DNA from: [Archangium] primigenium
GTDB taxonomy: Bacteria > Myxococcota > Myxococcia > Myxococcales > Myxococcaceae
Direction: 5' to 3'
Assembly: GCF_016904885.1 (NCBI RefSeq)
Contig: NZ_JADWYI010000001.1
Location: 7,177,224 to 7,241,223 of the forward strand
Length of the DNA stretch: 64,000 bases
The notes under the pieces: generated by a model
The model's database searches: none
What the model was told of the DNA's origin: nothing
Seen by the model: only the letters and a program-made list of their open reading frames with translations
Made by a program: the position numbers and the translations under genes
Shown here: in pieces, positions 1 through 64,000 of the stretch
Position numbering within the stretch: the first letter of the stretch is position 1
How the letters are laid out: each line of letters starts with the position of its first letter

Positions 1-204
1 GGCCATCTGCCCGGCGGTGAAGGGCCGCGGACCGGAAGTCGCGGGCGGATTGACGATGAAGGACGGGCCACCGAACACCGAGAAATAGAGACCACGCTCG
101 ATTTCCTGGTAGTTGTCGGCGGGCCTGTCACCGGCGGCCTGCGCATGAGCCAGCGCGGGAACGGCCAGGGCGGCGCAAATGACGGCGGGGCGGAGGGCTT
201 TCAT
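1..204 (-). CDS. gltH: Partial gene (N-terminal 68 codons only; continues beyond window start) for a secreted outer-membrane beta-barrel-like protein; positional equivalent of GltH/AgmV
   Basis: Reverse-strand ATG at 204 gives MKALRPAVICAALAVPALAHAQAAGDRPADNYQEIERGLYFSVFGGPSF..., a Sec signal peptide with an AHA cleavage site followed by beta-strand-like alternation. It sits immediately downstream of gltG on the same strand, as in the M. xanthus agmU operon. Absent from the ORF track because it is truncated by the window edge. Confidence 0.5.
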   Translation of the reverse strand, partial: MKALRPAVICAALAVPALAHAQAAGDRPADNYQEIERGLYFSVFGGPSFIVNPPATSGPRPFTAGQMA

Positions 205-313
205 TCGGGGGCCGAAGTTAGCCCATGGGCCTCCAGACGCCAGCGCCAAAAGCAAGTGGGCGGCTCCGGATGAACGGAACCGCCCACCTGGATGTTTCCA
301 GCGCGAGGGAGGA

Positions 314-2242
314 CTACTCGCCCGCGGCCTTGAAGATGAACGGGTAGGTCACGGCCACCGAGCCGCCGCCCTTGGGCTTGGGGAACGACCAGGTGCGCAC
401 GCGGCCGGCCACGCACTGCTCCAGCTCCGAGTTGCCCGCCGTGGACTGGGCCACCGACGAGGTCACCACGTTGCCCTCACTGGCGATGGTGAAGCGGATG
501 GCCACCTTGCCGCCCAGCTTCGGGAAGCGGTTGAGCAGGCTCTCGTAGCAGAAGCGGATCTGCCCGCGGTTGCGCTGGATGACCTGGCGGATGAGCTCCT
601 TGTCGAGCGAGCCGCTCACCGTGGCCTCCTCGGACGCGATGCCCACTTCCACGCTCTGCTTGGTGCCGCCCAGGCTGCCCATGCCGCTGCCGTAGCCGCT
701 CACGCCACCCGCGCGGCCCTTGGTGCCCACGCTGCCGATGCCGACGACGTCACCACCGCCGCCACCACCGCCACCGCCCCGCAGGCCCATGCCCACCAGG
801 CCGTTGCTCACGCCGCCCGTCTTGGCGCCGAACATGTTGCCCATGGCGCCCTTGAGGTCACCGCCGATGCCACCGCCGGCGAACAGGCTCGCGGCGCCCC
901 CCTTGCCGCCGAAGATCTTGGCCGCCATGTTCTTCGCCTCGGCCTTCTTGTCCGCCTTGGTGGCGTTGGCGGGCGTGGGCTTGACGACTTCCTTCTTGGC
1001 CTGCTGGGTGTCTTCCTTCTTGGCCTTGGCCTTCTCCGCCTGCTTCTCGGCCTTCTGCTGGTTGAGCTTCTCGAGGAACTTGTTCTTCTGCGTGTCGGGC
1101 GGCTTGACGATGAGCTTGGCCAGGCGCGCGTTGTTGCCCGCCAGCTCGTCGGTGAACTGCTCGCCCGCCGCGGCCAGGTTGCTCGCGCTGATGACGAACA
1201 TGGACGCGAGGAAGAAGAGCACCAGGAAGATGTTGATGACGGAGAAGTCCACCGACTCGCCCATGGGGGCCAGGGCCTTCTTCGGCACGGACTCGAGGCA
1301 GGCCTCGAGCGTCACGCCGCCCAGGTCCACCGACAGCAGGTCCTCGTCCTTGAGCGTGAGCGCGTAGGCCTCGCCCTCGTGGCTGGCCTTGCCCGACTCG
1401 ATGATCTCCTTGAGGTCGTGCGTCTCGCCCTTGCGCACGAGCTCGCCCTTCATCTTCGCGCTGAAGAGCACCGTGAAGGACTGGCCGTCCGTGCGCACCA
1501 CCTCGAAGCGCTCTCCGCCCAGCTTGGAGTCGCCCATGATGAAGTCGACGCCCTTGGCGCTGCCCACGGAGAAGGTGCGCTTCTGGCCCGGGGCGAGGAA
1601 GAAGTCGCCCACGCGCTGGTCACCCCACAGGAAGTGCACGCCCAGGCCCGTCGGGCCGCTGCCCTTGCGCGGCACGCGGCGCACCCGGGGCCCGGCCGCC
1701 TCGACGGGCGCCTCCACCACGGCGGCCGGCTTGACGGCGGCCTTGGGGGCCACGACGGCGGCCACGGGCGCGGCGGCCACGGGCGCCGGCTGGATCACCA
1801 CCGGCGCGGGCGTGGCGGCCTTGGCCGGAGAGATGGCCGCCTGGGCGAGGCTCGCGGCCACCGCGGGCGCGGGCGTCGCGGCGGGCGACGGCGTGGGCGA
1901 GGTGCTCGCCGCGGCCACGGACAGGTTCGCCGCGGCGATGGCCGTGGTGTCCTCCAGGCGGATGACGGTGCCACCCACCTTGATCTCGTCGCCGAACGAC
2001 AGCTGTCCCTTGTTGACGCGCTTGCCGTTGACGTAGGTGCCCTCGACGCTGCCCATGTCGATGATGGACAGGCTGCCGTCGGAGGCCACCTCGATGACGG
2101 AGTGGATGCGGCTGACCTTGTCGTCCTCCAGGCACAGGTGCGCCGAGGCGAGACGGCCGATCTTGATGATGTCGCGCTCGAAGTCCTTGGAGGTGACGAG
2201 CGTGTCACCCTTGAAGACCTTGAGTGTCAAAGGCACGGGCAT
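314..2242 (-). CDS. gltG: Gliding motility protein GltG/PglI-like: N-terminal FHA domain, TM segment, long Pro/Ala/Gly-rich linker, C-terminal TonB-C-like domain
   Basis: 642 aa. FHA signature (IGRLASAHLCLEDDKVSRIHSVIE...GSVEGTYVNGKRV), a hydrophobic TM segment (INIFLVLFFLASMFVI), a Lys/Glu-rich then Gly-rich linker, and a C-terminal TonB-C-like fold (RIRFCYESLL...VAIRFTIASEGNV). Position between gltH and gltF matches the M. xanthus G1 cluster. Confidence 0.8.
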   Translation of the reverse strand: MPVPLTLKVFKGDTLVTSKDFERDIIKIGRLASAHLCLEDDKVSRIHSVIEVASDGSLSIIDMGSVEGTYVNGKRVNKGQLSFGDEIKVGGTVIRLEDTTAIAAANLSVAAASTSPTPSPAATPAPAVAASLAQAAISPAKAATPAPVVIQPAPVAAAPVAAVVAPKAAVKPAAVVEAPVEAAGPRVRRVPRKGSGPTGLGVHFLWGDQRVGDFFLAPGQKRTFSVGSAKGVDFIMGDSKLGGERFEVVRTDGQSFTVLFSAKMKGELVRKGETHDLKEIIESGKASHEGEAYALTLKDEDLLSVDLGGVTLEACLESVPKKALAPMGESVDFSVINIFLVLFFLASMFVISASNLAAAGEQFTDELAGNNARLAKLIVKPPDTQKNKFLEKLNQQKAEKQAEKAKAKKEDTQQAKKEVVKPTPANATKADKKAEAKNMAAKIFGGKGGAASLFAGGGIGGDLKGAMGNMFGAKTGGVSNGLVGMGLRGGGGGGGGGDVVGIGSVGTKGRAGGVSGYGSGMGSLGGTKQSVEVGIASEEATVSGSLDKELIRQVIQRNRGQIRFCYESLLNRFPKLGGKVAIRFTIASEGNVVTSSVAQSTAGNSELEQCVAGRVRTWSFPKPKGGGSVAVTYPFIFKAAGE

Positions 2243-2315
2243 TTCAGTTCCCCAAATTGGAAGATGACGGAGGCTTGGACAACGTGGACGGCGATGGGTT
2301 CCCGGCGAGTGGAAT

Positions 2316-2630
2316 TCAGAGCTCGCCCACGGACTGCATCACCTTGTCCTCGAAGTCCTCGCGGATGCGGATGAGGTTGGAGTGGTCGACCTTCTTGCGC
2401 GCCTCGACGTACTCGCCGTCCGGCTTGGTGAGGTCGCCCTCGATGGTGTCGTCCTCGAAGTCGATGGTCTGGGGACCACCCTTGGCGGCCTTGCCACCCC
2501 CGCCGGACGAGCCGCCCGACGTGCCCCCACCCTCCTGGGCCAGGGCCGGCATCACGGTCAACATTCCACACAACATCAGGAGCTTGCGCATCTGGATCTC
2601 CGGGCGGCCCGCCTCAGGGGCGGGCCGCAT
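2316..2630 (-). CDS. gltF: Small secreted protein (104 aa), GltF-like by position
   Basis: Signal peptide MRKLLMLCGMLTVMPALAQE, a Gly/Ser-rich segment, then an acidic C-terminus. Sits between gltG and the TPR lipoprotein exactly where gltF sits in M. xanthus. The frame was chosen over overlapping shadow ORFs because of the signal peptide. Confidence 0.6.
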   Translation of the reverse strand: MRPAPEAGRPEIQMRKLLMLCGMLTVMPALAQEGGGTSGGSSGGGGKAAKGGPQTIDFEDDTIEGDLTKPDGEYVEARKKVDHSNLIRIREDFEDKVMQSVGEL

Positions 2631-2690
2631 ACAGCATCAAGGTTCGCATCAATTCCCCCCTCGCCGCCACAGGCACCGCGCGAGCGACGA

Positions 2691-4112
2691 CTAGAAGATA
2701 TCGTCGGGCTCGTTCGGATCCGCCGCGGGCGGATTTGTCTTCTGCGGGGCATTCGCCGGGGCCGGCGTGGGAGCGGGAGCGGGCGTGGCCGCGGGCTTCA
2801 CGCCCGCCGCCGGCTGGGTGGGGGCCGGGGCATCGGTGCCCGCGGCGTTGGTGACCACCCCCTGCTTGGCCTCCTCGGCCTTCATGAGCTCCTGCTGCTG
2901 CTTCTGCAGCTCCTCGAGCTTCTTGGCCTGCTCCTCCTGGAGCACGGCGTCGCGCTGGGCCTGGAGCACGGACTCCGCCTCGCGCTGCAGGGCGAAGATC
3001 GGGTGCTCGGCGGACAGCGCCACCTCGCCACCGGAGAGCGCCACGTACTTGCGGTAGAGCTCCACGGCGCGCTCGGGCACGCCCTTGTTGCGGTGCAGCA
3101 GCACGGCGCGGTTGAAGTAGACGGCGGCCAGGTTCGGGTCGAGCTTCTCCGCCTCGTCGTACTCCTGCATGGCCTTGTCGTACTGGCCCTGGCCCTTGAG
3201 GGCCACGCCCAGGTCGAGGTGGGCCGCGGCGTTCTTGCTGTTGGCCTGGAGGATGCGGCGCAGGTGCTCCTCGGCGCCGGCGTAGTTCTCCACCTCCAGG
3301 GCGAGCTGGGCGAGCGCCACGTGCGAGGGCACGTAGTCGGCGCGCACCTCCACCGCGCGCTTGAACTCCAGGCGCGCGTCGTCCTTCTTGTCCTCCTGCA
3401 AGAGGATGAGGCCGATGGTGTGGTGCAGCTCGGGATCGTTCTGGTCGATCTTCAGCGCGCGCAGGGCCACGAGCTTGGCCATGGCCAGCTGACGGCGCTC
3501 CACGTAGCTGCGCATCATCACCTTGTAGGCGGTGACGGACTGGGGCTCGCGCATGAGCGCCGCGCGGGCGAACTCCATCGCCTTGTCGTGGTCGCCCGTC
3601 TGCCGGTAGATCTCCGCGAGCCGCGCGCGGCTGTTGGCGTCATCCGGGTAGAGCTTCAGGATGCCCTGGTAGAGCGACACGGCGCCGGCCACGTCGCCGG
3701 CGTTCTGCGCCATGACCGCCAGGTTTTCCGACGCCTGACGCAGGGACGGCTTGGTCTTGAGCGCCGCCTGGTAGTGGGCGATGGCCTCCGAGGCCTTGCC
3801 CTGCCGCTCGGCGAGCACGCCCAGGTTGTACTCGGCCTCGGCCAGACCCGCGTCCGCGCTCAGGGCGGCCTTGAACTTGCGCTCGAGCGACGGGTAGTCG
3901 ACGGCGCCCGCCTTCTTCTGGGCCTCGTACGCGCCCAGCGCGTCCTCGAAGAGGAGCTTGGCGCGGTTGGAGATGGACTGCGGCTCGTTGGACTTGAGCG
4001 ACTTGGTGGTGTCCTCGGGCTTGGTGGCGGCCTGGGTGCCGGCACAACCCGTGGTGAGCAGCGCCGCGCAGGCGGCCAGGAGGAGGGGGCGCATCATGGG
4101 GGAGCGATTCAT
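2691..4112 (-). CDS. gltE: TPR-repeat lipoprotein, GltE/AglT-like
   Basis: 473 aa. Lipoprotein signal (MMRPLLLAACAALLTTGCAG) and multiple TPR repeats. The start codon overlaps the gltD stop by 1 nt (4112). The C-terminus has a coiled-coil plus Pro/Ala-rich tail. Confidence 0.8.
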   Translation of the reverse strand: MNRSPMMRPLLLAACAALLTTGCAGTQAATKPEDTTKSLKSNEPQSISNRAKLLFEDALGAYEAQKKAGAVDYPSLERKFKAALSADAGLAEAEYNLGVLAERQGKASEAIAHYQAALKTKPSLRQASENLAVMAQNAGDVAGAVSLYQGILKLYPDDANSRARLAEIYRQTGDHDKAMEFARAALMREPQSVTAYKVMMRSYVERRQLAMAKLVALRALKIDQNDPELHHTIGLILLQEDKKDDARLEFKRAVEVRADYVPSHVALAQLALEVENYAGAEEHLRRILQANSKNAAAHLDLGVALKGQGQYDKAMQEYDEAEKLDPNLAAVYFNRAVLLHRNKGVPERAVELYRKYVALSGGEVALSAEHPIFALQREAESVLQAQRDAVLQEEQAKKLEELQKQQQELMKAEEAKQGVVTNAAGTDAPAPTQPAAGVKPAATPAPAPTPAPANAPQKTNPPAADPNEPDDIF

Positions 4113-7100
4113 TAGAGGAAGTCCTCGGGTTCCTGCTCGTCCGTGCCGGCCTTGGTCTTGGGCGTGCCCTCCTTGGTGGGCGCGGCCGGGCCGTTGATCT
4201 GGGTCGCCGTCTGCTGCTGCAGGCGCTTGGCGAGGTCAGACACGTCCTCGACCGCCTCCTGCTTCTGGTTCTGTTCCGTGGCGTTCGCCTCGACCACCGG
4301 CGGCGGCACGTCCTGGATGGCGGCGAGCATGTCCCCACCGATGGCCAGGTCGAGGCCCTTGGTGAGCGGCGCCTTCTCCTCCACCATGGTCGGGAACTGC
4401 TCGGGCCGGTAGGTGGTGCGCAGGAGCTTGAGGCTCTCCTTGAAGCAGTCGTTGTACACGCCGAGCTCGTGGCTCTTGGCCACTGCGGTGGCCAGCGTGT
4501 TGGCGGCCGTCTCCTTGATGGGCAGGGCCTGGTTGCCGAACTCCTCGCGCAGCGCGCCCTCCGTCTCCTCGTCGATGCCCGGGGGCATGGGGACGTTGAT
4601 CATCCGGTCGGCGAAGTTGTCGTAGATGAGGCCGATGCGGTGCAGGGCGCAGATGCCCGAGTCGGCGGCGCCGAGCGACACCGTCTGCACGTACTTCTTC
4701 TCCACGACCTCGCGCGAGGCGTTCTTCTCCGCGATGGAGGCCTTGAGCTTGTCGGGGCTGGCCGGCCGACCCCAGGACAGCTTGAGCCGGGAGTAGTGCT
4801 GGAAGTCCGGCTCCACGCTGCGGTACTGCGCGCGCGCCACCGGGGCCAGCGCCGACTTGTCCAGGCCCTGCTGCAGGCGCTTGGGCAGCTTCTCGTAGTA
4901 GTCGAGGATGCGGGCGTAGAGGCGGTTGGTGTCGCCCTGACGCTTCATCTTGTTCTCGTAGATGTCGACGATGCGGCCCTCGGCCATGAGCATCTTGCTC
5001 GGGCTGCGCATGTTCTGCCGCTCGTACTCCTCCAAGAGGTTGAGCGCCTTGGTGTAGTTGCCCGTGGCCACGTGCAGGTCCACGATGGACAGGGAGATGT
5101 CCTCGGCGTCCTTGGCCTTGGGCCAGAGCGTCAGGTAGCGCTCGCGCAGCGCCAGCGCCGCCTTGTAGTCGCCCAGGCCCTCGCGGTAGGTGGCCGCGTT
5201 GAACAGCGCCACCTGCGCCTTGGACTCCTCCCACTTCTGGGGAGCGCCCGGCTTGTCCGACACCACCGCGCCCTTGCCCTTCTTGGCCGCGGCGCGCGCC
5301 ACGGGGGCGCCGCTCTTGCTCGCCTCGTAGCCGCGCACGTACTGCTCGTACACGTCCCCGGACTCGCGGAAGTCACCGATGGCCTCGAGCGCCTCGGCGT
5401 TGTTGTAGATGCACTCGGGCACGAAGCGCGAGGTGGGGTAGCGCTCGATGATGCCCTGGCGCACCTGGATGGCCTTATCCAGCATCTTGGCCTTGTAGTA
5501 GTCCACCGACGCGTTGAAGAGCGCCACGTCGGCGATCTCCGTCTGCGGGAAGTCCGCCACGAAGGACAGGTAGGCATCGGCCGCCTTGGCGAACTGGTTC
5601 TTGGCCTCCAGCTGGCTCACGAGCTTGAACGCCGACTGCTCGATGACCTTGGAGAGCTCCTCGCGGAACTTGGGCGTGGCGAGCTTCTCCGTGTTGTAGA
5701 AGCGCCGGGCCCACTCGTTCACCTTCGACCAGTCCTCGAGCAGGTTGTACGAGTCGAGCACCAGGTTGGCGGCCACCTCGCCCGCGCGCTCGCCGGTCTC
5801 GAACTTGTAGTCGGGCGAGGTGAGCGCGATCTCGCTGAAGCGGCCCACCGCCTCGTCGAAGTGGTTGTGGCGGTAGTAGATGTTGGCCGCCTTGAAGGCG
5901 ATCTCCACCCGCTTGTCACCCTTGGGCACGTACTTGAGGTAGCGCTCGCACGCCTCCAGGAGGTCCTTCTTGCCCGGGGGGATGGTGCCCTTCTTGCGGA
6001 TGTCCTTGCTGACGTCGTCCTTGTAGAGGCCCTTGCTCTCGCCGTCCTTGACCATCTCGTCATAGGCGAGGATGGCGTTGTAGGCGGCGTTGTTGAGCCA
6101 CTTGCCGGGCTTGCCGGGCGTGGGGTTGCCCTGCTCGTCCTTGGCCTCCAGCAGCTTCACGTCCTGCAGGGTGACGAGGGTGTAGTTGGCCGCGGCCTTG
6201 TCGTACTTCTGCAGGTTGTCGTTGAGCAGTTCCGCCCAGAAGAAGCGCAGGTCGTACGCCTTGGGGCTGTCCGGGAAGAGCGTGAGGTAGTCCGAGTAGA
6301 TCATGTCGGCGTAGCCGAACGTGGCCTCCTCGCGCGTCTTCTTCGCCTCGTTGTGCCAGGTGACCGCGAGGTTGGACAGGGTGCGCTCGGCCAGATCCTT
6401 GGCCTCCGCGAGCGCCTTCTGATCCTTCTCCTCCTTGATCATCCCGGAGCCTTCGACCTCCTTCATGATCTTCACGAGCCGGCGCACCTGGGTGACGGTG
6501 CGGTCCTTGTTGCCCATGCGGAGCACGATGTCGACGATGCGGCCCTGGAAGCCCGGCGCCTCGGGCGACAGGGGCTTCTCCTTGATGAGGGCGTTGTAGG
6601 TGATGGCCGCCTCGCGGTCCTTGCCGTCCGCGTAGTAGAGGTTGGCCAGGCTCTTCATCATCGCGAAGCGGTCGTCCGGGTTGGTGGCGACCTTGGAGAA
6701 GTCCTCGCGCGCGAGCATCACGTCACCCTCGCGGGCATAGGCGCGCACGTAGTCCTGGCGCGCCTCGCGCACCAGCGAGTTGCCCTTCTTGTTCACCGGG
6801 GCGTTGGGATCCTTGGCCACGGCCTGCGAGCCCGCGAGCTCGCCGAAGAGCACCACCGCCTTCCACTTGTCCTTGGCGGACGTGTAGTCGGTGAGGTTGA
6901 AGTGGCACCAGGCCTGCTTGTAGAGCGCGAACGCGTACACCTGGCTGTCGGTGAACTCGGCGGCCTTCTTGTAGGACGCGAGCGCCTTCTCCAGCTCCGC
7001 GGGCCGGCCCTTGGAGTTGTTGAAGTAGTACTCGCCGAAGGCGAAGTGGGTGTCCGGGACGTACTTGGACTTGGGGTGCTTGTCGATGAGGCGCTTGAGG

Positions 7101-7693
7101 ACCACCAGCGCCTTGCGGTCCTGGCCGTCCTCCATGAGGCTGGTGCCCAGGAAGAAGAGGACCTCGTCCGAGCGCTCGAAGTCCGGGTAGTCCTTGACGA
7201 TCTTCGTGTACTGATCCTGCGCGAGCTTGCCGTACTGCTTGGAGCGCTGGAGCAGCTCCGCCTTGGCCGCCTTGGCGCGCGTCTGGCCCGCGGCGTCCCC
7301 GGCGTTCATCGCGACGATGAGATCGTCATCCTTCCGGTTGGCGTCGAAGAAGTAGTACTTCGACTCCTCCATGTAGAGCTCGCCCAGGCGGAAGAGCAGC
7401 GCGGGCTGCTCCCTGGGGTCCGCCGACAGGGAGATGATCTTCTTGAGCGACTCGATCTGCTCGCGGCGCTTGGAGGCCACCTGCCCTTCCACGCCCAGTC
7501 GGAACTGGTCGTATTGAAGCGCGGGCGCGTTGTCCTGCTTCTCCTTCTTGCGGCTGATGTCACCCGCCAGCGACTTGTCCACGATGGCCGTGGAGCTCTT
7601 CTTGACGAGCTTGGCGTCGCGCGGGGTTTTCTTTTCCTGGGCCTCGACCGAGGACGCCAGGAGCAGGAGACTGAGCAGAAGCTTACGGCGCAT
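4112..7693 (-). CDS. gltD: Large TPR-repeat periplasmic gliding motility protein, GltD/AgmU-like (1193 aa from the signal-peptide Met)
   Basis: The track ORF 4112..7978 has an improbable N-terminal extension. The internal Met at 7693 begins MRRKLLLSLLLLASSVEAQEKK (signal peptide). TPR repeats run throughout. Size matches the 1218-aa AgmU. It is the first gene of the minus-strand gltD-E-F-G-H series. Confidence 0.85.
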   Translation of the reverse strand: MRRKLLLSLLLLASSVEAQEKKTPRDAKLVKKSSTAIVDKSLAGDISRKKEKQDNAPALQYDQFRLGVEGQVASKRREQIESLKKIISLSADPREQPALLFRLGELYMEESKYYFFDANRKDDDLIVAMNAGDAAGQTRAKAAKAELLQRSKQYGKLAQDQYTKIVKDYPDFERSDEVLFFLGTSLMEDGQDRKALVVLKRLIDKHPKSKYVPDTHFAFGEYYFNNSKGRPAELEKALASYKKAAEFTDSQVYAFALYKQAWCHFNLTDYTSAKDKWKAVVLFGELAGSQAVAKDPNAPVNKKGNSLVREARQDYVRAYAREGDVMLAREDFSKVATNPDDRFAMMKSLANLYYADGKDREAAITYNALIKEKPLSPEAPGFQGRIVDIVLRMGNKDRTVTQVRRLVKIMKEVEGSGMIKEEKDQKALAEAKDLAERTLSNLAVTWHNEAKKTREEATFGYADMIYSDYLTLFPDSPKAYDLRFFWAELLNDNLQKYDKAAANYTLVTLQDVKLLEAKDEQGNPTPGKPGKWLNNAAYNAILAYDEMVKDGESKGLYKDDVSKDIRKKGTIPPGKKDLLEACERYLKYVPKGDKRVEIAFKAANIYYRHNHFDEAVGRFSEIALTSPDYKFETGERAGEVAANLVLDSYNLLEDWSKVNEWARRFYNTEKLATPKFREELSKVIEQSAFKLVSQLEAKNQFAKAADAYLSFVADFPQTEIADVALFNASVDYYKAKMLDKAIQVRQGIIERYPTSRFVPECIYNNAEALEAIGDFRESGDVYEQYVRGYEASKSGAPVARAAAKKGKGAVVSDKPGAPQKWEESKAQVALFNAATYREGLGDYKAALALRERYLTLWPKAKDAEDISLSIVDLHVATGNYTKALNLLEEYERQNMRSPSKMLMAEGRIVDIYENKMKRQGDTNRLYARILDYYEKLPKRLQQGLDKSALAPVARAQYRSVEPDFQHYSRLKLSWGRPASPDKLKASIAEKNASREVVEKKYVQTVSLGAADSGICALHRIGLIYDNFADRMINVPMPPGIDEETEGALREEFGNQALPIKETAANTLATAVAKSHELGVYNDCFKESLKLLRTTYRPEQFPTMVEEKAPLTKGLDLAIGGDMLAAIQDVPPPVVEANATEQNQKQEAVEDVSDLAKRLQQQTATQINGPAAPTKEGTPKTKAGTDEQEPEDFL

Positions 7694-7976
7694 GGATTTC
7701 CTCTGCGGGGGGGTTCCCGGAGGTCTGCCTTGCCTGCTTGGCAAGTGTCCGGGACTCTTCGGGAATTTCCGTCTACGAAGCCCGGCACTATGCGCGGTGC
7801 GCCAGAGCGGGTCAACAGCCCCCGAAGGGCACGACGGCTCGCCTGGTTCCCTTGGAGAAAGATTCCAGAAGCACTGTGCGGAACAGGACGTGGCCTTGCC
7901 ATGTCGGACCGCCCTGGTAAGGGGGAAGCAGGCCATCCGGCCGGCCGTCCGCCTCCCCAGGAAGAAGCACGACCCC

Positions 7977-8621
7977 ATGAGTCTGTTGCCCGAGAGCGCC
8001 AGCTTCGAAGAGCTGGTGCATGACTACTTCCTGGCCCTGCGCGGAAGCGGCCTGATGCTGTCCGCGCTGGACACGGAACTGGTGACGGCCTGGGCCGCGG
8101 CGGGGGTGCCCTTCGAAGTGGTGGCGCGGGGGATCAGCCGCTCGGCGGAGAAGGCGCTGTGGGACGCGCGGCCGGGCGAGCCCGTGCTGCGCAGCCTGCG
8201 CGCCTGCCGCCGACAGGTGGAGGCGGAGATCAAACGCTACCGCGAGCGCGCGGCCGGCGCGGGAGAAGGCGCCCGGCGCCCCGCCCGGCGCACCTTCGAG
8301 GAGCTGCGGCACGCGCAGTGGACGGCCGCCCTGGCCCAGCTCGCCGAGGCCGAGCCCGCGCTGGCGCCCCGCCTCCAGGGACTGCGTGCCCTGCTGGCGC
8401 GCGAGGTGCCCCAGGACTTCGAGCACATGCGGGCGCAGGAGACGCTGGTGAGCCTGGTGCTGCTGCGTGCCCTGCCCTTCCCGGAGCGGCGCGCCCTGTG
8501 GCGGACGGCGAGCGGAGCCGACTCGGACGCGGGGTTCATGTCCGCGCACGCGCGGCGGCTCTCGCGCCGCTTCCGGTTGCTCATGGCGGTGCGGCGGCGG
8601 TTGGGCCTCGGGGACACCTGA
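7977..8621 (+). CDS. Hypothetical protein (214 aa)
   Basis: An internal ATG at 7977 (MSLLPESASFEEL...) is chosen over the track start at 7530, which would run antisense through gltD. High GC3. Divergent from gltD. No recognisable motifs. Confidence 0.55.
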   Translation: MSLLPESASFEELVHDYFLALRGSGLMLSALDTELVTAWAAAGVPFEVVARGISRSAEKALWDARPGEPVLRSLRACRRQVEAEIKRYRERAAGAGEGARRPARRTFEELRHAQWTAALAQLAEAEPALAPRLQGLRALLAREVPQDFEHMRAQETLVSLVLLRALPFPERRALWRTASGADSDAGFMSAHARRLSRRFRLLMAVRRRLGLGDT

Positions 8622-8652
8622 GGGGGGCTGACGCGCGTCGGGCGGCTCTGCT

Positions 8653-9609
8653 ATGGCGCAGGGCATGGTCACCAAGGTGAGCGGCACGGTCTGTGGCGTA
8701 TGCGAAGGGCGGACCTACGTCATCGAGCGGCAGGGGGACCGGGCCCATGCGCGGGTGTGCACGTGCTCGGCGCTCTGCCCGCTGTGTGACGGGCGCGGCT
8801 ATGCCTACGAGGTGCGCGAGCAGGCCTTCAGCGCCCGGGTGGGGCCCAAGCGCTACGAGGTGCTGGTGCCGTGCGTGTGCCAGCACCGCGCCCGGCGCGT
8901 GGCGCGCTTCAACGAGATCGGCCTGCCCGGCGTCACCTCGCACGCGAGCTTCGAGAACTACCGCGCCGCCAACGAGGCCCAGGACCGCGCGCGCAACCTC
9001 GCCATGCACTTCGCCCACCACTACGACAAGGCGGGGCTCAACAAGGGCTTCATGCTCAGCGGCCCGGTGGGCACCGGCAAGACACACCTGCTGGCCGCCA
9101 CGCTCAAGCACCTGGTGCTCGAGGTGGGGCTCGAGGCGCGCTACGTGGAGATCTCCCTGCTCTACGCCACCATCCGGCGCGGATTCCAGGAGGGCAAGAG
9201 CGGCGGGGAGATCATCGGCCCCCTGTCGGACGTGACCGTGCTCGCCATCGACGAGATGGGCAAGGGGCGCGGCAGCCAGTTCGAGATGGAGACGCTCGAT
9301 GAGCTCATCGCCCGGCGCTACAACGCGGGGCGCACCACGCTCTTCGCGACCAACTACTCGCTGGAGCCCGAGCGCCGCGCCGCCCGCTCCGCGGCCCCCA
9401 CGGGCTACCGCTCCACCGAGGACTCCAAGAGCGCGGCGCGCGAGACGGAGCTTTTGCGCGAGCGCGTGGGCGAGCGCATCTACAGCCGCCTGTGCGAGAT
9501 GTGCGCCTTCGTGGAGATGCCCAAGGACACGCCCGACCGGCGCCGGCTCATCCAGGAGGCGGACATGCGCCCGGGGCCCGGCGGCGGCCCGCGTGGCATG
9601 GGGCGCTGA
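8653..9609 (+). CDS. DnaC/DnaI/IstB-like AAA+ ATPase with N-terminal Cys-rich zinc-ribbon region
   Basis: Walker A GPVGTGKTHL; Walker B VLAIDEMGKG; IstB/DnaC-like arrangement. N-terminal CxxC...CxC...CxxC...CxC cluster (CGVCEG..VCTCSALCPLCDG..VPCVC). Confidence 0.75.
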   Translation: MAQGMVTKVSGTVCGVCEGRTYVIERQGDRAHARVCTCSALCPLCDGRGYAYEVREQAFSARVGPKRYEVLVPCVCQHRARRVARFNEIGLPGVTSHASFENYRAANEAQDRARNLAMHFAHHYDKAGLNKGFMLSGPVGTGKTHLLAATLKHLVLEVGLEARYVEISLLYATIRRGFQEGKSGGEIIGPLSDVTVLAIDEMGKGRGSQFEMETLDELIARRYNAGRTTLFATNYSLEPERRAARSAAPTGYRSTEDSKSAARETELLRERVGERIYSRLCEMCAFVEMPKDTPDRRRLIQEADMRPGPGGGPRGMGR

Positions 9610-9668
9610 AACGGCGCGGGCCCCCGCCTCCCGTCGAGGGAAGCGAGGGCCCGATGCCCGTCACCGCC

Positions 9669-12191
9669 TCACGGGGTGATGGCGCGCAGGGTCGCGTTGC
9701 CCGAGTCCGCCACGTAGAGCGTGCCGTCCGGACCCACCGCGAGGCCGCCAGGCACCACCAGGTCCGCCACGTCTCCGCGGCCGTCCCGCGCGCCGAACAA
9801 GCCCGAGCCCGCGAGCGTCGTCACGTCGCCGTTGGGGGCGATGCGGCGCACGCGGTAGTTGCCCGGATCCGAGAAGGCCACCTGACCGTCCGGCATCACC
9901 GCGAGTCCCACGTACGGCAGCATGCGCGCCCCCTCGCCCTGGGCATCCGCGAAGCCTCCCGGCGGCGAGCCGGCCAGCACGCGCACCGTGCCGTCCTTGA
10001 GCGCCAGCACCCGCATCATGCCCGTCTCCACCACGTACACCGTGCCGTCCGGCCCCTCCGCCACGGCCGAGGGGCGGTACATCCACAGGTTGGACTGCAG
10101 CGTGGTCACGGGGTTGCCCGGCGCGGCGAGGTCGATGCGGCGGATGACGCCGTTGCCCAGATCCGCCACCAGCAGCTCGTTGCGCGGCGTGACGAAGAGG
10201 CCCGAGGGCTGGTTGAAGCGCGCCTGGGCGGCGTCCCCATCCATCATGCCCGCCTGCATCTCCGCCCCGGCGAAGATGGTCGTGGTGCCGTCCGGGGTGA
10301 CGCGGCGGATGCAGTAGTTGTCCGAGTCGGCGACGTAGACGTTGCCCTGCGCGTCCGCGGCGATCCCCAGCGGGCCGTTGAGCCGCGTCTGCGACAGCGT
10401 GGAGATGGTCCCGTCGGGATCCACGCGCTTGATCTTGTTGGCCAGCGCGTCCGCCACCGCCCAGCCACCGCCGGGCAGCACCGCCACCGCCACGGGCGCC
10501 GCCAGCAGGCCCTGGCCCGGCGCCCCGTCCTGGTCGCCGCGCTTGCCGGCCTGTCCGGCCACCGTGCGCACGTTCTGCGCGAAGGGGCCCCGCGCCTCGG
10601 GCAGCCGCGGCGGGTTCATGCGCACCAGGTCCTCGGGCACCGCACGGCCCAGTGCCCGGTAGAGCACGTTGGCCACGATGCGCGCGGCCCGATCATCCCC
10701 CGCCTCGGTGACGCCCAGCACGTGCACGAAGTCGATGCCGCCCGCGGAGAACACCCACGCGTTGCCCTTGCGGAACACCACCATCTGCCCGAAGCCGAAG
10801 GCCCCCTGCAGCGACAGCGCGGGCGACTCGGCCAGCACCTCCAGGCCCGCGGGCGACTTGCCGTTCTGCACCACCTGGTCCTGCTCGTAGCCGTTGGCGC
10901 GCCAGATGAGGTCGCCGTTCTTCAGGCCCGTGCCCTCGTAGGCCCAGTGCTCCGCCTTGGTGACGACCACCGGGTGGGCGAACTGGTGCCAGCGCGAGGA
11001 GAACATCACGCCCAACAGCTCGTTCTCCGGCCGGCCCGTGGGCAGGGAGCGGAACTTCGTCGTCAGCTCCTGGCTCTTGAGCCCCACCGGATCGCGCTTG
11101 TCGCCCTTGTAGCAGGTGACGACGCGGTCCTTGCGGCCATCCGCGGCGGGCTCCAGACGCACCTGCCAGTAGGCCTGGTTGGCCCCGAGGTTGATGATGG
11201 AGCGGCCCTCGGCCTGGGCCTTGTCCGCGCGGTCGCGCAGGGTGCCCGTCCAGTACTCGTCGTGGCCCGACATCACCAGCACCTTGGCGTGCTCGAGCGC
11301 CGCGCCGCTGCGGTCCAGCTCCTCGTTGGTCACGTACGTCACGTCCAGGCCCTGGGCCTCCATCCACATGATGAGCCCATGCTCGTCGTCCATCAGGTGG
11401 CCCGCGCCGAAGTTGCGGTAGTAGGGCCGATCGAACGAGGCCTGGAAGGCGCGGCCCGTGCCGGTGATGCCCGGCTTGTCGTCATAGAGGCTCGTGCCGC
11501 CCCAGGCGTTGTACGCCTGCCAGTTGAGCGTGGGGATGAGCACCGTCACGTCCGAGGCGGGGAACGGATCCCTCACGAAGAAGGGCACGTAGCGCTGGAA
11601 GTTGTCCTCGCGCACGAGCTTCACCACGTACACGCCGGGCACCCACTTGTCGTCCGTGGCGATCTCCAGCGTGGGCTTCCACGTGCAGCTCACCAGGCCC
11701 GTGGGGCGCTGGGGCAGACACGGCGTCTGGGGCACGGCCTGCACCGGGCCGGCCCGCATCACCTCGCGGCCTCCCATGCCGCCGTAGTAGCCCAGGCGGT
11801 AGACCTCGTAGGAGAACTTGCGCGGCCCGTCCTTCACCGACACCGCGACGGGCACCCGCTCCCCGGGCGACACCGTGGCCACGAGCGCGTAGCCCTCGAT
11901 CTCGTTGTTGTTGGCGCCCTTGGTCACCTTCCACGCCCGCGAGCCCGGCTTCGCGTTCTCCTTGCGGATGAGCTCGGCGTCGTGCGGCGGCTTGTCGGGA
12001 TCGGTCTCGCCCGGCCCGGGCAGCGGAGGCGGTCCGTCCGGACGCCCCGGAACCCCCGCATCCGGGGTCTGCAGCGGTGCGTCCTGAACCGGCTCATTGC
12101 GAGAGGCGGCGTTCTCCTTGCAGCCTCCCGCCAGACCCATGAGCACGCCCAGGGCCACCGACATCCCGAAGTTGTTCCGACCGTGTCCCAT
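9669..12191 (-). CDS. Lipoprotein with N-terminal N,N-dimethylformamidase-large-subunit-like (GATase-like) domain and C-terminal NHL beta-propeller repeats
   Basis: A start at 12191 (MGHGRNNFGMSVALGVLMGLAGGCKENAA) gives a lipobox. The C-terminal half has >=6 NHL-type repeats (YVADSDNYCIRRV, LLVADLGNGVIRRI, YVVETG..., LYVADSGNATLRAI). Confidence 0.75.
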   Translation of the reverse strand: MGHGRNNFGMSVALGVLMGLAGGCKENAASRNEPVQDAPLQTPDAGVPGRPDGPPPLPGPGETDPDKPPHDAELIRKENAKPGSRAWKVTKGANNNEIEGYALVATVSPGERVPVAVSVKDGPRKFSYEVYRLGYYGGMGGREVMRAGPVQAVPQTPCLPQRPTGLVSCTWKPTLEIATDDKWVPGVYVVKLVREDNFQRYVPFFVRDPFPASDVTVLIPTLNWQAYNAWGGTSLYDDKPGITGTGRAFQASFDRPYYRNFGAGHLMDDEHGLIMWMEAQGLDVTYVTNEELDRSGAALEHAKVLVMSGHDEYWTGTLRDRADKAQAEGRSIINLGANQAYWQVRLEPAADGRKDRVVTCYKGDKRDPVGLKSQELTTKFRSLPTGRPENELLGVMFSSRWHQFAHPVVVTKAEHWAYEGTGLKNGDLIWRANGYEQDQVVQNGKSPAGLEVLAESPALSLQGAFGFGQMVVFRKGNAWVFSAGGIDFVHVLGVTEAGDDRAARIVANVLYRALGRAVPEDLVRMNPPRLPEARGPFAQNVRTVAGQAGKRGDQDGAPGQGLLAAPVAVAVLPGGGWAVADALANKIKRVDPDGTISTLSQTRLNGPLGIAADAQGNVYVADSDNYCIRRVTPDGTTTIFAGAEMQAGMMDGDAAQARFNQPSGLFVTPRNELLVADLGNGVIRRIDLAAPGNPVTTLQSNLWMYRPSAVAEGPDGTVYVVETGMMRVLALKDGTVRVLAGSPPGGFADAQGEGARMLPYVGLAVMPDGQVAFSDPGNYRVRRIAPNGDVTTLAGSGLFGARDGRGDVADLVVPGGLAVGPDGTLYVADSGNATLRAITP

Positions 12192-12293
12192 GCCTGTCTC
12201 CCGTTCCCCTTGGGGCTCCCACGGTAAGCACGACCCCCCACCAGGGAAGTGTCGTGCCCCGGATTGAGTAGGCACGTGGACACATCGGGGCGA

Positions 12294-13490
12294 TCACGTT
12301 CCGAGGAAGTCCCGGTGCAACCCGGACGTGAGGGACTTCAAGTGTTGCTTGTCCACCAGCAGCGTGAGCTGCAAGGGCGAGGTGTGCACCGCGTGCACCC
12401 GGGCGCCCAGGGACTCGGCCACGCCCAGCGCCCGGCGCAGGTGGCTCCAGTCCGCGTTGAGGCCGGCCCCCACCGCCGTCACCGCCCCCACGTCCCCACA
12501 CCACGTCACCGCCTGGCCGAAGCGCTCGCCCAATTCACGCTGGAGCGCCTCCGGGCCGTGCACGTCCTGCGAGGGCAGCGCGATGAAGGCCCGCCCCTCG
12601 CGGCCGAGCAGCCCGTCGAACGCCAGGGCGCGGCCCCGCGCGCCGCGCGCGTCGAGGAACTCGAGCAGCGCGGCCATGCGTCCGGACTCCAGGGCCACCG
12701 CGAGCACCACCATCTCCGCCTCGGCCGTCACGCCCCGCACGCGCGGGTCCGTGGGCGAGCCCCGCCCGTGCACCGCCGTGCCGCTGCCCGGGGCGTGCGC
12801 CGTGCGCGCCTGGATGACGATGCCCTTGGCCTTGGCGAACTCCACCGCCTGGGCGTTGAGCACCTTGGCGCCCGCGCCCGCGAGCTCCTGCATCTCGTCG
12901 TACGAGAGCGACTCCAGCTTGCGCGCCTCGGGCACCACCCGCGGGTCCGCGCTGAAGATGCCATCCACGTCCGAGTAGATCTCACACGACTCGGCCCCCA
13001 GCGCCGCCGCCAGCGCCACCGCCGTGGTGTCCGAGCCTCCCCGGCCGAGCGTCGTCACCTCGCGCTTGGAGGACACGCCCTGGTAGCCGGCGACGATCAC
13101 CACCTGGCCGCGCCCGAGCTCCTCCTCGATGCGGTGGGGCCGCACCTCCACGATGCGCGCCTGGGCGTGGGTGTCCGTGGTGATGATGCCACTCTGACTG
13201 CCCGTGAAGCTGATGGCCCCCACGCCCATCTCCTGCAGCGCCATGGACAAGAGCGCCATGGAGATGCGCTCGCCACAGGTGAGCAGCATGTCCAGCTCGC
13301 GCCGCGGCGGGTCCGCCGACACCTTCTTGGCCAGCGCCAGGAGCTCGTCCGTGGTGTCCCCCATGGCCGAGACCACCACCACCACCTGGTAGCCCTGGTC
13401 CCGCGTCGCCTTCACCCGGCCGGCCACCCGGCGGATCTTCTCCACGTCCGCGACCGAGGAGCCGCCGTATTTCTGCACCACGATTGGCAT
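12294..13490 (-). CDS. lysC: Aspartate kinase
   Basis: 398 aa. [14 protein letters not shown]-terminus, amino-acid kinase fold and C-terminal ACT-like regulatory region. Classic aspartokinase. Confidence 0.9.
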
Positions 13491-13627
13491 GAACCACCCT
13501 CTGCTTTGTTCCTAGGACCCCGCGATGGTCGCGGGTAACCTGCTGGTGTGTCTGGCAAGACACACCGGAAGCCCCCCATGCACAAGGCCCGCCATCTCCA
13601 CCCTCCCCCGCCCCTCCGGAGCGCCCC

Positions 13628-14362
13628 ATGCGACCGATGATCGAGGTGCGCCAGCTCACCAAGCGCTACCGGGAGCGCATCGCCGTGGAGCACCTGGACT
13701 TCTCCGTGGCCGAGGGAGAAATCCTCGGATTCCTCGGACCCAACGGCGCGGGCAAGTCCACCACCATGCGCATCCTCACCGGGGTGATGCCGCCGTCCGA
13801 GGGCACGGCGCGGGTGGCGGGCTTCGATGTCTTCGAGCAGCCCCTGGAGGTCAAGCGCCGCATCGGCTACCTGCCGGAGACGCCGCCCCTGTACCCGGAG
13901 ATGACGGTGGTGGGCTACCTGCGCTTCGTGGCGCGGCTCAAGCAATTGCCCGGCAAGGGGCTGGGCGCCGAGGTGGAGCGGGTGGCGGGCCTCACGGGCG
14001 TGTCCGACGTCCTGGGCCGGGTCATCCAGAACCTGTCCAAGGGCTACCAGCAGCGCGTGGGCATCGCCCAGGCCCTGCTCGGCGCGCCGCCGGTGCTCAT
14101 CCTCGACGAGCCCACCGAGGGGTTGGATCCCACGCAGCGCGCCGACATGCGCGCCCTCATCAAGGGGCTCGCGGGCAAGCACACCGTCATCCTCTCCACC
14201 CACCTGCTGCCCGAGGTGACGATGACGTGCGAGAAGGTGCTCATCCTCCACCAGGGGCGCGTGGTGGCCCATGACACGCCGGCGCGGCTCGTGCGCGCGC
14301 ATGGTGGCAAGGCGGAGAACGTGTCCCTGGAGCAGATCTTCATCAAGCTGACGGCGGCCTGA
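13628..14362 (+). CDS. ABC transporter ATP-binding protein (ABC-2/GldA-like)
   Basis: Walker A GPNGAGKST, signature LSKGYQQR, Walker B ILDEPTEGLD. 244 aa. Confidence 0.9.
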   Translation: MRPMIEVRQLTKRYRERIAVEHLDFSVAEGEILGFLGPNGAGKSTTMRILTGVMPPSEGTARVAGFDVFEQPLEVKRRIGYLPETPPLYPEMTVVGYLRFVARLKQLPGKGLGAEVERVAGLTGVSDVLGRVIQNLSKGYQQRVGIAQALLGAPPVLILDEPTEGLDPTQRADMRALIKGLAGKHTVILSTHLLPEVTMTCEKVLILHQGRVVAHDTPARLVRAHGGKAENVSLEQIFIKLTAA

Positions 14363-14394
14363 GCGCCGCGTCCCTTCCCTTCCGGAGGCCCCCC

Positions 14395-15186
14395 ATGCGC
14401 ACCGCCCTGGCGATCGCCCGCAAGGAGCTGTCCATCTACTTCACCACGCCCTGGGCCTATGCCGTCTTCACGGCGATGCAGGCCCTGGCGGCGTTCTTCT
14501 TCATGAGCGGCCTGGCCGACTTCCAGCGCGCCCAGGTCCAGGCGCGCCAGACGAGCTGGCAGCAGGTGCCCCCCATGTTCCGCAACCTCACCGACGGGGT
14601 GATGGTGCCGTTCTGGAACAGCGCGCTGATGATCACCCTCTTCGTGGTGCCCTTCCTGTCCATGCGGCTGTTCGCCGAGGAGCGGCGCAACAAGACGTTC
14701 GAGCTGCTCATGGCCTCGCCCATCCGGCCCGTGGAGATCGTCCTCGGCAAGTACCTGGGCGGCCTGGGCATCACCACCGCCACGCTCGGGCTCACGCTGC
14801 TCTTCCCCCTGACGCTCGCGTGGCTGGGCACGGGGGAGTCCGGGGCGCTGGAGTGGGGCACGGTGCTGCTCGGCTATGCCGGCCTGCTCTTGTGGGGCGC
14901 CACCTGCATGGCCGTCGGGCTGTTCATCTCCGCGCTCACCCAGAGCCAGATGGTGGCCGCCCTGGTCACCTTCGCCGTGCTCCTGCCGTGGATGATGCTG
15001 CGCGGGCTCGCCCAGAGCACCGAGGAGCCCCTGCGCTCCGTGCTCGGCTACCTGTCCTTCTCCACGCAGTTGTCCGGGATGCTCGGCGGCGTGCTGGACC
15101 TGCAGACGCCCGTGTTCTTCCTGTCCGTCATCGTCTTCTCCTTGCTGCTCTGCCACCGCGCGGTGGAGTCCCGGCGGTGGGCATGA
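14395..15186 (+). CDS. ABC-2 family permease (GldF-like)
   Basis: 263 aa with 6 predicted TM helices, directly after the ATPase. Confidence 0.85.
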   Translation: MRTALAIARKELSIYFTTPWAYAVFTAMQALAAFFFMSGLADFQRAQVQARQTSWQQVPPMFRNLTDGVMVPFWNSALMITLFVVPFLSMRLFAEERRNKTFELLMASPIRPVEIVLGKYLGGLGITTATLGLTLLFPLTLAWLGTGESGALEWGTVLLGYAGLLLWGATCMAVGLFISALTQSQMVAALVTFAVLLPWMMLRGLAQSTEEPLRSVLGYLSFSTQLSGMLGGVLDLQTPVFFLSVIVFSLLLCHRAVESRRWA

Positions 15187-16766
15187 ACGCGGCCAACCTG
15201 GGGCGGATCCTCGGCGTCTTCGGGCTGGTGCTGCTGCTCTCCAGTCCCTTCACCTTCTTCTTCACCTCGGGCTCGCCCACCGTGGCCGGCATCAAGGCGG
15301 GCGTGGGCGCGGTGCTCGTGGCGGTGTCCTTCGCCACGAACTACCGGCGCCTGGGCCAGTTCGCCTCGCGCCGCTCGAGCTTCTTCTTCATCCAGTCCAC
15401 GCTCCTGGTGCTCGCGGTGCTGGGCATCCTGGTGGCGCTCAACTACCTGGCCCACCAGAAGAACCGGCGCTGGGATCTCACCGAGCGCCAGGTCTTCACC
15501 CTGTCGGCCCTGACGCGCGGCACGCTCGCCCAGCTCACCGAGCCCGTCCAGGTGCTCGCCTTCATCCCGCCGGAGCACACCGCCTACGAGGCCCTGCGCA
15601 CCACCTTCGAGCGCTACCACGCCGAGGCGCCCGACAAATTCGACTACGCGTTCCGGGATCCCCGGCGCTATCCGGACCTGGCGGCGAAGTACGAGCTGAG
15701 CGACGGCCAGATGCAGGTGGTGCTCACGCGGGGAGAGGGCGAGCAGCAGTCCCACACCCGGCTCAACGTCGTGAGCGAGCAGGAGCTCACCAGCGCCATC
15801 CTGCGGCTGGGCGCCAGCCGCGAGCAGCACGTGTACTTCACCGTGGGCCATGGCGAGTGGTCGCTGGATCAGACGGTTCCGCGCCCCGGCCAGGCCGGGC
15901 GGACGGTGAGCCTGGCGCGGATGAAGCAGCAGCTCACGCTGGAGGGCTACTCCACGCGGGCGCTGAACCTCGGGGGCGGCACGCGCGTGCCCGCCAACAG
16001 CGCGCTGGTGGTCATCGCCGGGCCCAAGGCCCCCTTCGGCGCGCCCGAGGTGGACTCGCTGGCCGCCTACCTGAACGAAGGGGGTCGGCTGCTCTACTTC
16101 GCCGAGGCCTATGGCGACCCGGGTCCGGAGCTGGCGGCGCTGCTGGCGCGCTACGGCGTGCGGGTGGAGCCGGGCGTCATCGCCGACGGCCAGTTCAACG
16201 GCGGCAACCCCTACGTCGTGGTGTCGCTCTTCTTCGGAGACCACGAGATCGCCCGGCCCCTGCGCCAGCGTCAGCTCAACATCCAACTGCCCACGGCGCG
16301 AGGGCTCGCCACGAACACCGAGGGCGAGGCGGCGGACGTGAAGCCCGTGCCCGTGGTGCTCACCTCGCCCTTTGGCTGGGTGGAGACGAACCCCGACGAC
16401 AAGCCCTACCCCGACGCGAGCGAGCGCCGGGGCAACATCCCCCTGGTCATCGCCAGCACCCGCGACGTCTCCATGAATCCGCGCCGGAGCGACGACCAGG
16501 CCCGGGTGGTCGTGGTGGGTGACTCCGAGGTGCTGTTCGACTCCAACTGGGGCCACGAGGGCAACCGCAACCTGGTGATGAACGTCTTTGGATGGCTCAC
16601 CCACCAGGACAACAAGATCAGCATCCGGCCCCCGGATCGGGCCTATTCCACCATTCCCCTGGACGCGGAGTTGATCGCCCGCCTCCGCTTCATCTCGGCC
16701 GACGTGCTACCCCTCTCGCTGCTGTGCGTGGGGCTGGCCATCTGGCTCACGAGGCGCAACCAGTGA
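15183..16766 (+). CDS. GldG-like ABC-transporter-associated protein (ABC-type uncharacterised transport system auxiliary component)
   Basis: The internal ATG at 15183 overlaps the permease stop (ATGA). The track ORF beginning at 14820 reads through the permease in another frame. N- and C-terminal TM segments flank a large periplasmic domain. Confidence 0.8.
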   Translation: MNAANLGRILGVFGLVLLLSSPFTFFFTSGSPTVAGIKAGVGAVLVAVSFATNYRRLGQFASRRSSFFFIQSTLLVLAVLGILVALNYLAHQKNRRWDLTERQVFTLSALTRGTLAQLTEPVQVLAFIPPEHTAYEALRTTFERYHAEAPDKFDYAFRDPRRYPDLAAKYELSDGQMQVVLTRGEGEQQSHTRLNVVSEQELTSAILRLGASREQHVYFTVGHGEWSLDQTVPRPGQAGRTVSLARMKQQLTLEGYSTRALNLGGGTRVPANSALVVIAGPKAPFGAPEVDSLAAYLNEGGRLLYFAEAYGDPGPELAALLARYGVRVEPGVIADGQFNGGNPYVVVSLFFGDHEIARPLRQRQLNIQLPTARGLATNTEGEAADVKPVPVVLTSPFGWVETNPDDKPYPDASERRGNIPLVIASTRDVSMNPRRSDDQARVVVVGDSEVLFDSNWGHEGNRNLVMNVFGWLTHQDNKISIRPPDRAYSTIPLDAELIARLRFISADVLPLSLLCVGLAIWLTRRNQ

Positions 16767-18232
16767 ACGCCACCCAGAAGAATGTCGTCACCCTGCTGGC
16801 CACCGTGGCGGTGGCCGTCGCCCTGGGCTTCTACGCCTTCGTCGGGGACAAGACCCCCACCGCGCCGCCGCCGCCCCCGCCCGAGGAGCCCCCCGCGCTG
16901 CTCGGCCGCCAGGACGCGGGCACCGTCGCCGCCGAGGCCCCTCCACCCCTCGTCATGGCCATCGCCCTGGACACCCCTCGGGGCAAGCTGGCGCTGGAGC
17001 GGCAGGAGGAGGGCTGGCGCATCACCGAGCCCATTTCGTCCGCGGCGGACCAGCCGCTGGTGGAGACCCTGGCGCGCGAGCTGAGCGTGACGAAGTTCAA
17101 GAGCATCCTGGAGACGGCCCCCACCGAGGAGGACCTGGTGCGCTACGGCCTCCAGCCGCCCGTGGCCACCGCCCGCATCCGGCTCCGGGAGGGCGAGGCC
17201 TCGGGCCCGACCACGCTCACGCTTCAGTTGGGCAAGGACAACACCTTCGATGGCTCCATCTACGTGCGGCGCGAGGGCGACCCGCGCGTGTACCAGGCTC
17301 ACGGCGCGCTGCGCCTGGCGCTCTTCAAGGGCCTGGACGAGTGGCGCGACCGCCTGATCTTCCCGGTGGAGGAGCGCGCCCTGCTGCGCGTCGAGATCAA
17401 GGTTCGCGACAACCGCTACACCCTGGAGCGGCACGCCTCCGACCAGCCCTGGGAGCTGACGCGGCCGGTGACGATGCCCGCGGACACGGAGCGGGTGCGC
17501 GAGCTGGTGTCGGACCTCCGCGCGCGCCAGGCGCTCGGCTTCCCGGACGCGGCGCTGGAGACGCGCGTGCGCGAGGCCTTGAAGAAGCCCCTGGCGGAGC
17601 TGGCCTTCGTGCCCACCCTGGGCGCGCCCATGCGCGCGCGCGTCGCCAGCCTCGTCGTGGACGGGGGTCCCCGGGTGTACGCGCTGTGGGAAGGCCACGG
17701 GGAGCCCATGCTCGCCCAGGTGGACTCGTCCCTGTTCAACGTCATCGACCTGAAGCCCGCGGACCTCAAGACCCGGCAGGTGCTCTCCCTGCCCTCCGGT
17801 AGCATCGACCGCATCGTCATCCAGCCCGAGGGCGATGTGCCGCCCGTGCTCCTGCAGCTGGCCGCGGACGCGGGGCAGTGGGAGGTGGTGTCACCCCTGC
17901 CCGGTCGCGCCAAGCAGTTCGCCGTGGTGTCCCTGTTGGGCGCGCTGCGCAAGCTCGAGGCGCAGCGCGTGGCGGAGGCCCACCCCAAGAACCTGGCGCG
18001 CTACGGCCTCACCCCGAAGTCCGTCAGCGTGACGCTGCTGGACCCCGGGGGCCAGCAGCTCGCCCGCCTGTGGGTTGGCGCCCCCGTCACCGGCATGCCC
18101 CAGCGGCTCTGGGCCCAGGGCACCTCGGGCGACATTCTGGAGGTGGACAAGGCGAGCATCGACGCCCTGCCCCTGTCCCTCGAGGCCCTGATGGCCCAGA
18201 CGTCCCAGGGCGCCGCGCCTGGGGGCGGCTAG
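16763..18232 (+). CDS. DUF4340-like protein commonly encoded after gldG-type genes
   Basis: The GTG at 16763 overlaps the GldG-like stop (GTGA); the track ORF begins at an upstream GTG at 16592. It begins VNATQKNVVTLLATVAVAVALGFYAF (TM anchor), followed by a Pro-rich linker and a periplasmic domain. Fourth gene of the operon. Confidence 0.7.
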   Translation: MNATQKNVVTLLATVAVAVALGFYAFVGDKTPTAPPPPPPEEPPALLGRQDAGTVAAEAPPPLVMAIALDTPRGKLALERQEEGWRITEPISSAADQPLVETLARELSVTKFKSILETAPTEEDLVRYGLQPPVATARIRLREGEASGPTTLTLQLGKDNTFDGSIYVRREGDPRVYQAHGALRLALFKGLDEWRDRLIFPVEERALLRVEIKVRDNRYTLERHASDQPWELTRPVTMPADTERVRELVSDLRARQALGFPDAALETRVREALKKPLAELAFVPTLGAPMRARVASLVVDGGPRVYALWEGHGEPMLAQVDSSLFNVIDLKPADLKTRQVLSLPSGSIDRIVIQPEGDVPPVLLQLAADAGQWEVVSPLPGRAKQFAVVSLLGALRKLEAQRVAEAHPKNLARYGLTPKSVSVTLLDPGGQQLARLWVGAPVTGMPQRLWAQGTSGDILEVDKASIDALPLSLEALMAQTSQGAAPGGG

Positions 18233-19092
18233 GGCTCGTTGCCGAACGGATCGCCGAGCCCGCAGCCCCGGCCCGGCGCCTCGCCCATGCCGCGCTGCTT
18301 CTCGTCCCAGGAGCGGCCGTCGCGGTAGCCCCAGTGGTTGATGTCCACGATGTAGTTGACCTTGGAGATGAGCGTGCCGCGGCACAGGCGCTCGTCCCAG
18401 TTGCCTTCCTTGAGCGTGTCGAGCGTGCGCGACATGAGCTCCGTCATGAGCCAGGTGGGCACGAGGTCACGCTCGCACGGGTAGGCGAAGCGGAACATCA
18501 TCAGGTGGCTGAGCAGCACTTCCCAGTACCGGTCGAAGCGGCGCAGGAGCCGCGCCCAGTCCATGCCGTGCCCCATCTTGAGGATGAGGTGGTTGATGTC
18601 CGCGCCGTCATAGCGCTCGCGCTCGGTGACGAAGGCCTTGGACCAGATGGTCTCCTCGGCCGGGGACACCAGGCACTCGTGGCCGAACACCGGGGCGCGC
18701 CGCGCGTGCTCGAACCACTCGTCATCCACCGTGGCCACGCCGTTGCCCGAGGAGAAGATGAAGTCCACGAAGTAGTCGCCCCGCCAGGCCTTGTAGAGCC
18801 ACGCCTCGTCGGTGCGCTCGGTGCGCCAGCCGTCCTTCTCCAGCACCCGGAGCGCGTGCTGGGCGTCGTGCTTGCGGGGGAACAGGTCCAGGTCCTTCGT
18901 GTCCCGGTAGATGCCCGTATAGGTGGAGTACGCGTAGGCGCCTCCGACCAGGAAGGGGACGCCGGCGTCGAGCAGCACCTCGATGGCACGGCCCCGCGTG
19001 TTGAGTTCCTCGGGGTGACGCTGTCGCTCGGCCAGCGAGGCGTCGATGCCCATCTCCCCCGGATGATTGGAGTCTCGCTTTTCCGTTTCCAT
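18229..19092 (-). CDS. Nucleotidyltransferase-fold protein (minimal NTase family; function unknown)
   Basis: NTase-fold signature VGGAYAYSTYTGIYRDTKDLDLF (GG...DxD). 287 aa. Convergent with the ABC operon. Confidence 0.6.
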   Translation of the reverse strand: METEKRDSNHPGEMGIDASLAERQRHPEELNTRGRAIEVLLDAGVPFLVGGAYAYSTYTGIYRDTKDLDLFPRKHDAQHALRVLEKDGWRTERTDEAWLYKAWRGDYFVDFIFSSGNGVATVDDEWFEHARRAPVFGHECLVSPAEETIWSKAFVTERERYDGADINHLILKMGHGMDWARLLRRFDRYWEVLLSHLMMFRFAYPCERDLVPTWLMTELMSRTLDTLKEGNWDERLCRGTLISKVNYIVDINHWGYRDGRSWDEKQRGMGEAPGRGCGLGDPFGNEP

Positions 19093-19304
19093 GGAGGGAA
19101 GGTAGGAACGGGACTTATAGGTGCCTCAAAAGCGGTCCAATCCGCCTGGAGGGCAGCCAACCGTCCTGGCCAAGACCCTGGAACTCCTGGGGTTTTGCTT
19201 TTCGTGAGGGGGCGCTTTCTGTTTTCGCGCCCAGCGGTGTCCCTCCAGATGGAAGGGCTCACGGCGGCCATGAGGCCGCGGGGCCCCTCGCGAGGGGATG
19301 ACAC

Positions 19305-20285
19305 ATGACGACGCACACGAAGCTGTTGATGGCCGCGCTGGTGCTCACGGGCTGTGGCCGCATGGACGCGGCGACCGAGTTCCGCTCCGCCCTGCCCACT
19401 CGGGAGCAGGTGGAGGTGGGTGAGCCCCAGCAGAAGGGTCAGGCGCTCCGGGCGGACGAGGCCGTCCAGGGGCTCGAGCGCGACAAGACGAGTGAGCTGT
19501 ACCAGCTCACGCGCACCACCACGGCGTTCGTCAACGGCAACACCGTGGCCATCCTGGCGCTCATCGGCCGGGTGACGGAGCACACCCCCACGAGCCTCAC
19601 CGACGACACCGCGGTGTGGGGCCCCTACACCGAGGCGCTGGCGCGCAACGCCTGGCGGCTCACGGTGAAGAAGACGGGCGAGAACACCTACGCCTACGTG
19701 CTCGCGGGCAAGAACAAGCAGGCGGCGGACTCGGCCTTCGCCGACGTGCTCACCGGCACGCACACCCCCGTGCTGGACGAGGCCGGTGAGGTGACCAAGG
19801 GCTTTGGCCAGGGCGAGCTGGTGGTCGACTCGGACCGCCTGAAGAACCTGGGCGAGAGCGAGTCCGGAGAGGGCGCCCTGAGCGTGCAGTACGCGCGCCC
19901 GGACAGCACCAGCGCCGTCACCGTGAACGCGCAGTTCCGCCTGGGCCAGGGCAACAAGAGCCGCGAGGCCGACTACCGCTACCGCGCCGTGCCCGGCCAG
20001 GGGGGCGAGTTCGACTTCAAGATGCAGCGCGACCTGTACAAGCCGGCGGGCTCGTCCCAGCTGCTGGAGGACATCACCATCAAGAGCCGCTGGCAGGAGA
20101 CGGGCGCTGGCCGCTCGGACGTCAAGCTGTCGGGCGGGGACCTGGCGGCCGAGGCCACCCTCAACGAGTGCTGGAACACGGGCTTCAACAGCGCCTACCT
20201 GTTCTTCAGCCTCGAGGCCCAGCCGCGCTACGGCGTCGAGGCCACCGACTGCGTCTTCACGCCCGCCGTCTATTCGGCGTTGTAA
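19305..20285 (+). CDS. Hypothetical lipoprotein (paralogue of 23216..24178)
   Basis: Lipoprotein signal MTTHTKLLMAALVLTGCG. It shares conserved blocks with the downstream lipoprotein (TPTxxxDDTAVWGPY...; C-terminal ECWNTGF...TDCVF versus ECWDTRF...SACPDV). Confidence 0.7.
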   Translation: MTTHTKLLMAALVLTGCGRMDAATEFRSALPTREQVEVGEPQQKGQALRADEAVQGLERDKTSELYQLTRTTTAFVNGNTVAILALIGRVTEHTPTSLTDDTAVWGPYTEALARNAWRLTVKKTGENTYAYVLAGKNKQAADSAFADVLTGTHTPVLDEAGEVTKGFGQGELVVDSDRLKNLGESESGEGALSVQYARPDSTSAVTVNAQFRLGQGNKSREADYRYRAVPGQGGEFDFKMQRDLYKPAGSSQLLEDITIKSRWQETGAGRSDVKLSGGDLAAEATLNECWNTGFNSAYLFFSLEAQPRYGVEATDCVFTPAVYSAL

Positions 20286-20319
20286 GCTCTCCGCTCCCTC
20301 CGGGAGAGAAGAGGAGTGC

Positions 20320-20859
20320 GTGGCAGGCTCGACCCCATCCGCCCTGAAGGTCATCGCTGGCGGCCAGAAGGACCGGCGCGTCTTCCTGCGCGAGCTGTAC
20401 ACGGCGTACGGCGGCGGCGTGTACGGCCGCTGCCGCTACCTGCTCAAGGACGCCACGAAGGCCGAGGACGCGATGCAGGAGGTGTTCGCGCGCGTCCTGC
20501 AGCAGTCGGACCTGCCGCGCCAGGAGGGCACCACCCTGGCGTGGTTGATGAAGATCACCACCCACCACTGCCTCAACCTCTTGCGCGCCGAGCGGGCCCC
20601 CTGGCGGCGCTGGTTCGAGCGCGACGCGCGGGCCCGGCCCGAGGGCGCCGGGGGTGAGCAGGAGATGGAGACCCGGGAACTGGTGCGCTCGCTGCTCTCG
20701 CGCGTGGACCTGGAGACCCAGGCGGCGGTGGTGCACTACTGGGTGGATGACATGACGCTGGAAGAGGTGGCCGCGCTGGTGGGCCGCTCGGTCCCCACGG
20801 TGCGCAAGCGCCTGGAGGGCTTCGCCGCCCTGACGAACGAGGAGCTGAGGGTCTCATGA
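20320..20859 (+). CDS. ECF-family RNA polymerase sigma factor
   Basis: GTG start preceded by GGAGAGAAGAGGAG. Region 2 (DAMQEVFARVLQQ) and region 4 HTH (MTLEEVAALVGRSVPTVRKRL). Confidence 0.85.
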   Translation: MAGSTPSALKVIAGGQKDRRVFLRELYTAYGGGVYGRCRYLLKDATKAEDAMQEVFARVLQQSDLPRQEGTTLAWLMKITTHHCLNLLRAERAPWRRWFERDARARPEGAGGEQEMETRELVRSLLSRVDLETQAAVVHYWVDDMTLEEVAALVGRSVPTVRKRLEGFAALTNEELRVS

Positions 20860-21608
20860 GCGCGCATCAGACGGAATGGACGTTGAGGCGACTGCGCGCC
20901 GGGGAGTTCTCCGGCACGGAGGCGCGGCAGATCCAGGCCCACCTGACGACCTGCTCCCCGTGCGCGCAGGTGCTCCAGCGACTGGAAGAGGAACAGACGC
21001 GCTTCGAGGCGCAGGTGCCCTTCGAGCGCTTCGAGGCGGGGGTGCTCGGCGCCCAGCGCGACCCGCGCCACACGCCCGCGCAGCCGCGCGTCAACGGCTT
21101 CCTCGTGGCGGTGGCGGCCACGGTGCTGCTCGCGGTGGTCGTGCGGCCCCTGCTCGAGCCCGAGGGCGGCAACCGGCTCAAGGGCGGCGGGGCCTCGGCG
21201 GACTTGCGCATCGGGGGCGGCGGGCCCCAGCGCTCGGTGCCGCCCGGGGAGCTGGAGCCGCTGCTGCCCGGCGAGCGCGCGCGCCTGGGGTACGTGGCCG
21301 GGCCCCACCAGTACGTGCTGGCGGTGTCGGTGGATGACACGGGCGAGGTCTCCACCTTGTACGCCGAGGAGGAGCGGAGCCTGCCGGTGAAGCCCGGCAC
21401 GGAGCGGCACTGGTTGCCCGAGAGCCTGGAGTTCACCGGCAAGGGACAGGAGCGGGTGATGGTGCTGCTGAGCGACCGCCCCCTGAGGGTGGAGGCCGTG
21501 CGAGAAGCGGCGCGCACCGCCTGGGAGCGCGCGGGCGGCAAGGTGTCCGACATGACGCCGCTCGGCCTGGAAGGCGAGGAGATCCACTGGCTGCTGCGCA
21601 AGCCATGA
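20856..21608 (+). CDS. Anti-sigma factor (zinc-finger ZAS-type N-terminus, single TM, extracytoplasmic domain)
   Basis: Overlaps the sigma stop (ATGA). HLTTCSPCAQ motif (HxxxCxxC). TM helix GFLVAVAATVLLAVVV. Confidence 0.8.
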   Translation: MSAHQTEWTLRRLRAGEFSGTEARQIQAHLTTCSPCAQVLQRLEEEQTRFEAQVPFERFEAGVLGAQRDPRHTPAQPRVNGFLVAVAATVLLAVVVRPLLEPEGGNRLKGGGASADLRIGGGGPQRSVPPGELEPLLPGERARLGYVAGPHQYVLAVSVDDTGEVSTLYAEEERSLPVKPGTERHWLPESLEFTGKGQERVMVLLSDRPLRVEAVREAARTAWERAGGKVSDMTPLGLEGEEIHWLLRKP

Positions 21609-23203
21609 GCCGCGGGGGTTGGGCCGGGTGGTGCCTGGCGCTGTGGCTGGCGTGCGGGAGCGCCCAGGCCGCGCCCCTGCGCCGCTTCGCCCTGGTGGCG
21701 GGCAATGACGAGGGGGGCGCGGACACCCGCCCCTTGCGCTTCGCGACCGAGGACGCGCGCAAGCTGCACGCGCTGCTCGTGCGGCTCGGCGGCGTGGCGC
21801 TCGGGGACGCGCGGCTGCTGCTGGACGCCGGGCCGGAGGACTTCCTGCGCGCGCTCGCCCAGTTGGAGCGGGAGTCGGCCGCGGCGCGGGCCCGGGGCGA
21901 GCGCACCGAGCTGCTCGTCTACTACTCGGGGCACGCGAAGGACGACACGCTGCGCATGGGCACCCAGACGCTGGGGCTCGACACGCTCAAGCACCGGCTG
22001 GCGGCCGCGCCCGCGGACGTGCGCATCGCCATCCTGGATGCGTGCCGCTCCGGCCGCATCACGCGCGCCAAGGGCGCCCGCCGGGCCCCGGCCTTCAGCA
22101 TCGACGCGGGCGCGGGACGCGAGGCGCGGGGGCTGGTGCTGCTCACCTCCAGCGCGGCGGACGAGGACTCGCAGGAGTCGGATCTGCTCGGGGGCAGCTA
22201 CTTCACCCACCACCTGCTCAGCGGGCTCATGGGGGACGCGGATCGCTCGGGCGACGGGCAGGTGACGCTCTTCGAGGCCTACTCCCATGCCTACGCGCGC
22301 ACGGTGGCGGACACGGCGGACAGCGGCGCCGGGCCCCAGCACCCCACGTTCAGCTACGACCTGTCCGGCAACGGCGACGTGGTGCTCACGGACCTGCGGG
22401 GCCGCGACGAGGGGCTGCTCGTCCCGGCGTCCGCGCCTCCGGGCCCCTACTACTTCGTGAATGGCGCGGGGCTGGTGGTGGCCGAGGTGGACAAGGCCGC
22501 GGGTACCGAGCGCCGCCTCGCGCTGGCCCCGGGCGCCTACGCGGTGAAGCGGCGGCTGTCGGATCGGCTGCGGGTGGGCCAGATCGAGGTGCGGCGCGGG
22601 GACACCACCGTGCTCGACGAGTCCCGGCTGCGCGACGCGCCCTTCTCGGACGATCCCGTCAAGGGCGTGCCGCCCCTGCCCCGGCCCCGGCGCACCTACT
22701 GGACGCTCGGCGTCAACGCCGGCTACCACTCCGTCTTCGACGCCCCCGCGCGCGAGAACCTCTTCCTGGCCACGCCCCTCGTCGGACTGGAAGGCGGCCT
22801 GTTCCACTACTTCCGCGAGGACTGGCGCTGGGACCTGGACGTGTCCATGGGCACGCGCCGGGCCACGCTGAACCTGCCCACCCTCTCGGGACCGGCCTAT
22901 CGCTACACCCTGCTGACCGCGGGCACCTCGCTCGTGGCCGAGTGGCCTCGGGGGCGGTGGAGCCCGTTTCTGGGCGCGCGCCTGGCCTACCTCGTCGTGA
23001 ACCGGACCTTCGACGACCCGGACCTGCCCACGCAGTACTACGCGGTGTTCACCCCGGGCGTGGTGGCGGGCGCGCGCTGGCGGCTCACGGACCACGTCGA
23101 GCTGACCGCTCGCGCCCGCGGCCATTACCTCCTCTACACCGTCGACGCGCGTCGCTCCCTGGGCTACTGGGAGCTGGGCGCGCTCGTGACCTACCGACTC
23201 TGA
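21605..23203 (+). CDS. Secreted caspase-family (peptidase C14) protein with C-terminal beta-barrel-like domain
   Basis: Overlaps the anti-sigma stop (ATGA). Signal peptide MSRGGWAGWCLALWLACGSAQA. Catalytic His (YYSGHAKDD) and Cys (ILDACRSG) of the caspase His-Cys dyad. The C-terminal ~230 aa show alternating hydrophobic beta-strand patterns. Confidence 0.8.
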   Translation: MSRGGWAGWCLALWLACGSAQAAPLRRFALVAGNDEGGADTRPLRFATEDARKLHALLVRLGGVALGDARLLLDAGPEDFLRALAQLERESAAARARGERTELLVYYSGHAKDDTLRMGTQTLGLDTLKHRLAAAPADVRIAILDACRSGRITRAKGARRAPAFSIDAGAGREARGLVLLTSSAADEDSQESDLLGGSYFTHHLLSGLMGDADRSGDGQVTLFEAYSHAYARTVADTADSGAGPQHPTFSYDLSGNGDVVLTDLRGRDEGLLVPASAPPGPYYFVNGAGLVVAEVDKAAGTERRLALAPGAYAVKRRLSDRLRVGQIEVRRGDTTVLDESRLRDAPFSDDPVKGVPPLPRPRRTYWTLGVNAGYHSVFDAPARENLFLATPLVGLEGGLFHYFREDWRWDLDVSMGTRRATLNLPTLSGPAYRYTLLTAGTSLVAEWPRGRWSPFLGARLAYLVVNRTFDDPDLPTQYYAVFTPGVVAGARWRLTDHVELTARARGHYLLYTVDARRSLGYWELGALVTYRL

Positions 23204-23215
23204 CGGGAGCGCGTG

Positions 23216-24178
23216 ATGCGAACCTGCGCACTGGGACTGCTGGGCCTGCTCGCCACCGCGTGTGGCGGCAACTTCTCCAACGACGACCTCGAGTTCCTCA
23301 ACGCCCTGCCCGCGCGCACGCAGCTCATGTCCAAGCTGCCCCGGCGCCAGGCCACGGGGCAGGCCCTGACCGCGCGCCCCCTCGCGGACAAGCCCATCGC
23401 CGTGGGAGACCCCTCGGGCCTCTACGCGCAGACCCATGAGGCCTCGGAGCGGTTCAACGCGGCGCTCGAGGGGTTGCTCACGAGGCTCGAGCGCATCCGC
23501 GCCCAGACGCCCACGACGCGCGAGCCGGACCTGCGCATCTGGGGGCCGGTGGAGGACCGGGAGCACACCGGCCACCAGGTGCGCTTCGTCATGACACGGC
23601 GGGAGGGCTTCTTCACGTACCAGCTCCAGTACAAGCCCCGGGGCCAGGGCGAGGAGGGCTGGTGGTCCTTCGTGGAGGGCACCTTCGAGGCGCAGGGCGG
23701 GCTGCGCGAGGGCACGGGCACGGTGAGCCTCCAGGTCGCCCTGGCGCGCGCCCATGGCTTCGACCTGGGCGGCCTCGCGAGCTACCGGCGGCTGGACGTG
23801 GCCTACCAGACGCGCGAGCCGCCCCTGCGGGTGCAGATGGACTTCGTGCCGACGGGCCTGGGGCGCGCGGCCCTGCGCTACACCTACCGCGAGGCGCGCG
23901 AGGGCTTCGGGGAGATGACCTTCCTGCTCGAGGACACCGCCGTGCTGCCGGGCAACCAGCGCGCGGACCTGTCCGTCCTCAGCCGGTGGACGCAGGCCGG
24001 TGACGGGGTGGCGCGCGCCGTGGCCACGGGCGGTGACATCCCCCCGGCGCTCGACGTCACCCAGGTGGAGTGCTGGGACACCCGCTTCGGCATCACCTAC
24101 TTCCAGCGCGGCTGGGAGGCGGACAGCGAGGTGGGCCACCCCAGCGCCTGTCCGGACGTGTCCCTGCTCGCGCGCTGA
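23216..24178 (+). CDS. Hypothetical lipoprotein (paralogue of 19305..20285)
   Basis: ATG at 23216 (the track starts at GTG 23213). Lipobox LLATACGG. Conserved blocks are shared with the upstream lipoprotein. Confidence 0.7.
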   Translation: MRTCALGLLGLLATACGGNFSNDDLEFLNALPARTQLMSKLPRRQATGQALTARPLADKPIAVGDPSGLYAQTHEASERFNAALEGLLTRLERIRAQTPTTREPDLRIWGPVEDREHTGHQVRFVMTRREGFFTYQLQYKPRGQGEEGWWSFVEGTFEAQGGLREGTGTVSLQVALARAHGFDLGGLASYRRLDVAYQTREPPLRVQMDFVPTGLGRAALRYTYREAREGFGEMTFLLEDTAVLPGNQRADLSVLSRWTQAGDGVARAVATGGDIPPALDVTQVECWDTRFGITYFQRGWEADSEVGHPSACPDVSLLAR

Positions 24179-24188
24179 GCCCGTGCGC

Positions 24189-25595
24189 TCACATGTCCTC
24201 GAGCTCCTTGTTCTTCGTCTCGCGCACGAAGAAGATCACGAAGAAGAGCGAGGCCACCGCGGCCGCGGTGTACAGCCCGTAGGCGAGCCCCAGGCTCACC
24301 GTGCGCAGGCTCGGGAAGGTCGCCGAGACGACGAAGTTGGCCACCCACTGCGCGCAGCCGGCGAGCGACAGGGCCCGGGCGCGGATGCGGTTGTTGAACA
24401 TCTCCCCGAGCAGCACCCACACCACCGGCCCCCACGACAGGCCGAAGCAGAAGACGTAGACGTTGGCGGCCACCAGGGCGATCACGTTCGAGTGGCCTTG
24501 CAGCAGGGGCGTGCCCGAGGCATCCACCGGGGCCGTGCCGAACACGAACGCCAGCGTGCCGAGCGTGAGCGCCATGCCCACCGAGCCCACGATGAGCAGG
24601 GGCTTGCGCCCGAAGCGGTCCACGGTGGCGATGGCGATGAAGGTGGTGACGATGTTGGTGACGCTGGTGATGACGGTGATGGCCAGCGAGTCCTTCTCCG
24701 AGAAGCCCACCGCCTGCCAGAGGATGCTCGAGTAGTAGAAGATGACGTTGATGCCCACGAACTGCTGGAACACCGACAGCGCGATGCCCGCCCACACGAT
24801 GGGCAGCAGGCCCAGGCGCCCGCGCAGGTCCGCGAACCGGCTGCGCTCCTCGGTGGAGATCGTGCGGCGGATCTCCCCCATCTTCGCCTCCGCGCCCCGG
24901 CCGATGATGGTGCGCAGCACGGACAGCGCCTTGTCGTCGCGCCGCTTGGCCACGAGGTAGCGCGGCGACTCGGGAATCATGAGCGCCCCCACGCCGTAGA
25001 GCACGGCGATGGGCAGCTCGGACAGGAGCATCCAGCGCCAGGCGGACAGGCCGAGCCAGTAGGGGTTCTCCGCGGAGCCGGCCGAGGTGGCGATGAAGTA
25101 GTCCACGAGCAGCGCGGAGAAGATGCCCGTCACGATCGCCAGTTGCTGCAGGGAGCCGAGCCGCCCCCGGAGGTGCGCTGGCGCGATCTCCGCGATGTAC
25201 GCCGGCGCGATGACGCTGGCGATGCCCACCGCGATGCCGCCCACCAGTCGCCACAGGCTCAGGTCCACGAGCCCGAAGGCCAGGCCCGAGCCCACGGTGC
25301 TCACGGCGAAGAGCACCGAGGCCACCACCATCACCCGGATGCGGCCCAGCCGGTCGGCGAGCTGTCCTCCGACGAACGCGCCCACCGCCGAGCCGAGCAG
25401 CGCCGAGGACACCGCCAGGCCGATGGCGGTGTCGCCCGCCTGGAACACCGCGGCCAGGGCCCCCACCGTGCCGTTGATGACGGAGGTGTCGAAACCGAAC
25501 AGGAAGCCGCCCAGGGCCGCCACCGAGGAGATGAGAACGACCTTGGGGACCGAGCCTTCCTCGGCCACCGCCGCGCCTGCGCGCACCCGCTCCAT
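24189..25595 (-). CDS. MFS sugar porter family transporter
   Basis: 468 aa with 12 TM segments. Sugar-porter motifs (GRLGRIRVM..., PESPRYL, RFGRKPLLIVG, VRETKNKELEDM end). Confidence 0.9.
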   Translation of the reverse strand: MERVRAGAAVAEEGSVPKVVLISSVAALGGFLFGFDTSVINGTVGALAAVFQAGDTAIGLAVSSALLGSAVGAFVGGQLADRLGRIRVMVVASVLFAVSTVGSGLAFGLVDLSLWRLVGGIAVGIASVIAPAYIAEIAPAHLRGRLGSLQQLAIVTGIFSALLVDYFIATSAGSAENPYWLGLSAWRWMLLSELPIAVLYGVGALMIPESPRYLVAKRRDDKALSVLRTIIGRGAEAKMGEIRRTISTEERSRFADLRGRLGLLPIVWAGIALSVFQQFVGINVIFYYSSILWQAVGFSEKDSLAITVITSVTNIVTTFIAIATVDRFGRKPLLIVGSVGMALTLGTLAFVFGTAPVDASGTPLLQGHSNVIALVAANVYVFCFGLSWGPVVWVLLGEMFNNRIRARALSLAGCAQWVANFVVSATFPSLRTVSLGLAYGLYTAAAVASLFFVIFFVRETKNKELEDM

Positions 25596-25700
25596 CCACG
25601 CCTCCCGGTCAACGGGCCCACTCGCGGATCCAACATCCGCACGCCGGGCGCCGCGTCATCCCCCCTTCGCGCCGGGATGTTCGCCGCTGAAACCTCGCGC

Positions 25701-27062
25701 TCAGGCCGAGCCCATCACCGCCACCCGCGAGGACAGGAGCTCCTCGGGGATGGGCAGGGTGATGCGCAGGCGGGCCCCGCCCTCGGGCCGGTTGCTCGCC
25801 GTGAGGGCCCCGCCGAACTGCTCCACCAGCTCGCGCGACAGGTTGAGCCCCAGCCCGGTGCCCCGCTCCGGCCCCTTGGTGGTGAAGAAGGCCTCGAAGA
25901 GCCGGGGCAGGACGTGGGGGGCGAAGCCCGGGCCGTTGTCCTCCACGAGCAGCACCACGTTGGCGCCCTCGATCCGGCCCGTCACCCAGATCTCCCCCGC
26001 CTGCCCGCCCCGCGACTCCAGCACGTCCGCCGCGTTGACGAGCAGGTTGAGCACCACCTGCACCAGCCGCTGCCGCACCGCCACCACGTGCGGCAGATCC
26101 ACGGGCACGTCCGTGCGCAAGAGCGCCACGTGCCGCAGCTTGAGCGACGCGAGCTTCATGGCGTCGGCCACCACGTCCGCCAGGGCACACTCGGCCGTCT
26201 CGTTCGTGTCCATCCGGGAGAAGCCCTTGAGGTCCGCGACGATCTGCTGGATGTGCTGCACGCCCACGCGCGTCTCGGAGAGAACCTCGGCCAGGGCCTC
26301 GCGGTCCAGGGAGGCGGCGGCCAGGAGCTCCTCGCGCACGAAGTCCACGTTGGAGCCCACGTAGGCCAGGGGGTTGCTCACCTCGTGTGCCACCCCCGAC
26401 GCCAGTCGGCCCACGATGGCCAGCTTCTCCGACTGCGCGCGCCGGTGCTCGCTCTGGGCCAGGGCCTCCAGCGTCTCGCGCCGCGCGCGCTCGAGCCGCA
26501 TCTGCTGCTCGGCCTGGTGCACGTAGAGCGCCTGACGGCAGAGCACGTCCGCCAGCACCCCCACCCCCAGCATGAGCATCAACCAAGTGCTCGCCTCGGG
26601 CAGGGGCCGGTGCCACAGCAGCACGAGCACGCCGGTGCCCAGCAGCCCCATGGCGCTGCTGATGAAGGTGGCGCGGCGGTTCTGCCCGAACAACAGGGCG
26701 ATGCTCATCGGCATGATGGGCAGCAGGATGACGAAGGGGCTGTCCAGCCCGCCCATCTCGTGCACCAGGCCCACGATGCACATGCTGCTGAGCACGAGCG
26801 ACACGTACTGCGTCCCGCGCCCCAGCGGCGTGGAGGGCCGCGCGTGCACCTCGCGCATGACCAGCAGGCAGCCCAGCACCGTCGCCCGGTAGAGCAGCGC
26901 CCGGCCGTTGATCCGGCCCAGGTAGAGCAGATCCACCACCACCGAGCCGAGCAGCAGCGCGGTGAGCGCCAGCATGGACTGGTTGTTCCAGAAGAAATGG
27001 GACCGATGGGCTCCGGGCACGGGGGGGTGTTTTCCAGAAGGACGGAGCGGGGAGTTGATCAT
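25701..27062 (-). CDS. Membrane-bound sensor histidine kinase (multi-TM N-terminus, HisKA + HATPase_c); no adjacent response regulator
   Basis: H-box SGVAHEVSNPLAYV; N box; G1 DNGPGF; G2 GTGLGL. 5-6 N-terminal TM helices. The start may be an internal Met. Confidence 0.8.
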   Translation of the reverse strand: MINSPLRPSGKHPPVPGAHRSHFFWNNQSMLALTALLLGSVVVDLLYLGRINGRALLYRATVLGCLLVMREVHARPSTPLGRGTQYVSLVLSSMCIVGLVHEMGGLDSPFVILLPIMPMSIALLFGQNRRATFISSAMGLLGTGVLVLLWHRPLPEASTWLMLMLGVGVLADVLCRQALYVHQAEQQMRLERARRETLEALAQSEHRRAQSEKLAIVGRLASGVAHEVSNPLAYVGSNVDFVREELLAAASLDREALAEVLSETRVGVQHIQQIVADLKGFSRMDTNETAECALADVVADAMKLASLKLRHVALLRTDVPVDLPHVVAVRQRLVQVVLNLLVNAADVLESRGGQAGEIWVTGRIEGANVVLLVEDNGPGFAPHVLPRLFEAFFTTKGPERGTGLGLNLSRELVEQFGGALTASNRPEGGARLRITLPIPEELLSSRVAVMGSA

Positions 27063-27240
27063 GCGGTCGGGGATCAGCCGTTTCTGGGAAGTCCTTGGAA
27101 TAAGGGGAAGAGTAGCACACGGAGGGCAAGCGCCGGGTCTCCCGCTTGACCTGGGAGGACGTCCTTCCTTGACTCAACACAGGGGTCTCTTTACGTTGGG
27201 TTCCTTTCCCCGCGTTCTTCCGCGATAGGATTTCTGAACC

Positions 27241-27483
27241 ATGGCTCGCGTCACAGTCGAAGACTGCCTCCCCCTGGTCGACAACCGCTTCGCGCTCGTG
27301 CTGCTGGCGGCCAAGCGCGCCCGTCAGCTCATGGCCGGCGCCCGCCCCATCATCGACATCTCCAAGAACAAGCCGCCGGTGCTCTCGCTGCGCGAGGTGG
27401 CCACGGGCCGCGTGAAGTTCGACCGGGACGTGCGCGAGGCGCTCACCGGCAAGTACGCCGCCAAGGATCCCAAGGAGTTCTGA
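27241..27483 (+). CDS. rpoZ: DNA-directed RNA polymerase subunit omega
   Basis: [10 protein letters not shown]...[16 protein letters not shown] signature. 80 aa. Confidence 0.9.
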
Positions 27484-27532
27484 GTCGCGCGCCGGGCGGG
27501 TCGCGGGCCGGCCCCCCGGGCGGCCCGTGCCG

Positions 27533-28015
27533 TCACTCGCCCGGCTCTTCCGCCTTCACGTCGGAGCCCAGCACGTCCCCGCCGCCCGTGCGCAACAGCA
27601 TCCGGGCCGCGCGCGCGGCGATGGCCTTCTCGCCCTTGTAGCCCAGCAGCCCCGAGGCCCGCACGAGCGGCACCCACCGGGCCTCGTCCACCTCGACGCG
27701 CTGGCCCTCGTGCTGGATGTCCCCCAGCACGCCGGAGAGGTAGCGGAAGAGGAAGAAGTGCACGCGCTTGAAGATGCGCTGGCCCCGGAACTGGTAGACG
27801 TAGCGGATCTCCCCCAGCGGTGCCACGAGCGTGGCGCGCAGCCCCGTCTCCTCCCACACCTCGCGCGTGGCGGTCTGATCCGGTGACTCGCCGGGATCCA
27901 CGTGCCCCTTGGGCAAGGCCCACAAGGAGCGGCCGTGGGGGCGGATGACGGCCACCTCCAGCTCACCTCCTTGTTCTCGGACGACGATTCCTCCAGCGGA
28001 GGCCTCTCGGGGCAT
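27533..28015 (-). CDS. NUDIX hydrolase
   Basis: Nudix box GHVDPGESPDQTATREVWEETG. ATG at 28015 (MPREASAGG...); the alternative GTG at 28039 is the track start. Confidence 0.8.
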   Translation of the reverse strand: MPREASAGGIVVREQGGELEVAVIRPHGRSLWALPKGHVDPGESPDQTATREVWEETGLRATLVAPLGEIRYVYQFRGQRIFKRVHFFLFRYLSGVLGDIQHEGQRVEVDEARWVPLVRASGLLGYKGEKAIAARAARMLLRTGGGDVLGSDVKAEEPGE

Positions 28016-28048
28016 GCGCCCACCGTAACCGATGCGCACGCCGCGCGG

Positions 28049-28690
28049 TCAGGAGACTTGAGCGAAGTGGCGCAGCTTGGCTTCCGCGCCCAATCGGTAG
28101 GCGTAACGCAGCTCCGACAAGAGCCGCTCCAGCCGCCGTCCCGCGATGTGCCCCATCAGCCGCGAGCAGAAATTGCGCGACAGCCGGTTGGCCTCCTGGT
28201 AGCGCCACCGCTCGGCCTCCGTCAGCCGGGCCCGGTAGGACACGCGCTCGAAGAGCCGGCCGAACAACTCCCGCGCCCAGCCCTCCACCCCCGTCCCCCA
28301 GCGCTGCAGCAGACAGAGGGCGAACTTGTCCACCTCCGCCTGCGCCTCCAGCTCCAGCAGGGAGACGGTGCGCTCATGCAGGGCCGTCTGCACCATGTAG
28401 ACGAAGTGCGAGACCCCCTCGGCGAGCTGACAGAAGCCATTCAGTTCGCCCTCCAGGAGGCTGTGGAGGGGGGCGTCTTCGTAGGGCCGCAGGCGCGAGA
28501 GCAGCGCGGGCGCCAGGTACAGGGCGAGCTCCACCTCGCCGTCGCCCTCGCGCACGAGCAGCTCCTCGTCGACCGTGCCCGAGGCGCCCAAGAGCCGTGC
28601 CGCGTCGGGGTCCACCAGGAACCCCTCGGCGCGCGCCTCGCAGGTGAAACCGTAGATGGCCTCCAGGTGGGCCTGAACGCGGGCGATCAT
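28049..28690 (-). CDS. Hypothetical protein (213 aa)
   Basis: Internal Met at 28690 (MIARVQAHLEAIYGF...). The track N-terminal extension is Arg/Trp-rich and implausible. High GC3. Confidence 0.55.
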   Translation of the reverse strand: MIARVQAHLEAIYGFTCEARAEGFLVDPDAARLLGASGTVDEELLVREGDGEVELALYLAPALLSRLRPYEDAPLHSLLEGELNGFCQLAEGVSHFVYMVQTALHERTVSLLELEAQAEVDKFALCLLQRWGTGVEGWARELFGRLFERVSYRARLTEAERWRYQEANRLSRNFCSRLMGHIAGRRLERLLSELRYAYRLGAEAKLRHFAQVS

Positions 28691-28706
28691 GGGTCGCGCC
28701 CCCGGC

Positions 28707-29300
28707 TCAGTTCGCCCACCCCTTGACCGGCACCAGCCCCGCGTCCACCAGGATGCGCTGCAGCGTGTCATCGCCCGTGCGGGTCCAGCGCTCGTACACC
28801 TTGAGCGCGCCCGCGGGGCCGTTGCGCACCAGGCCCCGCGCGGCGATCTCCGCCAGCACCTCCACCAGGGCCCGGAAGCGCGCGCTCAGCTCCCGGTACA
28901 CGGAGGCCACGCCCGCGCCGGGCGCCAGCTCCGCGATCTGCCCGTACGCCGCCCCCCCCATCTGGATGTAGTAGTCCGGCCCCACGGGGCGCTCGCGCAG
29001 CGCGTCCGAGAAGAAGCCCGCCTGGTAGAGCGACACGTCCCCCAGGCGCCGCAGGGTGCGGATGCGCTCGTCGCGCTGCTGCTGGAGCGCCCGGTGGTAG
29101 AGCACCGCCAGCGGCTCCTGCTCGGCCCGCCCGTCATCCCCCTTGGAGAAGAGCTTGTCGGACGAGGCGAACTCCGCCAGCAGGTTCACCAGGTAGAACT
29201 CGGTCGTCTGCCCCACCGAGACCTGCCGCCGCCGGATCGTCTCCTCCAGGAGGCTCTTGAAGAACTCCTTCAACGAAGGGGACGTCACCAGTTGACTCAT
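28707..29300 (-). CDS. Hypothetical protein (197 aa)
   Basis: Internal Met at 29300 (MSQLVTSPSLKEFF...). Co-oriented with the downstream hypothetical gene with a 16-nt gap. Confidence 0.55.
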   Translation of the reverse strand: MSQLVTSPSLKEFFKSLLEETIRRRQVSVGQTTEFYLVNLLAEFASSDKLFSKGDDGRAEQEPLAVLYHRALQQQRDERIRTLRRLGDVSLYQAGFFSDALRERPVGPDYYIQMGGAAYGQIAELAPGAGVASVYRELSARFRALVEVLAEIAARGLVRNGPAGALKVYERWTRTGDDTLQRILVDAGLVPVKGWAN

Positions 29301-29599
29301 GGACGAAGTTCCTCCCAGTCCCCGTCGAGGAATCCGGCGCGGGGGACCCAAGGGCAAGGGTAAGCCTTTCCGGGGCCATGCCGCAAAGCGGCATCCAGTC
29401 ATTCCAAGGGCTTACGCTGGCACTCGGCCCCTTCGATTGCCAGAAAGCCCCCGGGCACGGAGGCGGCCGTCCTGGGGTGTGCATTCCTGGACAGAACCGA
29501 AATCCTGAATGGTGGCGAGGGGTTGCGTCATTTCGCGCCCCCGCTTCAGGCTCGCTTGACGGGTCGAAGTCCCTGGTTATTATCCCGCGCGCCTGGCGG

Positions 29600-29626
29600 T
29601 TGGCACTCATGCGGTGCGAGTGCTAA
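29600..29626 (+). promoter_or_regulatory. CIRCE (HrcA operator) inverted repeat upstream of groES
   Basis: TTGGCACTC-ATGCGGTGC-GAGTGCTAA matches the CIRCE consensus TTAGCACTC-N9-GAGTGCTAA with one mismatch. It lies 82 nt upstream of the groES start. Confidence 0.75.
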
Positions 29627-29707
29627 GCGCCCCCGGGGCCCCCAGCCCCACCCCACCCCGGGTGGCCGTGCCGAGCACGGGCCGCCCTGTCATCGAGGAG
29701 ACCGACC

Positions 29708-29998
29708 ATGAAGATTCGTCCCCTGCAGGATCGTCTGATCATCAAGCGCGTGGCCGAGGAGAACAAGACCAAGGGCGGTCTGTTCATCCCCGACACCGCC
29801 AAGGAGAAGCCGCTCGAGGGCACGGTCATCGCCGTGGGCAACGGCAAGATCCTGGAGAACGGCACGGTGCGCGCCATGGACATCAAGGCGGGCGACACCA
29901 TCCTGTTCAGCAAGTACGCCGGCACGGAGATCAAGCTGGACGGCGAGGATCACCTCATCCTGCGTGAGGAGGATGTGCTCGGCGTGATCGAGAAGTAG
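29708..29998 (+). CDS. groES: Co-chaperonin GroES
   Basis: 96 aa. [15 protein letters not shown]...GTVIAVGNG. Confidence 0.95.
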
Positions 29999-31714
<1,716 letters not shown>

Positions 31715-31750
31715 CCCGCGCCCCGGGCGCGGTCCGGCCCGGCCCCTCGG

Positions 31751-31790
31751 CCCCTGGTTCCCTCACGGGAGCCAGGGGCCGTTCGCTTTG
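31751..31790 (+). terminator. Candidate intrinsic terminator after groEL
   Basis: A 12-bp stem (CCCCTGGTTCCC / GGGAGCCAGGGG, one G.U) with a TCAC loop, then CCGTTCGCTTTG. A shorter GC hairpin lies at 31716..31732. Confidence 0.45.
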
Positions 31791-31879
31791 GGGGGACCGC
31801 CCCCAGGCCGCGTGGCGAACCCCCTCCCCCACCATTACCCTTGGGACAGAAGACCCTACCCAAGGCGGAGGAGGACCGC

Positions 31880-32137
31880 GTGAAACCCGTGAAGATTTAC
31901 ACCACCACCTACTGTGGCTACTGCGTCCGGGCCAAGGATCTGCTCAAGCGCAAGGGCGTGTCGTACCAGGAGATCGACGTGACGGGCGACGACACGGCCC
32001 GCGAGAAGCTGGTGGAGCTCAGTGGCGGCCAGCGCACCGTGCCGCAGATCTTCATCGGCGACACCCACGTGGGCGGCTACACGGACCTGGCCCGCCTGGA
32101 TCAGGAGAAGCGCCTGGAGCCCATGCTCCAGGGCTGA
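31880..32137 (+). CDS. grxC: Glutaredoxin (Grx3-like)
   Basis: GTG start at 31880 preceded by GGAGGAGGA. MKPVKIYTTTYCGYCVRAKDLL... (CxxC active site), 85 aa. The track ORF starts at an upstream TTG. Confidence 0.8.
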   Translation: MKPVKIYTTTYCGYCVRAKDLLKRKGVSYQEIDVTGDDTAREKLVELSGGQRTVPQIFIGDTHVGGYTDLARLDQEKRLEPMLQG

Positions 32138-32232
32138 GTGCCCGGAGAGCAGGCGGGCATCTCCGCCCGCCGGGCCCGTCGTCCGCCGCGTGCCCAACTT
32201 CTCCCCACGAGAAGTTCACACCAGGGAGGTGG

Positions 32233-32442
32233 ATGATGGCGAAGCAGAACCCACGGGCATCCGGTGCGCAGGACGAGCAGGACATCCTCCAGAAGAACGC
32301 GGGCCCCGAGGAGGGCCGGCGCCCCTCGCCCGGGCCCATGACGAACGCGCAGGTGAAGTCCGGCGGTAACGAGGACGACGATCTCGTGGACGAGCAGTCC
32401 AAGGAGTCCTTCCCGTCCAGCGATGCACCCGGCAACTACTAG
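32233..32442 (+). CDS. Small acidic, probably disordered protein (69 aa)
   Basis: ATGATG preceded by GGGAGG. GC3 ~87%, like core genes. Rich in D/E/Q/G/P/S. No TM helix or motif recognised. Confidence 0.5.
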   Translation: MMAKQNPRASGAQDEQDILQKNAGPEEGRRPSPGPMTNAQVKSGGNEDDDLVDEQSKESFPSSDAPGNY

Positions 32443-32548
32443 CGCGAGACAAAGGCTTGCTCCCTTGGGAGCGCCCCCGTAAACAGGGAACTCCGGGGAC
32501 GGGGGGGCGGAGTGGACCGCCCCCCTCCGGGCGGGAGGCTCCAAGCCG

Positions 32549-33928
<1,380 letters not shown>

Positions 33929-33965
33929 GGGCCCCGCTGTCCTTCCCCAACGGAGAGCCTCTCCC

Positions 33966-35180
33966 ATGATGAGCCGTATCGCCCTCACCTCCCTCGTCGC
34001 CGCCGCGGTCGCGGGCTGCGCCGGCCAGCAGCAAGCGAAGAATGGTACCCCCGCCGTCTCCAAGGAGGAGCGGCTGCGCATCACCAACCAGTCGCCCTTC
34101 GACGTGGCGGTGTGCAAGACGCAGGCGCCCGCCCTGTCCCAGCCCGCCAACCAGGGCATCCTCGTGGGCGGCCTGCTCGCCTCGCGCCCCCAGGTGATGG
34201 AGTGCCTGGTGGACCCGAAGAACCGGGGCCCGGCGGAGAACACGCGCCTGGTCGTGAAGACGACCGTGAACGATCAGGGCGGCTCGCACGCCATCTCCGG
34301 GGACAACCTCACCCCCGAGGGCATCGCCTGCGTGCAGAAGATCGTGGACGCGCGCGTGCCGCTCACCGCGCTGGCCAAGGGCGCCGCGCCGGTGGAGTCC
34401 GAGAGCACCTTCGTGCACGAGGTGGGCAACAGCCCCAGCGTGCGCTTCGGCCTCAACCCGGGCTCGGACTACTCGGGCAACGTGCGGCTCGCCCAGGACG
34501 AGTGGTGCGAGTGCTACGCGGGCTACGAGAACAAGGCCCCGCCCACCCTGCGCGCCAACCTGGACCTCAAGAAGGGCCAGGCCACCGCCGCCGACATCGC
34601 CTTCGATCCCGCCGGCACCCCCGAGGGCGACGCGCTCGCCACGTGCCTCAAGGGCAAGATGGCCGCGGTGCCCTCGACGCTCGAGGTGGACGAGCTGAAG
34701 TTCCCCTACCGCTTCGTGCACTTCAACTCGCACGCCACCGAGCCCGCCGCGGACCTGTCCCCCGAGCTGCGGCTGCTGCAGTTGGACCTGGTGCGCAACC
34801 AGCGCTCGGCCGACGCCGCCATCGCCTTCGGCAACCGCGCCAACGCCGCCGAGGCCTATGACGCCATCGTCGCCAAGTACCAGAGCACCAAGGACTGGAA
34901 GCTCATCGACGAGCTCAAGGCCAAGTGCAAGACGCTCGTGAACACCTCCCAGCAGTGGGTGGACTCCATCGAGTCCCAGCGCCAGGTGGATCAGACCACC
35001 GTGGACCTCGCCACCGAGCTCAAGGCCAAGGACGCGGCCTGGGGCGAGCTGGAGGCCAAGACGCGGGAGATCATCGCCGCCACCCAGCAGGACCTGGACA
35101 CCGCCAAGCAGCGCCTCGCCGCGGACCAGGGCGCCTGCCCGCGTGAGACCCAGGAAGCCGCGCCCAAGAAGAAGAAGTAG
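33966..35180 (+). CDS. Hypothetical lipoprotein with C-terminal coiled-coil and Lys-rich tail
   Basis: ATG at 33966 (MMSRIALTSLVAAAVAGCAG lipobox). 404 aa. Ends KKKK. Confidence 0.65.
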   Translation: MMSRIALTSLVAAAVAGCAGQQQAKNGTPAVSKEERLRITNQSPFDVAVCKTQAPALSQPANQGILVGGLLASRPQVMECLVDPKNRGPAENTRLVVKTTVNDQGGSHAISGDNLTPEGIACVQKIVDARVPLTALAKGAAPVESESTFVHEVGNSPSVRFGLNPGSDYSGNVRLAQDEWCECYAGYENKAPPTLRANLDLKKGQATAADIAFDPAGTPEGDALATCLKGKMAAVPSTLEVDELKFPYRFVHFNSHATEPAADLSPELRLLQLDLVRNQRSADAAIAFGNRANAAEAYDAIVAKYQSTKDWKLIDELKAKCKTLVNTSQQWVDSIESQRQVDQTTVDLATELKAKDAAWGELEAKTREIIAATQQDLDTAKQRLAADQGACPRETQEAAPKKKK

Positions 35181-35292
35181 TCGCCCGGCCCCCTGAAGCA
35201 CCGAAGGCGCGGCGCCCGAGTCTCCGGGCCCCGCGCCTTCTTCATGTCCGGGCCTGCGCGAGGGAGGGGAAAGCCCCCTCCCCCGGCCTGGC

Positions 35293-38200
35293 TCAAGCGA
35301 CGCTGGAGTTGTCGTTGGCCGCGGTGGCCTCGCGCAGCCGCACGCTCACCAGCTTGGAGATGCCGGGCTCCTCCATGGTCACGCCGTAGAGGGTGTCCGC
35401 CACTTCCATGGTGCGCTTGTTGTGGGTGATGAGGATGAACTGCGACTGCTTGCTCATCTCCTTCACCATGTCGTTGTAGCGGCCCACGTTGCCCTCATCC
35501 AGCGGGGCATCGACCTCGTCCAGGAGGCAGAAGGGCGTGGGTTTGATGAGGAAGATGGCGAAGATGAGCGCCACGGCGGTGAGCGCCTTCTCGCCGCCGG
35601 ACAGCAGGTTCATGCTCTGCAGCTTCTTGCCCGGCGGCTGGGCGACGATCTCCACGCCCGGCTCCCCGCCCGGCCCCTCCTGGGTGAGCACGAGGCTCGC
35701 CCGGCCTCCGCCGAACAGCCGCGGGAAGATGGCCTGGAACTTCTCGTTGACGACGTCGAACGTCTGCTTGAAGCGGTCCCGGCTCGACGCGTCGATGCGC
35801 CGGATGGCCTCGTGCAGCTTCTCGATGGAGTCGGTCAGGTCCTTCTTCTGCGCGAGCAGGAAGGCCGAGCGCTCGGTGAGGTCCGCGTGCTCGTCGATGG
35901 CGGTGAGGTTGATCTCCCCCATCTTCTCCACCTGGGCGCGCAGCTCCTTGAGCTCCTGCTCCGCCTCCTCGCTGAGCGAGGGCAGCAGGTGGTAGTGGTG
36001 CACCTCGTCGGCCAGCTCCAGGCCGTGGCGCTCGCGCACGCCGGACACCAGGTGCTCCAGCTCCAGGACGATCTCCCGCTCGCGCAGCGTCATCTGCGAC
36101 AGGCCCTGGGTGAGCGCATCCAGCGTGGTGCGCAGCTCGCGCAGGGCGTTCTCCTGCTCGCGCACCTCGCCCGAGGCGGTGGCGTGGCCCGAGCGCCGGC
36201 CCTCCAGGCCCTGGGCGGCGCCGAACAGCTCCTCGGCCTTCTGCGCGCGCGTGGCCTCGGTCTCGTCGATGCGGCGGTTGAACTCCGCCACGCGCGCGGC
36301 CCCGTCACGCACCGTGGACTCGAGCTTGCGCACCCGGCTGGCCATCTCCTCCTTCTGGGCGAGCAGGCTCTCGAGCTCCTTGCGCGCCGAGTCCCCGCGC
36401 TCGCCGCCCGCGGCCACCTTCACCTTGAGGCCCATGAGGTTGGACGAGGCCGTCTCCGCGCGCTGCTTGAGGGACTCCAGCTCCCCGAGCAGCTGCTTGA
36501 CGCGCTCCTCGCGCGCCTCGCGGTCCGCCTGGCCGTGGGCCACCTCGCCCCGGCTGTTCTCCTCCTCGTGGGCGAGCCCCTCGTACATGTGCACGAGCTG
36601 GGACTCGTCCGCGTCCAGCGACCGGAGCCGGTCGCGCACCCGCGCCAGGTCCTCGCTCGCCTTGTGCAGGTCCTTCTCCTGGTGGGCGAGGCTCAGCTCC
36701 TCGGCGTGCTGGTTCTTGGCCAGGCCCCGGAGCACGTCCTCGGTGTCCCCCATCTGCTTCTGCAGGGTGTAGTGCCGGGTGAGGATCTCGTTGTAGCGCT
36801 CCTCCACCCGGGCCACCTCGATGGCCAGCTCGGCGATCTCCCGCTTCTTCTGCAGGGCGCCCACGGCCACGCCCTCGCGCTCGCCGCCGGTGATGGTGCC
36901 GTCCGGGCGGAACACCTCGCCCTCCAGCGTGACGAGCGTCCACGCGGCGCCCTCGGACTCGGCGCAGGCGCGCGCCGTGGCCAGGTCCTCCACGACGACC
37001 ACGTCGCCGAGCAGCAGCCGCATCACGGGGCGCAGGGCCTCCTCGCACGTCACCTCGTCCAGGGCGCGCGCGAGCATGCCCGGGCGTGACAGGTCCGGCT
37101 GGACCTCGCCTGGGACGCGCTCGGGGGTGGGCACGGGCAGGAAGCTGCCCCGGCCCTCGGCCGCGTCCTTGAGGTACTCCACGAGCTCCACGCCCTTGGC
37201 GCGGCTCTCCACCACCACGTGCTGCAGGCGCTCGCCGAGCACCGCCTCCACCGCGCGCTCGTAGCGCGGCGTGGTGGACAGCACGTCCGCCACGAGGCCG
37301 AAGATGCCCTGGGTGCGCGCCTCCTCGCCCGCGCGCACCATCACCGCGCGCACGCCCCGGTCAAAGCCCTCGTAATCCTTCTGCAGGGACTCCAGCGACG
37401 CGAGCCGGCTGCGCTTGTCGCTCAGCTCCTCGCGCAGGCCGATGACCTGGACCTCGTTCTCGGTGAAGGCCTGGCGCGTGGTGCGCAGGGCCTCTTCCTC
37501 CTGACCCCGGCGCTCGGCGATCTCCAGGGACAGGTGGCGGCTGCCCTCCAGGCGGCGGGCGACGCTCTGGCGCGCCTCCTCGAGCTGGCCCTCCTGGGCG
37601 CGCAGGGTCTCCACCTCGGCGCGGGCGCGGGCGCGCCGGGCCTCCAGGTCCGTCTTCTGGCGCGCGAGGTTGACGAGGTTGCTCTCGTGGTTGGCCAGGC
37701 GGCTGGCCACGGTGACGAGCGCGGCGCGCTCCTGCTCGAGTCGCAGGGACACCTCGCCCTGGAGCTGGCCCGCGCGGCGCAGCTCCTCCTGGGCCACCTT
37801 CATGGCGACCTCGTCCTCCTTCCACGAGCCGGCGATGGTGCTCAGCTCCACCTCGCGCGAGGCCATGGTCTCGGCCACCTCGGCCTGGCGGGCCTTGAGC
37901 GCGGCGAGCTCCACCTCGGACTGCCCCACCCGCGCGCTCGTCTCCTCCAGGTCCTTGCGCCAGTAGGCCAGGTCCTGCTCGGAGCGCTGCACGGCGCTCT
38001 CCAGGGTGTGCACGTCGGCGGAGAGCTTCTGCAGCGTCTGGGCCCCGGTCTCCAGGTCCGCGCGGCGCTGGGCGATGGCCTCCTCCAGGGCGCGCATCCG
38101 GTCCAGGCCCTCGCGCTCCTCGCCGCTCACGCTGCCCAGGCGCTCCTGCAGCTGCTTGGACTCGGCGTGCAGGCCCAGGTAGCGGTGCGAGGCCGAGTGC

Positions 38201-38892
38201 AGCTCGATCTCGCGCATGCGCCCCTTGAGCTTCTTGTACTTCTCGGCCTTCTTGGCCTGGCGCGACAGGCTCTCCAGGCGGCGCTCCAGCTCGCCCGTCA
38301 CGTCCGTGACGCGCAGGAGGTTGGCCTGGGTGGCCTCCAGCTTGCGCTCGGCGGCCTTGCGGCGCGACTTGTACTTGGTGACGCCCGCGGCCTCCTCGAT
38401 GAGGTGGCGCCGGTCCTCGGGCTTGCTGGACACGATGAGGCCCACGCGGCCCTGCTCGATGATGGAGTAGGCCTTGGTGCCCACGCCCGTGCCGAGGAAC
38501 AGCTCGGTGATGTCGAGCAGACGGCACGTCGTCTTGTTGATGAGGTACTCGGACTCGCCGTTGCGGAAGAGCCGGCGGGTGACCGTCACCTCGGGGATGC
38601 CGCCCAGGTGCGCGGGCATCGTGTCCGTGTCGTCCACGTGGAAGGTGAGCGACACCTCGGCCATGGACAAGGGCGGCTTGGACTCCGAGCCGTTGAAGAT
38701 GACGTCCTCCATGCCGCGGCCGCGCAGGTTCTTGGCGCTCTGCTCGCCCATCACCCAGCGGATGGAGTCCACCACGTTCGACTTGCCACAGCCGTTGGGG
38801 CCGACGATGCCCGTGACGCCCTCATCGAAGGTGAAGACGCTGCGATCCATGAACGACTTGAATCCGGTGATGTCCAGGCGCTTGATTCGCAT
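35293..38892 (-). CDS. smc: Chromosome segregation protein SMC
   Basis: Start at the Met at 38892 (MRIKRLDITGFKSF). Walker A GPNGCGKSN; long coiled coils with a central hinge; C-terminal LSGGEKALTAVALIFAIF...LLDEVDAPLD. Confidence 0.9.
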   Translation of the reverse strand: MRIKRLDITGFKSFMDRSVFTFDEGVTGIVGPNGCGKSNVVDSIRWVMGEQSAKNLRGRGMEDVIFNGSESKPPLSMAEVSLTFHVDDTDTMPAHLGGIPEVTVTRRLFRNGESEYLINKTTCRLLDITELFLGTGVGTKAYSIIEQGRVGLIVSSKPEDRRHLIEEAAGVTKYKSRRKAAERKLEATQANLLRVTDVTGELERRLESLSRQAKKAEKYKKLKGRMREIELHSASHRYLGLHAESKQLQERLGSVSGEEREGLDRMRALEEAIAQRRADLETGAQTLQKLSADVHTLESAVQRSEQDLAYWRKDLEETSARVGQSEVELAALKARQAEVAETMASREVELSTIAGSWKEDEVAMKVAQEELRRAGQLQGEVSLRLEQERAALVTVASRLANHESNLVNLARQKTDLEARRARARAEVETLRAQEGQLEEARQSVARRLEGSRHLSLEIAERRGQEEEALRTTRQAFTENEVQVIGLREELSDKRSRLASLESLQKDYEGFDRGVRAVMVRAGEEARTQGIFGLVADVLSTTPRYERAVEAVLGERLQHVVVESRAKGVELVEYLKDAAEGRGSFLPVPTPERVPGEVQPDLSRPGMLARALDEVTCEEALRPVMRLLLGDVVVVEDLATARACAESEGAAWTLVTLEGEVFRPDGTITGGEREGVAVGALQKKREIAELAIEVARVEERYNEILTRHYTLQKQMGDTEDVLRGLAKNQHAEELSLAHQEKDLHKASEDLARVRDRLRSLDADESQLVHMYEGLAHEEENSRGEVAHGQADREAREERVKQLLGELESLKQRAETASSNLMGLKVKVAAGGERGDSARKELESLLAQKEEMASRVRKLESTVRDGAARVAEFNRRIDETEATRAQKAEELFGAAQGLEGRRSGHATASGEVREQENALRELRTTLDALTQGLSQMTLREREIVLELEHLVSGVRERHGLELADEVHHYHLLPSLSEEAEQELKELRAQVEKMGEINLTAIDEHADLTERSAFLLAQKKDLTDSIEKLHEAIRRIDASSRDRFKQTFDVVNEKFQAIFPRLFGGGRASLVLTQEGPGGEPGVEIVAQPPGKKLQSMNLLSGGEKALTAVALIFAIFLIKPTPFCLLDEVDAPLDEGNVGRYNDMVKEMSKQSQFILITHNKRTMEVADTLYGVTMEEPGISKLVSVRLREATAANDNSSVA

Positions 38893-39176
38893 GGGTTCGA
38901 CGGGCTCCCGAGAAGGTCGAGCGGCGGAGTACGAAAGTGGCTCCGAGGCCGAAAAATCGGCTCCGGAGCGATTGGTCACGAGTAGCACGCTCGATTTCGA
39001 GCGATCAAGCACGACCCCCCGACAACCCTGGCGGGCAGGCAAGAAATCGTCCGCCAGCAGTGGGCCCTACCGGCGTGATGCGAGCTGTAGCAGAGGGGTC
39101 TGACATGCGGGCCGGGTCCCCCCGAGGCGTCGGGCCTGCGAGGGGGGACACGCGCGCCCGGAGGGCGGCCAGGGAC

Positions 39177-40517
39177 TCAGGCGTCCGAGGCGGCGGCCAC
39201 GGGCGGCTTGGGGCCGGCCTGGGGCTCCACGGTCACGCGCACGACGCGCGGCCCCTCGACCTCCTCCACCTGGATGCGCCACATGTCCAGCTTGAGCAGG
39301 TCGCCCTTCTCGGGGATGCGACCGAGCCTGGCCATGATGTAGCCGGCGATGGTGGTCACCTCGACGTCCTCGTCGTCGATCTCGAACGAGACGTCCAGGC
39401 GGTCCTCCAGGTCATCGAGCTGGGCGGTGCCGGGCAGCTCGAAGCGGCCACCGGGCAGCGAGCGCACCTCGTCCACGCGCCGACCCAGCTCCGCCACGTC
39501 GCCGACGATCTCCGCCACCACGTCCGCGATGGTGACCAGGCCCGAGGTGCCGCCGTGCTCGTCCACCACGAGCGCCGTCTGGCGCCGCCGACGGCGGAAC
39601 TCGTTGAGCAGCTGCTCGAGCGTCACGTGCTCGGGGACGTAGAGCACGGGCCGCTGCACCTGGGAGAGGCTGCGCAATTCGCCGCGCGAGAGCAGGAAGA
39701 AGAGGTCCTTGACGTTCACCACCCCCTCCACCTCGTCCATGTTGCCGCGGCACACCGGCAGCCACGTGTGGCCGGCGGCGCGCGCGTCCGCCACGCACTT
39801 GTCCAGGGGCTCCTCCATGTCGAGGAACTTCACCTGATTGCGCGGCACCATGACCTGGCGCGCCGACTTCTGGGCCATCTCCAGCGAGCGCTCGAGCAGC
39901 TCGGCGCGCGCGGTGGTGATGGCGCCCGCCTGGGCCGAGGAGTGCAGGATGACGCGCAGCTCGTCCTCGTTGTGCGCGTCCTGGGACTCGTGCGCCGTGT
40001 GCATGCCGAAGGCCTTGAGCACCCAGCCGGCCAGCGCGTTGAGCACCCAGATGGCCGGGTAGAACAGGATGTAGAACAGGCGCATGGGCAGCGCCACGGC
40101 GAGCGTGGTGGCCTCGGCGCGCTGGATGGCGAGGCTCTTGGGGGCGAGCTCCCCCAGCACGATGTGCAGGAAGGTGATGATGGCGAAGGCGATGGCCACC
40201 GACACCGTGTGCGCCACCGCGGGCCCCGCGGCCTCGGGCACCACGCGCGCGAGCACGGGCTCCAGCAGGTGCGCGAACGCCGGCTCGCCCAGCCAGCCGA
40301 GCCCCAGCGACGCCAAGGTGATGCCGAACTGGGTGGCGGACAGGTACGCGTCCAGCTTGTCCACCATCTTCTGGGCGTTGCCGGCGCCAGGCCGACCGTC
40401 GTCCACCATCGCTTGCAGGCGCGTGGGACGGATCTTCACGATGGCGAACTCGGTCGCCACGAAGAAGCCATTGGCCAGGACCAGCAGGAGCGCCAGTCCG
40501 AGAAAAACCCATTCCAT
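39177..40517 (-). CDS. CNNM/HlyC/CorC-family transporter (DUF21 TM domain + CBS pair + CorC_HlyC)
   Basis: 446 aa. N-terminal 4-TM DUF21, tandem CBS domains, C-terminal transporter-associated domain. Confidence 0.85.
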   Translation of the reverse strand: MEWVFLGLALLLVLANGFFVATEFAIVKIRPTRLQAMVDDGRPGAGNAQKMVDKLDAYLSATQFGITLASLGLGWLGEPAFAHLLEPVLARVVPEAAGPAVAHTVSVAIAFAIITFLHIVLGELAPKSLAIQRAEATTLAVALPMRLFYILFYPAIWVLNALAGWVLKAFGMHTAHESQDAHNEDELRVILHSSAQAGAITTARAELLERSLEMAQKSARQVMVPRNQVKFLDMEEPLDKCVADARAAGHTWLPVCRGNMDEVEGVVNVKDLFFLLSRGELRSLSQVQRPVLYVPEHVTLEQLLNEFRRRRRQTALVVDEHGGTSGLVTIADVVAEIVGDVAELGRRVDEVRSLPGGRFELPGTAQLDDLEDRLDVSFEIDDEDVEVTTIAGYIMARLGRIPEKGDLLKLDMWRIQVEEVEGPRVVRVTVEPQAGPKPPVAAASDA

Positions 40518-40533
40518 AGGGGGGCTCAGGGGC

Positions 40534-41349
40534 TCAGAAGAGCGCCTCGAACCCGGGGTCGCTCTTCAACGAGTCGAACATCGTATCCGTGGCGAGCCAG
40601 CCCTGGACCTTCTGTCGGTCCGCCGTCACGGCCTTCTGCAGGAAGGTCAACGCATCGGCCCGGCGGCCCCACAAGGCATAGAGGGCGGCCAGGTTGTAGT
40701 TGAGCAGCAGATCCTCGGCGTTGATCGCCCGGGCCTTCTCGTACGAGCGCTCGGCCTCGGCGTAGAAGCCCTTCTGGGCGTAGCAGATGCCCAGGTCCAG
40801 ATGGGCCTCGAAGTTGTCCGCCTCCAGCCGCACCACTTCCTTGAGCTGGGTGATGGCCGAGCGGTAGTCGCCCTCGTCCATCAGCAGCGCGGCGAGCTCG
40901 TGCCGGGGGAAGGCGTCCTGGGGCTGCAGCTCAATGGCCGTCTGCAGCTCGCGCATGGCCTCCTCGAGCCGACCCTGGTCCGCGTACGTGAGGCCCAGGT
41001 TCAGGTGGGCGTCCGGGTACTCCGGATCCAGCTCGATGGCCTCGCGGTACTCGGTCACCGCCATCTCGGGCGCGTGCGTGGAGAGGAAACAGGCGAGGTT
41101 GTAGTGCGCCGTGGGGCTGTCCGGCTCCAGGCGGAGCGCGGTGAGGTACTCGCCCAGTGCCTCACGGAAGAGCTTCTTCTCCGCGTAGACGGTGGCGAGG
41201 TTGTCGTGGGCGTGCGCGGAGTCGGGATCGAGCTCGATCGCCTTCTTGAACTCCTTGATGGCCTCGTCGAGCCACCCGCGATCGGCCAACTCGATGCCAC
41301 GCGAGTTGTGCTCGTCGGAGAGAGCGATGTTGTCCTTTTCCCGGGCCAT
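40534..41349 (-). CDS. TPR-repeat protein (271 aa)
   Basis: Internal Met at 41349 (MAREKDNIALSDEH...). About 7 TPR repeats (AIELDPDSAHAHDNLATVY..., ALRLEPDSPTAHYNLAC...). Confidence 0.75.
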   Translation of the reverse strand: MAREKDNIALSDEHNSRGIELADRGWLDEAIKEFKKAIELDPDSAHAHDNLATVYAEKKLFREALGEYLTALRLEPDSPTAHYNLACFLSTHAPEMAVTEYREAIELDPEYPDAHLNLGLTYADQGRLEEAMRELQTAIELQPQDAFPRHELAALLMDEGDYRSAITQLKEVVRLEADNFEAHLDLGICYAQKGFYAEAERSYEKARAINAEDLLLNYNLAALYALWGRRADALTFLQKAVTADRQKVQGWLATDTMFDSLKSDPGFEALF

Positions 41350-41530
41350 TGAACGCGATGTCACTGTATGCGCCGCCTGTTTCAGGGCGCAAGAAAGGGC
41401 CATCCCACCCGGCGAGCGCCCGGTGGGTTCCATCCAGGGGTTGCTAACGGGTCCGCACCCGGAGGGCCAGCGGGAACAGCGCGGCTGCTGGGAACAACGG
41501 GGGCTGCTCGCCTCCTCCCCCTCCAAGCGG

Positions 41531-41635
41531 AGGAGGAGGCGTGGGACTTCCTACTTGCGACGCTCGCGCGCCCGACGCCGCTTGAGGGCGGCCTTCTTCG
41601 AACCAGCGCGGTTGGACAGCTTCTTCTTGCTGCGG
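41531..41635 (-). CDS. Candidate unannotated small highly basic protein (34 aa, or 39 aa from the ATG at 41650)
   Basis: [34 protein letters not shown] has 14 of 34 residues K/R. GC3 ~85%, consistent with coding. Below the 60-aa cutoff of the ORF track. Weak SD. Confidence 0.3.
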
Positions 41636-41821
41636 TTTCCCTTCTGAGCAGGCATCTTCTGGTACTCCATTGAGGCGGAAGTGGGCCGCACTGGCGGCAG
41701 CGAACCGCCCTTTTTTCACGCTCCCCCCCCGGAAGTCCACGGAATTTCTCGACCCCGTCCGGCCTTGCCAGGGGCCGGACAACGGGGCAGAACGCCCAGC
41801 CCTACCCCCGAGCCCTCACCG

Positions 41822-42913
41822 ATGATCGATAAACTTGAAGACGTGGAGCGCCGGTTCGAGCGCCTGACCGCCGATCTGGCCAACCCGGACGTCATCGCCG
41901 ACTCGGCGAAGCTGCTCAAGGTGTCCAAGGAGCGCGCGGGCCTGGAGAAGCTGGTGGAGACCTTCCGCGCCTACCGCAAGGTGCTCGACGACCTCAAGGA
42001 GGTCGAGGCCTGGCTGTCCAGCCCGGACCCGGACGAGAAGGCCTACGCGCGCGAGGCCCTGCCGGGGCTCAAGACGCAGCGCGACGAGCAGGAGCAGGCC
42101 CTCAAGCTGCTGCTCCTGCCCAAGGATCCCAACGACGAGAAGAACGTCATCCTGGAGATCCGCGCGGGCGCGGGCGGCGACGAGGCCGGCCTGTTCGCCG
42201 AGGAAGTCATGCAGATGTACCTGCGCTACGCGGACCGCAAGGGCTGGAAGGCGGACATCCTGGACATGAGCCCCGGGGGCGCCGGGGGCATCAAGGACGT
42301 GAGCATCACCCTCTCGGGCGACGGCATCTACAGCGCCATGAAGTACGAGTCCGGCGTGCACCGGGTGCAGCGCGTGCCGGCCACCGAGGCCCAGGGCCGC
42401 ATCCACACCTCCACCATCACCGTGTCGGTGATGCCCGAGGCCGAGGACGTGGACATCAAGCTCAACCCGGCGGACATCGAGATGCAGGTGATGCGCTCGA
42501 CGGGCTCGGGCGGCCAGAGCGTGAACACCACGGACTCCGCGGTGCGCCTCATCCACAAGCCCTCGGGCATCGTGGTCAAGTGCCAGCAGGAGAAGAGCCA
42601 GGGGAAGAACCGCGCCATGGCCGAGCGCATGCTGCGCGCCAAGCTCTACGAGATCGAGCAGGAGCGCATCCGCAACGAGCGCGACTCCATGCGCCGCGGC
42701 CAGGTGGGCACGGGCGACCGCTCGGAGAAGATCCGCACCTACAACTTCCCCCAGGATCGGCTCACGGATCACCGCATCGGCCTCACGGTGCACAACCTGC
42801 CGGGCATCATGTCCGGCGGCGTCGAGGACGTCATGACGGCCTGCCGGACGTACTACCAGGCCGAGGCCCTCAAGCAGCAGACGGGTGAAGGCAAGGGCTC
42901 GCTCGGCGCATGA
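41822..42913 (+). CDS. prfA: Peptide chain release factor 1
   Basis: ATG at 41822 ([13 protein letters not shown]). PAT tripeptide (VPATEAQGR) specific to RF1. GGQ motif ([18 protein letters not shown]). Confidence 0.95.
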
Positions 42914-43791
42914 GCGAGGAGATCTGGACCATCCGCCGGGTCCTCACCTGGACGACCCAGCACTTCGAGAAAAAGGGCGTGGACGCGCCGCGGCTCACCA
43001 CCGAGATGCTGCTCGCCCACGTGCTCAAGGTGAGCCGGGTGCGGCTGTACGTGGACCTGGACCGGCCGCTGGAGAAGGAGGAGCTCGCCGCCTTTCGCGC
43101 CCTCATCGCCCGGCGCACCGCGGGCGAGCCCACCCAGTACATCACCGGCATGCGCGAGTTCTACAACCGCCCCTTCAAGGTGGACGCGCGGGTGCTCATC
43201 CCCCGCCCGGAGACGGAGCTGCTCGTGGAGGCCGCCCTGCACGCCCTGCCCAAGGACGCGCCCGGCGCCGCCCTGGACGTGTGCACGGGCTCGGGCTGCA
43301 TCGCCATCAGCCTCGCGGCCGAGCGGCCCCAGGCCACGGTGACGGCCACGGACCTGTCCCCGGACGCCTGCGCGATGGCGCGCGAGAACGCCCAGGCGCT
43401 GGGCGTGGCCGAGCGGGTGCGCATCCTCGAGGGCAGCCTCTATACCCCCCTGCCCCCGGACGCCCTCTTCCAGGTCGTGGTGTCCAACCCCCCGTACATC
43501 GCCACGGGGGAGATTCCCGGCCTGTCCGCCGAGGTGCGGCGCGAGCCGCGCATGGCCCTGGACGGCGGCCCGGATGGCCTCGGGCTGCTGCGCCAGGTCA
43601 TCACCGGGGCCCGGCGGGTGCTCGCCCCTGGCGGGCTGCTTGCATTGGAGATTGGTGAGACACAGGGCGCGGCCGTCCAGGCCCTGCTCCAGGCCGCGGG
43701 CTACGAGAACGCGCGGGTGGAGAAGGACTTGGAGCGGCGCGAGCGCCTCGCTTTCGGGACACAGCCCGTGGCCGCGCGGCCACAGGGGTGA
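42910..43791 (+). CDS. prmC: Release factor glutamine N5-methyltransferase PrmC/HemK
   Basis: Overlaps the prfA stop (ATGA). NPPY motif (VVSNPPYIA). SAM-binding [12 protein letters not shown]. Confidence 0.9.
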
Positions 43792-43801
43792 GACAGGACA
43801 G

Positions 43802-45067
43802 ATGGACAAGATCATCGTGAAGGGTGGCCCCCGGCTGGAGGGCGAGGTGGCCGTGTCGGGCGCGAAGAACGCCGCGCTCCCCATCCTCGCCTCGGCGCTG
43901 CTGGCGGATGGCAAGAGCGTCTACCGCAACGTGCCGGACCTGGCCGACGTGAAGACCATGCTCAAGGTGCTCGGCACCATGGGCTGCGGCACGGCGCGGC
44001 TGACCGGCGAGCAGGCGGACGTGTGCGAGGTGGAGGTCCACGGGCCCATCCACCCCGAGGCGCCCTACGACCTGGTCAAGACGATGCGCGCCTCGGTGCT
44101 GGTGCTCGGGCCCCTGGTGGCCCGCTTCGGCCGGGCGCGCGTGTCCATGCCGGGCGGCTGCGCCATCGGCGCGCGGCCCATCGACCAGCACCTCAAGGGG
44201 CTCAAGGCCCTGGGGGCCGACATCCACCTGACCGAGGGCTACGTGGAGGCCACGGCCAAGCGGCTCACCGGCGGCACCGTCAACTTCGACGTCATCACCG
44301 TGACGGGCACGGAGAACGTGATGATGGCCGCGGCCCTGGCGCGCGGCCGCAGCGTGCTGGAGAACTGCGCGCGCGAGCCCGAGGTGGAGGAGCTCGCCCG
44401 GGTGCTCAACAAGATGGGCGCGCGCATCGAGGGCGCGGGCACCTCCGTCATCACCATCGAGGGCGTGGAGGCGCTCAAGCCCGTGGAGCACGCCATCCTG
44501 CCGGACCGCATCGAGGCGGGTACGCTCATGGTCGCCGCCGCCATCACCGGCGGTGACGTGCTCGTCACGCACGTGGTCCCCGAGCACCTGGAGGCCGTCA
44601 TCCTCAAGCTGCGCGAGACCGGCTGCACGGTCTCCCCCGAGGCCCGGAGCATCCGGGTGAAGGCCCCCCGGGTCCTCCACTCGGTGGACGTCAAGACGAC
44701 CGAGCACCCGGGCTTCCCCACGGACATGCAGGCGCAGCTCATGGCCCTGATGACCGTGGCCGAGGGCACCGCGGTCATCTCCGAGCGCATCTTCGAGAAC
44801 CGCTTCATGCACGTGCCGGAGCTGCACCGCATGGGGGCGGACATCACCATCGAGGGGCACACCGCGGTGGTCAAGGGCGTGCGCACCCTGTCCGGCGCGC
44901 CCGTCATGGCCACCGACCTGCGCGCCAGCGCCTCGCTCGTGCTCGCGGGCCTGCGCGCCGAGGGCAAGAGCGAGGTCCAGCGCATCTACCACCTGGATCG
45001 CGGCTACGAGCGCCTGGAGCAGAAGCTGCGGGGCCTGGGGGCCGACATCCAGCGCGTCAAGGCCTGA
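43802..45067 (+). CDS. murA: UDP-N-acetylglucosamine 1-carboxyvinyltransferase
   Basis: ATG at 43802 ([29 protein letters not shown]). Active-site Cys in [13 protein letters not shown]. 421 aa. Confidence 0.95.
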
Positions 45068-45222
45068 GCCTCCCCGGGGGGTGGGGGGTTGCTCGCTTGA
45101 ACACAATGCAGCGGCTGGGTTGCATCTGAAAAATCTTGCGACCTATCATTCCCTGGACGTCCGGCGGGCACGCCGCCCTCCGGCCGTCACCCCACGGGAG
45201 CTCGCCTCCCCCCAACAGGAGA

Positions 45223-45627
45223 ATGAAAACCCCCATGAATTGCCCCGGCTGCAGCGTCGAGATGACCGATCTCGAAGGGGACCACGGCGAAAATTTCCGA
45301 GAATGTGGTGATTGCGGCGGACTCTGGATTGACGTCGCGGACCTCAACCGGATTCTCCTCCACAACAACCTCACCGGAATCGAGGGACAGGGAGGCAAGG
45401 TCGACGCGGACGCGCTCACCGGCCACTGCCCCGACTGCCAGGTGGATCTCATCCGCGTCGATGGTGGCGATCGTCAGCACAAGCTGAGCTACGACACCTG
45501 CGAGTCGTGCGGAGGCATCTTCCTGGAACACGAATTCGCCGACGCGACGGACGCCAAGAAGGCCGAGCAGCAGATCATCCACTTCTTCCGTCACTTCAGC
45601 GGCAAGAAGAAATCCGCCGCCGGCTGA
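45223..45627 (+). CDS. Zinc-ribbon (TFIIB-type zf) domain protein
   Basis: ATG at 45223 preceded by AGGAG. CPGCS...CGDCGG and CPDCQ...CESCGG zinc-ribbon pairs. 134 aa. Confidence 0.7.
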   Translation: MKTPMNCPGCSVEMTDLEGDHGENFRECGDCGGLWIDVADLNRILLHNNLTGIEGQGGKVDADALTGHCPDCQVDLIRVDGGDRQHKLSYDTCESCGGIFLEHEFADATDAKKAEQQIIHFFRHFSGKKKSAAG

Positions 45628-45796
45628 GCCGCCCCGACAGACGCCCCGGTCCTCCTGCCCAGGCGGGGACCGGCACCGCGCTCCGTCCCCGCTCGCCCAC
45701 CCTTCCGGGATGAAAGCGTCCGGTCGCTTGTTGGCGAACCTTGACACCCGGGGGCCAGGGGATTGAGTAGGCACCCCAATGCCACGAGGGAACGCG

Positions 45797-47695
45797 ATGC
45801 GACGTCTGGGTGGGGTATGGCTGTGCCTGCTGTTGTCGGGCTGCCCGAAGGGTTGCTCGGACGAGCAGGAGCCGGTGACCCCCGATGCGGGGCCCGTGGT
45901 CACCGGACCCGAGCAGCTCAGCGAGAAGGAGCCCAACGAGCGGCCCGAACAGGCCCTCACCCTCGCCAACGACGCGACGGTGAGCGCCAGCCTCGGCGCG
46001 GATCCCTCCAAGCCGGACGAGGACTGGTACCGCCTGGCCCCGGCCAGCCCCCGCGTGGCGGACGTGAGCGTCTCCGGCATTCCCGGCGGGGACGTGCTGC
46101 TCGAGGTGTACGACGCCCCCGGCGTGCGCAGCGCCAGCCTCAACAGCGCCGGCGTGGGCAAGCCCGAGCGCTTCCCCAACCTCTACGTCGAGCGCGAGCG
46201 CTGGGTGCGCGTGGCCTCGGCGCGCAAGGGCACCGGCGGCGCCTACACGCTCGAGGTGCGCTACCACTCACCCGAGGACGGCGTGGAGCGCGAGCCCAAT
46301 GACCGGGCCGTGGACGCCACCCCCCTGCAGCTCGGGCAGACCGTGGCGGGCTTCATCGGCCACGCGGGCGACGAGGACTGGTACCGGCTGGAGCTGCCCG
46401 AGGTCGCCGCCGCGCCCTCCCCCGCCCCGCCGGACACTGCGCCGCCCCCGCCCGCCCCCGAGCCGACACCCGCCGGGCCCGACTCCGGCGCGGCCGCCGA
46501 GAGCCCTCCGCCCTCCGAGCCCGGCACGACCGAGCCCTCCCCCGAGTCGCCCGTCGTGGACAACACCGCGCCTCTGGACGTGCCCATCCCCGTGCCCGCG
46601 CGCACGCCCGTCCCCGCGCCCGCCGCCGTGCCCGCGGAGCCCGCCATGGTGGCGCTGAAGATCGACCTGACGGGCATTGAAGGCGTGCGCCCCGAGCTGT
46701 CCGTGCTCACCGCCGCCGAGGCGCCCCTGTTCACCACCAAGGGCAACGAGGGCGAGCCCCTGTCGCTGCGCAACGTCGGGGTCCGGGCGAGCGATCGGGT
46801 GGTGTACCTCGTCGTCAAGAGCGGCTGGTCCGGCACCGGCAAGGACGCCCGGCGCGGCTTCAACCCGGAGAAGGCCTACACGCTCACGGTGACGCAGGAG
46901 GAGGCCGGCGCCAACGCGGAACTCGAGCCCAACGATGAGCTCTACAAGGCCACGCCCCTGCCGCTCGCGGGCTACAAGGAAGGCTTCCTGTCGCCCAAGG
47001 GGGACGTGGACAACTTCGTCCTCAAGACGACCGAGCCGGTGCTCGCCCGGGTGGAGCTGTCCGGCGTGGAGCGCATGGACCTGGAGCTGTCCGTCATCCA
47101 GCCGCCCGAGGGCGAGAACCAGAAGGAGGTCGTGCTCCAGCGGGCCAACGACGGCGCCATCAAGGAGCCCGAGCGCCTCAACAACGTGGCCTGTGGGGGC
47201 GCGTGCTACTTCCGCGTGCAGGGCGCGGCGCGCAAGGTGGACGGCAAGTGGGTGCGCGACTACGAGAACGCCGAGCAGCCCTACCGCCTCACCATCACCA
47301 CCGTGCCGGATGACGGCAGCCAGGAGCGCGAGCCCAACAACACCCCGGAGCGCGCCACGGAGCTGACCCTGGGCCGGGCGGTGCGCGGCACCGTCTACCC
47401 GCTCAAGGACGTGGACTACTACCGGCTGGACCTGTCCGAGCAGCCCGTGCGCACGCCGCTCAAGGCCACGCTGCTGGGCATCCTCAAGGTGGACGTGGGC
47501 CTGTACCTGCACCGCCTGGGTGAGGACGGCAAGCTGTCGCTCGTGCAGACGGCGGACCGCGCCAAGGGCGACCAGCCCGAGGTCATCCGCTACAGCGCCG
47601 AGCCCGCCGTCTACATCCTGGAGGTCCGGGACGCGAAGAACCGCGAGGCCAACTTCCAGGACTCCTACCAGCTCACCGTCGAGGAGGGAGACTAG
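45797..47695 (+). CDS. Lipoprotein with four pre-peptidase C-terminal (PPC)-type domains and Pro/Ala-rich linker; no protease domain
   Basis: Lipobox LLLSGCPKGC. Four repeats begin EPNE/EPND/EPNN...A(T)xL and end DxDWYRL/DVDNFVL/DVDYYRL, which is the PPC domain signature. Confidence 0.8.
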   Translation: MRRLGGVWLCLLLSGCPKGCSDEQEPVTPDAGPVVTGPEQLSEKEPNERPEQALTLANDATVSASLGADPSKPDEDWYRLAPASPRVADVSVSGIPGGDVLLEVYDAPGVRSASLNSAGVGKPERFPNLYVERERWVRVASARKGTGGAYTLEVRYHSPEDGVEREPNDRAVDATPLQLGQTVAGFIGHAGDEDWYRLELPEVAAAPSPAPPDTAPPPPAPEPTPAGPDSGAAAESPPPSEPGTTEPSPESPVVDNTAPLDVPIPVPARTPVPAPAAVPAEPAMVALKIDLTGIEGVRPELSVLTAAEAPLFTTKGNEGEPLSLRNVGVRASDRVVYLVVKSGWSGTGKDARRGFNPEKAYTLTVTQEEAGANAELEPNDELYKATPLPLAGYKEGFLSPKGDVDNFVLKTTEPVLARVELSGVERMDLELSVIQPPEGENQKEVVLQRANDGAIKEPERLNNVACGGACYFRVQGAARKVDGKWVRDYENAEQPYRLTITTVPDDGSQEREPNNTPERATELTLGRAVRGTVYPLKDVDYYRLDLSEQPVRTPLKATLLGILKVDVGLYLHRLGEDGKLSLVQTADRAKGDQPEVIRYSAEPAVYILEVRDAKNREANFQDSYQLTVEEGD

Positions 47696-47721
47696 CCACG
47701 GGGGGTCGAGCGATTTGCTCG

Positions 47722-47750
47722 TTGACAAGCACGGGCGGGCCCCCTACTTT
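47722..47750 (+). promoter_or_regulatory. Candidate sigma-70-type promoter for tRNA-Gly
   Basis: TTGACA (47722-27), a 17-nt spacer, then TACTTT (47745-50), about 16 nt upstream of the tRNA 5' end. Confidence 0.35.
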
Positions 47751-47766
47751 CCGCCCTGCTTGCCAC

Positions 47767-47839
47767 GCGGTGGTAGCTCAGTTGGTAGAGCACGAGCTTC
47801 CCAAGCTCGGGGTCGAGGGTTCGAATCCCTTCCGCCGCT
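47767..47839 (+). tRNA. tRNA-Gly (anticodon CCC)
   Basis: Cloverleaf folded by hand. Acceptor GCGGTGG/CCGCCGC, D-arm GCTC-AGTTGGTA-GAGC, anticodon stem CGAGC/GCTCG with loop TTCCCAA, T-arm GAGGG-TTCGAAT-CCCTT, discriminator T. No encoded CCA. Confidence 0.85.
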
Positions 47840-47897
47840 CTGAAGGGCCTGGAATCGCTGGGGAAATCCCCGGTGACTCCAGGCCCTTCTTCTTTGC
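47796..47897 (+). repeat. Direct repeat copy 1: 3' half of tRNA-Gly (from anticodon stem) plus downstream hairpin
   Basis: GCTTCCCAAGCTCGGGGTCGAGGGTTCGAATCCCTTCCGCCGCTCTGAA + GGGCCTGGAATCGCTGGGGAAATCCCCGGTGACTCCAGGCCCTTCTTCTTTGCC. Near-identical to the copy at 48837..48943. Confidence 0.8.
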
Positions 47898-47898
47898 C
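47843..47898 (+). terminator. Hairpin plus T-rich tract after tRNA-Gly
   Basis: AAGGGCCTGGA ... TCCAGGCCCTT (11-bp stem) followed by CTTCTTTGCC. Confidence 0.45.
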
Positions 47899-47951
47899 AA
47901 CCCGGGCGAGTGGCGTCTCCAAGGACGCGGACGGGATGCCGTTGGGGCAGG

Positions 47952-48281
47952 CTACCGTGCTCCGATAAGCCACACGATGTCGCCCAGGTCGGGGCGGCGC
48001 CCAAGTCCCCTCCACTCCGCATCCATCCGCGCGAGCTGTTCCTCCGCTGTTCCCGCCCAGGGAGCAAATGCGCCCCCTGGCAGAAGATGGACAGCCCGGA
48101 GCGTCCCACTGGCCAGCAAGGGACGCAAGGCGCTCAGCGTTTCCTGGCGCACCTCATCCTCCGTTGCGCCAAGCCGCCATTCGCGGATGTCCGCGGCCAG
48201 CCACCACAGGCCCAGGTCGCTGGTCATCGCGTCTCTGGCCCACCCTCGCTGCATGTCCTCCACCGTCCGCTGGTCGCTCAT
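47952..48281 (-). CDS. Small cytoplasmic hypothetical protein (109 aa), immunity-protein-like by context
   Basis: The start overlaps the upstream gene's stop (ATGA at 48278-81). Trp-rich (LGLWWLAADIREW...GDIVWLIGAR). GC3 lower than core genes. No known family recognised. Confidence 0.45.
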   Translation of the reverse strand: MSDQRTVEDMQRGWARDAMTSDLGLWWLAADIREWRLGATEDEVRQETLSALRPLLASGTLRAVHLLPGGAFAPWAGTAEEQLARMDAEWRGLGRRPDLGDIVWLIGAR

Positions 48282-48796
48282 GGAAGGAACTTGATCTCTC
48301 GAATGCCGAGCCCTTGAACGGTGACGTCAAGGGTCGGTGGGCCTGATGTCGACGAGGGACGCAAGCCCACCGTGCCTCCATTCGGAAGGCGTACCAGCTG
48401 GCCCGGGTAGGATGTACCGGTGACGCGCGTCCCACCGCCTGAGAGTTGCTCGAACAACTTCTCCGCCTCGCGGAGACCTCCCTTGATGACTCTGATCTTG
48501 GGACTGGAGCCTTCGGAACCGATGAGCCGTCCTCCGGGTCGCAGCAAGTCCTCAATGCCCCGGACCGAAACCGGAGCAGTTGGCTGTGCCGCCTGGCCTT
48601 GCTGCGCATGAGGCGGTGTGGGCGAGGGCTTGGCCTTCGCAGCGGCCTGCTCAATCTCCGCTGCCTTCCCTGGGTCGGCCACGCGCAGGGCCTCGCAGGC
48701 CGTTGGTGAGCCCTGCTTACACCCGCATATCGCAGTGCCATCCGTTGGTGAGCAGGGCGCATGTGCCAGCAAGAGGACCAGGAGGAAAGGGAGCAC
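48278..48796 (-). CDS. Secreted/lipoprotein-like hypothetical protein (172 aa from GTG), toxin-like by context
   Basis: The track ORF 48278..48937 begins by translating the antisense of the tRNA repeat. A plausible GTG start at 48796 gives VLPFLLVLLLAHAPCSPTDGTAICGCK (signal peptide with Cys). C-terminal ~100 aa globular region. GC3 ~69%, versus ~88% in core genes. Confidence 0.4.
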   Translation of the reverse strand: MLPFLLVLLLAHAPCSPTDGTAICGCKQGSPTACEALRVADPGKAAEIEQAAAKAKPSPTPPHAQQGQAAQPTAPVSVRGIEDLLRPGGRLIGSEGSSPKIRVIKGGLREAEKLFEQLSGGGTRVTGTSYPGQLVRLPNGGTVGLRPSSTSGPPTLDVTVQGLGIREIKFLP

Positions 48797-48836
48797 GGGC
48801 CTCAACCTACTCGGGGTTCGACTTGCGAGTACGCGC

Positions 48837-48943
48837 GCTTCCCAAGCTCGGGGTCGAGGGTTCGAATCCCTTCCGCCGCTCTGAACGAAGGGCCTGGAAT
48901 CTCTGGGGAACTCCCCCGGTGACTCCAGGCCCTTCATCTTTTC
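48837..48943 (+). repeat. Direct repeat copy 2: displaced partial tRNA-Gly 3' half plus hairpin (att-like scar)
   Basis: The 49-bp tRNA-derived segment is identical. The downstream part has a 3-bp insertion (CGA) and a few substitutions. It is not a functional tRNA because the 5' half is absent. Confidence 0.8.
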
Positions 48944-48961
48944 CGGCTGGAGCCGCCCCCG

Positions 48962-50323
48962 TCAGGGCTTCGCGAGCACCGCCGCTTCCAGCCGGGCCAG
49001 CGAGCGCTTGAGCTCGGACATCTCCGTCTTGAGCGCGTCCACCTCCGCGCTCTTGGCCTTCAGCTCCTCCGTGCGGCGCGCCAGGGCCTGGATGGCCACC
49101 ATGTTCACCCCGTCGATGTCGAGCAGGCCGATGCTGCGCTCGTCGGGCCCCAGGCCGAACGCCGCGCGGAAGTCCTGGGCCACCGGCCCCACGTGCCGCA
49201 CCCCCCGCTGCTCCGACTTGTACTGCCAGCTGCGCACGGGCAGCGCGAGCACCCGGGCCAGCACCTGCTCCCCGTCCACGCTCCGGAAGTCCTCCTTGCT
49301 GTCCCGGTCGGACGTGCAGGAGAAGACGCCCGAGCCCGCGGGCAGATCACACCCGGTGCTCAGCGTGGCGCTGGTGCGCAACCGCACTCCACCCGCCGCG
49401 CGCACCATGAACTGGTTGGCCGCGGTGTTCGTCACCGTGCTGGTGGTCGACTGATCTCCCCAGATGAACGCGCCCGAGTGGCCGCCCGAGTCCGCCCGAT
49501 GTCCCAGCGCGAACGAGTAGTTCGCGTTCGCCGAGACGCGATACCCCAAGGCCACCGAGCCCTGTCCACTGGCCACATTGGTGTACCCCAGCGCCACCGA
49601 CGTGAAGCCGCTCGCCACGTTCGAGGCGCCCACGCTCAACGACGCCGTGCCGGAGGCCTTGCTGACCGAGCCCAGGCAGACCGCCACCGTCCCCTCCGCC
49701 TCGCACTGGTCCCCGTAGGCGAACGAGCCCAAAGCGCTGGCCTTCGTCAGGTTGCCACCCGCCCAGGACAAAAAGCCGATGTTGGCCTCGTCCCACTGCG
49801 TCTCGGTGTAGCCCGCGCGGAAGCTCGCCTTGGAGGGGTACCACATGAGCCGGTAGCCCTTGCCCGTCACGGGCAGCGTGCCGTTGCCCAGCTCGCCGGC
49901 CGCCACCAGTCCGCCCGCCGAGTCCACCGAGAACAGCGGAAAGCCCGCCCAGGCGGGCTTGTCCGTGGTGTTGCGCACGCTCAGCAGCGGCACCGGCTCC
50001 TGGGCACTCGCCGTCGCGTCGAGCACCACGTCCGTGTTCGCCGTCAACCGGCCCTGCACCTGCCCCGTCCCCCGCACCGCGAACGATGCGTCCTGAGGCG
50101 TCGTCCCCTTCTGGAGCGCCTGGGCCAACCGGGCATCGTTGCCCTCCACGGACGTGCCCGGACCGTCCCCGTAGACGACCCGCACCGCCTCGCCATCGAG
50201 CGAGAGCCCGGTGCCCACCTGCACGCCGCTCGGGGGCGGGGTGGCGGGGTCACACCCGCACAGACCCACGATCGCGACACCACTCCAGGCCACCACGGCT
50301 CCTCGAATCGACATGCCCTTCAC
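48962..50323 (-). CDS. Tail-fibre-like lipoprotein with YadA-head-like repeats and C-terminal peptidase S74 (endosialidase intramolecular chaperone) domain
   Basis: Lipobox VGLCGCD. Repeats SVALGYTNVASGQGSVALGY...SFALGH. C-terminal CTSDRDSKEDFRSVDGEQVLARVLALPVRSWQYK...GLLDIDGVNMVAIQAL + coiled coil matches the S74 chaperone domain. Confidence 0.75.
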   Translation of the reverse strand: MKGMSIRGAVVAWSGVAIVGLCGCDPATPPPSGVQVGTGLSLDGEAVRVVYGDGPGTSVEGNDARLAQALQKGTTPQDASFAVRGTGQVQGRLTANTDVVLDATASAQEPVPLLSVRNTTDKPAWAGFPLFSVDSAGGLVAAGELGNGTLPVTGKGYRLMWYPSKASFRAGYTETQWDEANIGFLSWAGGNLTKASALGSFAYGDQCEAEGTVAVCLGSVSKASGTASLSVGASNVASGFTSVALGYTNVASGQGSVALGYRVSANANYSFALGHRADSGGHSGAFIWGDQSTTSTVTNTAANQFMVRAAGGVRLRTSATLSTGCDLPAGSGVFSCTSDRDSKEDFRSVDGEQVLARVLALPVRSWQYKSEQRGVRHVGPVAQDFRAAFGLGPDERSIGLLDIDGVNMVAIQALARRTEELKAKSAEVDALKTEMSELKRSLARLEAAVLAKP

Positions 50324-50377
50324 TCCCTGTCAAAAGAGAGGGCCACCCTGGCAAAGGACTCGCGAGGAGTAAATCCG

Positions 50378-51274
50378 ATGAGCCAGAACCCCCCTCTGAC
50401 GCGGGCCCTGCTGTCCCTGGAGGGGCTGTCCGTGGGCGACGCCTTCGGCGAGCGCTTCCTCCAGGCCCCGGCCCTCGCCGAGGAGGACGTGGCCCGGCGC
50501 CAGTTGCCCGCCGCGCCGTGGGCCTACACCGACGACACGGAGATGGCCCTCGCGCTCGTCCAGGTGCTGGAGGAGCACGGACACATCGAGCCCGAGCGGC
50601 TGGCGCGGCTCTTCGGCGCCCGCTACCGCGCCCACCCGCGCCGGGGCTATGGCGCCACCGCGCACGACATCCTCCAGAAAATCCACCTGGGCATGCCCTG
50701 GCGGGACGTCTCCTCCGAGGTGTTCGGCGGCACCGGCTCCATGGGCAACGGCGCCGCCATGCGCGCCGCCCCGCTCGGCGCCTGGTTCGCCGATGACTTC
50801 GAGCGCTGCGTGAGCGAGGCCCGGCTGTCCGCCGAGGTGACGCACTTCCACCCCGAGGGACAGGCGGGCGCCATCGCCGTCGCCGTGGCGGCCGCCTGGG
50901 CCCACCGCTGGCGGGAGGCGCGCATGCCCGCCCCGGAACTCTTCGACGTGGTGCTCGCGTACACCCCGCCCGGGGAGACACGCGCGGGCCTGGAGAAGGC
51001 CCGCCAGTGGCCCCTGGAGGCCACCCCCACCTCCGCGGCGCGCGCCCTGGGCAGCGGCCAGCGCGTGCTCGCCCAGGACACGGTGCCCTTCTGTGTCTGG
51101 AGCGCGGCCCGCCACCTCGGGGAATACCCCGAGGCCCTCTGGAGCACCGTGGCGGGCAAGGGCGACCGGGACACCACCTGCGCCATCGTGGGCGGGCTCG
51201 TCGCGCTGAGCGCGGGCCGCGAGTCCATTCCCCCCGCATGGCTCACCGCTCGCGAGCCCCTCCCCCGCCGATAG
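50378..51274 (+). CDS. ADP-ribosylglycohydrolase family protein (ARH/DraG-like)
   Basis: ATG at 50378 preceded by GAGGAG. 298 aa. ARH-type motifs (SLEGLSVGDAFG, YTDDTEMALAL, GSMGNGAAMRAAPLG, DTVPFCVWSAARH, GDRDTTCAIVGGLV). The track ORF 49193..51274 is an antisense-extended version. Confidence 0.8.
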   Translation: MSQNPPLTRALLSLEGLSVGDAFGERFLQAPALAEEDVARRQLPAAPWAYTDDTEMALALVQVLEEHGHIEPERLARLFGARYRAHPRRGYGATAHDILQKIHLGMPWRDVSSEVFGGTGSMGNGAAMRAAPLGAWFADDFERCVSEARLSAEVTHFHPEGQAGAIAVAVAAAWAHRWREARMPAPELFDVVLAYTPPGETRAGLEKARQWPLEATPTSAARALGSGQRVLAQDTVPFCVWSAARHLGEYPEALWSTVAGKGDRDTTCAIVGGLVALSAGRESIPPAWLTAREPLPRR

Positions 51275-51293
51275 GCACGGCGCGAGCGCGGGC

Positions 51294-54200
51294 TCAGAAA
51301 CGCACGCACGCCTTGGCGTTGATGGAGGCCTCGGACTTCGCGCCGAGATCGATGGGTTCGATCGAGACCTGGCCATCGAAGAAGGACACGAAGGCGGGCC
51401 CAAACCCCACGCCCCCCTCTCCCTTGAAGGAGGGACCACACGGCCCCAGCGAGACCTCGGCGCTCACCTTCATCTTCGACCCCAGCGCCGCGTTGGTGAT
51501 CTCCGCCTTGACCGAGACCCCAGGATCGGCCAAGCCCCCGAACGGCTTGAACTCGAAACCCAAGCCCGCCCCGAAGCCCACCTGGCCGCAGGCGGAGAAC
51601 CCCTGGCCGGGAACCCAGGCCAGCTCGAACCCCCCACCCACTCCGTCGTACCCGGAGAACCCGATGGAGATGAAACCCGTCGGATCGACGCGGTTGACCG
51701 GGTCGCCCATCGCGTATTGATACAGGTTGAGCTGCCCCCCCGCGAAGCGCAGGGGATCTCGCGCCGTCCAGCGGCCCGCCTCCGCGTCGTAATCGCGGAC
51801 CCCGAAACGGGTGAGCCCACTGTGGCTGTCATAGAGGCCGCCCGCGAAGCCGAAGGGCTGGAAGCCTGGATTGGAATCGGACAGCACCTCGCCAAAAGGG
51901 CCATACTCCAGGGACTGCTCGACAACACCCGTGGAGGCATTGACGACCAGACGGATGCTGCCCAGCTGGTCGGTGAGGAGGCGGTAGGTGACACCATCCT
52001 TGAGCATGTAGTCGGGGACATGGCGCTGGCTGGCGTAGACGAAGCGGGAGACGACGGCGCCCGCGCCATCCAGCTCGGCCACCACACGCACGGGCCCGTC
52101 ATAGAGAAAGCCCTGGACCAAGGTGCCGCCGAGACGCTTGCCCACCCTGCGACTGGAGGCGTCCAGCACATAGTCCACTTGGGTGCCGTCGGGCAGCTGC
52201 ACGTGGGTGAGCGCCCCCAGGGCATCGTAGACGTACTGGGTGGGGGCGGCCTCGGACGAGCGCGAGCGCTGTTGCAAGTCGCCGTTGAGGCCAAAGGCGT
52301 AGGTGGCGGCCCCCTGCGTCTGGAGTCGCTCCTGGGCGTCATAGGTGGCGGTGAGGGTAGCGCCCCCCTGGGTGAGCGAGGTGCGGTTGCCATTGAGGTC
52401 GTAGCCGTAGGCGGAATAGGGCGCTCCGTCCAACGTCACGGCGTGGAGACGCCCGGCCAGGTCATAGGCGTACCCCCACACGCGGGTCACGCCTGACGTG
52501 GCTTCCGTCTTGGAGGTGATCCGCCCGGCGACGTCCCGGTCCAGGATGAGGCTGTAGAGGGGGGTGCTTCCCCAGACAGCGGACAGCGCTCGCACCTCGC
52601 CATGGGCATTGTACTGCTGCTCGGTCCTCACCTGGTCCAGGGTGGTCGTGGACAGCAACCCGGTGTCTTGCCCGCGCCCCAGGGAGAGCGCGCCCGCGGA
52701 GATGAGCAGGCCATCCAAATCATACGCATAGGCGAAGGACTGCCCCTGCACCTCGAGCGCCTGGAGGGAGAAGTCGGGGGTATAGGTGTAGCTCACGCCG
52801 CCCTGGACCTCGCCACTCCACGCCACGCTCTTCACCAAGGGCCCGTCATAGGCATACGCCAGGCTAGGACCCGCGCTGTCCGTGAGGGCCGCGAGATGGC
52901 CCTGGGCGTCATACACAAAATCCACCGTGGTCCGGGGCGTGGTGAGCGCGTCCACCCGGCCCGCGCCGTCCCTGGCCAGTTGCACGGAAGCACCGTCTGG
53001 CAGGGAGATGGACGTGAGGGCCCCGTCCCCGTTGTAGGCATACCGCGTGGGAGACAGGGGCGCGGAGGAGAGCGGAGGCGGGGTGTCGCTGTCCACGGTG
53101 TCGGCCGGGGTGTAGCGGAAGTCATGGGCGGAGCGCCCGGGGGGAACCATCCGGGTGAGATTGCCGTGGGCATCGGACGCGAGCCCCACGGTGCGGCCTC
53201 CTGGGAGCCGCTCGGCGGTGAGGCGACCCGCCCCGTTGTAGCTGAAGTCCGTGGTGCGCCCGAGGACGTCCTCCACCGTCGCCAGGTAGCCCGCGGCGTC
53301 GTAAGTATAGGTTTCCGTGCGCTCGCCTTGCGTCACCTTCCAGGGACGTCCCTCGGCGTCATAGCTGTACTCCAGGGGCAGCACGCCCACGACCTCCTGC
53401 CGGACCAGTCTTCCCCGCGCATCCAAGACGGAGGTGGCTAGGCGCCCACTGGGGCTCCGGGTCCTGAGGGTGCGGCTCGCGACCGCGTACGTGGCCGTCT
53501 GCGTGCGTCCATTCTGGCTGCGCGTGTCCACCACGGTCTCGAGCCCCTTCGTGACATCCCCCTGGACGTAGGTGGCCACATTGCCGTGGGTGGAGCTGGA
53601 GGTGAGGCCCCCCGGCAGCGTCACCTGAACGGAGGAGCGCAGGGGCACCTGCATCCCGAAGCGTGCGTCCGGGCCCAGCACTTCCGTGGTGCGGGTGCCA
53701 TCCGGCGCCAGGGTGGTCGTGGTGCTTCCGTCCGCCGTCCGCAGGCTCGATGTGACCGTGCCATCCGGCGCCGTGGTGGTGCGCTGCTGCCCTCCTCCCG
53801 CCAGTTCCCGCACCTGGTAGCGGGTGGTGGTCCCCAAGGCGGTGGAGACGGCGACCGAGTAGCCATCCTCGGCATCCGTTCGCGACAGGTGCTTGTAGCC
53901 CCCCGTGGGCTGGGTGTCCCGCGCCAGCCTTCCCCGAGCGTCATAGGTGTACTGGTGCAAGCCGCCTCGGGCATCCCGCATCGAGGTGAGCAGCCCATGG
54001 GTGGAGTGCTCGAGTTCCACGCGCTCTCCCGCCGGGTTCGTCAGGGAGGAGAGGTAGCCCTGGACATCCCATGTCAGGCGGGTGCGCTGGCCATGAGGGG
54101 CGATGATCGCCAGGGGCTTGCCCGAGGTGTCCCGCTCGATCCGGGTGACCAGTCCGTCTCCATCCGTCACCGAGGTGAGCCGACCGTCCGTGCTGTAGTC

Positions 54201-57200
54201 GAACTGGTAGTGGAGCGCCCCCGTCAGTGCATTCACGGTGCGAAGGTGCCGGCCCCCAGACCCGAAGACGTACACCTCACCGCCGGCCTCGGAGAGGATG
54301 GAGATGCCGCCGACAGAAGAGGCGCTCAATGGCGCGGGGCGCACGGCGCGAACACGGTGGTTGTTCCTATCCGCGATGTACAGAGTGCCGTCTGGCCCGA
54401 CGGCGATGCGGGATGTGCCATTGAAACGAGCCAGGGTGGCTGGCCCTCCATCACCGCCAAAACCGCCCGTGCCCGGTGTCCCCGAGCCCGCCACGGTGGT
54501 GATGAGGCCTTCCGGGTCCACGCGCCGAATGCGTTGGTTGAAGTCATCCGCGATATACAGACTGCCGTCCGGGCCCACGGCGACATCCTGCGGGTACAGG
54601 AAACGAGCCAGGGTGGCCGGCCCCCCATCGCCGTCAAAACCGCCCGTACCCGGTGTCCCCGAGCCCGCCACGGTGGTCACGGTGCCCTCCGGGCCCACAC
54701 GCCGAATGCGTTGGTTGCCCGTATCCGCGATGTACACGCTCCCGTCCGGGCCCACGGCGACCCCCCTTGGGTAATTGAAACGCGCCAGGGCGGCCGGTCC
54801 GCCATCGCCGCCAAAGCCCGACGTCCCCGTGCCCGCCACGGTGGAAATACGGCCCTTCGGGTCCACGCGCCGGATGCGCTGGTTGAAGACATCCGCGATG
54901 TACAGACTGCCGTCGGGTGCCACGGCGACACTCTCCGGAGAGCTGAAGTAGGCCTGGGTGGCCGGCCCCCCATCGCCGCCAAAGGTGCCATGACCCGGTA
55001 TCCCCGAGCCCGCCACGGTGATCATGGTGCCATTCGGGCGCACGCGCCGGATGCGTTGATTTTTCCTATCCGCGATATACAGGCTGCCGTCCGGGCCCAC
55101 GGCGACAGCGGATGGGCTGTCGAGGTACATCGAGTTGCCAAGCTCCCCCTCGTTGCCGTTCAGTCCCGGCAAGCCGACAATACCCGCCACGGTTTTGATG
55201 CTGCCGTCTGGACTCACCCGCCGGACGCGGTGGGAATAGAGTTCCACGAGATAGAAGGCCCCATCTGGCCCGACGGCGACCCCCACGGGTTGGCCCACAT
55301 GGGTCTGCGTTGCTGACAATGAGTCGAGTGAATAGGCGAGGACGCCCGTACCCGCCACGGTGAAGATGTTGCCCGCGGTGAGCGACCCTGAGCTTGTCTC
55401 CCCATGGCCGAAAAGGATCCGGCCGCCGTGGGGATCCCACTGGTGGTGCACGGACAGTCGCCAGCCCCCCAGGTCTTCAGGCGACTCGCTCCATCCACCC
55501 ACCCGAGAGCGCCACGACTGCCAGGAGGTCATCTCCCTCCGCTCTCGGTTGGAAGTGACGGGCTCCGAACCCAGTTGCGCGAAGGAATCGGGGAACTCGG
55601 CGGGCTTCAAATAGACGAGCGGGTAGCGATAACCCGTCCTGCCCGTAACGACCGCCTCACCTTGCACCTTTCGGCCGTAGGCATCCTTCCCATCCCATGT
55701 GAACGAGAGCGTCTGGTGAGGCGCGGCGGGCAGCTCGTAAGTGAAGGCTCTGCCCGCGACATTCACCTCGACGACGATTCCCTCGAGCGAGGGCGGCACC
55801 GAGGCACCACTGACAGGAATGCGCAGGGTGTTCTTGTCTTGCCCCCGCACCCGGTCACTCCGGTAGTGCAGGCGCGAGGACGTCCCCGTGAGCGGCAGTG
55901 ACTCGCCCAATGCCTGGTTCTGACAATCAATGACGCTGCCCTTCTGGCAATCCGGCTTGTTCTCGGGACCCGCCTGGGGCGGCGCGTTCGTCGGAGGCCG
56001 CGCCCCCGGGGGAGGCCCATAGGGCCAGTTGTAATCCCACGGAGTGAAGTGGCTCACGGGGACGCGCCACAGGCTCTTGCCCACCGGGTAGAGGCTGGCC
56101 AACTGCCGCTGCTCGGCCTCGGAGATGCCCAGCGTGGCCAGCACCGCGGCGCTGTCCGGCACGCCGTCTCCCGTGACATCCAGTTGCGCCACACCCTCGA
56201 GGACGCCGTGCACCTGGAGGATGCGGCCGTTGGTCGAGGGCAGCCAGACCCCTCGCCGCCGATCGTAATAGCCCGAGGGCACGGTGCCGCCCACGGGGAA
56301 GCCCAGGAAGTTGTCCACGTAGGAGGCCACGGGCTGGGTGAAGCGCACCTCCTGGCTGTCCAGCGCCAGGGCCTCGTCCAGGGACAGCTCCACCGCGTAG
56401 GTGTACCCGCTGGTGGGAGGCAGATGCGCCGGCATGGAGGCGGGCCCCTCCTCGCCCACCGTGTACTCGGTGGCGCGCACCGTGGCCGAATAGAGGGGCA
56501 CCTCGTCCCCATTGGCCAGGACGGCCAGGGCCTGGGTGCCCGGGGCGAAGAGGAGCGTGGCCTGCCGGGTGCCATCCGCGTCCGTGACCGGGCTGCCTCG
56601 CGCCACCTGGTGGGTGGTGCTCGTGCCGCTGAAGTCCACGGGCGTGCCCTGGGGGTCCAACGGGACGAGCACCACGTCCGGCAGCCAGGCGAAATCTCCC
56701 CAAGGGACGTGGAGCTGGCGCTGAGACGGCAGCAGTCCCTCGGCCTCGTACCTCACGGTGAGGAGGCCTCCGCCATTCACGGCCAGGTCGAAGAGGCCAT
56801 CCTCCCGTGTGAGGGTGTGGCCATACTCCGGATGGTCGAGCACGGAGACGCGCACCTCCTCCAGCGGGTAGCCCTGACGTGAGCGCACCTTGCCGCGCAG
56901 CACCGCCAAGCGATGGGGCACCAGGGTGCCGGGGGCCACGCCCACCTGGATGGGGTCCTCTCCCGAGTAGAGGAAGGACACGGCGTCCACGAAGGGCGTC
57001 ACCGCGAACGGGGACAGCGCGGGCGCGCGCTCCTCGGGGGCGGGCGGAAGGTCGAAGGGCGGCACGTCCACATGCAGGGCGGCGACGGACTCCTGGACCA
57101 GCGAGCCGTAGGCATTTCCCTGGCCATCCCGCCAGGACAGCGCCACCTGGGTCCGCTGGGCCTGCCCCTCGAGCGCCCGCAGGCGCGCGGCGTACGCCGA

Positions 57201-57905
57201 GACGGTTTCACCCCGCTGCCTCACGGGAAGTGGAGGCGGCGTCCAGGTCACCGCCTTGTTCCAGGTGGCGCCCGGCGCCATCGCGTCCAAGGCCACCTCC
57301 ACCCGCGTGGCGTCGGACAACACCACCTGGAGACTTCCCGAGGCGGTCCCCGCCAACCCCCCGTTGGTGACCGTCACGGTATAGGTGATCGCCTCTCCCG
57401 GCAGTGCCACCACGGGGCCTTCCAGGCGCAGGGAGAGACGCGGCAGTACCACGCGACCGTCCGAGGACAACGAGAGGGGCTTGGCCTGAACTCCCGGGGT
57501 CTCGGCGAAATGAACCTCCCCTCGCGATACGAGCGGCTGCCGCTCCAGGTCCTCCAGACGTTGGTGGTAGGAGGCGAGCGACTCGGATTCCCCCCGCGGC
57601 GCCGCGACCGGCGCCGCCAGGTGGAAGGTCACGGTGCGCTCTTCCCCCACCGCCAGGGCACCCACCCGCTCCTCGGCGGAAGGCGGCTGCGTTCCCTGGA
57701 AAGCCTCCCCCACTCGCACGTCGTCCACCGGTACGGAGGACGTGTTGGTCAGTCGTACCAGGACATCGAACCCCTGCCCCGGCAGCACCTCCAAGGGTTG
57801 TGTCTGTGTGGCCACGAGCGAGGCCGGTACCGGGGCGGCGCTGTCACATGCCCCCATCCCCAGCAGCATCCACAGCGCCACCACACGAATGGTCAACGAA
57901 GACAT
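51294..57905 (-). CDS. Teneurin-like RHS/YD-repeat protein: signal peptide, DUF11/CARDB-like repeats, 5 NHL repeats, YD-repeat shell, RHS core, 125-aa Gly-rich C-terminal domain of unknown function
   Basis: Met at 57905 (MSSLTIRVVALWMLLGMGAC). NHL units (LYIADRKNQRIRRV, LYIADVFNQRIRRV, VYIADTGNQRIRRV, LYIADDFNQRIRRV, LYIADRNNHRVRAV). Many YD motifs (YTYDARGRL, YSYDAEGRP, YAYDLAGRL...). RHS core terminus RDPLRFAGGQLNLYQYAMGDPVNRVDPTGF. Then a novel C-terminal domain. Confidence 0.85.
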   Translation of the reverse strand: MSSLTIRVVALWMLLGMGACDSAAPVPASLVATQTQPLEVLPGQGFDVLVRLTNTSSVPVDDVRVGEAFQGTQPPSAEERVGALAVGEERTVTFHLAAPVAAPRGESESLASYHQRLEDLERQPLVSRGEVHFAETPGVQAKPLSLSSDGRVVLPRLSLRLEGPVVALPGEAITYTVTVTNGGLAGTASGSLQVVLSDATRVEVALDAMAPGATWNKAVTWTPPPLPVRQRGETVSAYAARLRALEGQAQRTQVALSWRDGQGNAYGSLVQESVAALHVDVPPFDLPPAPEERAPALSPFAVTPFVDAVSFLYSGEDPIQVGVAPGTLVPHRLAVLRGKVRSRQGYPLEEVRVSVLDHPEYGHTLTREDGLFDLAVNGGGLLTVRYEAEGLLPSQRQLHVPWGDFAWLPDVVLVPLDPQGTPVDFSGTSTTHQVARGSPVTDADGTRQATLLFAPGTQALAVLANGDEVPLYSATVRATEYTVGEEGPASMPAHLPPTSGYTYAVELSLDEALALDSQEVRFTQPVASYVDNFLGFPVGGTVPSGYYDRRRGVWLPSTNGRILQVHGVLEGVAQLDVTGDGVPDSAAVLATLGISEAEQRQLASLYPVGKSLWRVPVSHFTPWDYNWPYGPPPGARPPTNAPPQAGPENKPDCQKGSVIDCQNQALGESLPLTGTSSRLHYRSDRVRGQDKNTLRIPVSGASVPPSLEGIVVEVNVAGRAFTYELPAAPHQTLSFTWDGKDAYGRKVQGEAVVTGRTGYRYPLVYLKPAEFPDSFAQLGSEPVTSNRERREMTSWQSWRSRVGGWSESPEDLGGWRLSVHHQWDPHGGRILFGHGETSSGSLTAGNIFTVAGTGVLAYSLDSLSATQTHVGQPVGVAVGPDGAFYLVELYSHRVRRVSPDGSIKTVAGIVGLPGLNGNEGELGNSMYLDSPSAVAVGPDGSLYIADRKNQRIRRVRPNGTMITVAGSGIPGHGTFGGDGGPATQAYFSSPESVAVAPDGSLYIADVFNQRIRRVDPKGRISTVAGTGTSGFGGDGGPAALARFNYPRGVAVGPDGSVYIADTGNQRIRRVGPEGTVTTVAGSGTPGTGGFDGDGGPATLARFLYPQDVAVGPDGSLYIADDFNQRIRRVDPEGLITTVAGSGTPGTGGFGGDGGPATLARFNGTSRIAVGPDGTLYIADRNNHRVRAVRPAPLSASSVGGISILSEAGGEVYVFGSGGRHLRTVNALTGALHYQFDYSTDGRLTSVTDGDGLVTRIERDTSGKPLAIIAPHGQRTRLTWDVQGYLSSLTNPAGERVELEHSTHGLLTSMRDARGGLHQYTYDARGRLARDTQPTGGYKHLSRTDAEDGYSVAVSTALGTTTRYQVRELAGGGQQRTTTAPDGTVTSSLRTADGSTTTTLAPDGTRTTEVLGPDARFGMQVPLRSSVQVTLPGGLTSSSTHGNVATYVQGDVTKGLETVVDTRSQNGRTQTATYAVASRTLRTRSPSGRLATSVLDARGRLVRQEVVGVLPLEYSYDAEGRPWKVTQGERTETYTYDAAGYLATVEDVLGRTTDFSYNGAGRLTAERLPGGRTVGLASDAHGNLTRMVPPGRSAHDFRYTPADTVDSDTPPPLSSAPLSPTRYAYNGDGALTSISLPDGASVQLARDGAGRVDALTTPRTTVDFVYDAQGHLAALTDSAGPSLAYAYDGPLVKSVAWSGEVQGGVSYTYTPDFSLQALEVQGQSFAYAYDLDGLLISAGALSLGRGQDTGLLSTTTLDQVRTEQQYNAHGEVRALSAVWGSTPLYSLILDRDVAGRITSKTEATSGVTRVWGYAYDLAGRLHAVTLDGAPYSAYGYDLNGNRTSLTQGGATLTATYDAQERLQTQGAATYAFGLNGDLQQRSRSSEAAPTQYVYDALGALTHVQLPDGTQVDYVLDASSRRVGKRLGGTLVQGFLYDGPVRVVAELDGAGAVVSRFVYASQRHVPDYMLKDGVTYRLLTDQLGSIRLVVNASTGVVEQSLEYGPFGEVLSDSNPGFQPFGFAGGLYDSHSGLTRFGVRDYDAEAGRWTARDPLRFAGGQLNLYQYAMGDPVNRVDPTGFISIGFSGYDGVGGGFELAWVPGQGFSACGQVGFGAGLGFEFKPFGGLADPGVSVKAEITNAALGSKMKVSAEVSLGPCGPSFKGEGGVGFGPAFVSFFDGQVSIEPIDLGAKSEASINAKACVRF

Positions 57906-57992
57906 GTGCGCCCCCCAGGCGCACGAGCCTACCGTCGACGGTGACCCCACCGACGGCCTCGTTCGACAGACGTTGGGCCGGAAACAAGGGAA

Positions 57993-59219
57993 TCAGGTGC
58001 CCGGCGCGCGGTACTGGAGCTGCAACGGTGAGCCCCGCGTGTTGTAGGGGTGGTCGGCGCCCACGGCGGACATCCACCCGCACGCGCCCCGGTTCCACAG
58101 GTCCACCACCTGGTTGTTCGCGCTGTAGGTCGCCTCACCGGAGGCGGCGTAACCCGCCGCGGCGAACTGGTTGGGCGCCATGACGAAGGCCGTGCCCCTC
58201 AGGTCGACGTTGCCCAGGCCCGTGTTGCCGAAGTCGCAGTTCATGGCCGAGCCGTAGGTCATGGAGGTGACGGGGTCGCCGTGCGAGAGCACTCCCGTGG
58301 ACGTGGCGAAGGTCTGGTCCGCGGTGTTCACCCGCAGTGTCGCGGGATCGATGCGGACCTTGGTGTAGACGGTCCGCACGTTCGTGTCCCCCGGGCGGTC
58401 GGACCGTGCGGTGTACTGGGAGAAGTTGCTCGACGCGCCCGTGGAGGGCAGCGGCAGGTAGTCCGTGGGGCCACCGGACATGTTGTGGCAGTAGGCCGTC
58501 CAGGGCTGGGCGGCATTGCCCTTCACGTACAGCGTATACGTCCCGTCCTGCGCGGGAGGATGCGTGAGCTTGTACTCCAGGCAGCTCGCCGGAGTCACAT
58601 CCAGCCACGACCCCTGGGTCACGTCCACGAAGTGCATGAGCCTCAAGCTGCCACTGGGGCTGGTCAGCCAGTACGGCTTGCCCGCCGGATCGAACAGGTC
58701 CTTGAACGCGCCGTTGCCCTGCAGGACGAAGAACTGTCCCGGCCCCGGGACGCTCATGTCCTGGGAGAGGACGACCTGGACACTGATGTTGGGATACTCG
58801 TTGTCGTTGTTGTACCCCCGCGCGAACCACGACCACCTGCGGCCGTCATAGTCATAATCCCGCTGCTCCCCATGCTCGCCCCAGGCCGCCACCCGCGTCG
58901 GGAAGACCGTGGGATTCACACCGTAATGACTGACATCCCCGATAAGGCAGCTGTACTTGCCATTGGACGGAAACGAGCCGTAGCGGCAATTGCGGCCTCC
59001 CTGGCTCGTGGTCGTATAGATGGAGGTGACCGCGAGCTTGCCGTCCTGCATGAAGAGCTCGGACTTCGAGCGGAACCCCGCGTTGTCGAACGTCAGGATG
59101 ACCGCCAGCTTCCCATTGGGCCAGTACCACGCCATCCGGGCATCCGCTCGCGCGGAGGCACTGAGCAGACACGTCAGGGAGACTGCCGCGAGGGATGCGA
59201 GCGATGCCAAGCGCTTCAT
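57993..59219 (-). CDS. Secreted protein with Cys-containing C-terminal domain weakly reminiscent of GON/fibrinogen-like domains
   Basis: Signal peptide MKRLASLASLAAVSLTCLLSASARA. 408 aa. Conserved Cys/Trp/Tyr pattern (TYTLYVKGNAAQPWTAYCHNM...MNCDFGNTGLGNVDL...WNRGACGWM). Co-oriented 42 nt upstream of the RHS gene. Confidence 0.6.
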   Translation of the reverse strand: MKRLASLASLAAVSLTCLLSASARADARMAWYWPNGKLAVILTFDNAGFRSKSELFMQDGKLAVTSIYTTTSQGGRNCRYGSFPSNGKYSCLIGDVSHYGVNPTVFPTRVAAWGEHGEQRDYDYDGRRWSWFARGYNNDNEYPNISVQVVLSQDMSVPGPGQFFVLQGNGAFKDLFDPAGKPYWLTSPSGSLRLMHFVDVTQGSWLDVTPASCLEYKLTHPPAQDGTYTLYVKGNAAQPWTAYCHNMSGGPTDYLPLPSTGASSNFSQYTARSDRPGDTNVRTVYTKVRIDPATLRVNTADQTFATSTGVLSHGDPVTSMTYGSAMNCDFGNTGLGNVDLRGTAFVMAPNQFAAAGYAASGEATYSANNQVVDLWNRGACGWMSAVGADHPYNTRGSPLQLQYRAPGT

Positions 59220-59362
59220 GGGACGACCCTTTCCTGTTCGGGGGAGACGACGTCGCGGCGGTACCTTCCCACCCCGGGCGTGTGCCCGGAGGAGAAAATT
59301 CCGTCACCTCCAGAATAGTCAGGAAAGCGCGCAGCGGACAATGGCGTGCGCGGCGCCGGCGG

Positions 59363-60511
59363 TCACAGCAGGCCGGTGCCGTACGCGTAGCTCCGGGTGG
59401 GCCCCTCGCCCTCGGTGGACAGACGCCGCACGCTCAGGTTCATCGAGGGCACGTGCGAGCCGGGCGACGAGGAGAACGTCACCTGGAGCGTGTCCCCCCG
59501 CTTCACGGGAAGCGCGTCGATGGGAAACCACGTCTGGTGCCAGTGCGTGTGGATGGAGAACGGGGACGTGTCGAGCACCTCCCCGGGCGCCAGTTCCAGC
59601 TCGAAGTGGCCCGCCAGACCGTGCACCACCGCGTCCCGGTCCATGCGGAACTCCACGCTCGACTCGAAGTAGAAGGACCCCACCGACTCCTTCGTGCAGT
59701 CGATGTGCCGCAGGAGCACGGGCTCCGTCAGGTAGCTCTCGCGCCGGACCCGGTCGATCCGCATCTTCAGGTTGCCCAGCTCCTGCGCCTTCACCTGGCT
59801 GTAGTCAAAGCCCCCGATGGGCTGCTCCCAGAAGCCCGGACCCTCGTACTGGTAGAGCGCCGAGTCCTCGATGGGCGCCAGGAAGAGCCTGCCCGCCGAG
59901 GGAATGGTCCGGCCGCCGGGCTTGAGCACCCGGTCGCGCACCGCCGAGAACGCCGGGTACATGTTCTCCACGATGAGGAAGTGGCCAATCCACTCCGAGA
60001 CGATGACGTCCGCCTGGATGTCCGCGGAGAAGTCCGCCGCGTCCCCGTGGAACAGCTCGATCCGGTCCGCCAGGCCATTGGCCTCGATGAGCGAGCGCGC
60101 CGTGTGGACGATCGCGGAGCGCTCGATGGCGAAGACGCGCTCGGCGCCACTGGCCGCGGCCGCCATGGCGAGCAGCCCCGTGCCCGTGCCGACGTCCACC
60201 ACCGTGTCCCCGGGCTGGACCACCTTGCGGATGGCGCGCAGGAACGCGTCGTTGCGCGCCCGGTCGCGCAGCATGTTGCGCTGGCTGCCCAGGGTCGCGA
60301 AGTCCAGGAACAGCACCGAGGCCTGTTCGGACACCTCCTGCGAGGCCGACAGAATCCCCGACTCGCGGATGGCCGCGAAGCGCTCGCGCAGCACGGCCTC
60401 GGGCAGTCCGGAGCTCTGGGCCACCGAGCGGATCAACTCCTCGGGCTCCATGGGTGAGGCGAGCGCCAAGAGCAGGGGGATGACGTCTTCCCGGAGCTGG
60501 TAGAAGGGCAC
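59363..60511 (-). CDS. Protein arginine N-methyltransferase (PRMT)-family class I SAM-dependent methyltransferase
   Basis: Motif I VVDVGTGTGLL; post-I FAIERS; double-E loop SEWIGHFLIVENM; THW loop THWHQTWF; N-terminal MLRDRARNDAFLRAI like the PRMT pre-motif. 382 aa. Confidence 0.8.
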   Translation of the reverse strand: MPFYQLREDVIPLLLALASPMEPEELIRSVAQSSGLPEAVLRERFAAIRESGILSASQEVSEQASVLFLDFATLGSQRNMLRDRARNDAFLRAIRKVVQPGDTVVDVGTGTGLLAMAAAASGAERVFAIERSAIVHTARSLIEANGLADRIELFHGDAADFSADIQADVIVSEWIGHFLIVENMYPAFSAVRDRVLKPGGRTIPSAGRLFLAPIEDSALYQYEGPGFWEQPIGGFDYSQVKAQELGNLKMRIDRVRRESYLTEPVLLRHIDCTKESVGSFYFESSVEFRMDRDAVVHGLAGHFELELAPGEVLDTSPFSIHTHWHQTWFPIDALPVKRGDTLQVTFSSSPGSHVPSMNLSVRRLSTEGEGPTRSYAYGTGLL

Positions 60512-60578
60512 GGAGGGGTCTCCTGGTGGGGGTTGCGACGAACCCTACCAGCCGCCCCCGCCACGTCGCGAGACCCCG

Positions 60579-62390
60579 TCAGGGACGAGCGACGAGCTCC
60601 CGGTGCTGGTTGAAGAACCGCTCGAACAGCACGGTCAGTCGCTTGCGGATTTCTTCTCGGGGATGCTGCTCCCATTGGGCGAGGCAGCTCAGCAGCTCGC
60701 GCACCCACCCGGGGTTTTGCATGCGGGCGAACCGGGCCTCGAAGTAGAGCGCGAGGACCAGGGACTCGTTCTTCTCCTGCCCGTCCAGACGGACACCCGG
60801 TTGGGGATAGTCCTCGTGAGGGTCCAGTCCCGTCGGCAGTCCGGCGATCTCGATGACCACGCGCTTGAGCGCCCCCGGCTCGGCGTCGCGCAGCGGGAGC
60901 GTGCCGAGCCGACACGCATGGAAGAGCCAGATGAGGTAGCGCCGCAGCCGGCGCTCGGACAGCATCCGCATGGGACGCTCGGGCTCGAAGACCCGAAAAC
61001 TCTCCAGCACGTTCCAGGCGATGTCTTCCATGTCCTGGGTCCGCGTCCGGCCCCGCGCCCTTCCCGGCCGATGGTCTGTTCGCCAGGCGAGCGCCGCCTC
61101 GACGGCGAGCGCATCCGCGTCGAAGTCCAGCGCCTCGAGCACGAACCCTGTCCGGCCGCTGCCCTGGTAGTCATAGGAGGTGGCGCCCTGCTGGGCGACA
61201 TGGAACGCCTCGTGGACGAGCAACAACCGGACGCACTCCTCCCAGTCCTCGGGCGAGCGCAAGCGCTCCTGCAACTGCCGGTATCCCAGCAACAGGTTGA
61301 CGTGGAACGTCCAGCTGCCGTTGAGGTGCCGGAAGAGCGGGGCATTCTGGCGCGCGGGAACCGTGTCGATGTCGCTCTGGAGCAGGGACGTCTGCTCCAG
61401 CTTCTGGCGCAGGGACTTCTGTTTGGGACGCTTGAGCCAATCACACAGCTGCGCGTGGATGGTACGCACCCGCTTGAGCAGCTCTCCGGCCTCGGCGAAC
61501 TGCTCGGACGAGGGCGAGCCCGGTGTCGACGCGACCCGCCGCGGCGGATGGATGCGGCGGACGGCGAGGTACTTGCGCTGCTCGGGGTTGAAGTGGTGGA
61601 GCACCACGGGATGCTGCGTGTTCGTGTTGATGACCGAGCCCAGCGCGGCGGCCAGGCTGGCGGGTCCATCCATGGCGAGCAGCACGGACTCCACGCCCTC
61701 CAGGTGCTTGTGCAGGGTGTCCATCACGGAGCGGAACTGCTCGGCGGCCTCGGACGCATCCTGGAGGCTCTGGACGGCCTGGGGGCTCGGGCCTCCCCGC
61801 GCGGGCCGCAGGACCACGGTGGCGAGCAGCTCCGAGGGATGGCGGGCCTGGAACTCGGCGAGCGCCACATCCCGGATGGACTGGGTCACCTCGACGATGA
61901 GGGCCACCTTGCCCCGGCCTCCCTGACGTGACGTGGGCAGCCCCTCCAGCGCGAAGAACGGCGTCTGCGCGGAGGACAGCGAGCGGTCATAGCCCAGCAG
62001 CCAGGTGCCATCCGTGATCCGCTGTTGATACACGTACAGCGGCCGGCGCGGCAGGCAGGACGCCAGGTGCAGCATCAGCATCAGGGGGGCGCACCCGAAG
62101 AGGTGGATGTCCAGATCCACCCCCAGCTCCCGCTCCTTCCTCGACAAGGCCTCGGCGAAGCGCTCGTTCTCGTCGAAGGCCGCGGACCAGTCCTGCTCGG
62201 GCCGCGTCCGGATGCGCGTGTGGGGCTCGAACGGATGCAGCACGACCGCCACGACATCCCGGTCACCTTCCACGCCTCGCTGCTTCAGGGCGTCGCGCGC
62301 GGCGTCCTCCGTGATGGGCCTGTCGTGCTCGTAGCGCAGGATGAGGGCTCGGGTCCTCACGTTGATGGGAATGTCGATGTCCATGGGCAT
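60579..62390 (-). CDS. Hypothetical protein: N-terminal tandem Rossmann-like (SAVED/CARF-like) repeats fused to C-terminal DUF4157-type HExxH (zincin-like) domain
   Basis: Start at the Met at 62390 (MPMDIDIPI...); the track start at 62522 would overlap the kinase gene. Two repeats centred on IHLFGCAPLMLMLHLASCL...PLYVYQQ and VLLAMDGPASLAAALGSVIN...PVVLHHF. The C-terminal LLLVHEAFHVAQQG matches the DUF4157 HExxHxxQQ signature. Confidence 0.7.
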   Translation of the reverse strand: MPMDIDIPINVRTRALILRYEHDRPITEDAARDALKQRGVEGDRDVVAVVLHPFEPHTRIRTRPEQDWSAAFDENERFAEALSRKERELGVDLDIHLFGCAPLMLMLHLASCLPRRPLYVYQQRITDGTWLLGYDRSLSSAQTPFFALEGLPTSRQGGRGKVALIVEVTQSIRDVALAEFQARHPSELLATVVLRPARGGPSPQAVQSLQDASEAAEQFRSVMDTLHKHLEGVESVLLAMDGPASLAAALGSVINTNTQHPVVLHHFNPEQRKYLAVRRIHPPRRVASTPGSPSSEQFAEAGELLKRVRTIHAQLCDWLKRPKQKSLRQKLEQTSLLQSDIDTVPARQNAPLFRHLNGSWTFHVNLLLGYRQLQERLRSPEDWEECVRLLLVHEAFHVAQQGATSYDYQGSGRTGFVLEALDFDADALAVEAALAWRTDHRPGRARGRTRTQDMEDIAWNVLESFRVFEPERPMRMLSERRLRRYLIWLFHACRLGTLPLRDAEPGALKRVVIEIAGLPTGLDPHEDYPQPGVRLDGQEKNESLVLALYFEARFARMQNPGWVRELLSCLAQWEQHPREEIRKRLTVLFERFFNQHRELVARP

Positions 62391-62463
62391 CCGGTGGTGT
62401 TTTCCGCCTCCACACGGGAAGACGGAATCGCCGGGCGAATCCATCGCGGGCCGTGCGCTTTTT

Positions 62464-63309
62464 TCAGGTTCCGGGGGTGAGCAGCCCGAGCACTTCCGCC
62501 AGGGCGGGCCGGTCCTCGGCATCCTTCGCCAGCATCCGCGCCATCATCGTCCGTACGGCGTCGGACGCACGACCCTCGAGCAGCGCCAGGGGCGGTTCGC
62601 CTCGGACGTGAAGGATCATCAATCCCTGCTGACCGCTCGACTGGAAAGGCAGTTGGCCCGTCAGCAGCTGAAACCACAGGACGCCCAGGGAGTAGACGTC
62701 CGCCGACGGTCCCACCGTCTTCGCATCGAACCACTGCTCCGGGGGCCGGTAGTCCGCGGTGCCGAGCATCGTGCCACCCGCCGTGGAGATGGGCAGCCCC
62801 TCGGGTCCCGCCGAAGGGAGCCGCTTGGCGAGTCCAAGGTCCGCGAGCCGCACGCTCCAATCACCCGGCACCCGGCGAGCCACGAGCACGTTCTCGGGCT
62901 TCAAGTCCCGATGGATGATCCCCTTCGCATGGAGCAGGGAGAGCACCTCGGCCAGCTGCCCGACGACCTGGACACTCTCCAGGCAAGACAGCCGGCCTCC
63001 CACGCGGGCGAGCGCGCGGGCGAGGTCCTCCGGATGCCACTCCAACACCATGTAGGGTGGGCCCTCGGGGAGCTCCCCCGAGGAGAGACCCTTCACCAGA
63101 TGCGGATGCGCGAGCCCCTGGAGCATCCGGGCCTCGTTGAGGAAGCGCGCCATGACCTCGGGGTCGATGCACCACGTCGGGTGCAGGACCTTGATGGCCA
63201 CGGAGGCGCCATCGGACGCCCTGCGTCCTTCGTAGACGGTGCCGGTCAGCCCCTCCGCGACGAAGCGCAGCAGGCGGTACTCCCCGACCTGTGTTCCCTT
63301 CGACAGCAT
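62464..63309 (-). CDS. Hanks-type Ser/Thr protein kinase (kinase domain only, 281 aa)
   Basis: Met at 63309 (MLSKGTQVGEYRLLRFVAEGLTGTVYEG). VAIK Lys; catalytic loop IIHRDLKPENVLV; ADLGLAK; activation segment ...GTADYRPPE. Confidence 0.85.
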   Translation of the reverse strand: MLSKGTQVGEYRLLRFVAEGLTGTVYEGRRASDGASVAIKVLHPTWCIDPEVMARFLNEARMLQGLAHPHLVKGLSSGELPEGPPYMVLEWHPEDLARALARVGGRLSCLESVQVVGQLAEVLSLLHAKGIIHRDLKPENVLVARRVPGDWSVRLADLGLAKRLPSAGPEGLPISTAGGTMLGTADYRPPEQWFDAKTVGPSADVYSLGVLWFQLLTGQLPFQSSGQQGLMILHVRGEPPLALLEGRASDAVRTMMARMLAKDAEDRPALAEVLGLLTPGT

Positions 63310-63320
63310 TCCAAGTGCCT

Positions 63321-64000
63321 CTACTTCGAGCCGGTGGGCTTGAGCATGTACAGCGCCTGGATGCAAGACAGCAGGCTCCGCAATTCCTCGGCGCACTGGG
63401 GATGGTCCGCCACGAAAGCCTCCACGTCCACCTGCTCACCCTGCTGCTGTTTGCGCATGTAGAGGAGCAGGGCCGCATCCGCGGCGTTCTGGATGATGGC
63501 GTCCTGGCTGATTCCCGGCGACTGCTTCTCGGGGTTGCCAGACCTGCGATCCCGGATGGCGCGCACAGCTCGCTGGCGGAGGGAGCTCACCGCATCCTGA
63601 CTCTTGCCCATGTGTTGCGCGATCTCCGCATCGGACAGATCGTCCAGATAATAGAGAAAGACGACCTTCCGTTGCTCCTTGGGCAGGCCGTAGACATACC
63701 CCAGCAGTTGTCGACACTCCTCCTGCTGGGATGCGAACTGACTCGGGCTTCGCTGGACGGCGGCCAGTTGATGGGAATCGAGTTCCTCCAGGGACTCCGT
63801 GGCATCCTCGCTTCGCTTCTGGCTGTGGGCCTCGCGCGAGATATCCATGAGGCGTCTCCGCTGAATCTTCTTGAGCCAGGCGAACCACGACTCCTCGGTC
63901 TCTCCGTCGAAGGAGGGGAAGCGCTGGAAGGCACGCAGCGCTGTTTCCTGAACGAGATCCGATTTGCGGGTACCAGCCGGAGGGGACCGTCCCATCTGGT
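63321..64000 (-). CDS. ECF-type sigma factor with C-terminal extension (partial; N-terminus beyond window end)
   Basis: Region 2 DLVQETALRAFQRFPSFDG...WFAWLKKIQRRR and region 4 LSDAEIAQHMGKSQDAVSSLRQRA, followed by a ~75-aa extension. The conserved region 1.2/2.1 lead-in is missing, so the true start lies past 64000. Confidence 0.75.
   Translation of the reverse strand, partial: QMGRSPPAGTRKSDLVQETALRAFQRFPSFDGETEESWFAWLKKIQRRRLMDISREAHSQKRSEDATESLEELDSHQLAAVQRSPSQFASQQEECRQLLGYVYGLPKEQRKVVFLYYLDDLSDAEIAQHMGKSQDAVSSLRQRAVRAIRDRRSGNPEKQSPGISQDAIIQNAADAALLLYMRKQQQGEQVDVEAFVADHPQCAEELRSLLSCIQALYMLKPTGSK

Follow-up and report, generated by a model that had tools for sequence, protein, structure and literature searches.

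Four genes lie side by side on the minus strand at one end of a 64,000-nucleotide stretch of the [Archangium] primigenium genome (referred to here as the window). They encode an ECF sigma factor, a Hanks-type Ser/Thr kinase (STK), a protein in which a SAVED domain is fused to a predicted zincin, and an arginine methyltransferase (PRMT). A sequence-only reading of this DNA had proposed that the four genes form a conflict or signaling module combining phosphorylation, arginine methylation, and proteolysis, and that no described system matches it. The locus thus raises two questions: do all four genes belong to one system, and has that system relatives among those already known? The locus was compared with 29 related SAVED-zincin loci (L001 to L029, 20 of them close) and with L031, a 95.6%-identical contig from the same lineage as the window.

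Arrangement of the locus

All four co-oriented ORFs were confirmed on the minus strand. The gaps between them, previously given as 12, 74, and 67 nt, measure 11 nt (from the sigma stop to the STK start), 73 nt (STK to SAVED-zincin, or 79 nt when counted from the second Met), and 67 nt (SAVED-zincin to PRMT). No further ORF was found between the sigma, STK, and SAVED-zincin genes. The features of the locus are as follows:

About 63321..64000 (ORF 63321-63995+), minus strand: ECF sigma gene, with its 5' end beyond the window end
62464..63309, minus strand: STK gene, Hanks-type Ser/Thr kinase, 281 aa
62419..62447, minus strand: bipartite ECF-type promoter-like motif in the STK-SAVED spacer, GCGAT-N18-CGTCTT
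60579..62390 (or 62384 from the second Met), minus strand: SAVED-zincin gene, 601-603 aa
61200..61214, minus strand: HEAFH (HExxH) motif of the zincin domain, predicted to bind zinc and to be catalytic, with H393, E394, and H397 invariant
59363..60511, minus strand: PRMT gene, type I PRMT-like methyltransferase, 382 aa

The suggestion that these genes form a single operon holds in part. They share a strand, and no terminator-like hairpin was detected in the gaps between the four genes, where the spacers fold no better than shuffled sequences. On the other hand, the STK-SAVED spacer contains an internal promoter-like element, which makes a single four-gene transcript one reading among others.

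A SAVED sensor fused to a probable divergent zincin

The SAVED domain occupies the N-terminal part of the protein (about aa 16-280; Pfam SAVED, E 5e-19; NCBIfam SAVED, E 2.8e-29). In an AF2 model, its fold corresponds to that of the SAVED domain in Cap5, SAVED-CHAT, and CalpL, and its closest sequence relative in the PDB is the SAVED-CHAT of Haliangium ochraceum (E 1.4e-7). Judged from its sequence, the C-terminal domain (about aa 295-603) is probably a divergent zincin, with an invariant H393-E394-x-x-H397 and E419; the three HExxH residues are retained in all 23 sequences compared, at identities down to 36%. The reading as a SAVED sensor fused to a predicted HExxH zincin was supported, whereas its assignment to DUF4157 was not: neither DUF4157 nor Peptidase_M48 gave a Pfam match to the whole protein, to the C-terminal domain at E<=10, or to any of the 23 family members. 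The sole Pfam match in the zincin domain was a subthreshold one to DUF6782, located at the HExxH. The domain is rare, forming 183 clusters in a set of 1.84 billion representatives. The window protein retains all 73 residues that are invariant across the family.

Over nearly its full length, the protein matches the PADLOC CBASS-effector model PDLC02018, "SAVED_peptidaseM48" (E 1.9e-160; residues 66-601 align to profile positions 1-494 of 498), as do the distant relatives L019, L020, and L022. PADLOC SAVED_LON models gave a weak match confined to the SAVED part (E 0.014). No experimentally characterized member of the SAVED_peptidaseM48 effector class was found in the literature searched.

An ECF sigma factor paired with a Ser/Thr kinase

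Profile searches with Pfam and NCBIfam identified Sigma70_r2/r4 and Sigma70_ECF domains in the sigma factor; the best NCBIfam match, TIGR02984, lies below its cutoff (100 versus 184 bits). The window end cuts the gene, leaving out ~52 N-terminal codons as judged by the 277-aa ortholog in L031. As previously proposed, the sigma factor carries a C-terminal extension of ~70 aa, which includes HPQCAEELRSLL and is conserved in an alignment of 20 orthologs. A linker motif, QRSPSQ, is also conserved among orthologs. In region sigma2.2, R-K-S-D stands in place of the acidic DAED motif in the window sigma and R-P-S-D in its orthologs, the Ser being invariant. Replacement of DAED by Ser or Thr is a mark of ECF43-type sigma factors, which Ser/Thr kinases activate by phosphorylation (PMC8999054). 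With ECF43-type sigma factors (EcfP/PknT and EcfK/PknS; PMC8999054, PMC13147305), the window sigma shares both this replacement and its genetic setting, with an STK gene but no anti-sigma gene beside it. It differs from them in its additional conserved extension. The window kinase differs in being a bare cytoplasmic kinase domain, while the second kinase of the cassette described below is fused to a STAND-TPR sensor.

The window STK consists of a stand-alone kinase domain (Pfam Pkinase, E 2e-39) with VAIK, HRD, and DLG motifs. Its orthologs lie downstream of the sigma gene in 18 close loci as well as in L019, L020, and L022, and in L005 the STK is fused in frame to the sigma factor. The pair is kept in >20 loci, in agreement with the earlier description of an ECF sigma-Hanks kinase pairing.

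A conserved, putative myxobacterial defense cassette

In L001-L006, L009, L011-L017, and L029, the genes occur in a conserved order: an STK-nSTAND1-TPR gene, the ECF sigma gene, the small STK gene, one or more SMODS cyclase genes, and the SAVED-zincin gene. The sigma, STK, and SAVED-zincin genes co-occur far above chance (18 of the 20 close loci, plus distant Sorangium and Polyangia versions), and the same gene set surrounds SAVED-zincin proteins of 25-29% identity in Polyangia, in Sorangium, and at an A. gephyra paralog. SMODS is adjacent to the SAVED-zincin gene in 16/20 close relatives. A type III-B Cmr1-6 operon follows directly downstream in 12 close loci; the Cas10 of these related loci has a GGDD motif and no HD domain, and CRISPR arrays of about 28 repeats come after the operon. 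The sigma, STK, and SAVED-zincin genes are part of a conserved, putative myxobacterial CBASS/type III-B CRISPR defense cassette, and the description of the locus as one of conflict and signaling stands.

Individual loci depart from this pattern. L010 has, like the window, lost SMODS; L008 keeps the SAVED-zincin and Cmr genes without sigma and STK and has transposases upstream; and L014 shows apparent frameshifts. L013 and L017 encode an additional Cap4-like nuclease-SAVED protein, and an E1/E2 (thiF-like) gene, as mentioned by Steens et al. (bioRxiv 10.1101/2023.06.23.546230), is present in L022.

The promoter-like motif of the window lies ~30 nt upstream of the SAVED-zincin start, and the A-tract that precedes it overlaps the STK stop codon. 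Across related loci the consensus is GCGAT-N18-19-CGTCYT, found before SMODS and SAVED-zincin genes and present in 19/21 spacers downstream of STK. In all, the motif occurred 34 times, where shuffled sequences would give 3.65, and almost every occurrence stood immediately before a SMODS or SAVED-zincin gene; none was seen in front of the sigma, STK-nSTAND, or Cmr1 genes. Its conservation at these positions suggests that the sigma/kinase pair controls effector expression, although the motif could be bound by a factor other than the cassette sigma.

Loss of the signal-making enzymes

The window copy is shorter than the full cassette. Within the 64 kb, we found no SMODS homolog (tblastn, E<=1e-4), no Cmr or Cas10 homolog, and no CRISPR array; A. 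primigenium is also not named among the SMODS relatives listed. The deletion of SMODS can be traced in the DNA: the STK-SAVED spacer of the window, including its promoter-like motif, aligns to the spacer between STK and SMODS in L029 and then jumps to the SAVED-zincin start. As seen in L031, the upstream neighbor just past the window is an nSTAND1 protein. The window thus retains the SAVED-bearing effector of a CBASS system with no cyclase next to it, and the adjacent cmr/cas10 genes expected of a type III-B ancillary effector, present in the 12 close relatives, are absent. What remains reads as the 3' portion of a trimmed cassette copy from which the signal-making enzymes are gone.

Measured against L031 (4.4% diverged, same architecture), the retained genes have dN/dS values of 0.21-0.25 (0.21 for STK), indicating purifying selection, and the protease is therefore probably still in use. 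It is improbable that the sigma, STK, and SAVED-zincin genes of the A. primigenium lineage became functionless upon loss of SMODS and Cmr and merely persist as a decaying relic. The missing genes and the variability of the cassette between genomes (the transposases of L008 and apparent frameshifts of L014) would fit such decay, but every ORF is intact, no family-invariant residue has changed, the promoter-like motif is preserved, and the dN/dS values speak against it.

Relation to described systems

The view that no described system corresponds to this locus is not supported, given the PADLOC match and the related neighborhoods reported by Steens et al. [quoted passage not shown] The H. ochraceum locus encodes a CHAT caspase-like protease where the cassette has a divergent HExxH zincin. 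The cassette also lacks PCaspase and PCi and is headed by the STK-nSTAND1-TPR gene, and the window copy has neither cyclase nor Cmr.

CBASS systems with SAVED effectors (Cap4, Cap5; PDLC02018) share the full-length effector-model match and, in the relatives, the adjacent SMODS; the window differs in lacking the defining cyclase. In Myxococcus xanthus, an ECF sigma factor drives a CBASS/type III-B island (DdvS-DdvA; PMC11506125). There too the sigma gene lies inside a myxobacterial island of CBASS (CD-NTase and SAVED-protease) and type III-B Cmr genes, and sigma-dependent promoters drive the defense genes, but the island uses a transmembrane anti-sigma factor, DdvA, and a CHAT-SAVED effector, whereas the cassette has Hanks kinases with a STAND NTPase and a SAVED-zincin. 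The CalpL-CalpT-CalpS system resembles the cassette in placing a gene for a SAVED-fused protease beside an ECF-type sigma gene in a type III context, and the two likely share a logic leading from cyclic nucleotide through protease to altered gene expression. CalpL is a SAVED-Lon protease whose substrate is the anti-sigma factor CalpT; the cassette has a zincin and no CalpT-like anti-sigma factor, its sigma is partnered by a Ser/Thr kinase, and the promoter-like motif suggests that this sigma drives effector expression. Membership in the CalpL-CalpT-CalpS system is argued against by the HExxH-type C-terminal domain, the marginal SAVED_LON match, and the missing CalpT-type gene.

Proposed working of the cassette

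Our preferred reading, to which we assign a probability of roughly 60%, is that the window holds a trimmed Myxococcota defense cassette in which a sigma/kinase pair controls a nucleotide-activated SAVED-zincin, with SMODS and Cmr lost and PRMT a passenger. A full cassette would comprise the STK-nSTAND1-TPR sensor, the ECF sigma, the small STK, one or two SMODS (CD-NTase) enzymes, the SAVED-zincin, and often Cmr1-6 with a CRISPR array. The STAND-kinase, the small STK, or both would phosphorylate the sigma factor, which, as in ECF43-type sigma factors, has an invariant Ser (R-P/K-S-D) in the DAED position. The activated sigma would then transcribe the SMODS and SAVED-zincin genes from the observed GCGAT-N18-19-CGTCYT promoter-like elements. 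By analogy with Cap4/Cap5, SAVED-CHAT, and CalpL, a cyclic oligonucleotide, coming either from SMODS or from the HD-less GGDD Cas10, may bind SAVED and switch on the zincin protease, which would cleave protein targets. In the A. primigenium lineage, clean excision of the SMODS ORF has joined the SMODS promoter to the SAVED-zincin gene, and PRMT lies in place of the absent Cmr operon. The protease of the window would have to answer a nucleotide signal arising from another part of the genome.

Alternatively, the sigma and STK could act downstream of the protease. In a metalloprotease analog of CalpL-CalpT-CalpS, the activated SAVED-zincin would cleave either the small STK or the ECF sigma, in the latter case at the QRSPSQ linker or within the C-terminal extension, and so turn a nucleotide alarm into a transcriptional program. 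We regard this as unlikely, but it has several points in its favor. Coupling of a protease to an ECF-like sigma factor is known from three type III systems (CalpL/T/S; Craspase-Csx30-CASP-sigma; and SAVED-CHAT/PCaspase/PCc-sigma with PCk), one of which supplies the closest PDB relative of the SAVED domain; the extension and linker are conserved; the three genes stay together in the window despite the loss of both cyclases, with SMODS lost in L010 as well; and the Cap4-like nuclease-SAVED proteins of L013 and L017 could be a killing arm, leaving the zincin regulatory. Against this, the argument is one of analogy, a CalpT-like anti-sigma gene is absent, and the conserved ECF-like promoter ahead of SMODS and SAVED-zincin speaks for a sigma factor that has at least an upstream role. 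L008 also has SAVED-zincin and Cmr without sigma and STK, albeit with transposases upstream. A rather doubtful extension would make the SAVED-zincin a site-specific metalloprotease, activated by a cyclic oligonucleotide, that cuts its co-encoded, phosphoregulated sigma or the kinase, and hence a fourth and mechanistically distinct protease-to-sigma branch of type III/CBASS signaling. On that view, the cyclase-less copy in A. primigenium would act as a free-standing receptor for nucleotide signals of other defense systems in trans, and a PRMT co-transcribed with it in this lineage might contribute to its output.

The PRMT gene lies outside the cassette

To judge by its domains and motifs, the methyltransferase is a genuine type I PRMT-like enzyme, as previously called: it has a PRMT_C domain (Pfam, E 1.7e-16) and a Rossmann MTase domain, and its translation contains VVDVGTGTG, with SEWIGHFLIVENM as the double-E loop and THWHQT as the THW loop. 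The sequence-only reading had named in advance the outcome that would count against a four-gene module, namely, separation or absence of the genes in close relatives with no sign of co-occurrence. The co-occurrence check upheld the sigma-STK-SAVED part but not PRMT, which accompanies the other three genes only in L031, in the same order; a tblastn search of the ±10 kb around each of the loci L001-L029 detected none. Outside the lineage, its nearest homolog (84% aa identity) is in Cystobacter ferrugineus, where no sigma, kinase, or SAVED gene lies within 10 kb and the neighbors are unrelated. DNA homology between the window and C. ferrugineus stops exactly at the PRMT ORF boundaries. The PRMT dN/dS of 0.06, versus about 0.24 for the cassette genes, suggests a different selective regime.

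The PRMT GTG start is preceded by an AGGAG ribosome-binding site. Since no homology to the C. ferrugineus copy extends into its upstream region, expression of PRMT here may depend on read-through. We conclude that PRMT is a lineage-specific passenger neighbor outside the conserved cassette, which may be co-transcribed with it. That all four genes form one dedicated module of phosphorylation, arginine methylation, and proteolysis is highly improbable, since the shared strand, short terminator-free gap, ribosome-binding site, possible read-through, and identical order in L031 are outweighed by the absence of PRMT from the 29 other loci, its unrelated setting in C. ferrugineus, and its much stronger constraint.

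Significance

The practical message is thus negative with respect to PRMT, which falls outside the system, and places the locus as a trimmed member of a recognizable class. In the cassette family, a single SAVED-metalloprotease effector is combined with two different generators of nucleotide signals, namely, SMODS and a Cas10 without HD domain, and its genes are placed under an ECF sigma factor, Hanks kinases, and a STAND sensor. The window copy, a naturally occurring "receptor-only" variant that purifying selection maintains, could serve to ask if SAVED effectors can be driven in trans. Together, the conserved promoter-like motif and the natural sigma-kinase fusion offer testable ideas on how expression of abortive-infection effectors may be gated in myxobacteria.

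Gene content of the locus

The sequence-only reading had proposed four same-strand genes, encoding an ECF sigma factor with a C-terminal extension, a Hanks-type Ser/Thr kinase (STK), a SAVED/DUF4157 protein, and an arginine methyltransferase (PRMT). Four minus-strand ORFs were indeed found across positions 59363-64000, with gaps of 11, 73, and 67 nt, and the sigma, kinase, SAVED, and PRMT calls were upheld by Pfam, NCBIfam, and PADLOC (PRMT_C for the PRMT).

Features of the locus, in window positions
63321-63995, minus: ECF sigma; the ORF runs past base 64000
62464-63309, minus: Hanks kinase (STK), 281 aa; Pfam, NCBIfam, and PADLOC matches
62419-62447, minus: bipartite promoter-like motif, immediately upstream of the SAVED gene
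60579-62384/62390, minus: SAVED protein, 601-603 aa; Pfam, NCBIfam, and PADLOC matches
59363-60511, minus: PRMT methyltransferase, 382 aa; PRMT_C, with motif I, double-E, and THW signatures

Window GC is ~68%. Judged against the 277-aa orthologue in L031, a 95.6%-identical contig from the same lineage, ~52 sigma codons lie beyond the window end. DNA upstream of the window was recovered from L031 via its 99%-identical PRMT, and the gene just beyond the window, as seen there, encodes an nSTAND1 protein. The sigma-STK-SAVED-PRMT order is common to the window and L031, which belong to one lineage. PADLOC matches to mad2/mad6 (MADS) were attributed to generic methyltransferase and kinase domain similarity and not to system membership.

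The SAVED protein is covered almost end to end by the PADLOC CBASS effector model PDLC02018, "SAVED_peptidaseM48" (E 1.9e-160). When the full-length protein was modeled with AlphaFold (pLDDT 84), its N-terminal half grouped with the SAVED domains found in Cap5, SAVED-CHAT, and CalpL; the best sequence relative in the PDB is Haliangium SAVED-CHAT (E 1.4e-7). Even at E≤10, Pfam gave no match of the C-terminal half to DUF4157, the label first given to it, or to Peptidase_M48. Because H393-E394-x-x-H397 and E419 are invariant in 23 homologues, down to 36% identity, this half is predicted to be a divergent gluzincin-type peptidase domain, and we refer to the protein as SAVED-zincin. Modeled alone, its C-terminal 309 residues reached pLDDT 87, and a Foldseek search of the PDB with this domain gave no significant match and no close solved relative. 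The domain family is small (183 clusters at 50% identity, E≤1e-3, among 1.84 billion representatives), and most members are ~580 aa with the domain at the C-terminus. Exact-sequence look-ups with the SAVED protein (three start variants) and the PRMT returned no record; an A. primigenium protein at NCBI matches the SAVED protein with 100% identity. A literature search retrieved no paper characterizing a SAVED-metallopeptidase.

A recurring cassette in relatives

Scanning genomes with the family alignment gave 28 loci, to which exact-protein look-ups added 2, and the genes of these relatives were annotated by tblastn and Pfam. The recurring order is STK-nSTAND1-TPR (~1,125 aa), ECF sigma (~270-300 aa), small STK, one or two SMODS cyclase genes (CD-NTases), and SAVED-zincin. 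Counting the window, 20 loci are close (identity of 49% or more), and in 18 of them sigma and STK lie directly upstream of SAVED-zincin; the exceptions are L007, whose contig is too short to tell, and the transposase-disrupted L008. SMODS adjoins SAVED-zincin in 16 of the 20, and a complete type III-B operon (Cmr1-Cas10-Cmr3-Cmr4-Cmr5-Cmr6) is present in 12, starting no more than ~120 nt past the SAVED-zincin stop. The Cas10 of these operons keeps GGDD and is missing the HD domain, and CRISPR arrays of ~28 repeats follow the operons where the contig allows.

The cassette extends to SAVED-zincins of only 25-29% identity, from a Polyangia MAG, Sorangium, and an A. gephyra paralogue, which PDLC02018 matched at E values of 1e-98 to 1e-195. 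These too have STK-STAND, sigma, and STK genes upstream and cyclases alongside; downstream are Cas10, type III-D-like genes, or an E1/E2 gene. Steens et al. (bioRxiv 10.1101/2023.06.23.546230) sketch a matching neighborhood picture for SAVED relatives.

Several individual loci depart from this arrangement. In the Corallococcus loci L013 (11815-13287) and L017 (12269-13000 and 13091-13963), a second SAVED effector follows SAVED-zincin and replaces Cmr; that of L013 is a Cap4-like nuclease-SAVED, and L017 has an additional SMODS. In L015, from an Archangium MAG, bpMoxR and VWA genes of the MoxR-VWA ternary-system type follow SAVED-zincin (11791-15095), with no Cmr there; bpMoxR AAA ATPase/VWA genes were rejected as cassette members, being found downstream in this locus only. 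In L014 (Myxococcus sp. 1LA), frameshifts appear to split each of SMODS, SAVED-zincin, Cas10, and Cmr3 (9016-9884, 10001-11802, 13387-15161, and 15170-16008), reflecting either pseudogenization or assembly error. In L008 (Myxococcus sp. RHSTA-1-4), two transposases and a PAAR-toxin/SUKH-immunity pair (740-5954) replace sigma, STK, and SMODS upstream of SAVED-zincin; the promoter-like motif (5908) and Cmr operon are retained.

Loss of the cyclase in the window lineage

The window lineage is the only one sampled that lacks both SMODS and Cmr beside SAVED-zincin, and no SMODS homologue, Cmr homologue, or CRISPR array was found in the whole 64-kb window. The 73-nt STK-SAVED spacer aligns to the STK-SMODS spacer of L029, the closest relative (SAVED protein 74% identical), after which the match passes to the final bases ahead of the SAVED start. 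This jump in the alignment shows that SMODS was cleanly excised in the window lineage, together with the short spacer between SMODS and SAVED. SMODS was lost separately in L010 (Myxococcus sp. Y35), where Cmr is kept. Among the best 120 relatives of the L029 cyclase listed, most of them without an organism name, none is named A. primigenium.

The retained defense genes are constrained and not decaying: comparing the window with L031 gives dN/dS values of 0.25 (sigma), 0.21 (STK), 0.24 (SAVED-zincin), and 0.06 (PRMT), indicating purifying selection. The sigma gene (window 63321-63995, L031 2247-3080) has a dS of 0.24 versus 0.06-0.08 in STK, SAVED, and PRMT, an approximately threefold increase that suggests local recombination or allele exchange.

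The methyltransferase gene

Co-occurrence supports sigma, STK, and SAVED-zincin as a unit (18/20 close loci) but does not extend to PRMT, which tblastn detected at none of the 29 other SAVED-zincin loci; the proposed four-gene module of phosphorylation, methylation, and proteolysis is therefore not sustained. PRMT homologues are scattered in distribution. The closest one from beyond this lineage, in Cystobacter ferrugineus (84% aa identity), has a GntR/aminotransferase gene on one side and a convergent, unrelated gene on the other; genes for a sigma, a kinase, or a SAVED protein are all absent within 10 kb of it, and nucleotide homology between it and the window starts and stops at the PRMT ORF. 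An AGGAG ribosome-binding site and a 67-nt gap without terminator-like structure precede the window gene and, judging from this sequence, PRMT may well be co-transcribed with the upstream genes in this strain.

An indel follows directly after PRMT: an 8.1-kb segment (window 51262-59347) is missing from L031, which resumes at window position 51261. The segment encodes a teneurin-like protein of 2,218 aa (TTR, FN-plug, NHL, and YD-shell/RHS; 51294-57950, minus) together with a secreted GON-domain protein (57993-59219, minus). A 693-aa ORF (49193-51274, plus), carrying an ADP-ribosylglycohydrolase domain at its C-terminus, runs convergent to the teneurin-like gene.

A promoter-like motif and the sigma-kinase pair

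Neither scans for sigma-70 promoters and terminators nor RNA folding of the three spacers exceeded the shuffles. A bipartite motif, GCGA[TC]-N18-19-CGTC[CT]T, occurs in the spacer after STK in 19/21 loci, Sorangium and Polyangia included, usually preceded by GAAAAAAG and ~30-45 nt ahead of the next start codon. Shuffles predict 3.65 occurrences over the window and all loci combined, and 34 were counted. Nearly all of these copies immediately precede SMODS or SAVED-zincin, on the coding strand, and several loci carry one copy before each. ECF-dependent promoters typically combine a constant spacing with a -10-like CGTC box. The only other window match (20470, plus; GCGAT-N18-CGTCCT) was dismissed as chance; it lies inside another ECF-type sigma ORF (20320-20859, plus).

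All sigma orthologues carry R-P/K-S-D, its Ser invariant, in place of the acidic DAED of sigma2.2. Loss of DAED, with a phospho-acceptor instead, is the hallmark of kinase-activated ECF43 sigmas (PMC8999054; see also PMC13147305). The C-terminal extension noticed earlier is real, spanning ~55-70 aa (...Y/HPxCAxELRxLL...) and common to orthologues, as is a QRSPSQ linker motif; no Pfam model matches the extension. In L005 (Hyalangium versicolor, 7448-8965), a sigma without the extension is fused in frame to the kinase in a 505-aa ORF, which supports a direct sigma-kinase partnership.

Proposed mechanism

We propose that the STAND-kinase and/or the small STK would phosphorylate the ECF sigma, presumably on the Ser of RxSD, and so activate it. 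The activated sigma would then recognize GCGAT-N18-CGTCYT promoters of SMODS and SAVED-zincin, and a cyclic oligonucleotide from SMODS or Cas10 would bind SAVED-zincin and switch on its putative protease. For characterized SAVED-metallopeptidases, or for CBASS joined to an ECF sigma plus a Ser/Thr kinase, the literature search retrieved only the remark of Steens et al., CalpL, and the DdvS island. CalpL supplies the main rival, which we consider less likely: here the SAVED-zincin protease would itself act on the sigma or the kinase. Such protease action could also coexist with the sigma-upstream model as feedback.

The locus was first read as resembling no described system. With a matching PADLOC model and the neighborhoods sketched by Steens et al., it is instead a real, cyclase-less variant of a catalogued, uncharacterized Myxococcota CBASS/type III-B cassette.

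Follow-up and report, generated by a model that had tools for sequence, protein, structure and literature searches.

What does a gene that joins a SAVED-type sensor to a zincin-like domain encode, and what is its role at a locus where no synthase of its signal is found? This question was raised by the SAVED-zincin gene of Archangium primigenium, which lies in a 64-kb stretch of DNA (64,000 nucleotides; hereafter, the window). The reading we favour, and hold to be probable, is that the protein is a cyclic-oligonucleotide-activated metallopeptidase effector that has been orphaned here from its synthases and is still conserved. The features of the locus are collected in Table 1.

Table 1. Features of the SAVED-zincin locus in window coordinates.
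Feature	Position	Strand	Basis or remark
SAVED-zincin gene	60579..62390	minus	603 aa plus stop; open reading frame and translation
SAVED sensor domain, residues ~10-285	61536..62363	minus	Pfam, NCBIfam, AF2 model, Foldseek
SAVED lobe 1, residues 10-152	61935-62363	minus	AF2 model
SAVED lobe 2, residues 153-285	61536-61934	minus	AF2 model
C-terminal zincin-like domain (putative metallopeptidase), residues ~340-603	60582..61373	minus	
HEAFH (H393, E394, H397), putative zinc-binding and catalytic motif	61200..61214	minus	translation, conservation
EALDFDAD (E419, D422, D424, D426), acidic cluster of the following helix with a candidate third metal ligand	61113..61136	minus	conservation
ERRLRR (residues 479-484), invariant basic stretch within the C-terminal domain	60939..60956	minus	conservation, translation
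Kinase-to-SAVED intergenic spacer, scar of the SMODS deletion	62391..62463	minus	homologue of the spacer between kinase and SMODS in relatives
ECF-type promoter-like motif GCGATGG-N16-CGTCTT	62419..62447	minus	31 nt upstream of the ATG; A-tract before the motif
Cassette small Ser/Thr protein kinase	62464..63309	minus	Pfam Pkinase 2.1e-39; retains catalytic K, HRD and DLG
Cassette ECF sigma factor	63321..64000	minus	Pfam Sigma70_r4_2, Sigma70_ECF, Sigma70_r2; truncated at its 5' end by the edge of the window

The open reading frame proposed in the initial annotation was real: its 603 codons were intact, its GC3 of 0.88 was of the coding type, and a search returned 60 homologues, one of which, the A. 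primigenium "SAVED domain-containing protein", was 100% identical. The NCBI start of the gene, 62384, lies two codons later than the start of the open reading frame. All strings quoted in that annotation were recovered at their places by translation: IHLFGCAPLMLMLHLASCL begins at residue 95, LYVYQ at 118, VLLAMDGPASLAAALGSVIN at 236, VVLHHF at 262, and LLLVHEAFHVAQQG at 389.

The N-terminal half of the protein was a genuine SAVED domain consisting of two CARF-like Rossmannoid lobes. It was matched by Pfam PF18145 (E=4.7e-19; 69.3 bits against a cut-off of 26.2) and by NCBIfam NF033611 (E=2.8e-29; 102.4 bits against a cut-off of 33). In the AlphaFold model (pLDDT 84) the element order beta-alpha-beta-alpha-beta-alpha-beta-beta occurred twice within the domain. 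Foldseek matched the domain to Cap5, 3TM-SAVED, SAVED-CHAT, Cap4, and CalpL with E-values from 3e-12 to 2e-9, at a probability of 1.00 for Cap5, SAVED-CHAT, Cap4, and CalpL, and a profile of the full alignment retrieved only SAVED chains from the PDB sequences. The SAVED-type sensor of the initial annotation was thus borne out by family models and fold matches in agreement. Its description of two similar alpha/beta units held for the duplicated element order and for the quoted cores, which occupy equivalent positions in the two lobes, but not for the sequences, between which hhalign detected no similarity (probability 0.18%). The lobes are a duplication of structure only.

Among known systems, the top structural matches of the sensor were Cap5 (7rwm, E=2.9e-12) and Cap4 (7yib, E~1e-9), both of which are encoded beside a CD-NTase and have a DNA-directed nuclease, rather than a peptidase, as their output. 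Of the solved SAVED domains, the one matched best by sequence profile was that of SAVED-CHAT (PDB 8tl0, 1.3e-7), a cA3-activated protease encoded with a type III-B system that likewise pairs a SAVED sensor with a protease and gave a strong fold match. Its protease is a caspase-like CHAT (Cys/His) rather than a zincin, and its domain order differs. Relatives of the SAVED-zincin family with the architecture CHAT-SAVED-X carry both CHAT and the C-terminal domain.

The C-terminal domain is a highly divergent zincin-like domain. H393, E394, and H397 were invariant in 30 orthologues, as the HExxH motif was in 86 diverse relatives, and the motif was found in 142 of 148 representatives; the initial claim of an HExxH zincin-like domain fused to the sensor stood up to this comparison. 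E419, which lies 22 residues past H397, was invariant in the orthologues together with D422, D424, and D426, residues of an ExxDxDAD segment that was invariant, as was the ERRLRR segment; across the 86 relatives E419 was at least 90% conserved, and D422 and D426 were conserved even more, without exception. An HExxH motif accompanied by an invariant Glu is the classical mark of a peptidase, and the output of the domain would most likely be that of a ligand-activated metallopeptidase. A Foldseek search of the C-terminal model against the PDB gave no meaningful match (best E=0.97), phmmer found no match for the domain among PDB sequences, and no Lon match was present in the domain, which has the zincin-like HExxH instead. 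Pfam Peptidase_M48 did not match at E<=10 in the 30 orthologues and was absent from the families listed at E<=1 for the 86 relatives (25 listed of 39).

The initial annotation had placed the domain in DUF4157 (PF13699, now 'eCIS_core'), by which the protein would be a toxin or eCIS cargo metallopeptidase with a SAVED-like regulatory domain. The DUF4157 signature is of the HExxHVxQ type, which HEAFHVAQQG resembles locally, and both families place HExxH in a small helical zincin-like module. Despite this likeness, PF13699 was undetected at E<=10 in the protein and in the 29 orthologues that were scanned alongside its C-terminal fragment, and reached a marginal E=0.018 in one of the 86 distant relatives; DUF6782 was a better though weak Pfam neighbor (five of 86 relatives, best E=1.5e-4). 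The genomic contexts are also unrelated, the conserved neighborhood here being CBASS/type III-B, with no eCIS, T6SS, or polymorphic-toxin genes. Membership in DUF4157 is effectively refuted, and the toxin or cargo reading is very improbable.

The fusion of SAVED to a zincin had been presented as a new sensor-effector combination; it is in fact already catalogued. PADLOC-DB 2023, a computational catalogue, holds the model PDLC02018 'SAVED_peptidaseM48', which covers residues 66-601 (E=1.9e-160; profile positions 1-494 of 498) and agrees with the protein in full-length architecture, and the CBASS 'Effector/Peptidase' model PDLC00754, which shares the C-terminal domain (residues 331-567, E=2.8e-25). 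The name 'SAVED_peptidaseM48' presumably stems from the CARF/SAVED classification of Makarova et al. (2020). A search of the accessible literature returned no experimental or biochemical study of any member of the SAVED-zincin family. Among SAVED fusions, those to nucleases, to TIR domains, and to Lon and CHAT proteases are already characterized, and the family offers a way to learn how a metalloprotease output acts in defence.

The most frequent architecture with the C-terminal domain was a protein of 540-660 aa (79 of 146 representatives) with no other catalytic domain, so that the C-terminal domain must be the output there. This prevalence, the peptidase signature, and the classing of the family as a peptidase effector by the PADLOC curators all speak against an accessory role, in which the HExxH domain would not degrade proteins and would instead serve signal turnover, self-processing, or oligomerization as a scaffold. 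Such a role would fit the finding that the domain seldom occurs anywhere but C-terminal to SAVED, and does so even in CHAT-SAVED-X and JAB-SAVED-X proteins, which bear an effector-type protease of their own, and ring-nuclease activity is possible in SAVED domains, as outlined for CalpL (PMC11417357). We regard the accessory role as quite unlikely. The CHAT-SAVED-X and JAB-SAVED-X architectures nevertheless count against the effector view to the extent that effector function may lie partly or mainly outside the domain.

Conservation of the gene neighborhood was evident in relatives, where a CBASS/type III-B cassette recurred. The myxobacterial cassette had the order: STK-STAND-TPR kinase, ECF sigma factor, small Ser/Thr kinase, SMODS cyclase(s), and SAVED-zincin gene; the latter was usually followed by a type III-B cmr operon, whose Cas10 bears GGDD, and by a CRISPR array. 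The STK-STAND kinase corresponds to type III accessory cluster C3a189 of Shah et al. (2018; PMC6546367). The upstream flank was in view for 19 loci (16 orthologues and three distant relatives). A SMODS CD-NTase adjoined the SAVED-zincin gene in all of these except the loci of Myxococcus sp. Y35 (L012), strain RHSTA-1-4 (L010/L033), and Sorangium (L022); it lay directly upstream, or just downstream in one locus (L024). The cmr/cas10 operon followed directly downstream in 13 loci. By content, 11 loci had SMODS and Cmr, five had SMODS only, and two had Cmr only. The SMODS proteins of relatives matched the CBASS cyclase model PDLC00823 (E~1e-75), their Cas10 carried GGDD, and their CRISPR arrays had at least 28 repeats. 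In two loci (L001 and L031) the stop of the SAVED-zincin gene overlapped the cmr1 start, an overlap that supports their probable co-transcription. Since SMODS and cmr/cas10 stand beside the gene in relatives, its ligands are likely products of the CD-NTase and/or Cas10.

In the window, only the sigma factor, the small kinase, and the SAVED-zincin gene of this cassette were left; the STK-STAND kinase is expected past position 64000. Neither tblastn nor profile HMMs at E<=10 detected a CD-NTase or Cas10 in the 64 kb, and no cmr genes, CRISPR array, or repeat were found there. The earlier remark that no cyclase is nearby therefore holds for the window; it does not describe a family trait, as SMODS lies beside the gene in most relatives. 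The effector thus shares a nucleotide-sensing SAVED domain with CBASS while lacking the adjacent CD-NTase present in orthologous loci. As an ancillary effector of type III CRISPR it is set apart by the absence of cas10, cmr, and array from the window, whereas in 13 related loci the gene abuts or overlaps cmr1, and arrays are present. With no synthase in the window and no A. primigenium orthologue among the best 120 SMODS or Cas10 homologues, the protein may never be activated.

The 73-nt region between kinase and SAVED-zincin gene aligned with the kinase-SMODS spacers of relatives (z=10.9 with L031, 10.7 with L032, and 6.4 with L001), and with the SMODS-SAVED spacer at z=1.7 only. Because the surviving spacer matches the kinase-SMODS spacer and keeps the promoter-like motif, the SMODS open reading frame was cleanly deleted, in register and in this lineage specifically. 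The losses could also mean that the gene no longer functions and is the relic of a decayed defence island, kept only through the recency of the deletions: the window has no SMODS, cmr operon, or CRISPR array, the best 120 homologues included no A. primigenium synthase orthologue, and the genes downstream bear no relation to the cassette. Against this, the gene showed no sign of sequence decay. The reading frame is intact and all invariant residues are kept; four of 144 near-invariant positions deviate, a number like that of orthologues in complete cassettes (range 0-8 among orthologues). The promoter motif is retained, and the in-register deletion sets the gene directly behind it. The nearest relative is only 74% identical, which indicates time enough for a decay that did not occur. 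A relic is accordingly judged improbable. The PRMT-like methyltransferase, GON protein, and Rhs downstream of the gene were considered as parts of the system and rejected, having no counterparts in related loci.

The promoter-like motif stood at the same position upstream of the SMODS and/or SAVED-zincin gene in 20 of 20 loci. In an alignment of 18 loci with a mean column identity of 45%, the invariant motif columns were G24, C25, G26, A27, G29, C47, T49, C50, and T52. A loose form of the pattern occurred in the window at chance frequency (11 found against 10 expected), and it is only the fixed position and the alignment conservation that give the motif weight. A scan of positions 59200-64000 for sigma-70 promoters and terminators yielded nothing informative. 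The conserved motif before both genes suggests that the sigma/kinase module may control transcription of the SMODS and SAVED-zincin genes. The window sigma factor and kinase were 42% and 63% identical, respectively, to those of the A. violaceum cassette.

The retained sigma factor raises a further alternative, a switch like that of CalpL-CalpT-CalpS, in which the ligand-activated SAVED-zincin protein would specifically cleave the C-terminal extension of the sigma factor, the small kinase, or the STAND kinase, the sigma factor would be freed or activated, and the output would be gene expression, not killing. As outlined in PMC11229360, CalpL (SAVED-Lon) cuts the anti-sigma factor CalpT and frees the ECF sigma factor CalpS. 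The two modules share a SAVED-fused protease, an ECF sigma factor, and a type III context, and CalpL gave a fold match (9eyj, E~1e-9). ECF sigma factor and kinase lay directly upstream of the SAVED-zincin gene in 16 orthologous loci; the order was also kept in versions of only 25-30% identity, namely those of a Polyangia MAG and of an A. gephyra paralogue, each with an adjacent SMODS, and that of the Sorangium locus L022, where SMODS was undetected. The sigma factor bears an extension of ~75 aa past region 4, and such a switch would explain why exactly sigma factor, kinase, and SAVED-zincin gene stayed together after the loss of cyclase and Cmr. The CalpL protease is of the Lon type (Ser-Lys) with a dedicated anti-sigma substrate, whereas here no CalpT-like anti-sigma factor is apparent and the gap between sigma factor and effector is filled by a catalytically intact Ser/Thr kinase. 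The motif upstream of SMODS and SAVED-zincin genes fits a sigma factor that appears to act upstream of the effector. Strain RHSTA-1-4 (L010/L033) has the SAVED-zincin gene and Cmr but no sigma and kinase genes, and three more distant loci (L025, L027, and L030) paired the gene with SMODS with no kinase or sigma match. The switch is for these reasons unlikely.

An ECF sigma factor also drives defence genes in the DdvS-DdvA island of Myxococcus xanthus, where it acts on several promoters before CBASS and Cmr genes, including a CHAT-SAVED effector, and the island gives phage resistance (PMC11506125). That sigma factor is under a transmembrane TPR-CHAT anti-sigma factor, not under Ser/Thr kinases and a STAND protein, and no SAVED-zincin is described there (PMC11506125). 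The DdvS island was rejected as the same locus on account of its different sigma and anti-sigma factors and its CHAT-SAVED effector.

Under the favoured reading, that of an orphaned metallopeptidase effector, the protein would be a cytoplasmic two-part signalling effector: the SAVED lobes would bind a cyclic oligonucleotide second messenger, and the zincin-like domain, with its HExxH and downstream Glu/Asp cluster, would be the output. Activation would proceed through ligand-induced oligomerization by analogy with Cap4, Cap5, SAVED-CHAT, and CalpL. The A. primigenium protein is the orthologue of a myxobacterial family whose normal place is between SMODS gene(s) and a type III-B cmr operon encoding a cyclase-competent Cas10; here it is a receptor-effector orphaned beside sigma factor and kinase and behind a conserved promoter motif. 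More tentatively, the whole could form a hybrid innate/adaptive circuit, in which two unrelated synthases, CD-NTase and Cas10, converge on the SAVED-zincin protein, the unit is transcribed from dedicated ECF promoters under a STAND/Ser-Thr-kinase sensor, and the receptor-protease was kept in A. primigenium behind such a promoter after both synthases were lost; we consider this possible, though doubtful. If it were true, the orphan would listen in trans to other sources of cyclic nucleotides or have a ligand-independent role coupled to sigma factor and kinase. With its conserved place between a CD-NTase and a Cas10 operon, the family is well suited to testing whether CBASS and type III CRISPR signals can act through one shared effector, and the copy without both synthases is a natural experiment on the survival of such receptors as orphans. 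In two of the related loci (L002 and L015), a Cap4-like SAVED_PDDEXK paralogue was encoded 3' of the SAVED-zincin gene.

The 603-codon ORF encoding the SAVED-peptidase was uninterrupted and its GC3 was typical of coding sequence in a 70% GC genome. An A. primigenium 601-aa "SAVED domain-containing protein" matched it at 100% identity. About 60 homologues were found in Archangiaceae and Myxococcaceae at 49–74% identity, with one more at 36%. The protein belongs to a catalogued, uncharacterised effector family: the PADLOC-DB v2 model PDLC02018 ('SAVED_peptidaseM48') matched residues 66–601 (E = 1.9e-160), and the CBASS 'Effector: Peptidase' model PDLC00754 matched the C-terminal domain (E = 2.8e-25). 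This class presumably derives from the Makarova et al. 2020 classification. A literature search found no experimental paper on a SAVED-zincin protein. The initial annotation was largely correct, and its quoted peptide strings were all located; its claim of a new sensor-effector combination was pre-empted by PDLC02018, and its C-terminal family assignment did not stand.

The N-terminal half proved to be of the SAVED type, as first read. Pfam SAVED (PF18145) matched residues 80–274 (E = 4.7e-19) and NCBIfam SAVED (NF033611) residues 16–276 (E = 2.8e-29), both above curated cut-offs. In an AlphaFold2 model built from 30 orthologues (mean pLDDT 84), the element order beta-alpha-beta-long alpha-beta-alpha-beta-beta occurred twice (residues 13–135 and 160–280), and the two 'cores' originally singled out occupied equivalent positions in the two lobes. 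The description as tandem repeats thus held for the fold and failed for the sequence, in which no similarity between lobes was detectable (hhalign probability 0.18%). Top Foldseek matches in the PDB were exclusively SAVED proteins (Cap5, 3TM-SAVED, SAVED-CHAT, Cap4 and CalpL; E = 3e-12 to 2e-9). By family sequence profile, the best solved relative was the type III-B SAVED-CHAT 8tl0 (1.3e-7).

Within the C-terminal domain, H393, E394, H397, Q400, E419, D422, D424, D426 and ERRLRR 479–484 were invariant across 30 orthologues. Residues 291–603, searched exhaustively with HMMER against 1.84 billion representatives, had only 183 relatives. HExxH was kept in 142 of 148 inspected representatives, in the context LHExxHxxQ..GR..LE..DYxAD; among the 86 of these aligned at no more than 50% mutual identity, HExxH, D422, D426 and part of ERRLRR were invariant. 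Modelled on its own with AlphaFold2, the C-terminal half gave a confident structure (pLDDT 87, pTM 0.88) that had no Foldseek match, and no Pfam peptidase family was significant. Because HExxH is conserved and neither search placed the domain, it reads as a divergent zincin-like putative metallopeptidase. DUF6782 ('putative metallopeptidase') matched five of the 86 relatives (best E = 1.5e-4). The DUF4157/eCIS reading was rejected: PF13699 gave no match at E ≤ 10 in this protein or in 29 orthologues included in the scan, and matched one of the 86 relatives (E = 0.018); the domain is not a DUF4157 member. PADLOC's 'M48' label is without independent support.

The HExxH C-terminal domain also followed SAVED in four relative proteins of ~780–825 aa with N-terminal CHAT (P0197, P0201, P0204, P0229) and in one of 755 aa with N-terminal JAB (P0189), placing two putative peptidases around one sensor. 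Its presence in these proteins is a point for an alternative in which the domain has a non-effector role.

Called-gene tables, together with 28 genome loci mapped by tblastn, showed the gene to lie in a conserved cassette. Its order in relatives was an STK-nSTAND1-TPR protein (~1130 aa; PADLOC PDLC01088 'C3a189 kinase', E = 6e-156), an ECF sigma factor, a Ser/Thr kinase (~285 aa), one or two SMODS CD-NTases (CBASS 'Cyclase' PDLC00823, E ~ 1e-75), the SAVED-peptidase and, in most cases, a full type III-B operon (cmr1, cas10, cmr3-6, cas6). C3a189 corresponds to cluster 189 among the type III accessory clusters of Shah et al. 2018 (PMC6546367). Among loci with enough flank, 11 contained SMODS and Cmr, five SMODS only and two Cmr only. 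In the SMODS-only loci the next genes were a Cap4-like SAVED_PDDEXK, bpMoxR/VWA, or nothing recognised. The closest homologue (L031, 74% identity) kept the full sigma-kinase-SMODS-SAVED-peptidase-RAMP order, and there and in L001 the first type III-B gene overlapped the SAVED-peptidase stop codon. Cassette Cas10 proteins (~590 aa) kept the GGDD cyclase motif; an 'HD' dipeptide was sought in them by pattern and not found. The sigma/kinase/SAVED-peptidase arrangement with adjoining SMODS also occurred in a Polyangia MAG and an A. gephyra paralogue, with SAVED-peptidases only 25–30% identical, and recurred in a Sorangium locus (L022) where SMODS was not detected.

The type III-B arrays had a common 36-nt repeat, GTCGCGCTCGCCGTGATGCCGGAAGGCGTTGAGCAC. 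Two Myxococcus loci carried at least 28 repeats 3' of cas6, whereas the A. violaceum array was degenerate, with five mutated repeats, which suggests that the CRISPR part is decaying in Archangium.

Some cassettes carried tandem SMODS genes, each with its own promoter-like motif copy upstream; in L004 a Cap4-like SAVED_PDDEXK gene lay between the cyclases and the SAVED-peptidase. In an Archangium MAG (L032) genes for a bpMoxR AAA+ ATPase and for a VWA protein stood in place of the Cmr genes, and the SAVED-peptidase stop overlapped the start of this module, a possible further partner.

Of the cassette, only the sigma, kinase and SAVED-peptidase genes were left in the window, and the signal generators have been deleted. 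Neither SMODS nor Cas10 was found in the whole 64 kb, including with profile HMMs at E ≤ 10, bearing out the earlier remark that no cyclase is nearby; no CRISPR array or repeat was present in the window. The 73-nt kinase/SAVED-peptidase spacer aligned with the relatives' kinase-SMODS spacer (z = 10.9, 10.7, 6.4) and not with their SMODS-SAVED spacer (z = 1.7), and the SMODS ORF was therefore cleanly excised, the SAVED-peptidase start taking the former SMODS start position. No A. primigenium protein was among the best 120 SMODS or best 120 Cas10 homologues. The genome probably lacks the cognate synthases, though it may have divergent ones. The copy could alternatively be an unused relic; at near-invariant family positions it deviated at four of 144, compared with 0–8 for orthologues in intact cassettes, and the protein is without decay.

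Features of the A. primigenium window and of loci in related genomes
Feature	Sequence	Coordinates	Strand	Remark
YadA-head/Peptidase_S74 protein	window	48962-50329	minus	
Teneurin-like protein	window	51294-57950	minus	2218 aa
Tandem DNA repeat	window	54422-55107		177 nt, 3.9 copies
GON-domain protein	window	57993-59219	minus	secreted
PRMT-like protein	window	59363-60511	minus	directly downstream of SAVED-peptidase
SAVED-peptidase	window	60579..62390	minus	603 codons + stop
Promoter-like motif	window	62419-62447	minus	31 nt before SAVED-peptidase ATG
Ser/Thr kinase	window	62464..63309		
ECF sigma	window	63321..64000		truncated by window edge
Promoter-like motif	L001	9010-9037		
Promoter-like motif	L031	3057-3084		
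Promoter-like motif	L012 (Myxococcus sp. Y35)	9929-9956		others also found
Type III-B array	L001	19221-19554		
Type III-B array	L012	19761-21753		
Type III-B array	L014	19711-21770		
Tandem SMODS	L004	6109-7949		
Tandem SMODS	L005	2217-4081		
Tandem SMODS	L024	11778-13519		
SAVED-peptidase, bpMoxR, VWA	L032	11791-15095		

When the spacers preceding the first post-kinase gene in 18 loci were aligned, they shared a promoter-like motif (A-tract, GCGAYGG, N16-17, CGTC) with invariant core bases against 45% background column identity. It lay 29–43 nt 5' of SMODS start codons in all loci, 5' of the SAVED-peptidase in ten, and 5' of a second SMODS or cmr1 in some; in 20 of 20 loci examined it stood at a fixed distance 5' of SMODS and/or SAVED-peptidase. 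The loose pattern by itself occurred in the window at chance density (11 observed, 10 expected), and the motif's weight lies in its fixed position and conservation. CGTC as a -10-like element and such spacing are features of ECF-type promoters. We infer that the cassette's own ECF sigma uses the motif, which may mark its regulon. A parallel is offered by the DdvS-dependent promoters at another locus, the CBASS/type III-B island of M. xanthus (PMC11506125).

In the best-supported mechanism, the SAVED domain would sense a cyclic oligonucleotide from the neighbouring CD-NTase and/or Cas10, and the bound ligand would switch on the zincin-like domain, analogous to other SAVED effectors; transcription of the effector block would be under the STAND kinase, small kinase and ECF sigma. 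Alternatively, as in the scheme of the SAVED-Lon protease CalpL, the SAVED-peptidase could act on the sigma/kinase module, which is attractive in that these three genes are the ones surviving here.

The 45–64 kb segment is a variable region beside the housekeeping genes smc, prfA, prmC and aroA, given its GON, YadA-head/Peptidase_S74 (endosialidase chaperone; phage tail fibre-like) and Rhs genes. The PRMT-like, GON and Rhs genes downstream of the SAVED-peptidase had no counterparts in any related locus. The PRMT-like protein is a bacterial protein homologous to protein arginine methyltransferases of the eukaryotic type; it matched Pfam PRMT_C (E = 1.7e-16) and has a class I methyltransferase core, which also matched PADLOC 'mad2'. 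The teneurin-like Rhs protein contained TTR, NHL and YD-shell/RHS repeats and ended in a variable C-terminal tip, and its NHL region accounted for the tandem DNA repeat.
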